The translations under genes and the position numbers were made by a program. A stretch of 53,603 nt of DNA, the filler included, from Bipalium vagum (Eukaryota): assembly GCA_037834085.1 (NCBI GenBank). It is 3 parts of 3 records of this genome, joined end to end, with 100 filler letters (N's around TTAATTAATTAA, not from the genome) between each part and the next. Parts side by side here need not be neighbours in the genome. Positions count along the whole stretch, not along the records: positions 1 to 18,042 come from JBBMKC010043020.1; 2 more parts are not named here. One strand, given 5' to 3'. This document shows, one piece after another, positions 1 through 53,603 of this stretch; within the stretch, counting starts at the first letter, position 1; each line of letters opens with the position of its first letter. The notes beneath the pieces were generated by a model. It searched no databases. It saw nothing but the letters and a program-made list of their open reading frames with translations, and was not told the origin of the DNA.

Positions 1-235
1 ATAATACAAATGTCTTAATTTTATTTGAAATTTCTCAAAATGATAAATCTCAAATTTATTCGAAGATGTTATCACATTTTATTGAAAAAGAAGAGTTTGA
101 TTATTTATTCAATTTTCACATGAATCAAAAATATAATTATTTTTTATAAATTTAATGACTTAAAAATAGAGCCTTCAGGTTTATGAAACCAAAAATATTT
201 TCTAAAATTTTTTCTTTAAAAAAATGGAAGAAGTA
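1..235 (+). pseudogene. Maverick/Polinton packaging ATPase, C-terminal remnant
   Basis: Translates IYSKMLSHFIEKEEFDYLFNFHMNQ, nearly identical to ORF 50220..50429(-) (IYSKMLAHFIEKEDFDYFFNYHMN), which lies downstream of A32-type ATPase motifs. It sits directly upstream of the capsid remnant. Confidence 0.6.
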
Positions 236-1290
236 ATGAATTACGATTAAAATTACTATCATCGAAAAACAGCATATGATAAACAGAATTTTATGAAGTA
301 CGTTTAGATCCAGAAACAATTACAAATTTAAATAATAATGGAAATTTAAAATTTACAATAACACCAAAAAAAATCCTTTAAATTTATATGAAGGATATTT
401 TATTTATGAAATTGAACTAAAAGGAATAAAACCAGAAGATAATATTACTTTACAAAATAACTTTTTTCCTTATTTATTTTCAAATGCAACTTTAAAATTA
501 GTTTCAACAGATGTTGTAACTATTCAAAAATTAGGTCCATCAAATTCTATAACTAATTTTATAATGATTGATAAAAATAATGATGGAGAATTATTTGGAT
601 GGATTCCTGATAAAATTATAGAAGGTGAAACAAAAAATAATAAAGGATTTAGAACAAGAAAAAATTTATATTTAACTACATTTCAAGGTAGATTTCCATT
701 AAAATTAATGTTTGGTTTTGTACAATTTTTTAAGAAAGCTATTTATAATATTCAAAGTGAAATAAAAGTATTAAGAAAAAAGGTAATGATGATGAAATAT
801 TTTATTTAACCAAAGAAGAGTTAAAATTAAGTTTTATAAATTATTATTATTTATTTTTTCATTAAAATTAAATAATAACGCAAATTTAAATCTGGTCTCT
901 AGAATGACAGATGGTAAAATTATTAATATTAATTTTTTGAATAGAAACTGTATAGAACTAAATTTAACAGAAGGTACAACTCAAACCTTACAAATATATA
1001 ATATAACTAATATTCCAATTTATTTATTTGTTGCTTTTAGAGAAACAGGTTCTGATTATACAAAAAATAATAGTTTGTTTATTCAAGATAAAAATAAATC
1101 GTTACTAGTTCAACTTGTTGATTCATTATATCCTATAAAACCAATAAGGTTTGAAAAAGGTTACAATAGTAAAACTTATTTGAATTATGTAAATGCTTGT
1201 AAATATTTTAATAACGATCCACAATTAAGTTTATTAGAATTTCAAAATTTATATTCTATATTTTTTAATGTAACGGATCAAGCAGAAAAT
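224..1290 (+). pseudogene. Maverick/Polinton (adintovirus-like) major capsid protein, frameshifted
   Basis: Segments YEVRLDPETITNLNNNGNLKFTI, LQNNFFPYLF, IPIYLFVAFR..NNSLF, LYP, YLNY and LSLLEFQNLYSIFFNVTDQAENL resemble Polinton double-jelly-roll MCP motifs. Includes ORFs 564..809 and most of 904..1362. Composition shifts to higher GC at about 1291. Confidence 0.7.
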
Positions 1291-2899
1291 TTATGTATTT
1301 TGATGTCAACTGACTCACGACGCTCAATTCGTATGGTCAGCGCCTGTACTGTGTCACTGTGATCATTGAGTGACCTCAGTAGATCCTGGGGCTCAATGCA
1401 GGATTTTGGCTGAGTAAAAATGTAGGATATATGTGAAACGTAAAACAATAATAGATCATATAAAAAACTGGTCCCAAACTGCGCATAAGTTCCTCGGATA
1501 CCTGGGGCTCAATCCATTGTATCGAGGCAGTTATGGAAGTTCCTGGGATCTGGGGCTCAATCCAAATGCCCAGTGCCTGTATTGACTTACGGAGATGACG
1601 GCGTAATGTTAATAGATCTTGGGGATGATTGCAGGATCGTGGCTGAGGTCCGCAAAAGATTATAAAATAATAAAGATTACCCTGTGTCGTTTTTGCATTC
1701 CCGTCGGCCACGGGATAAAATGTTGGGTTGGGCACTTTAACCTCTGCACGTTCCCTCAGTGGGGTAGTTTTTGGGTCGATGAGTTCCGCACCGTTTTGTT
1801 GAGATGGATTATTGCTAATCATTCGTAGGGAAAAATTTTCACAAGGAAAACTGGTTTTACTTCCGCCTGCTAGCATGGACGGATCCTTTACGTCTGGATC
1901 TCTTATCGGTATGTTACATTGGCATAGCTCCAATGCCAGATAGGTGTTAGCTGTGATGGAATGCCGCATTTCCAGAGGGCGCAAGGCAAGGTTCGTACTT
2001 CGGACACAAACTATGTCGCCGATACTTTTACGTCTCTCTACCAGCATAGACGGCCATGTCGTTGTTGACTACACCGGATTGTTCTCCTCCAACTATCGGC
2101 CTGAGAAGACTGGATGAGTCTCCCAAGCGAAGAGATCCTGGACAGATAGGATTCTGGTTAAATGAAAGTTTTTGGATTGTTTTGCCTTCAGGTATCACCC
2201 TGGAGGGATATTTGCTGATGGAGTTATCAGCACCCAGTAATTGGGGTGGAAGACCCTTCCTACTGTTGTCCACAGCCGACCTTTTCCAACCGTTTATCCC
2301 TTGCCAGAACAATTGGAATGGGTGAGATTCGTACCTATACAAAAATTCACCTGTGCAATCCACCCAGAGTTTCGGTTTTCACCTATCCTCTGAGTGGTTG
2401 TCGTAGAAAAATTTCTGCTTCTCAGACGGTGAGGGCAAGGGTCATTTCTGACCGATACGGGCGTGGTAAGGGCACTGGGAAGATTATTTCCTACAACTTT
2501 GCCTTGCTCCACATCCTCGGGGTTGTCGCCCATCAGAACGCCATCATCGGCAGTTTGCATCTTGGGTGGTCTTGTGATATGAACACTCTTACTCCTCATG
2601 TAAGTGTGAACATATTGGCCCAGCGTGAGGTAAGTTTTGCTAAATATAAAGTTTAGAAAATCGGAAAATTAAAAAGATCTTAACAGAATTTTGAGACCGG
2701 GATCCAAATCAGGCAGAATAGTTAGCCGGCCCCAACTATTCTGCATCCAGTGTCTGTGGTTCGGCGGATGAGCGTGGTGGTCTGTCCAGAATTTTTTGTT
2801 CAATAAAACCTCATCCCTCTAAACGCATTTCAGATAAAAATCTGCTTTTGTCTCGAAATTGCGATTACGCAAACTTACCCAATTACAACGTGTATGTTC

Positions 2900-3223
2900 A
2901 ATTATGGACCTCTTCCACGCCGGCATGTTATTCAAACTCATTACTCATTATTATTACTCACATGCCATGTTCTATCTTATGGCCTCTAGCTCGATTACTC
3001 ATACCTTCCTCGATTGAAACACGAAATTTTGTCTTGTTAATGTTTGGGCTCCTGATGCTAAGTGCATATTGTTCTTCTCGTAATCTGCTAAAATTCTATC
3101 ACTAATAATTGATACCGTAGCTCCTGATTCTAATAAGGCTGCTACCATTCTTCCATTAATTTTGACCTTTATTATACTTTTGTTATCTGATCTTCGTTTT
3201 TCCCTTATACTTTCTTTAATCAT
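2900..3223 (-). pseudogene. Retropepsin-like aspartic protease (catalytic D mutated to E)
   Basis: ORF 2999..3223: IKVKINGRMVAALLESGATVSII matches the retroviral-type ALLD(S/T)GA motif. Confidence 0.8.
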
Positions 3224-3599
3224 GTTTACCCTAGGTTTGTATACTGGAATTCCTAACCTAGATACTTCTTACTCCTCAAGTTTACAGTCTTGTGGTTTCT
3301 CTTCCAGTTTTTCAACTGCATCCTGCGCCTTTCCTGGTATTATGTAGTATATAAAGGGATCCAATGTCGGATAAATTGCCCGATTAATGATTTTTAACAA
3401 ACCGGCATTTTTGATAATTTCAATAATCTTGAGATATTCGCCACCGACTGACGCTGTTGGTATTCTTCTCTTTCGTGCTTGATGTGAGAAAAATCCGGAT
3501 TCGCCTTCAATACTACTACTAGTCGAACTTTACCTATTTTTACCATTACTTCCAATTCGCCTTCCGACTCCTCTGGATTTCTTTCGTGAAAAATTTCCT

Positions 3600-5381
3600 T
3601 AAGCTTTGTTAGCTATTTTCCATGGTGATGGATAATAACAAACTTTGCTAGAAATGGCAAACAAGCAGTAATCAATCTCCATGGGAATCCGATCGTCCTA
3701 TAATGTATATAATGACATTATTTGAGATAATTCCCATTTAACCAACATGAATATCGAATAAATTCTGATTATACCTGCCATGAAATTCCCAAATCATGTA
3801 AATTTTCCCCATGTCTTTTCCAACAGTTTCATTCCTACTTTCTTCTAATGGTCTGGACTGAGTAGAACCTCCTAATTTCTTTATCTGCTGATCCTCCGTT
3901 CCTTAGCATCACTGAATCCACTAGATGTGTTTATACTCTTCCTTTCTGGGAACATGATATGTCTTATAGCTTCCTCAATATCCTGAGTTGTATATATTAC
4001 CGCTGAAGCCAATTCGTCCAAACTCTCAAATTTTAGTCCACTTTCGATTTTCAAGTTTCTTTTCGATCAGGAAGAGTGATCCATATATCTTGAGTTATGG
4101 TGACATTGCTGCTCAACATTCCAATATTTTTGGTTTTTCTTCCTTTTCTAACAGGATTTGTGTGACTAGTGCTACATAACGTTCTTCATTTTTCCAAACC
4201 ATTGGTAGTTCGTTGGTGCATTCCTCAGTTCTTCTCAGTTGCACGTTTACTATAGCACACCTCTCCCATCATTCTGGCAAAAACTCCTTGATCTGGTAAG
4301 ACCATTGGTCCTACTATTTCTGAGTTGCTGACTATCATAGCAAATTGAGTTCTTAACAACTCCCGATATAGCTTACAGTCATTCCCCACAACCTCATGAT
4401 ACATTTCCCTCATGGCCTGTTGTAAAACGTCATATACGAAATCCAATTTTGTATTTGTGTAATCCGCTAGTTTCACATCCGTTTTACTCAACCTTTGCTC
4501 CGACCACTTCATGAAAGCTGACAAATATACCCTTATGATTTGTGGTGTAAAATTCTGTATTGCATTTTAGTATTTGTTCTCTTCTGACAAATCTAATCCC
4601 TTCATTTTTATCTCTGCTCACTAAGAAAACAGGCGTTTTCTCCTTTTCCACTTTCTGTTATCCTTGATATTTTACTTACGACTCATGCTTTCCTTTACTT
4701 TTCGCCTTCTAGTGTCGTAAACACCACTTTCTTTAAAAATACCATATCGCAATCTGTGGATAGTACTCGATATACTAGCAACGAATCTCCTGTGTCACAT
4801 TTTGTGTGCTTAAAGTTACAAAAGGGGTGTGATAACATTTTCCGTGTGAGGGAGTCGAATACTGCCTCAAACTCTCGTAGGTGTACCATATAATCTTTAT
4901 ATATAACCACCCAGGACACTTTCTCGCCATTCCTGTATTTTTCTCTACCATTGCAGGTACCGTCTGCTCCTATACTTCCTCCTTCGGTTATGGCTTGGCT
5001 TGTTCTTACTCCTATTTTTGCATCAATTGCCAGTCCTGCCGCGATTTGTAACTTTCCTATTACAAAAGCTGATTCACAATTTTCCGAGTTTACAATCACT
5101 ATGATTGTTATGAGAGTTGCTTCCAAAAATGCGGATCTACAGTAGTACTCAAGTCGCCTGCTTTACAATGCATTCTTTAACAGTAGCCCTTCTGAATTCC
5201 ATTTCCTGGTAGATTTGGTATTCCACTTCTATACTTTTTAAATTTTTTGGATATGCTTCTGAGCATCCTTTGAGATCTACAAGCGAATAAATTTTCCCAA
5301 ATTTTGGTTTTGTGGAGTCGTATGCTATTCGTTCTATTCATCATGTTTAAAAACATCATGATCATTATTAGTGTTAAGTTC
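3600..5381 (-). pseudogene. Chuvirus-like (class III/gB-like) envelope glycoprotein, degraded
   Basis: Across frames: IAYDSTKP..YSLVDLKGC..YQIYQEMEFRRATVKECIVK; GSIGADGTCNG; YTNTKLDFVY..NDCKLYRELLRTQFAM..QGVFARMMGEV; CAIVNVQLRRTEECTNELP; IYTTQDIEEAIRHIMFPE; TWGKF*FGNFMAGII; then hydrophobic C-terminal segments. The motif order matches chuvirus-type glycoproteins. Includes ORFs 4225..4524, 4695..5126 and 5177..5365. Confidence 0.8.
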
Positions 5382-5410
5382 CTAAAAAGTGACTGATTTT
5401 AAAGGGGTTA
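5382..5410 (-). promoter_or_regulatory. Putative splice acceptor for a subgenomic env mRNA
   Basis: Minus strand TTTTAACCCCTTTAAAATCAGTCACTTTTTAG|G (branch-like TTAAC, pyrimidine tract, AG at 5383-5382) lies immediately before a signal-peptide-like stretch NLTLIMIMMFLNMM. Confidence 0.45.
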
Positions 5411-6049
5411 AAAAGATCAAAATTAAGCTTTTAGATTACTTAACAAAATATTTAATATCAAAAAGGTTTACAGATGAACTTTCAAGCACAAAAACTGAAA
5501 ATTACTGTCACAATAAACGATCAAAAAAAAATTCAAATGAACTGAGATAACACAAATGGTTTTTAAATATTTATTTGTAAATCTAGTTTTTACAATTAAA
5601 ATCTTTATGGGATTATCAAGTAAAGAAATCTTTTGGGAAATTAATTTCTCTTAACTTCATATATCTTCTGTATCTATGGATCACGTACATAATCTCTGCC
5701 TGCTGAACACTAAACTCTCTTATATGCGGTTTTATTACTTTGACTATTCTTGCAAGCATCATTAGATTGACCGTTACCTGACTTAACAAATCCATAATTC
5801 TGTCTTTGTTTCTTGGCGTTCTTAAGAATTACCGTTCTAATATCTCTGGAAGTATATTGTATTCTTCTGGATCCAAATCCACTAATGCCATTATTACTTT
5901 CAGTTAACGTCTTTTCTTTCTTCTAACAAATTGTTTCTGGTTAATATCTTAATTCCATTTTCTTGTGATTGGATCATTGATATCTGACATTTCTTCATCT
6001 TTAACAATTCTAAAAACTGCACAAAAGGATAAAATGCGCAATATTTTTT

Positions 6050-7550
6050 CTTTCTTCATCTTTAAACTCTAAATCAACTTCGCAAATAAACTCTAATGCT
6101 GTCTCATATTCATTATGATTAGAGCAAAGCTCTTCTGTACTTTCGGATATCAATATAAATAGATATCAATCATCTATGAATAATCTTCTTCAGAAAAATT
6201 ATACTTTTTATAATCTAAATATTCATATCTCAAATTTTTATATGATTGACACATTGCATTTCCATAAAGATTGTTTGCATCAATATAAAACAGATAATTT
6301 GGTTTTAAAAATTCTGTTAAATCTTTTTATCTGTTAAAGTTTTCATAATTTTTGGTAATTCTAATTTATCTAATTCAAAATAACTCTGATTTCTCAGTAT
6401 ATTTATTATGAGCTTTAATATATTTACTTCCTAATATCATTGATATTTCTCCTCTTATTATTTTTTTCAGAAGTTTCAAACATATTTTAATAAGTAAATA
6501 AAAATATTTCTCAGTTTTTAATAATACTAATTCTCAAGTTAAGCCAGGAGTTGAATCAAGATGACAAGGACCTAAAATAAATCGTTTCCTAAATTTTTCA
6601 AAACTATCTGCTAATAACTTTACATTTTAAAATATAAAAAATAATATATAAAAAATATATAAAATTGTGTAATCCCAATGATTTTTACAAAACGTTAAAA
6701 ATATTTTGTTATCATCTTTCATATTCTTCATTAAAAATATTTGCCTTATTTATTGTAGAATAGAATGCTTCTTTTAACAATAATTCTGTTCTATTATATG
6801 TTTTAAAATCTGTAAAATATTCATAAGGATAAATTCATTTTTTTATCTAGTAAGTTGAAATCTTGCTAGAAAATTTTTTAAAATAATTTTTATCTTTTTC
6901 TAGAGAATTACTTTTTAATTTAATTTTATTTATTGACTGATTAATACATTCAATATCAGCATAGATTACAAAAGGAAGTTTAATTTTATATTTATAATTT
7001 GTAAAATATAACTTTGAACCTGAATTATAAAAGTATTTTTTTGGTTTATTTAATATACAAAAATCATGTTTTATAGACTCAAGCGTTTATTGATAAACAT
7101 CTTTCACAAATAAGTAACTCTTCATTCTTATATGAAATAAGCTCATATTCAATTTCTTCTCTTATCCAGGCTTTAAAATCTTTAATTAAAATATAATGAT
7201 CTTCATAAAATAAAAAAGATATTGTTTGTAATTTTTTTTGAGAAGAAATATGTAGTGGATATATTCTGTACAATTTTCTTAATTCAATTTTATATTGATT
7301 AATGCAATCAATCATATATAAATTTATTCTCAAATTATTTTCTATTTCAAACTTTTTAATATTATTTATTTTCATTAGTATTTCCTCATTATTATAAATA
7401 AAATTATATTCATAATTTTTATACCATGTTACTCTTTCTTTGAATTTGATGATGTGTGAGATAACAACAAAAGATTGACCATAAAATATTTTGATCTTTG
7501 TTTTGAATATTAATAATTGAATGGTAATTGAAAGGTAATTCAGCATATGA
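6050..7550 (-). pseudogene. Protein-primed family B DNA polymerase of Maverick/Polinton, degraded and 3'-truncated
   Basis: Motifs HYILIKDF, ICERCL, LPFVIYADIEC (ExoI), YPYEY, FYS, FEKFR, IRGEIS, YIDANNLYGNAM (motif A) and ICEVDLE, with multiple stops and frameshifts. Includes ORF 7079..7546. Confidence 0.9.
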
Positions 7551-7624
7551 TTTTATCAATTGAAAGAGTTAAGTGAGAAAAACTATCTGCAACTGTTCTA
7601 AAAACATCTTTACAAAAATCACGG

Positions 7625-7779
7625 ATCTTTTATCTTTTTTTCTCCGCGCGGGGAAAAAAGGAAAAGATTTTTAATGGGGTAAAACGGAAAAGGACTTTTT
7701 TGACAATATTAAGTTTTATTTTGACTGTTAAATTCTATTTGGCAAAATCTTAATTACAACAAACTTAATATTGTCAAAA
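7625..7779. repeat. Palindrome plus 19-bp inverted repeat
   Basis: TTTTTTCTCCGCGCGGGGAAAAAA near-palindrome within 7625-7668; TTTTGACAATATTAAGTTT (7698-7716) is a perfect inverted copy of 7761-7779. Confidence 0.8.
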
Positions 7780-7899
7780 TAGAAGTGAAAACGGTGTATA
7801 TTAATATTTTAATAATTTGCATTGTGTACATAAAGCATGCATGATCATTATTATCAGAAAAATCTCGAACAAATCTGTACTGGTACAACAGATGTAATT

Positions 7900-8445
7900 T
7901 TTAATAAACTTTTTCGAAAGGTGTTTTAAAACAATCTTTACCATGTAAATGCTGTGCCAAGCCAATGTAATGCAAGCCATTACAAAAAATAAGGATAGCG
8001 TAACATTTAGGTAAACGGAAACAACATGTGCCGATTATAAGAAATATATTAGCATACGGACAGGTTCTATTTTCGAGAGATATCGATTTCATTTAAAAAC
8101 TGGTTTGACGTTGCTATGAAAATGGACAATAGATGAAAAAGAAACAGACATAAAGAAAGAAGTCGATGTTGATAAAAACGTTTTAATTTACATCTATGAT
8201 GACTATGATGAAAATGTTGTGATAATTGTTGTGAAATCATTGTAAATTAGGTGGTCAAAGAATTATATGCCAGATTGAAGAAAGTTTATTAAAACATAAA
8301 CCAAAATATCATCGAGGCCGTGCAACTGAACACGAAATCTGGGTATTTGCAATTGCAGATATCAGTCATGAACCATCAAAAATATATCTAGAAGTAGTTG
8401 AAAATAGAAAAGCAGAAACTCTACTACCAATGGTTAAAAATGTAA
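7900..8445 (+). mobile_element. Merlin/ISXO2-like (IS1016 family) transposase remnant
   Basis: GGQRIICQIEESLLKHKPKYHRGRATEHEIWVFAI..IYLEVVENRKAETLLP, with an upstream zinc-ribbon segment (PCKCC..ISIRTGSIFE). Confidence 0.85.
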
Positions 8446-9279
8446 ATCTTTAATTTGAAAATTTTTAGTACTTAGTAATTAGTTTTTTTTTCGTTGAATA
8501 TTTTTTCCTGTATTTTCGTATCTTCATGATTTTTATTATATTTTTACAAAATTCACAATACTATTCTTCAACTGTCTTTTTTAAACATAAAAATTTTAAA
8601 ATAATCTACTAAATTTATAACTATTTTATTTAAAAATTTTACTAATTTTCTTTTTATTTTGAAAACTAGATATTTCTTCTATTTTATATTTATTAAAATT
8701 TATTAATCTATTATATTTTTCTTCTAAGTACTGTTTATATTCAAACTTATTTACAACTTTTATTAAATATTCTAAATCTTTTTTATGTTGATATAAATCT
8801 TTTCGAGTAATATTATTATTTGAAGTATTAATGAGTATTTCATAATATTTATTTTTGCGGAAATTTATTTATTATTTTTATGATTTCTTCTTCAGTAAGA
8901 TTATTTATATTTAATCGAAGTTTTGGTCTTGTTTAATTTTGCAATTTTTAGAAATTAATTTTGATATTTTTTCTTGGATATTTTTTTGTATTTTTTAAGA
9001 GAAAATATGATTTTTTTTGTTAATTTTTTCTTTATTGTATTTTTTCTAAAATTATGAAAAATATAGAAAATATGAAAAATGTTGGTATTTTATTGTTTTT
9101 ATAAAATTTAGTAATTTTATAAATATATTTTGCTAGTACATCCATCAGTTAACTATAATACGCATAGTTTAGTGCAATAGTAAAATTTACAAAACTACAA
9201 TTGTCTTAACAAAACAAGCGCACAAGAACTAGAACTTAACAACCATTTTATCAAGCTATTGACAGATTTATTAAATATT

Positions 9280-10314
9280 ATGATTGTTTCATTGTGGTCA
9301 ATCTGGAAAATAGAATTTAAATTTATTTTACTAATTATTATCATCAATATTCTTATAAGGAATTCTAGTGGAATAATCAATGTAAATTTTATGAAATCTA
9401 TAAAAGGAAGTACAAACTTTCGAGAAAATTGCAATAAAATTTCTACAGAAGAATTATTTAAATTCTCTAAAAAAGAAATCTTTAAGAACAAAATTCCTCG
9501 AATTCTTCATTATGTCTATAAAAGTGAATATGTACCATATCAATATTGGGTACCAATTCTAGAGTGTTTGAAAATCAATAAAGATATGAGAATAATCTTG
9601 TGGACAGATTATACTGCATACCAATTTATAAAGAAATATTTAGGAAATTTTATGAAAAAATACCTATCCTTTTGTCAAGATAATGAAGAAATTAAAAGAT
9701 CTGATATAATAAGATACATAATTCTTTATGTTTTTGGTGGAATTTATTTAGATCTGGACACAAGATGTATTAAACCATTTCGAATAGCAATGATAAATCA
9801 CACTTGTATCCTTAGCAGTGTGATACAAATTCAGTCTCAAATTTTATTTCAAAGTAACTTATTAATCATGAATAGTCTAATGGCTACTATTCCTAACCAT
9901 GATTTTTTCAAATTTTTCATTTTCAGCATCCCCAATAACAATAAAAATGTATCTGCCCATGATTTAACAGGTCCAACAATGCTAACACCTATCTATCACA
10001 AATACGTAAATTCTCTCACATTAGAAGACAAGAATGATTCCAAGAAAACAGTTCACATAGCAAATGGATCAATATATTCCCCATTTATAGAAGACACAAC
10101 TTTTAAGTCGTGTCTACTTAATAATAATAGTCCGTTAACAAAAAAAGGTTGTAACTTACATGATTGGTATCGAAAATCAAAAGTAATCTTAGAAAATGAG
10201 GCTGTGGCAAGTCATTTATTTCTACATCTCGCCTATTCTGTCACATCTAATTTAGTTTCGAAACTAAATCATATTTGTTTGGCTAATTCGACAATTTATA
10301 CCTATCGGGGTTAA
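9280..10314 (+). CDS. Glycosyltransferase family 32 (DXD, OCH1/SUR1-like mannosyltransferase), type II membrane protein, intronless
   Basis: Intact ORF from the first ATG at 9280. N-terminal hydrophobic anchor, KIPRILHYVYK, IILWTD, RSDIIRYIILYVFGGIYLDLD, NSLMATIPNHDFF and LTGPTML. Confidence 0.9.
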   Translation: MIVSLWSIWKIEFKFILLIIIINILIRNSSGIINVNFMKSIKGSTNFRENCNKISTEELFKFSKKEIFKNKIPRILHYVYKSEYVPYQYWVPILECLKINKDMRIILWTDYTAYQFIKKYLGNFMKKYLSFCQDNEEIKRSDIIRYIILYVFGGIYLDLDTRCIKPFRIAMINHTCILSSVIQIQSQILFQSNLLIMNSLMATIPNHDFFKFFIFSIPNNNKNVSAHDLTGPTMLTPIYHKYVNSLTLEDKNDSKKTVHIANGSIYSPFIEDTTFKSCLLNNNSPLTKKGCNLHDWYRKSKVILENEAVASHLFLHLAYSVTSNLVSKLNHICLANSTIYTYRG

Positions 10315-11070
10315 ATATTCTAATCCTAACTTAAATACTATAAAATGAGTTAATTTTGGCTTTATATATTTTTAATATTTTCAAAGAGGACCTGAATTCA
10401 TAAATTTTAGTAGTTTTTCTAATTTTAGCAGAGTATTTTCATTTATAAACTGAACTAAATTTTGGATTTATGAAAATGAGATAAAATAAATCTAGATATT
10501 TCTTAATTGTTACTTTAATTTTAAAATCTAATTAAATATGAAGTATAAAAATATTTGTGAAATCGTTATTTTTAAAATTCTTTAGCACAAAAATAATGGA
10601 CTAGTAAACAAGTAAATTCAATAACCAAGTAAAAATCAAAAAATAATTTAATCTAACCACTCGTGGAATATGAAACAAGTCAAAAAATTTTATTAATCGC
10701 ACTACAATAATATTCAAAAATTATCAATGGCTCCCAGCAACAATAGCACTTTAAAAATATTTTATCAGTGTTAAATTTGTCAATCAATTTAATTGAAATA
10801 CTTTTCTACTTACTCTAATAATATTATGTAAATTTTAGGTTTAACTTATTGTTTCTATAGCAGATTTACATCAATTTTGAATTATTGATTTGATTAATTA
10901 AAAAGAATAGACTAACAAAAACCTTATGCTCATAGCAAGAAATATTTACTATCATTTAGAAAAAAAATTATGTAACATTTGTTGAGTTGTCCAAAGGCAC
11001 AAAATCTGATGGCAATAATAATAATAATAATAACAAAAGAAATAAAATCTTAGGAAGAATGAAATTAATA

Positions 11071-11892
11071 TGTCTCGATGACGAGATTATTGAGGTGAGC
11101 TTGTTATTTATTTTGTTTGTGGAAAATAGGGAATAAAACTCTGTCGTCTGAGTAATTAATCCCTTTGTCTAATTTTGACAAGTAGTAGAGACAAAGTTAG
11201 AAATTAAGGGCTATTGATGGAAATAATTGTCTCGAAGCGTATGGATTGCTGATCGTAGCCCAATCTATAGAGACGGCCATTCCCTTAAAATTCCCAGAAA
11301 TCATCGAAAATTAGTGAAGATATTATTTATACCAGTGAAGATTGTATTGTTCCAGAGGAACATCAGTGGTTTCAGTATTTTTAATTTTTTTATGACTTCA
11401 ATGCAAGAGGATTTACCAAGGGGACTCATCGAGTTTGGAAATCCCTAGGTGACCTGCAAAGGACCTAGAGGACGACCCGGGGATGTCGTTCCTGGTGAGA
11501 CCATTACATTTATTATTTTTATTTATTTCTATTCTTTTAGTGATCAGTCTCCTATCATTTATTGTAGAATTATTTAGTTATACCATTATTGTTCATTTGT
11601 TTTTGCATTCGTTTTTTACTATTAATTAATTTTTTAACGTTGATGTAAACGATATTGGTATTTGACATTGGGAACTATTATATTATTGCTTTTGATCATT
11701 GTGTTTATTGGAGCGAAGTTGTTATTACAACAAGAGTGTCGGACTGTTGTGGTATTTTTAATAAAATGTTGTTGTGAGTGTTTTAATTCCGTTTTTTGCA
11801 GCGGATAGTATTATTGTTAGGGGTTTTTGATTCACATAGAGAGAGGGTACAATTTTATTGTATAGTAAAGAGATAATAGAGTTATGGGCACA
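11071..11892 (+). mobile_element. Probable solo LTR (family A)
   Basis: TG...CA ends; the GC-rich core at 11400-11500 is homologous to the reverse complement of 19780-19870. No clean TSD. Confidence 0.55.
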
Positions 11893-12471
11893 ATATGACT
11901 TAGTGAGGAGTTACTGATAGACGAACGAAATTTACTTTTAATATGGTATAATAGTAACACATTGTATTATCAATTTTTAATAGTTGTATCTTCAACTCCA
12001 CAAGTGATACATTTAACTGTACTGCATCAGTTTTCAGGTTCTAATTCTTTTCAACATTTTCATTCAACAAGAAATACAATATGTTAAATAATGAAAATTC
12101 TAAATATTAAAACCTGGTGAAATTCAACGAGTACTTTTCCTGCCATTGAAGGGTATTCTTCAACAACTGAAAACAAATAACAAGGAATAAATATTTCAAT
12201 AAAATTTGATACAAATTAAGAATAAAATTTACTTCAACCACTAGTATAAATAGTTAGAATTAAGAAAATAAAAATCTAATTGTTTCATTAAAGCATCAAT
12301 TATTTTTTCATATTATTTTAATTTTCGTAGTAAATTATTCAATATATTCATTCAATACATTTAATTTATTTAATGATAACTACGTCTGTACTCAGGTGAC
12401 TATATATGTTAAATTTAAGTTACAAGAAATATATTTAAGATAATTCAAATAAATCTAATAATTCATTGGAT

Positions 12472-14140
12472 ATGTCAGAAAGTCTAGGATGGGTTGATTT
12501 TCTTGTGTTGTTCACTTTATTTTTAAGCAGTTTGAGTATTGGCGTTTATTTTGGATTTTTTGAACCTAAGAAGAAATTACATAAATTAAAAGGTACAGAA
12601 ACTAAAGAATTTTTACTAGGTGGAAGAAAGATGACTGCGATTCCCGTAGCATGCTCCTTAATGGCTAGCTTCTTTTCAGCTATAACATTATTAGGTTTCT
12701 TTATTTTCATCTTTTATTTTTAATGACCTTTTTTCAGGTACTCCGAATGAAATTTACACATATGGTATTATGTATTGGTTCATTGGGTTTGGTTACGTAT
12801 TTACAATTATTATCAGTTCAATTCTATTTATACCAGTATTTTACAAAATGAGGATAACTTCTTCCTATGAAGTAATTCTCTATTGTTGTTTTCATTTAAA
12901 TAGTTTAATATATATCATAAATTAATTATGTTTAAATTTTATTTAGTATTTGGGATTACGGTTTTCAAAAATCAACCAAATTTTGGCCGCTTCAGCCTTT
13001 ATATTGCAAATGGTTAGTTTTTAAATTTAAAAATTAAATAATTATTTTCCCTCGAAAGAATTATGATTTATTTAAAATTTCAAAAATTTTAAACAAATAT
13101 AATTTAGCTACATTAGGTCATCTCATAAGTATTTACAGAAAGATGTCTAGAGCAAAAAATTATTTTATCACGTACCTCACTTAATTGCCGACAATAAACC
13201 TCACTAGTAATGGTTTCATCCATATTCAGGAGCTGCATGTATATATTTTCCATTCATATCCCACCACACACAGAGAAAAACTTTTATCGGATGAAGACCT
13301 GGTTTAGACGTTAGGATTAGTTCTTCACTAGAACATACTACTGCTTTTTACGCTCAGCATTGATAATTAAAACCTATTTTTCTTCACAGCAAACTACTCT
13401 TTCCAGAAATGGGTCTAGATCATGGCGAATGAGCAAACTTTCACCCGATTCAAAATTTGCTGTTCATCTAGATCATGTGGAATCCATTTTCTACATTTAG
13501 AAGTTTTTCACATTTGGATTAAATGGCGATGAAAACTTGTTTTAGAATTGTTCGCGAGTTTTGCCAATTACCGTGTTTTTTGATAAGGATCCTCTTCCAC
13601 TAGTCTATTTAGGTTGTTTACATCTGTCTATACAGATCGACCCGACTTTGACTTGTCTTGCATATCGAAATCTTTGTTTGTCGAAAACCATTTTTCACAT
13701 GTACTTAAACTAATAGATTCGATTAATGCTATATATAACCGGCTATATGACTATCTGGAATTTAATTGCACTTAAAGTCATACAGCAGACAGATCCTTAT
13801 TATTTCTTGAGTAAATTTCATATCCAAGAATCTTAATAAATAATGTATGAGTACATTAGTTTTATATAAAGGCACCTTTAAATAATATTATTTTACATAA
13901 TCCGCTTATAAATTATTTCAATTAATGTAGATTAACAATACTAAATAATACTATATGAAAAATTAAAAGTTGAATAATGAAAATAATACTTTATTTTTAA
14001 ATATAATGTAGTTTTATCAACAATTTTAAAATATTCTTTTTTTTTTAATAATTTTACATGATTTTTATTCAGTAATTTATTATTTTAGAGTCCATATATG
14101 GGTATCGTTCTTTATGGTCCTTCTTTGGCTCTCAGAGTTG
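12472..14140 (+). CDS. SLC5 sodium:solute symporter (SMCT/SMVT-like), 5' portion only, 4 exons
   Basis: Exons 12472-12694, 12738-12871, 12947-13012 and 14089-14140 have GT-AG introns in consistent phase. Protein: [77 protein letters not shown]. Later exons were not found. Confidence 0.9.
13110..13830 (-). mobile_element. Mariner transposase remnant in SLC5 intron 3
   Basis: Minus strand: KSKSGRS, WIPHDLDEQQ and HPIKVFLCVWWDMNG, typical mariner WVPHEL and KVMLCVWWD motifs. Confidence 0.85.
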
Positions 14141-14249
14141 GTAGGGTATTTCATTTTTTCATTTTGTAATGTTTTAACAAAAATTGTACATTTAATGATT
14201 TAGTATAGAGTCTTAACCTTTAAATTATGATAGTTTTCATTTGATTGTT

Positions 14250-14989
14250 AACAGTATTTTTTGGAAATTTAAAGATATAGAATTAATTTTAAAAATTATA
14301 AAGATAATTCAACCTCATTACTCATATTCAAGAACCATAATAAAGAGTATATAAAGAGAAGGATTTCTCAGGTTATGGAAGTTATCAATTTTTTATTAAA
14401 AACGTTATCAAAGCATGACCAGAATCTTATTATTAATTTAACAAAATTAAGAAATAGTATAAATTTGTATACTATGAATTTTTTTCATTTGGATTGTGTT
14501 GAAGTTCTCAATCTCTGAGCAACTACGAGGGCTCAACGGAGAGTTAGAGAATTTTGACAGAAGTTATCTTGTAAGGTATTTTTCTTTCGTAACTTGTTTT
14601 TTATTTAACTATTGATAGCAATTTATTTCTTATTTATTAATTTAATATTTAATTTTGACTAATTGATGTTTAATTCTTGCTTATTATCATTTAATTATAC
14701 ATTTGATTATTGCCTTTTATTAACATTGGATTATTTGAAGGGTTATGTGAATGTTCAATTAAACAATTTGTTGATTAGTATCATTGTTATTCTCATACAT
14801 GCTTGAGAATTTTGTAGTTGTTATCATTGTTATCTGAACTCTTTCTAAAGATCTCATAGTGTTATCGCTGTTATCTTATGAGTATTGTTGTACACTATGA
14901 TATATATAGGCGTTATTGATTTACTGATCGTTGTTAATTGCACCGCCTTATAGAACCGAAGTCAGGTTAAATTCGAGGTCTCCTACACA
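14250..14989 (+). mobile_element. Probable LTR remnant (family B, diverged)
   Basis: The 3' end (TTTACTGATCGTTGTTAATTGCACCGCCTTATAGAACCGAAGTCAGG) resembles the ends of 42548-43155 and 47273-47700. The start is approximate. Confidence 0.45.
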
Positions 14990-14999
14990 ATTTTTGAAA

Positions 15000-15850
15000 A
15001 TTTTTATTCAATAAACATAAACATTCAATAAAGTTGTATAGTTGTGTTACAATTTAATAATAATTTAATAATACCTATTTCCACATTTGCAAACATTTCT
15101 TTTATCTTAATAACAAGAGCATCAATAGCAGCATATTTTTTATTTCTTGGTTTCATATCACCAGCAGAAACAATTAAGTTTTCTCCAAATAGGCTGGGCA
15201 AATTGTAAATAACAACCCTTAACTGAAGTATTTGGTTATTGCGAGTTATGGCGTTAAACACAGAGTACTCAAAATTAATTATTATCATATTGTGATGAAA
15301 ATATTATCTTCAAAGTATTTCAACATGGTAAAATATGGTATGAGAACTTTTAAATATTCCATCCATAAAAAAATTACATATTTTAGACCTTACAACATTT
15401 TCAATAAAATCTTTATCTCCAAAAATTAACAACTTTCATTTGTATCGTATATTAAGAAATTTTTATCCATCAAATTATACCCAAATTATACCCGTAAAAA
15501 AATCTTTGTATATGTATGATAAAACTTATGTTTAAGCCTGTAAATTCTGATCGCCTAACTAAAAATATTTAAATTAGTATTTTGGGGTAGTTTATTCTCC
15601 AAATAAACTTGAATGACGATTCATCATACAGTGTTTTTGATCCTGCTTCACTTTGGCTCCTAATGATTATTTTATTTTGAGAATGATTTCTCATGATTCA
15701 TCGACAATATTATCATGGATTTTCTTCAATTAAGTAATTGATCTTTCATTTGTTTACAAAATAACTTTTCCTTTTGCACTTCGAATACTTTTAACCACCT
15801 AATTCGAGACCGTGAACAATAAATGTATATCCATTTATAATGGGTTTGAC
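15000..15850 (-). mobile_element. MULE/Mutator-like transposase remnant
   Basis: FMDGIFKSSHTIFYHV resembles the MULE MDGTFK..P..F.Q motif; C-terminal RNKKYAAIDALVIKIK; possible FLYWCH-like N-terminus. Confidence 0.6.
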
Positions 15851-16014
15851 TTTATTTATGTCTTTTTCAATCCAAATTATATTTTCGTTGGTTTCTAAAT
15901 TGTCCACCACACTTCCTAAATACAGGGCAAGTCTCAAAAAAATGTATACACACTTAAGTGTATCATATGAACTAACATCAGTATATAGTATTTCATATGG
16001 CAGTGCTTCAAAGT

Positions 16015-16338
16015 TCAGTGAACAGAATCTTTTGATATTCCTAGCTTAAGACTTACTTGTCTCACAAATGTTTGTGGGCTTTGATTAAAAAATTTCAGTA
16101 TTCTTTCTTCCTTTGTAGTACTTGTCGATATTCTCCGTCTTCCAGAACGTTTCTTGTTGACATTATTAATAATTCCATCTTTTTGATATTTATACTTTAT
16201 TCGACTGATTACCAGTCTTGTTGGAGGATCTATCTGAAATTCTTTTTTCAACCGTAACTGCACCATTTTTATGTTTTCAAACTTGAAGTAATTTTTGATA
16301 ATAGATTTTCCTTGCTCAAAGTTCAATCTACCTTTCAT
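16015..16338 (-). mobile_element. Tc1/mariner transposase N-terminal HTH fragment (DUF4817-like)
   Basis: VQLRLKKEFQIDPPTRLVISRIKYKY..RSGRRR..SPQTFVRQVSLKLGISKDSVH. Confidence 0.85.
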
Positions 16339-16729
16339 GATTCAACCTTTAAGAGTAAATTTATAGGTTTAAAATAGCGGTAATTTCTTACCAGTTATTG
16401 GAGTATGTAAACAAACTATAAAACAAGTAATAAGGACTTATAATTACTTAACAATTTTTATTTAAAGTATATACAATATATTTTTTAATATTTTTTAAGT
16501 ATATATTTCTAAATATGATTTAGTATAATGAAATATATAAACAAAAAAATAAGAATCATTTTCATTATTATAACTAGTATTATTCATAACATGATTTTTC
16601 AAAATAATTCAATATTTCAAAATGTTTTTTCAAATACAATACCCTCCAAAAGTTTGTTCATCCCCTTTCAAAAAAAATAAAAACGAGTGTAAGTCAAGAT
16701 ATATTTATCAAATATTCACCACAATTACA

Positions 16730-16975
16730 TTCTAATACTTAGTTTGACATATTGAGAACAGATTTGACTCGCATCGCCATTGATTCCACGCGATTTTGAC
16801 AATATTTTCTATCCAAAGGATAACAGTGTTGTTGAACTGATTTCCATAATTGCCCTTTGGAATGGCATGGAACATGTTGTATTGCATGCTTAAAGTATCC
16901 ATAAATATTTTCGATTGAGTTAACATCCGAAGAATTTTCTGGCCAGTCAAATCTGTTCTCAATATGAAAGGGCAT
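16730..16975 (-). mobile_element. Tc1 transposase C-terminal fragment
   Basis: DWPENSSDVNSIENIY (WPxQSPDLNPIENLW-like) and VESMAMRVKSV. Confidence 0.85.
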
Positions 16976-17763
16976 CCAACTAAGTATTAGAATGTAATGA
17001 TGGTGAATATTTAATAAATATATCTTGACTTACATTCGTTTTTATTTTTTTTATATGAATTGAACAAATTTTTGTATGGTACTGTAATGTTTCAAAATTT
17101 GTGTATTTCAAAAATAATTTTTTCAAATATTTGATGTTTCGAATAAATGAATTTTCTTGATTTGTGTTTTTCAAACATTTAAAATTTTAAAAAACAGGTT
17201 TTTCAAAAATTGTGTATATAACCAAATTCGAAATAGTTAATGTTGAAAATTTTTCACAAAACAGCTGTTGTAAAAAAATTTGAAAATGGACATAATTTAA
17301 TGATTTTACCTCCATATTCTACTCAATTAAGTCCCGATTTTCCAGACCACTAATCGACTTCACAAAATTGTAACTATCACGCCATCATTTTTTTCTCTTT
17401 TACACTTTATTCCTATCACGAGATTCGAAATATTTATTATAAATTTATGTACCTCAATTTTAAATAAATAAAAGCAAAAAATCTTGTATCATCAAAAAGC
17501 TATCAAAATCTAATTTAATCGAATAAACTTAAACGATAAGAATTATTATAAAAATAATAATAAATAAATAGTGTGAGTTTATGTACTGTCAATGATCAAT
17601 GAAAACCAAAATTTACAAAAACTAAAATGAATCGAGGTTCGATAATGATAATTATTTTATCGATAATAATACATAAAAATAAAACTTTTCGTTGTGTTAA
17701 AAAAAACAACCAGAATTACATTAGATATTCTTTTCTTTAAAATAAAAACTTAATAATATAAAA

Positions 17764-18042
17764 CAGTGCTCCGCAACCGGTGCGCCACGGCACACTGCTG
17801 TGTCGTGAACCGAATACAAGTGTGCCGCCGTCAAATACATTGTGTTTGATATTTTTCCATCATATTTTCAATTTTATTTATTGATCAATATTATTTATTG
17901 TTTTTAGAAAAGTATTGGTTAAAAGAAATTTTAAAGGTTAAATTGAATGAATTCAAAATATGCCCGAACTATACCAATACCTCGATGATGATTACTGGAT
18001 AGCCAATCTTGCATACATGGCTGATATATTTGAACATTTGAA
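17764..18042 (+). mobile_element. hAT (Buster/Charlie-like) element, internally deleted
   Basis: Terminus CAGTGCTCCGCAACC with GC-rich subterminal repeats, followed by DDYWIANLAYMADIFEHL (W..LAYL.DIF motif). Runs into the gap. Confidence 0.75.
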
Positions 18043-18142
18043 NNNNNNNNNNNNNNNNNNNNNNNNNNNNNNNNNNNNNNNNNNNNTTAATTAATTAANN
18101 NNNNNNNNNNNNNNNNNNNNNNNNNNNNNNNNNNNNNNNNNN
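18043..18142. other. Artificial contig-joining linker
   Basis: 44 N + TTAATTAATTAA (stops in all six frames) + 44 N; identical structure at 36007. Confidence 0.95.
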
Positions 18143-18316
18143 AATTCTAAGAATTCAGATTTTTATTGTACTGGTGTATATAAACTTGTTAATAATTGGC
18201 AAAAAATTGTTGATTCTGATGGAAATTATTTTGTTAATTAAAGTTGATTTTTAAAAAGGTTATGACTTCTTAAAGTATATGGTTATAAACCGCAATTACT
18301 CTTTTGGAAACCTAAT
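18143..18316 (+). mobile_element. Mariner 3' end with terminal inverted repeat
   Basis: FYCTGVYKLVNNWQKIVDSDGNYF* followed by CCGCAATTACCTTTTGGAAACCTAAT, a mariner-type TIR. Confidence 0.85.
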
Positions 18317-19225
18317 GATGAAACGAAAAATTATTAAAGAATAATATTAGTAAATCCGAAAATGGTAACACAAATTTAAAAACTTTGTTGATTTATTTTT
18401 TCTTAAATCTCGAGTTACAAATGCAGCTTACCCATTCCTCATCGGTAATAAAAAATATTATTAAATTTTTCATAATTCAGTCATTTTTTTTAATTCTTAA
18501 TATTATAACAAAGTTGTTACAACGTGCAATTCATCGGTAAGGTGGGTTCTTTTTAATATAATTTCTTTTTGAAATACAAGCCTGCTTCTTGATTTGTACT
18601 CTTTAAAGTAATTTTAATGAACCAGATATCTGACACTAGACTAATTATATAATCCATCAGGATAATTAACTTTTTTAGTTGAATAATTTAAAAATTTTCA
18701 ATATAAAGTTTTTGTGGTAACCTTTTTATTATAAAATTTTTATAAAATTAGATTTTTTATTATTTTTATTATTATTATTATTATAGTTAGTAGTGATAGT
18801 AAATATTATATGAAGGCAAGAAAATGTTCAGATGAGAACTTCATATTGTAATTTTATTTAGTCCTTTTAGCTATCCTATAAAATATTAATAATTCAGTGA
18901 AATTAAAATGATATTCTCTCGAGAACCTTTTAAAATAATGGCTTCAGTCATTAAAAATTATATTATCTTCTTTTGAATATGTTTGAGAAATTTTATTTAC
19001 TGTACTAATACGAAAATTAATTTAATTATTTAGTAACCCTTTTAAAATTTAAACAATAAAGTTAGTTAATTCATGAATATGCTTTTTCTATTATCATTTG
19101 TTATTTAATTATTTATATACCATTTCAAGATCTATGTTAAAGTTTTCAACTTCAATTTTAAATTTTTTTATAAAATAGGTATAAAGTAGATATTATTAAA
19201 GTTAAATACTAAAAAACAGAAAATT

Positions 19226-19460
19226 TTATTGATGAATATAAGGCAGACCAGCAGCTGAATAGATTATATTTCGTGTCATGTTACGGAAATAGCCACTTGG
19301 TCGTGTTCCTTGAATAATGTAATCCCTCAAGACACCAATATTATTGTTTCTTAACATTTCCCAAACATGATTTCTGATTTTTGAAAAAGCTAATTCTATT
19401 GGGTTCACCATATAAGAGTATGGAGACAAGAATTTAAATTCAAAACCAAATTCACTAGTA
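19226..19460 (-). mobile_element. IS630/Tc1-like transposase C-terminal fragment
   Basis: FKFLSPYSYMVNPIELAFSKIRN (LPPYSPxLNPIE-like). Confidence 0.8.
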
Positions 19461-19623
19461 ATCACAATCAACACAAGACTCAAAGTCAAAACTGATCAAC
19501 TGTCTGAAAATCAAATTAACACAAATGCACGTTAAAATAACTTATGATTAAGAATAATGTTAGTCGAAAATTATTTAAAATTATTATTTAATGACTGTAA
19601 GGAGTTTAGATGACAAATGAATG

Positions 19624-19695
19624 GGGGACGTAGCTCAGCGGTAGAGCAGTCCATGCGCATGTGAAAGGTCCCGGGTTCGAATCCCGGTGTCTCCA
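19624..19695 (+). tRNA. tRNA-Ala(CGC)-derived sequence, probably a pseudogene or SINE head
   Basis: GGGGACGTAGCTCAGCGGTAGAGC...GGTCCCGGGTTCGAATCCCGGTGTCTCCA. Acceptor stem (with G3:U70), D arm, T arm and A/B boxes are intact. The anticodon stem (GTCCA/GTGAA) does not pair and U33 is lost. Confidence 0.8.
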
Positions 19696-19699
19696 ATTT

Positions 19700-20245
19700 A
19701 TTGGAACCTAACAATGACAATGAAGTTCAAAAGATTATTAAAAATTAAGAACACACAAAAAATCCAGATTAGCCTCAACTGGAGAGACAAGGAGTCCCCC
19801 CGGTCATCCTCTAGGTCCTTTGTAGTTGATCTAGGGATTCCCAAACTCGCTGGATCCCCTTGTATCATCATTAACAAATGTAAACAAGATTACTGAATTT
19901 TCTTCTGACAAATGATCCTTGACAATATTCTTTTAAATATCCTCCGAGTCCAATTAACAATATTTTTCTAGGCAATAATTCTTCCAAGAAATAATAATCT
20001 TCTGCTAAACAATGACAATCTTCTTCCAAGTAATAATGATAATATAAAATTCCTCTTATTTTTTTATCATGTTCTAGGAATAGCCGTCTCTTTATATAGT
20101 CGTAGAGATTGGTTTACCATCACCAATCCCTACGCTTAGAAACAGATATTTTTCCTAATAGTCATTAATCAAACTTTATCTCCACGACAAGATAAATTTT
20201 GATCAAACCAAAAATATTAATTTAAACTTACAGTCCCCACGACTG
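19700..20245 (-). mobile_element. Truncated LTR (family A), inverted relative to 11071-11892
   Basis: Reverse complement CAAGGGGATCCAGCGAGTTTGGGAATCCCTAGATCAACTACAAAGGACCTAGAGGATGACCGGGG aligns to 11417-11483. Confidence 0.6.
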
Positions 20246-20461
20246 AACATATGAAAACAACTATCAGAAAATTCATTAGCCTAATATATCAAAAAAAGCT
20301 TATATAAAAGCTTAATAATTTAAAAGAAAAAAATAAAATTTTAATTATCTGATAAAGCTAATGAGAGCAAGTATAGATTGTTTCATTAATATGTATGCGC
20401 GTTTTTCTTATCATTCTACAACAGAAGTTCTGGCCACAAATTAAGCAGCAGTCGAAAGTTA

Positions 20462-20705
20462 AAGAGTTATTCTTTCAACAGGATGGAGCTCCGGCAAACT
20501 GAAGTAAAGAAATAAGGAAGTGGCTTGACAAAAATTTCCCCAATCGTTGGATTGGTCCAGGTGATTCTTTTTCATGGCCTCTAAGATTCCCGGATTTGGC
20601 ACCACCAGATTTCTTCCTATGGAGCATGATAAAAGACAAGGTTTATTCCTCAAAACCAAGAACATTAATAGATTTTAAAGCATCCATCGAAAGAGAAATC
20701 AGAAA
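20462..20705 (+). mobile_element. Tc1/mariner (DD37D/DD41D-like) transposase catalytic fragment
   Basis: FQQDGAPAN*..WLDKNFPNRWIG..WPLRFPDLAPPDFFLWSMIKDKVY..PRT. Confidence 0.9.
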
Positions 20706-21707
20706 TAGAAGCATATTGCTTCTCACACTAACCCAACGAAAGGTAAACTTTTGCTATGATCAATAATGCTCTGATTATAAATGGGAGTAGACTGAGGAGG
20801 GGTATTTCTGAACATGTTATCCCATAGCTTTCATCTAAACGGCTTTGAATCCTTGTTTAGGTTGAAATCACTGGCAAAAAATATGGTCCTTCAGAGATAT
20901 CTCTATAAGTAAACAAAATTATTCGATTCATTGTGTAATCATTATTCTATTCAATGTCTGATTTATTCAGTAGATTGAGCTATTAATGAATTTGTGTTTC
21001 TCAAGTTGACTGTTCATATTTTACGATAAAATTTTCTCAAAACGTAAAGCACATTAACAACTTCTTACAAAAAGCTTTTTCGTGTTAGGCAACCTATTTT
21101 TTATAAACCATAAGCATATAATAACATTTTAATATTAATTAGATTTATATCATGATCTCAGCTGAATTGTGAATAACATTTAAAATAATTTTTTTTTATT
21201 TATTTAGCAGAACTTGTAAGTTTTCCGTTGTCATCTAATTATTATAACAAGAAAATCAAATTGAATCTCTCTGATAATTTCTAATTTTTGGTTTAAATAT
21301 AATAATTTTTATTAAAATGAATTTAGCTTAAACTGTAACTTGTTAAATTTTTTAAAGTTTCCATAAATAAAACTAATTAATACAAGATAAATGTCATACA
21401 TTCATAAATTAATATTTTTTCAAATATTTTTGTGATTAGACATCGTTTCTAATAATATATATTAGTAATAATACTATTATTATTGTTATAAAACAGTGAA
21501 ATTAAAAATGGAAAGATTTGGAACAAGTTGTAAAACATTTGTAAACTACGGTTTTGGAATATTAAAAATTAGTTTAGAAAATTTTCTGTGGCCCTTGTCT
21601 AACTATAATTAAATTTTAACTGTGTTTAAATAAATTGATACATATAATACTTTTAAATTTACTTGATATTAGAAGCTTATGTATATATCTAATAATCTTC
21701 AAGTACC

Positions 21708-22501
21708 ATGGCCTCCAAAAAAATTCAGAACTTTGTGAAAAATAAGGTGAACGCTAGTTCGAACATAAATATTCCATTTTCGAAAATTAGATTGAAATCA
21801 GATTCACTAGAAGAGCCATTGATATTTGATAATTTGGAAAAAGAATTCAGTCCAGAAGACATTGGTGAGACTAATTATGGCATCAATTCAAATAATTCCA
21901 ATTTTGATGACTATAATTTGCATACCACTTCAGACGTCCTTAAATGTACAGATGAAACAGAAATATTGCCCGACAATCCGGAAATCAGTAACACAACGAA
22001 TTTAAACAACCCTATACTCGTCGGTGTAGAAAAAATTGGAAAATCTGTAAATATTGCACTGAAAGATGCTCACATAGCAATAAATTCCATAATGAAAGAT
22101 TCCCAGAAAAAGAAAAACATCAGAAAACCAAGTGATGTAGCAAAGTCAAGATATAGGTTTTCTTCTTTTTCTCGTAAACGTTATTTTGCACTGGAAGACG
22201 AAAAAATGAGATCTTTATCACTAACTCGTGAAGACGTTGAAGAAAACTTCACTGAGGCGACTAATGAGGAAGGATTTCCTGACATTCCATTTCCAGAAAA
22301 GACAGTTGAAAATAACAATGAAAACGTACGGGAATGCCCCAAGGCCGAAGTCGATTTTCATATCAGTGACTCAGAACTCCAAGAGACCGTTGAAGACACC
22401 AAAAAAATTCCTGTCAGCGAAATACAGTCAAAACCAGAAGAAAACATCGTTATTAAACAAAACAATAATAATGAAACGCAGCAATCAGCCAGTTTTACAA
22501 A
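21708..22501 (+). CDS. TEX2: TEX2 exon 1 (acidic, disordered N-terminus)
   Basis: Long ORF from ACCATGG; the phase-2 donor GTAATA matches the acceptor at 24593. Confidence 0.75.
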
Positions 22502-25500
22502 GTAATATTGATTATTTTTTAAACTTATGAAAATCAAAGTATTATGAAACTAGATTTCTGCAAGTGATCCCAAATACCATGAGATCGAATAATTTGATTT
22601 TTTAATGAATCGATTTTTTATATTTTAATCGATTTCAGTTGATCGTTTGATAAAACGAATTGATTATTGAATTTTATAAAATGAAAAGATTTACACGATT
22701 TTTTGTTTTATCAATTTAAATATTGTTCAGTGAAATACTCTTATTTTTATTGATTTCAACAATATTTTTTTTTCTCTCCAACAATATCATTCTGATTTTT
22801 ATTGATTAGAATTTTTTAAACATTAATTAATTTTATATTTAAAAGTCGAAAATCGGTAATCGAACACGAATTTCTTACCACATGATTTCCCATTTTCTGC
22901 TATTGTTGGAACATAATTCCGATTTTCCTAAACTATTGTGGGGCAATGTTGCTTATTGAGTTGAGTGACTAGAACCGAATCGATTGATAATTATTGGTTT
23001 AGACATTTTTTCATAATATGTAAAATTGATGTATGATAGCTTTTAATTGGAAGATTAATAATGGTGTGAGTTGTGTAATAATTTCAAATTTGACAAGCCA
23101 GTCTTTGATTTTTAAAAATTAAGTTTTATCAGTTGTTTAAAAGCATTAAAGTGTTTGAGTTCCATATGAACAGTGATTGATCTTGGAAAATGTAATATAG
23201 AAAAATGGCAGAAATTCGTATTGAACTGAAAACGAAATTTTTACTAATGAGATTGTTATATTTCTTTGGAATCTGTGAAATTATTTGTTAACAATAGATG
23301 TAATAAAAAATTTTAATCAAAGAACACCATTGAAGGAATTCAGGAGACGGAAAATTGGGAAATGTCGAGAACTCTGGAATGGGAAATGAATTTTTCGGAA
23401 TTCTTAGTATTAAATGAATTGAAATAATGTTTATATTTACAATTGTCTATTATAAATTATATATATATATATATTGATATTGATTATTTTATCAATCATT
23501 AAAAATTATAATTATTTAGATAAATTATTGAAATTATTATTATTTCTCTTGTAAATAAAATTTATTGATATTACAATATACATTAAAATCCACTAAATTC
23601 CGTGATAGTAACTTTTCTAGCTTATTTATCTCTGGTTTGATAATAAAATGTCGTTATTTCGCAAATTTTACGATGTGAAGTATCGTTTTTCTTTTTTTTT
23701 TACTTTAAATTATTAACTAACAAAGACGTGAGAAATGTAATTTTTATTTACCATTTCATTTCCTCCCGATCTTTTAAAATCAATCCAGTTTTCTCCGTAA
23801 GCGGTGATTGATATGCATATTATGGTATTAATAAAATATTCATATTTGTTTATGTACAGGATCGATAGTTATTTTTAATTATCTTTAATTCAGTTAAGAC
23901 CATTTAGGTTAATAATCGAAGCGTAAGATTAACATTTCTATTGATTCAAACAGATTTTGAAAAATTTTCACTGGAAATTTATTGAAATTTAAAAAATCAT
24001 TAAAATAAATCAATTTTAAAATTTATACATAATTATATATATTTTGCAAATATATAAATAATCAAATAGTCTTATTTTCTAAAATAATGAATCAATTAGT
24101 TCTCCGGATCGTCGAAAGTCAAACCTTTTGCATTTTTCATATTGTTCTGATAATGAAAATATCGTTTTACACAATAATGATTTTTTCTTTTTGAAAAGAA
24201 CTGGAAATTTCAATCGTGATATGTGTTATTAATTTATCTGATATATGGATTTAAATCGGTATTATTTAAAAATTTAAATAAAGAGTAACCTTTTCCCACA
24301 TTGTCATTTGTCATTGATTTCAGTAATTGTTCTTTTGTTAATTATTGTCTGTTTTTGTTCTTGGTTAGTAATTGTTCTTTTGGAGAAAGTTCTGTGAAAA
24401 TATTTAGGTGATGATTGTAGTTTTCATAACGAAATTGATTTCCATTGCAATTAAATATGTTTGTGTGATAAAACCGAGACAGAAAACATTGTAATAAATC
24501 AACAGAAGGGTTTTATTATTGATCACCTATATATAAATTTCAAATCTAATACCAAGATAAAATTTAAAACGAAATATCTTTCCTAACTTGCAGTTTGAAA
24601 ATTATCGGCGGCATAGGAGCTCTAATATCGATTTTTTTCCTCTTTTCCATCTCGAAATTCGTGTTGGGATTGATTTGCGGAATTTTGATGTCATTTGGTA
24701 TTTTCAAAATATACGAATCGTTTTTCATCATGAATGCCGAAGAAGAAATGGTCAACAGTAAAAATCATCCGCAATTGCGTCAACTGCCGTCACCCGTTAT
24801 TCCACACATCGAAGAGCGAATGGTGTATGATGAATATGCTAGTTCAAAAGCATATTTCAGTGCATGGATAAACGCTGTAAGATAATAACGATGTCTTACT
24901 CTAATTGTGAAGTGATTGTGAAAATTCGATGAATTGATTTTAATTTTACCCTACACACAGGTCAACAGTTATCATCCGAGCTGGTACAATCTCAACGCTT
25001 CATATTCGTTGCACCTTTCGCTTGAAGGAACGAAAATGAGAATGCGTACTCCTAAAAACAAAATACCGTCTCGGGCGATGTGGAACGAACGAAAATTGTC
25101 TGGTATCGTTTTTATCAGCGAACGAACTGTTGAACTGCTCCATGCCAAAGTCCTTTTGTTGCCATATGGTTTGGTTAGACGGAGGATGTGGAGTAAAAAA
25201 TATCCAATTTGTATCACTATTAACAAGGTTATTGATTTTTCTATTATCGATAATTTAATTCTTATTTATCAATCGATATTTTCCATTAAAAAATCTATAT
25301 ATCATTAGTAAATAAAATTTTATCCTCCATCATAAATCAATATTTTATAAACACAATAAATGATATTGATTTTTAAATTATCGAAAATTTAATTTTTAAT
25401 TGTAAATCAATATACATGGATTTATAAAAATTAATTTATTGAATTTTTTATTATTCAAAATTTTAGATCAATATTTTTTATAAAAAGACAATTGATAACA

Positions 25501-28500
25501 TATTCATAAATCAATTATTTTATTAATTCTATATTTTTTAATCGATTATTTGATTTTTTACTCAATTGAAATATAAAAAAATTAATTATTATTTTAATAT
25601 AAAGTCGATTTTTTTAATCCTCTTTGAAACGTATTTTTTGGGTTCTATATTGACAGATGTGATCTAAGAATTGTCTAAAACAATTCTGATTTGAATTTTT
25701 AAACTGGAAAAAGGAAAAAAGAAAGTTAGGAAAAAATATTTAAACTACAATAAATCGATAAGATGCTTCAAATAAATATCATATGACAATTATGTTAATT
25801 TATGACAGGTTTTGTCTTCAATTAATCTATTGATTTTAATAAATTTTATTTTCTGATATCCGAGCACTATTGATTCTAAACATTGAATAATAAAATCGCA
25901 TAATTTCATGTATTCTAAATTATGAAAAAATTAAATCGTTTAAATTGGAAAATTTGAATCGATAAACATATATATGGCTTTTAAATTTAAAATTCAAAAA
26001 CATTTTACGCTAGCATTGGTGCATGAAAGAGTTCGGATTGCACTATCTGCCGGCAACGTGTGAAGAAATGTTCAGAAGACATCTCAAGAGCTTAACCAAT
26101 CACGATCATTATTTTTTGAATTTGGATTGGAAATTAATTTTCAAAATCCTTTGAGACGGAATCTGTTAATTGAAACGATTATTTGATCAATATTAATTAT
26201 GTTAAATTAAAATTTATTAGTTTAAAATCTGTAAATCGATTTTAAATGATGATTTTCAAATTTTGAATATGGATTATTTTTCGAAATAGTAAATAGACTT
26301 TTATTGTGAAATGAATTAAAGTTAAATTCTATAGTGTACAATAAATATTATCATTTGGTGCTTATGTGTGCGTCAGAGAACATTTTCCATTTGTAAATTT
26401 TCTTGGTTTTCTTAATCATCGTGTTCTATCTTGGTTCTTCTTCAAGGGAAGCGGAATGATAGCCAGTTCTAACAAGCCCGCAGTGACTTTACCTCAATCG
26501 AAATCATTCGAAAACCTTTCAGAAGCCAGTACTAATGAGGAGCATTTCTTTTTTTTCACTCGGACCTGTCGTGAAAAGGAAGAGCTGTTTCGTCGTTTAA
26601 TGGCAGCTAGCTTGGGCATGCCGATCACCCTGACCATAACCAATGTACGATTGTTATTATAATTTCTGTTGTTGGTGTTTTGTTCTCTATTTCATGCTGG
26701 GTTTTCGATTTAGATCATTGAAAAATATCTCAGCAGCGAAGTGTTCGCCAGTTATCCTATTCCACTCATCAACACGACCAATGCCAAAGAAGAAGAGCCT
26801 CACATCAAGAGCGGTGATGTTGCAAAAGAACCAGTAAAAGACGAACCCAGTAACATTGGGAACGTTAAAACCGGAGTGGCTGTGAAGGTGCACAAAACTG
26901 GTAAAGAGCCACAGATTGTGTCATATGTTCGGTGAGAATGTTTGCTTACTACTATTAATTATTGATTGTTACTATTTTATATATATTTTTTAAAAATATT
27001 ATTATTTGATGTAAACATCATAATCAAATATCACCATATTTTGATTTTTTCTTCATCTGAAGTTGTTACGAAATATTTGTTTATAAAATATTAGTCTCGA
27101 ACAAACAATTCATCTCGTATATCTAAATATTAGAGAATCGAATCATGATTTCTTCACGAGTTTTCGGTTGACACCATCTTTATTTTCTGTCCGAAAAATT
27201 CTGCTAAATTTTCATCAAAAGAGCTGAAACGAAAGGAAGGCAACATTTTAATGATAGTCTTTAATTAGTGCTATAAAAATTATATATTAAATATTCTCTC
27301 TACCACTGATATTTTAATTATTAAATTATATTTCGTGGTTTCTATTGGACAAAAAATAGAAAACTTTTCAAATGTTCTGATTTCTAAAAAATATTATAAA
27401 ATTGAACTGTCGATCATTATTGATTTTAATCAGCGTTTTCAATTTTGTATTTGTTTTACATTTTATTTGAAATTAATTTTTATTTTACTGAAAATATTTT
27501 TATTAATTTTTGTCATTGAAAATTTCCTATTTCTGTTGATTAATAATTTTCTCAATAATTGCATATTATAAATTTAAATTTATTTTAATATATTTTAATT
27601 AGAATTCAAATTAAAAAATTGTAATCATTTGATATTTTTCAATTTTATTAATTTGTAATGTTTTTTTCTAAATATATATATTTCTCAAATATACTGAAAA
27701 GATAAAAATTATAAGCATTGATTTTAAATTCGGCATCAAAAATTCTTGAAAAATAAAAATAAATTGATTGAAATTTAAAATAATCAAATTAGATAAAATA
27801 ATTATTAATATTAATATTAATAATAATAAAAAAAAATTTAAATTGATCTGGAGAGAGTGATTTTAAGATTCCTCAAAATTCATTTAATAATTATTCCAGA
27901 TATTATTCCTTTCAGTTTTTTGTTTCCCCACTTCTTACTTGCTGTTGGTTTTTGTTTCAATTAATCAATTATTAATATACTTATTTTTCGAAAATAAAAT
28001 TTATTCAGTCCATTGAACCGACCACTAATATATATTTGTTGACAATTTTTGAGTTATTTAATTGATTGCCCTAACCAACTAACTTCCTCTTTCACGCCTA
28101 CTACTTTTACACAAAATGGTTCCATTCTGTATTATTTATTTACCTCTTAAAGATCAATACATAATAAGAAAAAAATCAATAATTTAAATAAAGTCGAATT
28201 AATAAGAAAAATAACAGAAATAAGTAAAATCGATTTTCAGTTGAATTGCTTTCAAAATGTTTAAATTATAGATAACGAAAATTCCATTCAAAACAATTTC
28301 TTCATATTTTTTCATGTTAAGATAAGACTAACCCAAAAACTGTTTGCAATATTAAATTATGCAAATTTATTAACTCTGTTTTATTATCGATATCGTTATC
28401 ATTTAATTACTGCTAATTGTGTTTCGTACTTTAAAAAATCTGAATTATAATTCAAATTTATTTCTCTTCATAATTTCACTAAAAAATATATTACTAATTA

Positions 28501-31500
28501 TTATTTATTATTTTATTATGATTATTAATAAGATTTATTTTTATATTTTTAAATAATTTAAATAAATTGATTTAATCTAATTATAATTCTATTTGATGTA
28601 ATTTATAAGCAAATAATTCTATTAATCAATCAACAGATCTTTCAAAATCAAACACGTATTTAATTTATCTTAAGAATAGTGTACACTGATAAAAGTTAAG
28701 TTTTATTTAATTTTCATCGATGTTTATACGGATCAATTAATTATAAATCAATAAAAATATTTTTTAAAATTTAAATTGATGCATTTTTATTGAGTTTTTG
28801 TCTTATCTATCTTACATATAATTTCTTTATTTCTAAGTCATTCTATAATTGTGACCTCACTCTTCATCATTCTTCTCCTTTGTATCTCTGTTTTCATTTT
28901 ATATAACAATTTTTTGATATTATAACACATTAAGATACATGGCAAAATTTATGCCATCAGACATGTTATTATTGAAAGCAAAAAGTCAACATATCGATTT
29001 GAATTACATCCAATGTGATTCGGAGCTGCTTTGGCTCAATGCTCTTTTCGGCCGAGTAGCATGGGACATATTTCGTGGAACTTATTGGAGTCAAGTAATT
29101 CGGGAAAAGATTCAGAAAAAATTGAAAAAACTTCATGTAAAACATACATTTAATTGTCTATCAAATATCGTTGATTATCACTCCCATTGTTTCATTTTTG
29201 TAGTTACCTTACTTTATCGACAAACTGGAAATAATTGACATTGATCTTGGAAACGAATTGCCGGTGATTAGGAAAGTCAGTCGTCCATATTTGGATTACC
29301 GGGGGCTGTGGGTCGAATTCGAAATGGTTTACGCAGGTGGATTTTCGATGGGCCTTGAAACAAAGGTGAGATCGTTTTATTTTAATTTTTATTTATGTTA
29401 TTATTTTTGTTACTATTATCTTTATTCTTTTAATACCTTTAGTCATCTTTATTTTAATAAAAATAATTTTAAAAATTTCATTTATACTAAAATAAAATTT
29501 TTAATAATAGTTATAATAAATATTTTTAATTTAATTAATGTTAATTAATAAAAATTTTATATAATATTAATATTGATATATTGAAAAAGGATAATGTAGA
29601 ATTTTAATTAAATCAATAATTAAATATATTTATTTTCAAAAGCCTGAGGTTAGATAATTTAAATTTCAGGAATGTTGAAACCTCTCTGGATTGATAATTA
29701 TTATTTTAAACTATATTTATTTTCATTTTTTACAGTGCTCTATAAAATTCCGGACTGAGGCCACAAAAACTAATTAAATAGTGAAAATATTAACATTCTT
29801 TTTTAAACTATTTTTATAGGTAGCTATATGTCTATTTTAAATGGAAGTTTAGGCACTCAAACAGTAAGTTTTAAAACTAATTCTAAGATGTAATAGTCAC
29901 ATAAATCGTTCTATTTTTAGGATGGATTTTAGAGCAGTGAATTTGCATAAAATTTTGATTTAAATTACACAAAACGGCAACCGAAACCCATCAAATGTTG
30001 ACAAAAGTTTTTGGTATCTTTAAGATGAAGAGAACAAGCATATTTGCGTGGTTTTCTCTATTTAAAATTGGCAGCACATCATTAATAAATGACGAACGAT
30101 CTGGACGACCAATTTAAATAAGAACTCCAGAAGAAATTGAACAAATATTGATGTTGATTAATGAAGAATCGATAATAACTGTAAGGCAAATTGATGAAGA
30201 AACTGGTCTAAATATGACCAGCAATAATTTTGAAAAAGCCACTCATTGGAATGGAGAGCACCGCACGAAAGAACAAGGTTTTGCTTATAGCCTTTATTGA
30301 TAATCAGGATTTAGTTTATTGTGAATATCTACTGGAAGGTACTACAATAAACCAGGAAGTGTATCTGAATATTTTACGCAGATTAAGTGAAGCTATTCGT
30401 CAGAAAAGAGCAGAAAATGGGGATAGGTTATTGAATGCTACATTATGATAATCTTCAGCCTTTGTGCACATTCAGTCTTAAAATTTTTGACACAAAATAA
30501 TATCCAAATAATTCCACAGGCACCCAAAGTTAAAGATGACACTTAAAGAAGATTTTATACCGGAATTGACATTATAGTAAAATCTAAGTCAGTGTTATTA
30601 TCCATTTCAAAAAGTGATTATAAAAAATGTTTACCTACATGGAAGAAGTGATGGGGCAAATGTGTAGATGCCGGAGAGGAGACTATTTTGAAAAATATTA
30701 TAAATAAATGCTTTATATTGAGTTTATATTTTTGTGGCTCCAGTCCGGCAATTTATTGGACAAACCCTTAATATTTAGAATTTCGGGCTGTTTTTTGTTT
30801 AAGGAACGCATTTACTATTGGTTGTTAGTAAGTGCGTTCCTATTAGTCGCCTATTTATAGACAGATTTTTTTTATAGAGAAAAGCTTGTGGACATTAACA
30901 ACAGAGGCCTTGGACGCAGAAATCTTGAAGCATTAAAATCATTTTTTCAAATTTAAATAAAATCATCAGTAATGATGCCATTTTCAGGAAATTTTTTTCC
31001 AATTTCCAAAGTAAATTTAAATATTTGACTTTATATTAATTTATTAAATAAATTAAGCAATGCGTACTAAGAAAGTTAAAAATTAAGAAATTATTTAAAT
31101 TTGAAAAAATGATTTTAATGCTTCAAGATTTCTGCGTCCAAGGCCTCTGTTGTTAATGTCCACAAGCTTTTCTCTATAAAAAAAATCTGTCTATAAATAG
31201 GCGACTAATAGGAACTCACTTACTAACAACCAATAGTAAGTGCGTTCCTTAAACAAAAAAGAACCGAATTTCGATATTAATTATTAAAATTTTATTTGAT
31301 TATATTTTTTTAACTATTAATATTTATTAAACAACTTAACTTTTACATTAAAATTAACAATGACTTTTGTTATTATTATTTTTTTATCATGGCTATTTTT
31401 ATTAATATAATTTTGAGATTGAATTTATTATTTTCTGTGGTTATTAATACTATGTTATAATAATAATTTTTATTATTATTTGATTTATTATTTTAATTTT

Positions 31501-34500
31501 AATTATATTTTTTATTTTTGAGGTTAACATTTTTTCATTTATCATAATTATATTTTATTTTTAATTATCAATATTATATCTTTGTGTTTCTTTATATAAT
31601 ATTTAATAATAATTATCAGTAATATTTTGGAATTTTATTTTTTATAAATTCTTAATATTGGGGGTATCCATAAAACATATTTTTTTACAAAAAGTATATA
31701 GGGACACAAAAATACGTAATAATGATTTTTTTTGTTAAAAATACTTTTTTTTAAAACAACATTTTTAATGACCCCTATTTATTTATTTTAATATTTAATT
31801 TTATTAACAATATTCTTATTTAATAATTAATTTTAATTATAATAATATTATTTTATCATTAATATTTATATTATATTTTACTGTAATTATCTTTATGAAT
31901 AATTATAATCATTATTATTTTCTGATTGGTTATGTTTATTCTCTTCTTTCTGGAATTGTCTTTCTATTTTTTCAATCAATATTTTCCAAGATAAATCTGA
32001 TGAAGCTGAAAAATGTGGCAGCTGCTCAGAGATCATCGCATAATAAAATGAAGAAAACCAATTTCACAGTCAAATACAATCCCGAAGGGAACATAACCAC
32101 CAATAACCAATCAGAACCAAGTGAAAATACTAATTGATTGTGATTGAAAAATTAATGGCGAGTCTTTAACAAATGAAACATTTTTTTACAGTTGACCCAA
32201 TGGATTCTGATCTTAATTACGAGATGAACGTAGACGCTAAGCTTCAGATGCACATGGCCACTGGGGGCGGCACAGTGAACTTTGATGAGTCGGAAGATGA
32301 TCGGGTAAACTCTCATGGGTCTAGTGATGAAAGTTTTGCCAGTAGCACTGAATCCGATGCATCCATTGAAAAGTAATAACACTCTTTGTTAGAAGAAAAT
32401 CGATTTAAAATCAATTAATATTTCCAAGAGTATATTAATTCAATAATTTTTTCTGATTCTCTCTTATCCAGAATAAGCCTACAAAAACACAATATTTCAC
32501 ATGTGTGTCGTAAGATCGCTTTTTTGTGCTTTTTCTTGTTTTTTAGCTCTAAACAATGGTCTTTTTGATGACTTATTTTTGCCTTTTCTGATTATCACGA
32601 AGCGTTTACTATGAAAATATGTATTGAACTTTAAAAAATCTATTAACAATTTTCTGTTCTGTATAATTTTATTGATTATTTTAATTGATCTCTAAATTTG
32701 TGATTATTAATTTATATTTTTCATTAAAATTAGTTCATTTCTCTTAGTATAGTTGATTGTTTCGATTAACTTGTTTTGTAAAATTTTCATTATAATTAAT
32801 CATTTCTAAATTATATCTTCAAAAAATTATTTTTAAATAAATTGTTAGTAGTAGAAGTATTAATTATTATTATTATTATTACTATTATTATAATTTTTTA
32901 ATTTATTGATTGAATTTGAATAAAATAAAACCGTTATATAGCTGTACTTATTTACAAATCTTTATTATTGAAAATATGTAAATAAGATAACATCCAGACG
33001 TAGTGGTTAAAATATCAATAATTGACATTTTCATAATATTGACAAAGGTGCAACACACTTTCCAAAATTAGACATGAAAATATCGATTGATCTTTAAAAT
33101 TTTGCTTAAATCCTGATTTTGTTTCTTATTTTGTACATAATTTTCTTTTTTCATTTTTTAATATTTTAATCAATTATATTTTGTATAATAAGAAATATTT
33201 GATATTTAATAATAATCTTTGAACATAATATTTTTCAACAATATTGTCATTTTGATTTCTCATAATTTTTTCAGTTAAGAAATATAAACTAGTCTCTCTG
33301 AATTCCTGATTAATTTGTTATTTCCGGATAATAATTTTCTAATATTGTTTTGTTTTAAAGTTTAAACAGTTTTGCTAAGAAAAATGTACTCACTTTATTT
33401 TCACAATTAACAGCAGAAATAAGAAGAAACATTTTTATCTTAAATCAAATTTGGAAAAATGATTTGTATAAAAAAATTGTTAAAAATTTATGATAGTGCA
33501 ATTATCAACTTTTGCAAATGTTATTATCGTTCATTATTTTATAATTTAATATCTTTAAAATTTAAAACTTTTCTGATAGTTTAAATTGTATTTACTTTTA
33601 TCATGTTATTATTTTTCTAAGCTTTTCTCAAATTATTGAATGTGCAATGATTTTAAATAAAGTGGAATAAGAAAATTAATAAAATAATTAAAAATTATTT
33701 AATTATCAGGCTCATCTATCAATATATTTAGATGGTGGAAACTTTGTTATTGTCTTATCTGAAAAGCTTGCCGTTTTCTACCACTTATCTATAGAATTAA
33801 GTCGTTATTTGTATTAAGTCCCCGGAAAACGTTCACAAGAACGTAATCAATGTAATTACATAGATTAATATCCGCAATCGGTATTTATGCAATTTAATTA
33901 GTTTTTAATAAAGTCGACTTTTATAAAAAGAATGAAATGAAAAAATAAATGAGAAATTTACAGAAAGAAATGTGAATAATCTTTTGTCATTGGATTATAA
34001 TTGATTTTATTGAATTATTGAGATTGTAAAAAATAATTCTAAATTTATTGATTTTATTTTTTTCTGATTAACAACAAAACTCACAACTTTGCAATTAATA
34101 AATTTAATGATTTTGAGAAAAAATTTCAAAATTATTATTATTTTTTTATCACAAACGAGGAAGATATTTGTTTCCCTCTTTAAAATTAATTGTTCTCAGA
34201 TGCCTGTCGGAAAATGAAGTGAGGTAAGTGATTAAGTGGAAGCATGCTTATCATCGATTCAATTATTCTATTCACATTTGATTATTTCTTTTGTTTTCAT
34301 TCTGCATATTGATTTATTATTATATACCAATATTTCGATTTCCTTTAAAAATATATTGATTTGAAATTATCGATTCATGTTGATTTTTTAGTTTTGCAAT
34401 TTTTGAAATTCGACTTAAAGATTGATTCTAAAAATATCTGTATTAGATTTATGATAAATAATAAAATGATAGATTAATAAATAAATAATAACAATCTGAA

Positions 34501-35790
34501 AAGTTAATTTTCTTTTCAAAATAATCTCGTTTGAAAAAATCGATAAAAATTAATCATCTTTTTAATGAACAATAAATTTATGGTTATTGATTTTAGTCTT
34601 TTATATTTTTCTTTCAAATTGTGAAATATTAACCATTTAAAACTTTGTTGTCTGTCATATAATTTTCATTGATTATTTCAATATATTTTCAAAAAATAAT
34701 TTATTGGTTTTTGACATCAATTGTTCTTTTAATATCATAAAATCATCATCAAATATCATGTGCAATTTTAAAATAACTGGTTTTTCTTAAACCAATACAG
34801 TAATGGTTTATATATTTGTTTATTTTAATATTTTCAATTTGTTGTCAACTGATTTTACTTGTAATCATCAATCAATAATTTTAACTGTGAAATTTGTTGG
34901 AGTGTTTGTGTGTGTGAAAATATTTCGATCGATAGATGATAAAATATCATTGATTCTTGTGTGCACGCCACAAATTTTGATTGTTTTCCAAAGGCTTATT
35001 TGTTTTTTGGTGTTCCCTTTCAGAAATCAGAATCCGTCTCAGGGCTCATCTTCCAATAAAAGTTTTATTCAGTGGGTCGATAAAATCGCGCGATCTGCGT
35101 ACTTTCAGAAAGCAGCAGATAACAAATACGTACAGAAAACCATGGAATACGTTTCCAATACAAGCCTGGCACTTCAGGTTTTTATTTGATGTCCTTTTGA
35201 TTTTTAAGAATTTTAAAAATTCTAATTATGTTAATTCTATGAACTTTTCTCTTTTTATCGTAAAGTTATCATTTTATATTTTGTATCTGTTAAACTATTG
35301 ATTTAATTTTAAGTATTTATTAGATTTTGATAATTATTTCATTAAAATTATTTACACTTACATTTTTATATTTAATTAATTATTATTTTTATTTTAACCA
35401 ATGTTTTTAAAAAATATTAAAATTCACAAACACATTTCTATTTTTTTGTCAACAATTCCATTTTGCCTTCCTGTACTTCCCTTTGTTTTAATATTGGAAT
35501 AGTTGTTATAATATGTGCAAAATAAAATCATAAAATCGACGTCCAATCATTTTCTCATATGGGTAGTTGTCGTTGTCGACGATGTTTTTCCTTTTGGATA
35601 GGTCGATGCAGCATATTTGAACGGAACTCTCGTTATCAACATTCCGCCTCCGCCCAGTGACCGGTTGTGGTGGGGTTTCAAGAAAAATCCAGAATTGCAA
35701 ATCAAAGCCAGACCAAAAGTGGGCCAAAAAGAAATCCACATGACGAAAATCGTTGAATTCATCGAAAAGAAATTGATCCAGGAATTTCAG
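21708..35790 (+). CDS. TEX2: Testis-expressed protein 2 homolog (TM + PH-like + SMP lipid-transfer protein), 11 exons, last exon missing
   Basis: Exons 21708-22501, 24594-24876, 24961-25227, 26447-26644, 26714-26931, 28935-29136, 29204-29365, 31991-32120, 32192-32372, 35024-35177 and 35602-35790, all GT-AG and in phase. Motifs: LLPYGLVRRRMWSKKYPICI, FTRTCREKEELFRRL, WLNALFGRVAWD, IQKKL..LPYFI, LETKINLMKL, VDKIARSAYFQKA and GTLVINIPPPPSDRLWWGF. Confidence 0.93.
24594..25227 (+). CDS. TEX2: TEX2 exons 2-3 (TM hairpin and start of PH-like domain)
   Basis: Hydrophobic segments then WINA|VNSY..WSKKYPICI; 84-nt intron at 24877-24960. Confidence 0.88.
26447..26931 (+). CDS. TEX2: TEX2 exons 4-5
   Basis: FFFTRTCREKEELFRRL; 69-nt intron at 26645-26713. 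Confidence 0.85.
28935..29365 (+). CDS. TEX2: TEX2 exons 6-7 (SMP domain start)
   Basis: WLNALFGRVAWD..IQKKL|LPYFIDKLEIIDIDLG..RGLWVEFEMVYAGGF; 67-nt intron. Confidence 0.92.
29731..30770 (+). mobile_element. Mariner element with both TIRs, degraded, in TEX2 intron
   Basis: TIRs share CCGGACTG(AG/GA)GCCACAAAAA. Transposase remnants: DERSGRP, KVLLIAFID, GTTINQEVYLNILRRL..AIRQKR, LHYDN and KCVDAGE. Confidence 0.9.
30768..31280. mobile_element. Foldback MITE with ~170-190-bp near-perfect inverted arms
   Basis: 30791-30960 is the reverse complement of 31091-31260 with very few mismatches; 130-bp spacer. Confidence 0.92.
31991..32372 (+). CDS. TEX2: TEX2 exons 8-9
   Basis: INLMKLK, then the acidic SDESFASSTESD segment; 71-nt intron. 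Confidence 0.8.
35024..35790 (+). CDS. TEX2: TEX2 exons 10-11 (SMP domain C-terminal part)
   Basis: VDKIARSAYFQKA..VSNT|GTLVINIPPPPSDRLWWGF..IEKKLIQEFQ|gtaag. Confidence 0.92.
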
Positions 35791-36006
35791 GTAAGAATTT
35801 CAGCACTTTTTGTCTTGATTTCGCATATTTTTAAATAATGAAGATCTACGTATGATTGTGACGGTTACGACCTTTTTATCATATACAGTGCACAACGGTT
35901 AAAGTTGTGGGGAACTCCAAAATACTTCCATGTAAACGAAAAAAATTAACATTTTAAACTATTTATTTATGAAAATAGTCGAGTAAAGTCTTCTGAATTG
36001 GCCGAG

Positions 36007-36106
36007 NNNNNNNNNNNNNNNNNNNNNNNNNNNNNNNNNNNNNNNNNNNNTTAATTAATTAANNNNNNNNNNNNNNNNNNNNNNNNNNNNNNNNNNNNNN
36101 NNNNNN
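36007..36106. other. Artificial contig-joining linker
   Basis: 44 N + TTAATTAATTAA + 44 N. Confidence 0.95.
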
Positions 36107-36405
36107 TCCTGTTTGTCTATAAAATTCAAGGGCAACCACGGTTAAACTTGATAGTCGGGACCGTATAGCTAGTCTCTTAATCAACCTTTTATCTCTGATA
36201 GAAAACTGTTTAGGTCGACCAATTATTTGAGCATCATACACGTTACCACGACAATTAAATTTTTGAACAATTTTTGACAACCACGCTTGGTCACATGGCA
36301 ATTAAATTCCCTCTTCATGATTAATATTACTTCGGGCCAATTTTTAACTGATTTTGAAAGTGCAAAAATTGACATTCTTTTTTCTTTCGTTAAAAATTTT
36401 ACCAT
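36107..36405 (-). mobile_element. Tc1-like transposase N-terminal HTH fragment
   Basis: LTKEKRMSIFAL.. and GNVYDAQIIGRPKQFSIRDKRLIKR (GRPK motif), frameshifted. Confidence 0.8.
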
Positions 36406-38584
36406 TATAACATTCTGTTTTTGAAATTTTTACTATATTTGCTTAGCAAAACAACGAGTGTCAAAAAAACAATCGATAAATAATGATGGTGATAAAGTTA
36501 CAACATATGGAACACCCTAATACATTTATTATCACAGACAAAGTACTGATTAAAAAAACATTACAAAAAAATAATTAAGGAATTCTATTGTAAAAAAAAT
36601 CTTTGTTTTATAAATAATATTTTCCATTTAAAATAACTTTTTTAAATATATCTGTTAAAGTTGTTCTAATTAAAAATAAATTTATTAATATTGTCAATAA
36701 TATTGAAACAAACTAATAAAATAACGAAAACCTGTAAATCACAAATTATTACTTAATAAAATCAATAAAGAAATGTTTTAAAGAAAAATAAAAAAAAATT
36801 TTGAACAAAAATGAAAGTTATGAAATTTAATATTAAAAATGGTTGAACACAGAAAAACAAAAAAGATTTTTTATAAAGTAAATTTTAAATTTTCAAGACA
36901 TTTTAATGGCCAATTAAGACTTAGGAATAATTTCCAAAGTCGCAAATTATTTCCGGTTCAGATGAAAGCATTTTAAAAATTAATAAAATTTTAAATTTTA
37001 ATAAAAAATTAAATAGAACTCAAATTTATTTTATAATTTAGAAATATTGTACAATTTTACATATTTAATGAAGGTATATGAACGGTGTATATATTGAAAC
37101 AAGTAACTTGAAAAATGAAAATTGATAAAAATTATAATAATATTAATAAAAATATTTTATTTAAATATTTTTTGAATAATTTAAATATCACATTGGAAGA
37201 ATTATATGATTGAGTTAATTTCTAAGGCAACAAAATAGTAATATTGTATCTTAATTTATTGATTATAAATTTACTGTACACTTGCATTTCATATGTTAAG
37301 GTTACAATTACAGAAAAACAAATATTTTTCTTTAAAATTTTATTTTATTTATTTATTAAAAATAAATTAACAATAGACAATAATAAATATATTAATTACT
37401 ATTTAATTAATATTTAAAAGATAAATATTTTTTGATCAGCCTTCAATAATACACGATGAGTCATCGTTGATGACATTTTACATCCTGNNNNNNNNNNNNN
37501 NNNNNNNNNNNNNNNNNNNNNNNNNNNNNNNNNNNNNNNNNNNNNNNNNNNNNNNNNNNNNNNNNNNNNNNNNNNNNNNNNNNNNNNNNNNNNNNNNNNN
37601 NNNNNNNNNNNNNNNNNNNNNNNNNNNAAATCTTCTTAATTATTAAAAAAAAACAAAATTATTTCATCTTTTATAAAAAAGGTTTTCCAATACTTATCAA
37701 TTTTTGGTTTTTTATCGAAAAACTTATTGACTTATTTATGATAAACCAATTTTGACTTAAAAGTCATGTAGAATTTAATTTCCATTTTCTCTTCACTTGA
37801 ATAGAATATATTTCGTATGTCAAACCAGTTTTATTCAATTGTTCGGATATGTCACATATGTCAGTTTAGTATAATTAATAATGTTAATCCAATTTGATTA
37901 TTTATTAAATAAAGTGAAAGCTTTTGAATCATTTGGACATGGTTTGAAATTATATATTTTATTTATTTATTTATTAATAAAATATTTTTAATAATTTATA
38001 AAAAAAAGAATTTTAGTTTTAAAAAACTGTGGGAAATTTTAATTTAATTAGTAAATAATTTTCTAAACTAATTAAACAGAACATGTAATGAAACAGAAAC
38101 ATACTTTTACATGAGAAATTTCATCCGATCTTATATTGTGGTTTTGTCTGATTTTATAAGACAGGTTGGACTGAATGGAATAAAAAATATATTGTCAGAA
38201 TCACTTTCATTTGACAAAGATCAAATGGTTTTCGTTTCATATTTATGAGTATCCTTTGTTAACTGTCTGAAACATTTTCTCTCAAAATAATAAAATAATA
38301 ATATAAAGATTTTAGACAATGGCTTTGAAAGTAATATAAAATTTTCGGTTTATCAATTTTAGATTTTCAAAATAAAAAGATATTTTTTAGGTAACAAAAG
38401 AACCCTGATTTTATTAAAATTTCAAATATTTCATTTAATATTATTTATATATTTATTTATATATATTTATATTTATTTATAAATATTTATATTTATATAT
38501 TATTTATATTTATTATTTTAATATTTAATATTAACATGTTGCTGAAACAACTCAATATAAACTTTTATTCAAAATCAATCAATA

Positions 38585-39235
38585 ATATCCAAATATTACA
38601 TTTTTCGGAAAGTTACTTCCGTTTTTACAATGAAATTCAATATTAAATTTTTTATTGATGAAAAAATTTTCAGTCAACAATATTGTCCCTTTTGATCCAA
38701 CACTTTTTGCCATCTGTCTGGTTATTTTAGGATTCCATCAGCATAAAATTTTTTAGTATTTGCAAAGAACTGAGTATGGAATCGATTCACTTGAATCGAA
38801 GATTTTTCTAGACAAAGAATATTGCGTGGAGCGAAATAAATGGAATCAGAAGGAGCTAGATTTGGTGAATATGATGGATGTGGGAGAACAGCTTATCCAA
38901 GATCCAGCAGCTTCTGCAGGGTGACTAAACTTATGAGGTTGGCATTGTCATTCTGATAAACTATTCCTTTTCTGTTGGTCAATGATGACCTCTACAGCAT
39001 GATAAACTCGTTTAATATATCCAGTTGACTGTAGTAAACATCTGAATTAATGGTCCTGCTGCGCAATAGCAGATCAAAGAAAATTAATTCTTGTCAGTCC
39101 AACATATAGAGCATCAACATTTTTATCGATTCCCATTTGAGCTGAGCGTTGAGATAATTCATCTCTCCTGGTCCATGACAGCTTGCGGCTGTGGTTACAG
39201 TACATAAATCACTTTTCATCGCTCATTACTGTTTT
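38585..39235 (-). mobile_element. Mariner transposase C-terminal remnant
   Basis: VMSDEK*FMYCNHSRKLSW, QNDNANL, HPSYSPNLAPSDS and FYADGILK..RWQKCWI. Confidence 0.85.
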
Positions 39236-39467
39236 TTCAACTCAATGAAATTAAAATTGAAAATAAAAATAAAAAAACTCAATGAAATAAAATTGAAAAA
39301 ACTGAATTAAAATTGAAAAACTTATTTTGAAAAATTTTAAATTACATATAGTACAATTGATAACTGAATCAATAAACTGTACCTGACCATATGAATTGAA
39401 TTAAGGTTAAAAAATGTGTACAATAAGATTTTCGGGTAATCATGAACAATCTGGCCAGACTTTATAT

Positions 39468-39695
39468 TATTGGGTTGGCAACTAAGTTCGTGTGCTTTTT
39501 AAGAAGAAATGAAAACCATAAATTAGTCTGTCAAAAGGCCCCTTGACCTGTTTTTTGCGAGTAAGTCTCCAAGGATGGCAGAAGGTCATTCTTAATAATG
39601 GTGAACATATCATTGATAAAAACTGTTTTTATCAAAAAAATTTATGGTTTTCATTTCTTCTTAAAAAGCGCACGAACTTAGTTGTCAATCCAATA
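39468..39695. mobile_element. Mariner-derived MITE (228 bp, ~55-bp TIRs, TA ends)
   Basis: TATTGGGTTGGCAACTAAGTTCGTG...CACGAACTTAGTTGTCAATCCAATA; internal WQKVILNN remnant. Confidence 0.9.
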
Positions 39696-39764
39696 CATAA
39701 TTAGAGAATTACGTAATAATAATAATATATATATTTTAAAATTAGTCTACAAAATACATTAAAA

Positions 39765-40398
39765 ATGGAATTTGACAATTTGTTAGATGTATTCAAGGAT
39801 AATAAGATAGCAATATCATTCCTTCGAGATAAACATATTTTAAGATCTGTTCCACCTACATGTTCTTGTAACTGCATCATGGCTGAGGTATATAAAATTA
39901 GATTACATTTACTGCTTATATCTTTATTTAGAAAAGTAGACCTGATTGCCGCGATGGTATTACTTACAGATGCCCTAAAGATGGACGAAGGATATCTATC
40001 AGAAATGGCAGTTTTTTGAAAAAGCCCATATAACTTGCAGAGATTTTGTCAAATTGGCTTACTTCTGGAGCCACAATTACATGGTTATTGATTGGTCAAA
40101 TTTCTTTAGAAATATCTGCGAAATTGACGAAAGCATTGTGGCCAAGAGAAAATACAACGCTGGTCACAGTCAAAATTTTGTGGACCCGACAACCAATGAC
40201 ACAACAAACCATGTTGAAAGGATGTGGCGCTCCGCAAAATCCAAATTGAAGACCATGAATGATACTAACAGCAATTTATTACAGTCGCATCTAACTGAAT
40301 TTATGTGGCGACGAGTAAGAGGGTCCACTGGGACTATGGCTTTCGAAAGTTTATTGGCCGATATAGCTGACTGGTACGTTGTACCATTGTGTAAATGA
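39765..40398 (+). mobile_element. Merlin/ISXO2-like transposase remnant with a spliceosomal intron
   Basis: FLRDKHIL..PTCSC..MAE|KSRPDCRDGITYRCPK..ISIRNGSF; CEIDESIVAKRKYNAG; HSQNFVDP..TNHVERMWRSAK..LQSHLTEFMWRR. Internally deleted. Confidence 0.9.
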
Positions 40399-41783
40399 AA
40401 TATATTTTTGTCTCATATTTGTTTCATTTGTCAATATTTTTGTCAAAGAATAAAACCAATAAATAAAAATTATGTAATTGTGTTATTACACAATATTTTA
40501 ATTTCAAGGTCTGGTCAGATTGTTCATGATTACCCGAAAATCAATAACTTCGATCTCAAAAGAAAAAAAAATACTGAAAATGTCGATGAAAAAACTAAAG
40601 AACCGGCGATTCCTCTGGTCTCCGGAGGTGGTAATAACGAAAATACTCAAACCGACAGAAATGGAAGTTAACAAGTATGTGAATAGTATATGAAAGATTA
40701 ATTTTTGTAAAGAACCAATAACAGCGACAGCGAGACCTGACGACCACGAGAAATGTCTGAGATGTGTTTCTTTCAAGAAGCAAGCGATTTTTGGCAGACC
40801 AAATATCTTACCATTATATCACTGCACTTTGACGTCAACTGATTTCTTTATGATTTCCATTTTCCACGTTTTTCCAAACACATTTTTACACAAATCGTTG
40901 AATTGACCGATAAAAGTAGCCTTATCAAAAATCGATTACGCTGCCTCCATTGATTTAATTTTCTTTTCTCCATGTTCTCGATTATTATCTTTAAGTATCC
41001 AGACACAACAATCTTTGTTATTAAATTTCATGTAATGCAGCAAATAAAACTTCGTTTATTTTTTACTCCAGTAGTTATCTTAGAGTCACTGGCTCTACAA
41101 ATAGTCATCCGGATAGTGACTAAAATATTATTATATTAATTTATTATCTTATGATTCCTGTACGATGATGGGATCTTGGCGACAAATGTTGTTCTTAATA
41201 AAATTTCAAAAAGCACTTGATTTTATTTATCTTCTATAATATAAAAGGTAAGAAAAACTTAAATAGATATTATTTTTATCTGGCCCACAAATGATCAAAG
41301 TTAGAGACAATTCACATTTGAGGGAAATGCTCCACCAAGTATTTAAGCTGTTTGGGTCATAAGATTTGGAATATTATGTGGGTTAATAAATTGAGGAATA
41401 AAAGGTATGAAATTTGTTGGAAATTGTCCATTGGTAGTTGTATTAAAGCTGTACTGATAAGATTGAGATAATGAAAGCAAATTAGAAACTGTTGAATATG
41501 GTACTAATGATAAAAGTGTTTGTGAAACTGGTGTGGATTGTGAGACAATATTTTTCGCGTGACAAAATGAACCTTGTCTCTTTTCTCCTTTATAAAGTTG
41601 ATACTATGCTTGAGCCAAGTGAAAATAAAAATTATTGGCTGCTCACCAGATAAAAAATTATTAGCACCAATTTCAACTGATAACACCCCTTTTTCCAACA
41701 TTTCATTAGATTGATCACGACATTTACGAAGACCGTTTAATATTTGATCAGGATTTAAAGTAGAACACGCTTTTCTGTCATCA

Positions 41784-41975
41784 TTACATTCTGATTCTTG
41801 TTGTCTATTGATCTTAACGACAAAGCCTTTGAGAGTTATTTCCGTTGGTGTTTTCAATTTCTCATCGATCGGCTCATCGATACAATACTCCTGGTGGACT
41901 TTAGTCATAATTATTTGAAAAAACTCTCAAAGGCTTCGTCGTCAAGGTCGATAGACAACAAGAATCAGAATGTAA
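41784..41975. repeat. 59-bp inverted repeat with 74-bp spacer
   Basis: 41784-41842 versus the reverse complement of 41917-41975, about 5 mismatches. Confidence 0.9.
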
Positions 41976-42547
41976 AATATATCCAGTCCCAAATAATTCT
42001 TTGTGATCAAAAAGGATTGCAATTAAATTTTATCACATAATTTTTATATTTTAACAAAATTAATAAAGGTTAATAATAAATATATTTAATCAATTTTCAG
42101 TCAATCCAGTTTGATAAACAAAAAATCGCACCAAGTGTTAAAAAAATTAATGGACTTAGATAAATGTATATTGTAATTGTAATTCTTAACACCAAAGAAT
42201 TCGATTATTTCAAAAAATGTTCTTATTTTGTTTATATAGTAGCATTCTGGGGATTATCAGACTCAGGAGAAGCTAAAATTTTTTAAAATTTCACAAATTA
42301 AATTAAAAATTAATATATTTAAAATAACCTAATAAAACAATTACATATGTTGGGTTTACCCAAAACACCCACCAGCCCCAAATGAAAATTGTAAAAGGGT
42401 GCTCAAAATAATAATAATAATAATAATAATAATAATCGTGAAATTGGACACAAAATGACAAAAATAATAATAATAATAATCATAAGAATAATAATTAAAT
42501 AATAATTTTAGCTAATTAAATATGAAAAAAGGCAATAAATTATTTTT

Positions 42548-43155
42548 TGTTGAGATCTAATCTTGACAATGGCGAACCTAAATTGCCTAGATCAGGGTCC
42601 GCAAGGAGGGACCGATTTAGAATTAATGATCCTAAAAGGGAATCGACATTTCCCATTAATAAAATTGGTCTACGATTGATTAGTCGTCGACCAAACAACT
42701 ATATAAGGAGAAGGATTTCTCCAAAAATTTTCCCTCCAAAAATTCATTGAAGAAGACTTGTATTCAGCTAATAGTCCGGGAAGCTTAAACGAAGATAACT
42801 CGTAGGCTTATTCTATTTTATTATCATCTTAATTTTATTTTTTGTTAAACCTTAGTAATTTTTATTATATTATTTCATAATTATTGATTAACTTTAAGTA
42901 TTCATTGGTGTTTCTTGACTTGATATTATTAACTATTGTGTTTGAATGATTATTAAAGACAATTGCAAACATTTCAGACCTTATTGTGATCCCTTTCTCT
43001 TGAGTTTGACGATTTTGTGTTATTGTTATCGTTATGTAATTTCGTGTGAAGTTTTGTGTTATAAATACAAGTTATTGGTTTACTAATTGTTATTATTTTT
43101 GAACCACCTAAGAGTTGGAGTCAGATTTAACGTTTAATACACTAGTTAGTGAACA
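42548..43155 (+). mobile_element. Probable solo LTR (family B)
   Basis: TGTT...AACA ends and a TATA-like TATATAAG; the 3' CCACCTAAGAGTTGGAGTCAG segment is shared with 47273-47400(-). Confidence 0.6.
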
Positions 43156-44500
43156 TATAAAATTTTTAAATTAATTTTTTTATGTTAAAAAAATTTTCCG
43201 CACATTCGTTTTCGACATTGAGGATTGGGTGTTTGTTGCAATTAGCAGTTTCCACAATACTACTATCATTCGAACTCTTAGCTTCTGTCATAGCTAGTTT
43301 AAGATTACCAATTTTTTTGAACCCCTTCTTTATATTTATTTTCCACTGAATATACAATCGGTATCGGCGATCATTGTTTTTAATAAACAGCTTAAAAGAT
43401 ATTTTCCGCAACACAAGATAACACAACTTACATTTTAAAAATTCAAAATATTTGAACCCCAGTGGTTGTGCCTTTCGGTAAGCAACTGGCTATCAAAACA
43501 TCTTAACTTTGACGGATTATAGCATATTTATTTCTAGATCATGTACTAACTAAAGTGATTCAAAAATGTATTCAGGCAATAGCGAAAACGAATTTTAAGA
43601 ATATCCAGTATAAGAAGTATTAAAGTTATTGCTAGTCCTCAAAATCAACCACGTGTCAGACCAAAAAAAGGTGAAGAAAAGCATACATGAAAATTCTGGT
43701 ACACACTTACTCATGTCAGAGTTGAACAAGGAGATCTCTGCCTTGAACAAGCTATTCAAAGACGGATATCAGGTTTGAAGATGAAATCCAAGACCAAATT
43801 CTAATAGCCATTTTGGAGCTACTCCTAGCCAATTATTAAAGGATCATCCACGTCTTGTGCTCTTGAAGACCAAGGTGAAATCAACAAAAGTATTAATTTT
43901 TTAAAGTACTAATAGATTTTTAAGAACGTATTTTATTTTTTTTGTATTTAGATTTTGTGAGGTGTTTGGGGAACATTTGTTAGACATTAGGAAATATTTG
44001 AGTAGTGATTTGAGTTACTGACAGGGAGCAGAGATATTATTGGAACATTAGATTTATAGTTATTGTATGCATCAATTGAATAGACTTGATGTTGTTTATT
44101 TTATTGAGTAGAATATTATTTATTATCAAAAACAATACTAACATTGTTTTATTTATACAGTAATAATAAAGTTTAAATATATTGTTTATGCTTGAAGAAA
44201 TTAATATTTTTGAAAAAAACTAGGTAAAAAGGCAAAAAAAGAAATTCGTATAAATTCAAGTGTTTAAAATAAAAACTTAAAGATATATTTTAAAAATATG
44301 ATAAATTTAAAATATAAATCATTAATTTAAATTAGTTTAAAAGATTTGTTTTAATATATATATTTTTTTAATTGTACAAAGACAAATAATTTTTATAATG
44401 AATTCAAATTGTACTGTTATGCAATTTAGATTTTAATTATTGATATAGATTATTTTTCATTTTTTACTATATTTATTTTAGTTACATTAATGAATATTAA

Positions 44501-45364
44501 ATGTTTGGATTTATAAATCATAAAGTGAAAGATTTAAATGAATTTGTTAAATGCAATCTGTGTGATGGATACCTCATTGATGCATCGACAATTATTGAAT
44601 GCATGCATTCCTTTTGTAGAACCTGTATTTTGAAACATCTAGAAGATTTTAACACTTGTCCCACTTGTGATTGTCAACTTCATGAAACCAAACCGTACTT
44701 GGATGTGAAGACCGATAAAGTGCTCCAGTCAATTGTTTATCAGTTATTTCCAAGTGTGTTCAAAGACGAAATGAAAAGGAGACGGGAATTTCACAATACT
44801 CTAAAAGCCAAGTCAGACATCTGTCATTTGAGTCCAGAAAAAAGAGGTGAAGTACCCATCGATGCCTATTCGGGCTTGGAAGACGACCTCATTAGCGTAG
44901 AATTGATAATGCGAAACGATATCTCATCGATTCTCAACAGTCTAGATACTCCCCCAATCTACATGCTGTGTCCCTCCATTCTTACCATCGGTCATTTGTC
45001 CAAGTTCCTGACTCAAAAATTCCAGCTAGCCGCTAACACAAAGCTGTGCATCTTCTGCATTCCGAACGACGAGCTGGATGAGAAATATTCGATCATGGAC
45101 ATTCTGTGTACATATCACTGGGACAAGGACCACCCCCTTACCATATACTATTCGTTTGTCACGCCGCCACTTAATGGGTCTTCCAATCACAAACTGTCCA
45201 ACTTGAAAAATAACAGCGACGACGGCGAGAACCTCTTTTTCCTTCACCAAAACCAGTCGGTTCTGCATGGAACAAAATCGCAGTTTCTCAAAACCAGGCT
45301 GAGGTCGTCTCTGAAAACCGCTGAAGTGTTCGCAAATGTCCCGAAATCGATGAAAATAATATGA
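44501..45364 (+). CDS. Polycomb group RING finger protein (BMI1/Psc/PCGF-like; RING + RAWUL), intronless CDS
   Basis: C3HC4 RING CNLC..CMHSFCRTC..CPTC with GYLIDASTIIE, DKVLQSIVYQL and EMKRRREF; RAWUL-like YMLCPSILTIGHLSKFL..PLTIYY; AATAAA downstream. Confidence 0.95.
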   Translation: MFGFINHKVKDLNEFVKCNLCDGYLIDASTIIECMHSFCRTCILKHLEDFNTCPTCDCQLHETKPYLDVKTDKVLQSIVYQLFPSVFKDEMKRRREFHNTLKAKSDICHLSPEKRGEVPIDAYSGLEDDLISVELIMRNDISSILNSLDTPPIYMLCPSILTIGHLSKFLTQKFQLAANTKLCIFCIPNDELDEKYSIMDILCTYHWDKDHPLTIYYSFVTPPLNGSSNHKLSNLKNNSDDGENLFFLHQNQSVLHGTKSQFLKTRLRSSLKTAEVFANVPKSMKII

Positions 45365-47272
45365 TCTATAAGAAAAAGACAATTTTGTTCATAAATAAAA
45401 TGGTTATTTTGTTTTTCCGATCTGAATGAGTTCAATTGTTATGGTTAATCTCGTACATGGAGACTGAATAAAAATGTTAACATGTGTTTTCATTTTACTT
45501 CTCAATGATTCGAGAATCAAACGTTTTGCATTTATATTTTCATTTGTAATTTTTGTGAATTTATTTCCCTGTAAATTTTCTGTAATTAATTATATATGTA
45601 ATTCGTAATTAACCGGATTTCTCAAATAAACCATTTTATGAATTGTTTTTAATTGCAAAGTTTCTACGATTAAAATATTACTTTAATATATAAAATGCAA
45701 CTTAAAATTTTTGTTTTAAAAAGTGAACACTAATATTTAAACAAGTTGGTTTTTTAATTTGTATAATAGTCAATAGATTTAAATAGCGATCTGTTTGTAG
45801 ATGTGGAATATAACTTAAATTGTAGAAATAATAAATGGTAAATATTAACGAGGTTGGTTGAAATATTTCTCGAAAACATTAAAAAGCTTAAGAGAATAAT
45901 TCTTACTTAATTTAAAAATTGTTTTCATGTCAGTTTTCTCATACAAATAATTTTACGAAGAATAAAAGTATTACCGAATCAAATTTAAATCTAAATTTTG
46001 AATAAAGCAACCAACCACGTTAAGCTAGAAATAAATCAGAATTTCATTGGTCGCTACATTACCTTTAATTTTTTATACTAGGAATTTTGTTTATGTATAA
46101 CATTTTATAGCTAATTTCATTTGTTGAAATAAGAAATAATATTTATTAAAATATCTTGATAAAAACTTTGATTTTTAATATAATTTCGGTTATTTCGTTG
46201 ATTTTAAATGGAATATTAAGTTAAAGTTTATTTCTGAAGTCACTTGTGTTACTTTAGTTAGAAAATCTTAGATATACCTGGATTTTTCAAATAATAAATA
46301 TTATAATAGGTTAATATAATATTTATAGTTTGAATTATTATAAGTTCAAGTTACTGCAAAATTGTTAATTTTTAAAAGCTGATTATATTTTTTCTGTTTT
46401 TGTTTAGATGTAAATAAATATATTTATTGAAAATTTAAATCATATCTCAAATTGAAATTGCTACTAACATGGCGGTCATAACCAGATAATTTCTAAATGA
46501 ATCTTTGAAAAGCTGTTGTTATTACGGAAAAGTTATTTAAAAAATAAAGATTATTTTAACATATTTGGTTTATCAAAAATCTTGGAATATTGACCGTGAG
46601 AATTTATAGAAAAAAATCTTATAGATCCAATTAATAGATCCAAGAACAAATTACGAAAAGGGAATAAGAAACGCATTCGGACAAAAAAAATCATTAAGAA
46701 TTATTTAAAAATAAATTAAAATGAAAACCATAATTGTTCAATGTGATCGATGGATAATGAAATATTAATCAATAGTTCGTTAATCAATAGAAATGATAAT
46801 TTAGTAATCAAGGTTAGATTAAAAAATAACAACTTAAGTAATCTAGGTTGGATGAAACAAAAAATCATCGTCAACTGATGTCTAGGCCGTCTTCTAGGTC
46901 TCCTTGAGAGACTGCACCAGTTGCCTGTAGGAGATAACACGTCCTCAGTAAAATTACGATTAAACTGCTCTAATTACCAATAAAATAAATTCTAAGGTCT
47001 ACCTTTAATAACAAAATAATTTAAGATTCAAGTAATCACTTTACGAAAGAGAGCAGATTATGAAAAACTCCATGAAATTTTATACTGATTATCACGGTTG
47101 CCAGTTAACCTATCGATATACATTACTAGATGAAGATATCGGACAAGCTTTTCATTTTTAAACAATTATCATTTTTCATTGATCTTCAAATAACATTTTT
47201 GTAGAATGCTTTCAAACATAAAATTTAAATATCACAAAGATAATTAAATAAATAAAATATATTGATTAAATT

Positions 47273-47700
47273 TGTTCACAATTTAGTGTATCAAATCTAG
47301 ACCTGACTCCAACTCTTAGGTGGTGCAAATAATAACAATCAGTAAAGCAACACATGTATTTATATCACACAATCACAAAACTACACAAAGAGATAATCAG
47401 AAGTTTGGGATCACAATTAATGTCTGAAATGTTTCACAAACTTTCAAATCAAACTAATCAAACAACAATCCAATGAATTAATATTAATATTAATAATAGA
47501 ATAATAAGTACTTTTAAGATCAAACAGCAATTAAAATATAATGTTAAATTCAAAGTATAATTAAAACAAATTATTACTTATACATTATATTAATCAATAT
47601 TAATGTTTACTTAAAATAAAATAATAAGATAAAACAAAAAGAAAAATCTTACAGTTTATTTTTCGCTAAAACTCCCGAGGGTTGTGTGGAAGTCACTTAA
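47273..47700 (-). mobile_element. LTR remnant (family B), inverted
   Basis: Reverse complement aligns to ~42780-43155, including the terminal GTGAACA. Confidence 0.65.
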
Positions 47701-48139
47701 GGTAAATCAACCAGCACAGAGGTTTCTATAGAAACAGAAAAAAATAAATGAAAATTAGAGGACGTAGTACGGTACCCTTGAGGGCAACACATCTTTATCA
47801 TCTTTTTGTTCCAGTTTTGCAGAATTATATTTCAGAATTTTTCGATGCAACTGCAAATTGTTACCGATTTGCACTATAATTGAAATCTTAGAGACTTTTG
47901 ACAGCCAAATTTATGCCAACATTAACACTTAGTACTGTGACCCGCGAAAATTGAATTCTTCCTAATTGATATATACTTCTTTTAGCATTTATAATTTTTA
48001 CATCTCCAAAAACCGTTTTTCATTTTCAGCTTTAAATTTTGGCACAAAATTGACATATTTTCATGGAATTATTTAAAATATTTAGTTTCAAGAAAAATTT
48101 GATTGTCTTCAATTCATATATGGATAGAAACATCTAAAT

Positions 48140-49830
48140 TGTGATACTTTAACACTCTATTTTATAATAATAGTTAATAAAACGGATTCGAGTTCAAAAA
48201 GTATTTATTCAAACAAAAGTCAAAAAAGTCTGATCCTTCACTTTGCTGAAGATTGCTGCCACTTTTTTAGCCATTCATTTCTTCTTGTTTTTTCTTTTCG
48301 TCCGGACCATCCAATTAGATTTGATGTGGGGATATGATTTTTGTGATCTGGTAAGGATCCTAAGGAAATCGTTCTTCTTTCGATTCTGAGTTTCTTTCCG
48401 GACTAATACTTCTTCTCCAATTTCAAATTCTTGATAACCTATCTTATCCTTCTCGAATTCACTCACCTCTCTGCCGCCATCTCAAAGTTCCTTCTGGTTT
48501 ACCTTCAGTATCCTGATACTTGTGATTCTCTACACCGGAATGCAGATATACTTTGTAAAACAAAGCGATTTCAAAAGAAGAAAACTGCGTGGAATTTTGT
48601 TGGGTAGCATTAATACTGAATTCGATTCTTAGTAAAAATTTGTAACAGTTTTTTCTTCATGTATTCGATGTACTGATCATGTTCCGGATAGTCCTTATCA
48701 CTCTTTCTACTAACCCATTTGACTTATGTTGGTAGGGTGAACTAAACTCATATTTAATTTCCAGCTCCTTTCATTTTTGCTGACCATGAACTTTCAAAAT
48801 TCTTCTTTCTATCTGATAGAATACTTTTTGGTCTACTAAATTTGAATGTTCACTGATTCATGACGATCTTGAAGATGGACTTGTAAATGCATTTAAACTC
48901 ACCAGTTTGTTGAAATGGCCGATAATTATTACAATTAAGTAATTTTAAATCGCTCCAGCCTTATCCGTGTAGGCCACTTCTATTACAATCTATTCCATTA
49001 CATGTGAAATTCTTCTTGGAATCAGAATCTCTTTCGTGCGTGTCTGATCTATTTTACTTTTTGCACAGATAATATAAGTCTTCAAGCATGTATCGAATGA
49101 GGTCCAGAAATATATGTCCTTAAAATAATGGAATTTTCTCTTACTTCTGAAAAGACAATTCAACGTGACTTCTTTCACAAATTTTTCTGGAATTATAATC
49201 AAATCTCGTTCATCTTTTCTTAACACCAGCAACTTACGCCCAGATCATTTCTCCATTGATAAAATTTACTATTTTTAACTTTTTCTTGTAGATCACTCCT
49301 TCCCTTCAACAAGCATGCTATCATATCCGCAATATAAATATCGACCCTCTGTGCTGACTTAATTATTTCCAACTATCCATTAGTAGTAACAAATATGAAT
49401 TACATTAATGCATCTGTATCTCAAGATAATGTAGAATCCACTACGTTGCTTAAGAGGTTCTGACTTGAATCTCGAATTTTGCGAACCTCTCATCCGCTTA
49501 ACTTCTGGTACCTTCATTACAATCGCTAAAAATGATTTTTCGACGATAAATGTTTCCTTAAATAATTTTCTCTCTTCTTTCGTCGTAGCTTCCTATTTGA
49601 AATTCTTTCATAATGTAGCATCTTCTTTCGATAGTAAAAGATCAAAAACACAGATCAAACATAAATCATTAGTGCTGAGCCAATCCTCAATTAACAGCGA
49701 TCTGCTTCTCACGAGCTCCGTCAATTAAATTTACGGATCTTGAAATTTAATAATTCCTGTGGTTGTTTTGGTAAAGCACTCAGAAGCTTCTTTCTTACTT
49801 GTCTTCTCGTAATGACACATACTTTTTATG
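48140..49830 (-). mobile_element. Ty3/Gypsy retrotransposon remnant (integrase)
   Basis: IIIPEKFVKEV..YFWTS (zinc-binding region); KSILSDREKNF, EFSSPYQHKSNGLVERVIRTIR, IEFSINAT and FEIGEEVLVRKE. A degraded gag-like region lies upstream and an LTR-like tail at 48140-48260. Confidence 0.88.
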
Positions 49831-50049
49831 CCAGTTAGATATTCTTTCATATTAATTAGTAAAACGAACTCTAGTTCAAAATGTATATATTCAAACAAAA
49901 GTCTTACGTAATCTTTAACTGTTACTTAATTGATTTAAATAGTTAATTTAAACAACGGTTTTAAGGTATAAAAACTATAATCAATCCATTCTTGTATATT
50001 ATACGTGTAGACATAAATAAACTTAGAAATAGATAAACTATTCTAAAAT

Positions 50050-51120
50050 ATTCTATTTACAAACTAATCATGCTTGTGATATAGTTAAAGTATTAGTCGT
50101 TTGTAATAAACCAAAAGTTAAGTTTCTATTTCTATTTAAATTTGCTGATGTTGTATTTTTTTAATAAATGACATGATTGAAATTAAGAAATTATTATAAT
50201 CAAATTTATAATATTTTTTTCATAAAACAGATTTTAATACTTTTTCATTTTCTAAATATATATTCATATGATAATTAAAAAAGTAATCAAAATCTTCTTT
50301 TTCAATAAAATGAGCTAACATTTTTGAATAAATTAAATTTTTTATCAGATTCTGAAAGTTCAGAATTTTGAAACATTGAATTATTTCTAAAACCACTGAA
50401 AAGTAAATAAAGAATAATTGAGATGACATGACTTAAATAAATTAATGAATATTTATCACATTTTCCTCTATTAAAATACATGTATATATTATGTTGATAT
50501 TAAGTACACCCTGTTATTACATTATCTAAATTAATTAAAATTTTAGTTTTATATAATTAATTCTCTGGTTGAATTTCTTCATTTTTATCAGATAAGATAA
50601 CATAATTTTTTCTTAGTTCATAATCATTGTCTTATGAATTTTGATTTCTTTTTAACTTCTTTATTGAAACCAAAACAATCATTAATAAACTGAAAAGCTG
50701 AAAGTGGAAAAACTTTCATATTTGCAGTTAATAAAATTTTATATGATAGTTCTATTCTAATAAAACTAGAAGGACCAATAAATAACATTCTAAATATTAA
50801 AGGTTAATTTTTATGAGGATTATCGCTGTATTCTCATCTACAAAATAAAAAAAGCCATATATTTATTAAATTAAAAATTTTAATTTAATTTTTTAAAATC
50901 AATAGTAAAACTCATTTGTTCATTATTAAAATCTACCAATCCATCATTATTATTAATTATTTTATTTTTTATTCTTTGAATTTTTTACTTTAGTGTGAAA
51001 ATAAATTAGAATTTTAAGTCTTTCAGTACTTCTATATCACTTTCAAAGTGTATTACATGGAAAATTAAATATTAAATTAGTTTTTTATTATAATAAACAT
51101 CTTCAACTACCATTAAATCA
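50050..51120 (-). mobile_element. Second Maverick/Polinton fragment: minor capsid C-term, packaging ATPase, start of major capsid
   Basis: NNNDGLVDFNNEQMSFTIDFK (penton-like C-terminus); PLIFRMLFIGPSS (Walker A start); YFNRGK..SLIYLS (RGRH..IYLSQ-like); ORF 50220..50429; then SANLNRNRNLTF, similar to the MCP start near 320. Confidence 0.7.
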
Positions 51121-51135
51121 TTATTTATTTGGTTG

Positions 51136-51803
51136 AAATTCGGTTTGTTCCCGTTTGAAGGTCATTTTAGATATTATTCTGAAATATTGAAAATTTCAGA
51201 TTATCCTTAAATCGTGTCCATTTTGGACAGCCACAGTTCCGGGAAGAGTGGTGATCAAATTTTGACAGAGATAGATTAGTATATATATACATAGAATCGT
51301 TAGACAATTCATATGGTATATTGGAATACCTGTGGCAACGAAAATTTTAAGAATGGTAGATTGTTGAAATTTCAAAAAAATATCTATGTATAAGTTTGTT
51401 TGAAAATCGCTAAAAGTTGAAAATTTTTAATAGCTGTTACTAAAGAAACGAAGGTCGTGGAGGGTCAAGATTGGTTTTATCAGGGAGCCAACCGTTGAAA
51501 ATGTACTAATTAGTATATTTCCGGGCTCGAGGATGGTCTGGGGATCTACATTTACAGGTTGAAAGAGCAAAAAGATACTTAGTGCGAGGTGGTATTTTAG
51601 AGTCTAAGAAAACTGTAAATTGAGATTTTGGGTCAACCAAGTACTAGTTTTTCCAGAAAAAAATAAGAGAGAAAAAAAAGCCCTATTATTCGGTATAAGC
51701 TATCGGTCATAATTCGAAAAATATTTTTGAATTTTTTAAAAATCTAAAAATTTACCATGATTAAACTATTATATTTAAACAAAACGGGAGTAAACCAAAT
51801 TTA
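51136..51803. mobile_element. Non-autonomous TIR element
   Basis: AAATTCGGTTTGTTCCCGTTTG versus CAAAACGGGAGTAAACCAAATTT, an imperfect ~22-bp inverted repeat bounding a GC-richer non-coding block. Confidence 0.5.
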
Positions 51804-53509
51804 CTCCATTTATTTATATTTGATATCTAAGTATGTTTTGAATAACGTATTTCTTCCATAAATATATTTCACATATATTTTCCTTAAAATATGTACTATA
51901 TTTTTCTATTGGAAATTTAATTTTACACTCTTTAGCTATTATCATCATGTAATTTACTGAAATTGGATTTTGTTTTATTTTTATATAATATTCGTTCTCC
52001 TTAAAATGTTCCGAAGTTTTATTATATTTAAATATTTTTTATATATTTCATTTATTTAAAATGCCCCGGGTGTTTAATATAAATATATATAATTTTGTTT
52101 TAACAACAAAAATCGAAGATATAATAATAATAAAGATTGGTGGAAATTATTTTAGTAATAAAAAATTAAAATTATTTAATTACATTTATATAAAAAGACA
52201 AGTAGCCTGAACCAGAACTTAGACGCACTTGAAAAAATGATTGATGTTCACTTGAAAGCGAAAGGCACCTAATCATCCTTCAGCTTATTAAATCAGTATT
52301 TATTCGAAAATGATACTTTTCCTTTGGTTCTTATTATCCAGTGATAATAAATGTTGTTTTTCCCTATAAGATTATTAATGAAATTCAAAAAGAAGTTCAT
52401 AAAGTTCTTACAAATAAAAGAAATTTAAAAACTGGCACAAAGAAAATTTGTGTTTTGAAAATCAAGACATTAAATTTGTAAAATCCATAATTTTAGAAAC
52501 ATGAAGTTACAGTTCCAAAGAAAATGAAAATATATAAGGTCAAATTGCTTTTGAAACTCATGGGCTTACATGGTATGCAGCTAGGGAAAACAATCAAAAC
52601 TTAAAAATTATGAAGACTGGTATACAGGATATCGTCGAGATCCTTCAGGTATTTCCAAAGTTAATTTCAAACGGTTTGGAGTCACAAATAATGTGAACAA
52701 TAGGCATATTTCTCAATATCTGGGCATATAAATATATTCCACATTTTTAATTTTACGATTCACAGATTTTGTGAGAAGAAAGATATCTACAAGATCAGAT
52801 GCATTCTTTCTCATAGTTAACTGAAAACATAAGCATATACGTATTTGGAGCAATTAGCACTCTTCAAACACAACCCCAATGAATTTATTCTTGGCTTTTA
52901 TATCATTGATGACATTCGGATAAGATTGTAACTGGTGTAAAAGCGATGAATACTATTATTTCAAATGCACAAGCTGTAATTCTAATGCAATCACACAAAA
53001 TAGCGAAAATAGTGAATATATAAACAGAATTAATGGTCCATTGCAATGAAAGAATTCAAATAAAACTGTCACACATGATAAAGAAAAAGTGATTGTCATA
53101 CTATGACAAAAGTCATTAAATACAAATTTGGTCTTTTAGCAAGTTCATGCCTTGTTTTTGATAATATCATCCGTTAGAAGTATCCCTTGTTGTTCATCGT
53201 AAAAACTTATTCAAGAAGAACTTGTTCTAATTTCCGATATTACTCGTTTTACATGATTTGAAGTAAGACCATCGACATCAGTAATTTTCAAGTTTTTACT
53301 TGTAATTTGCCTGCTAATTTTTTTCCTGAACTTTTACGGAAAAGTTTTGCTAACTCTTTATGGTTTTATTTGAAATCTTATGGCTGGAAATCCTTGATTT
53401 TCATTAATGAAAAAATTATTCTTTTTCCCACCATTATTGTAAAAATAATTAAACAAAATACGTACAAAATTTTGAAACTAATGAAAGAGACTCAACTAAT
53501 TAGATGATC

Positions 53510-53535
53510 TTACTACTACTACTACTACAACAACA

Positions 53536-53603
<68 letters not shown>
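53510..53603. repeat. (TAC)n microsatellite with a short (CAA) interruption
   Basis: About 30 trinucleotide units running to the window end. Confidence 0.97.

Follow-up and report, generated by a model that had tools for sequence, protein, structure and literature searches.

Does a fusogen gene that lies between the capsid and polymerase genes of a Maverick belong to that element, or does it mark a retroelement nested in it? This question is raised by the window analyzed here, a stretch of 53,603 nucleotides from Bipalium vagum (assembly GCA_037834085.1). A precedent exists in nematodes, where MFUS-1 is described as a conserved stand-alone gene of 866 aa with intact core genes around it and a median identity of 85% among 49 C. 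briggsae Polintons, as given in two preprints (bioRxiv 10.1101/2022.07.12.499685 and 10.1101/2023.08.22.554363). The envelope glycoprotein (env) of the window is very probably that of a dead retroelement and not a Maverick gene, a statement that covers joining both by insertion and by other means.

Results

Two Maverick genes cut at their junctions with the insert

The initial annotation described a Maverick major capsid protein (MCP) gene on the plus strand converging with a protein-primed family B polymerase (pPolB) gene on the minus strand, a glycoprotein-protease block between them, and cuts in both genes at ~1290 and ~6050. Profile and tblastn matches bear out this layout, and the cuts are refined to ~1297 (MCP) and ~6065 (pPolB). 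Both genes are interrupted inside their coding sequences, and the block between them is richer in GC (Table 1).

Table 1. Features of the Maverick-like zone and its insert (positions in the window).
Feature	Positions	Strand	Basis
Possible 3' remnant of Maverick packaging ATPase	3..250	+	By-eye resemblance to A32-ATPase C-terminus
Maverick MCP pseudogene	286..1299	+	PF21738, E 1e-4; tblastn of P0038, E 7e-48
GC-rich repeated block, left end of insert	1297..1810	.	93-nt internal repeat, period 233; 16-nt motifs, ~116 spacing
GC-rich segment, short open frames	1811..3040	-	No Pfam match
Retroviral-type aspartic protease, truncated, active-site motif altered	3040..3190	-	PF00077, E 2.9e-5
gB/Monjiviricetes-type (class III) envelope glycoprotein pseudogene	3544..5328	-	PF24664, gB/chuvirus-type
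Coding-like segment at the expected place of gag or cargo	5601..6065	-	AT skew, multi-copy depth
Maverick pPolB pseudogene	6066..7552	-	tblastn with L001 polymerase
22-nt inverted repeat (95%) near end of Maverick-like zone	7695..7782	.	Repeat search

The MCP pseudogene aligned with residues 35-400 of P0038, a double-jelly-roll relative of 444 aa, at ~40% identity; it contains two frame changes and lacks its last ~44 codons. The pPolB pseudogene covers residues 369-938 of the Polinton-like polymerase of L001 with an internal loss of ~220 residues, and positions 6120-6066 match reference residues ~976-983 by eye. Motifs B and C (reference 1099 and 1198) are absent, the gene being cut before both. 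A blastp match between the tail of the L001 polymerase and P0007 (E 0.001) does not involve the polymerase domain, and we treated it as fortuitous. The packaging ATPase that had been proposed upstream of MCP is a by-eye likeness and drew no support from searches, as positions 1-250 gave no relevant match in Pfam, in PHROGs or against the L001 ATPase. A piece related to this segment (80% at the nucleotide level) is located at 50262-50362 on the minus strand. No Maverick integrase, cysteine protease or terminal inverted repeats (TIRs) were seen in 1-9000, and the window starts inside the element, so that this covers none of its left part. Beyond the inverted repeat at 7695-7782 lies a remnant of an ISXO2/Merlin-type transposase (PF12762, E 0.002, below the curated cut-off). 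Three window proteins have no entry in the protein collection searched, and searches of the viral contig collection gave no relatives of MCP or env.

A heterogeneous insert with no detected LTR ends

Depth and contig evidence comes from one sequencing run, X1, which may be the source of the assembly, and the summed depths given below are not copy numbers. GC content is 0.20 at 1-1296, 0.45 at 1297-2860, 0.36-0.38 at 2861-5330, and 0.20 at 6066-7600. The GC excess of the insert over its flanks, noted in the initial annotation, is confirmed. Composition varies within the insert, and 1297-6065 is not one homogeneous block. No LTR pair and no long direct repeat were found in the window, and a search for target-site duplications, which the initial annotation had suggested, reached chance level only, with the best flank repeats (5-6 nt) lying off the junctions. 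Pfam and profiles of the relatives detected no gag, reverse transcriptase (RT), RNase H or integrase in the insert, and 1-9000 contains no tRNA gene.

The repeated block at the left end may represent repeats from within an LTR or from a subterminal region, interrupted at 1297; TRF makes no call on it. Among the matches listed, one contig of another copy has more of the repeat block, not MCP, before 1297 (joint 1787 to 1297). The ORF at 2068-1376 reached Atlas scores of 0.86 or less, which are lead-level only. In other copies, 1710/1806 is joined directly to 2703/2863. RT, RNase H and integrase profiles gave no match in 1297-3040, and this stretch may be a third element because it matches nothing and its depth is far under that of env (310-1240 in bins of 300 nt over 1501-3000, versus 1,900-27,000). 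The assignment of 2900-2700 as RNase H was rejected, with no profile match. That of 2917-2430 as an integrase tail, suggested by by-eye motifs, was not supported: it scored -4.0 bits, where shuffles had a median of -3.9. Its frameshift-aware score was matched by 31 of 60 shuffles, a weak comparison because the positive control was likewise within the shuffle range.

At the other end, the AT skew of 5601-6065 (-0.20) is as in env and differs from that of pPolB (-0.07), and this segment likely belongs to the retroelement. It has no match to the gag, Bcl-2-like or ubiquitin-like parts of the relatives. Its assignment as a pre-env helical, ubiquitin-like or Bcl-2-like segment was not supported, at 3.1 bits (shuffle 95th percentile 2.4, maximum 5.2).

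A retroelement glycoprotein followed by its protease

Env is essentially full length, covering positions 16-636 of its own 658-position profile, and its PF24664 pieces are colinear over profile positions 97-578. It is broken into seven frame pieces (six frame changes) with 13 stops, and its identity to relatives is 29-38%. A word-index search with the piece 5162-4698, a weak search, gave no match among 1031 candidates. The protease lies ~120 codons behind env on the same strand and matches positions 7-55 of its own protease profile (E 1e-8).

We found 31 relatives of env. The 15 that are shorter than 350 aa were left out of the domain scan, and PF24664 was present in 14 of the 16 longest; P0015 and P0029 were dropped as non-G. 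These 14, two cluster mates and three proteins from a further search make up the 19 G-bearing proteins examined, among which P0006/P0034 and P0009/P0036 are cluster mates and not independent. A protease is located 29-274 residues behind G in 14 of the 19 (Pfam also calls it in 12), and four of the other five end inside G; Pfam calls RT in six. P0040, the top scorer (448 bits), contains a Ty3 capsid, a zinc knuckle, a weak Bcl-2-like match (E 0.0015), env, protease and ankyrin. L002 holds a single open frame of 3426 codons encoding env, three proteases and RT-RH-IN; a PDB sequence search did not support its Bcl-2-like segment.

Two kinds of known retroelements are close to the copy in the window. 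Burro/GYPSM1 giant gypsy elements of planarians carry a mononegavirus-like env before the protease, and Dugesia japonica is known to contain degenerate Burro copies interrupted by stops and frameshifts (PMC6431247). The domain order of P0040 (gag, CCHC, Bcl-2-like, env, protease, ankyrin) equals the published Burro order (PMC6431247), a likeness drawn from that order and not from direct comparison with a named Burro sequence. The copy in the window differs in consisting of env and part of one protease, with no gag, Bcl-2-like, ubiquitin-like, RT, integrase or LTR portion detected. Errantiviruses with an HSV/gB-type env in GAG-ENV-POL order occur in Platyhelminthes, Nematoda and Bryozoa, and intact copies number 45 and 215 in two Schmidtea families (Chary and Hayashi, eLife 2026, PMC13524379). 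They share with the locus a gB-type env upstream of pol in Ty3/gypsy and a high copy number in a flatworm-like genome, whereas the published elements are intact and the locus copy is a fragment. Because it is without RT, RNase H and integrase, we file this copy as a remnant derived from a Burro-like family and not as a complete member; without RT, it also has no placement in the Ty3/gypsy RT tree.

Depth and contigs at the junctions

At the left junction, summed depth falls more than 100-fold, from 103,000-124,000 at 1218-1269 to 813 at 1296-1321. Nine contigs depart from MCP at 1262, and their further letters (median 202), among the matches listed, match nothing in 1140-1900; other capsid copies run on into different DNA. 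At the right junction, a 478-nt contig (5794-6271) of depth 25 bridges 6065 with no differences. Other unique contigs have depths of 17-28, and this contig is at single-locus depth. Two contigs with a summed depth of 821 cover 6021-6043, a point against the explanation favored below.

An assembly chimera of two high-copy repeats at 1297 is quite improbable. Repeats do lie on both sides, N gaps occur elsewhere in the window, and no bridging contig was found at the left junction among 8 of 762 pieces. However, a missing bridge in so small a part of the pieces proves nothing, 1-18,000 contains no N, and the right junction is bridged without differences.

We consider it extremely unlikely that a planarian Maverick lineage captured a Burro-type env, giving rise to an amplified and possibly enveloped composite of which the locus would be a decayed copy, as a counterpart to nematode MFUS-1. 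In favor of this, env has kept its full length whereas gag and RT are missing, a gB-like fusogen is indeed present in nematode Polintons, and the junction tables cover part of the pieces only. Against these points, the junctions destroy MCP and pPolB, a truncated retroviral protease still follows env, and L002, the sole relative with available context, has no match to either Maverick gene. Depth at the left end of the insert amounts to <1% of that at the MCP peak next to it and to <9% of that in bin 901-1200, and the right-junction contig, among the matches listed, has the depth of a single locus. The enveloped Maverick that the initial annotation had raised is disfavored by the broken core genes, by the decay of env and its attached protease, and by the other MCP copies, which enter other DNA. 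The locus shares with the MFUS-1 Mavericks a class III, gB-like fusogen adjoining capsid and polymerase genes. It differs in that its fusogen has decayed to a pseudogene, still linked to a retroviral protease, and in that both neighbors are cut at its junctions.

Discussion

Env and protease probably derive from a Burro-like GAG-ENV-POL Ty3/gypsy element that was inserted once into a Maverick and later trimmed by deletions. This agrees with the nested insertion plus deletion that the initial annotation had favored, and names the kind of donor. The retroelement would have entered by ordinary LTR-type integration, either between the convergent MCP and pPolB genes or inside them. Three deletions would have followed: one of its 5' LTR, gag and the final ~350 codons of pPolB, another of its 3' end and the final ~44 codons of MCP, and a third of the rest of pol. 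In the intact parent, env would have been cut from one long polyprotein and served an enveloped retroelement particle. We infer the insertion route, with the three deletions it needs, because the insert retains neither LTR ends nor a target duplication, gag or RT.

A less probable, though not negligible, explanation is that the same dead fragment was joined to the Maverick without normal integration, either as a one-step patch in break repair or ectopic recombination, or as a deletion remnant uniting fragments of two Mavericks in a repeat-rich region. LTR termini are missing from both ends, and each Maverick gene is interrupted in its coding sequence, for which one event would be economical; a few letters fit both sides of the left junction (MCP aligned to 1299, insert from 1297). 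The several-fold difference in summed depth between MCP (8,000-20,000) and pPolB (1,400-3,300) and the strong Maverick expansion reported in Dugesia also speak for this explanation. However, the common route is nested insertion of an LTR element with deletion afterwards, and the separate deletion inside pPolB shows that this locus loses sequence frequently. Furthermore, 4.8 kb is long for a patch, and MCP and pPolB converge as is possible within one element.

The composite is dead because its capsid is without its end and its polymerase without the last two catalytic motifs; the locus now makes no particle, no replication and no membrane fusion. It is probably an ordinary nesting of dead mobile DNA, with both kinds of element already known. 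Had a planarian Maverick lineage captured this env and been amplified with it, which we regard as most improbable, enveloped Mavericks would have arisen a second time and independently, the donor would still be recognizable by the attached protease, and the retroelement origin of MFUS-1-type fusogens would become directly testable. The same env in intact, TIR-bounded Mavericks would bear on whether envelopment is exclusive to nematode Polintons, a question posed in bioRxiv 10.1101/2023.08.22.554363.

As found, the locus is of little importance: it places side by side two abundant mobile elements, both dead and both of known kinds. It is a dead end for fusogen capture, since capsid and polymerase were broken at the joins. 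It nevertheless shows env-bearing Ty3/gypsy elements and Mavericks in physical contact within one genome, as any such capture would first require, and one may speculate that nesting of this kind was the route of MFUS-1 into nematode Mavericks.

A retroelement fragment between two broken Maverick genes

The locus lies in AT-rich eukaryotic DNA (GC 0.265 in the window outside the locus) that carries host genes and numerous transposon remnants. A dead, retroelement-type env-protease fragment sits here between a Maverick capsid gene (MCP) and a polymerase gene (pPolB), both of which are cut. The initial annotation had described this insert as GC-richer, and GC indeed climbs at ~1297 from 0.20 to 0.45, falling back to 0.20 past 6065. 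Colinear pieces on its minus strand match the gB-type fusion glycoprotein domain PF24664, and their coverage of positions 16–636 of 658 in a profile built from 11 relatives indicates that the glycoprotein is full length. A retroviral aspartic protease follows ~120 codons behind it. Profile search detected no reverse transcriptase (RT), RNase H or integrase in 1297–3040, and the same profile does pick up a separate integrase remnant at 48570–49235. Integrase-tail-like motifs behind the protease scored no better than shuffles. Between 5601 and 6065, the insert is coding-like, with strand skew as in env, and no match was found to the gag, Bcl-2-like or ubiquitin-like parts of relatives.

Because the pPolB match, extended by eye, stops at reference residues ~976–983 (position 6066), motifs B and C and ~350 residues have been lost. 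A Maverick ATPase at 1–250 could not be substantiated: the resemblance is by eye, and Pfam, PHROGs and the ATPase of L001, the source of the Polinton-like reference polymerase, gave no relevant match.

Features of the locus and of the remaining window
Feature	Position	Strand	Remarks
MCP	286–1299	+	Residues 35–400 of the 444-aa double-jelly-roll MCP P0038, ~40% identity; 2 frame changes, 0 stops within aligned pieces; final ~44 residues absent
Protease	truncated at ~3040		
Glycoprotein	5328–3544	−	7 frame pieces, 13 stops
Exact 15-nt direct repeat	5990–6004, 6051–6065		Just within the right junction; may be a scar left by the join
pPolB	7375–6246	−	Pieces matching residues 369–938 of the L001 polymerase; alignment jumps from ~510 to 732
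ISXO2/Merlin-type remnant	~7800–8450		Beyond pPolB; profile match below cut-off
DXD glycosyltransferase (PF04488)	9184–10314	+	Long, open host frame
Palindromic stretch	30768–31280		83% over 532 nt; probably fold-back or MITE-like
Palindromic stretch	39468–39695		69% over 241 nt; likewise a probable fold-back or MITE-like element
RING-RAWUL Polycomb PCGF/Bmi1-like gene	44501–45364	+	Long, open host frame
Decayed Gypsy integrase	48570–49235	−	~1 kb from the next feature; second Maverick/Gypsy neighbourhood in the window
Fragment similar to the putative Maverick ATPase	50262–50362	−	80% nt identity to 26–125

Relatives of the glycoprotein

A search with the glycoprotein piece 4566–4228 against 1.84 billion representatives gave 31 matches. 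The 16 longest were domain-scanned; 14 contain PF24664 and the other two are spurious. With two cluster mates and three new proteins from a profile search, the comparison set comprises 19 glycoprotein-bearing proteins, among which two pairs are cluster mates. A protease lies 29–274 residues past the glycoprotein in 14 of the 19 (in 12 of these also by Pfam), and Pfam RT is present in six. Four of the five relatives without a protease in this place terminate within the glycoprotein, and the fifth is a glycoprotein of 668 aa that stands alone and scores far below all the others (55 bits vs 161–448).

The top scorer, P0040, has the order Ty3 capsid, zinc knuckle, Bcl-2-like segment (weak), env, protease and ankyrin. 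As described for planarian Burro elements, in which env lies in frame between gag and pol, the domain order is the same (PMC6431247). Such relatives, like the low GC, are consistent with a planarian source of the DNA. The Bcl-2-like segment directly precedes env in several relatives (P0040, 1131–1245; P0002; P0005; P0042; L002:935–1288); in P0040 it matches Pfam Bcl-2 with E 0.0015 and is common to other relatives by profile, and profile comparison did not find it in the window. L002, the sole relative with DNA context, has an open 3426-codon frame with env, three proteases and RT-RH-IN, and its 12.9 kb show no match to MCP or pPolB.

These env-pol polyproteins carry several aspartic-protease-like domains (up to seven in the 4844-aa P0036, four in P0008, and three each in P0010, P0002 and L002 at 3620–5827), some of them behind the integrase; we found no mention of this in the available text of published descriptions. 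Past the integrase, the polyproteins run into a putative second membrane protein (L002:8950–10279; tails of P0007, P0010 and P0034), with a hydrophobic leader, ectodomain and transmembrane stretch by eye and a weak Glycophorin A match over the transmembrane part. Behind the L002 polyprotein, a separate 495-aa frame (10617–12104) contains an exonuclease of the DEDD type, matching RNase_T (PF00929) with E 1e-5. P0007 (HBK71150.1; 2627 aa) is filed under a Flavobacteriaceae metagenome-assembled genome and likely derives from a misbinned animal contig.

Junctions and origin of the composite locus

The junctions were examined in contigs of a single sequencing run, X1, possibly the assembly's own source. 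A 478-nt contig spans 5794–6271 with no differences at depth 25 (17–28 in other unique contigs); therefore, the right junction is real in X1. Summed depth, which does not equal copy number, is 821 over the two contigs covering 6021–6043, and at the left end is 103,000–124,000 at 1218–1269, 4,100 at 1270–1295 and 813 at 1296–1321. Nine contigs depart from MCP at 1262 and run on for a median of 202 letters that match nothing in 1140–1900, and one depth-20 contig carries more of the insert's repeat block, not MCP, ahead of 1297. Thus, other MCP copies continue differently, and the left end of the insert is a break within a repeated block rather than a natural terminus. None of the 8 of 762 pieces listed bridges 1297, and we consider a chimeric left junction unlikely. 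Other copies join 1710 and 1806 straight to 2703 and 2863, linking the repeat block with the sequence immediately behind the protease. Depth is lower across 1297–3040, a stretch that may be particular to a subfamily or represent a third element.

The initial annotation asked whether the locus is an enveloped Maverick. The nematode fusogen MFUS-1 is an 866-aa stand-alone gene identified by structure (10.1101/2022.07.12.499685), with 85% median identity across 49 C. briggsae Polintons (10.1101/2023.08.22.554363). Whereas the fusogen is a conserved stand-alone gene there, env is broken at the present locus and the MCP and pPolB on either side of it are cut, so neither the fusogen nor these core genes are intact. 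An amplified env-bearing Maverick is very improbable. Whether envelopment is exclusive to nematodes was left open by 10.1101/2023.08.22.554363; in the literature covered, including 10.1101/2025.02.07.637071, we came across no account of Mavericks that carry a fusogen in other organisms.

The alternative that had been favoured, a nested retroelement with deletion, stands as to the env-protease fragment between the cut genes, and its insertion-then-deletion route is what we infer. An LTR element would probably have inserted into the Maverick; deletions would then have trimmed the insert at either end and removed part of pol. No LTR pair was found around the insert, and the target duplication sought there was likewise not found. 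The composite could also stem from a patch made in a single step or from a deletion that joined its parts, perhaps from two Mavericks; we hold this to be a possible but less probable origin than LTR insertion.

GAG-ENV-POL elements with gB-type env occur in Nematoda, Bryozoa and Platyhelminthes, and two Schmidtea families have 45 and 215 intact copies (PMC13524379). Decayed Burro fragments are known from Dugesia japonica (PMC6431247). Mavericks and Gypsy elements are both reported to have expanded in Dugesia genomes (bioRxiv 10.64898/2025.12.11.693146), and encounters between them are therefore expected. The locus is a commonplace case of nesting between two dead mobile elements, each of a known and abundant kind.
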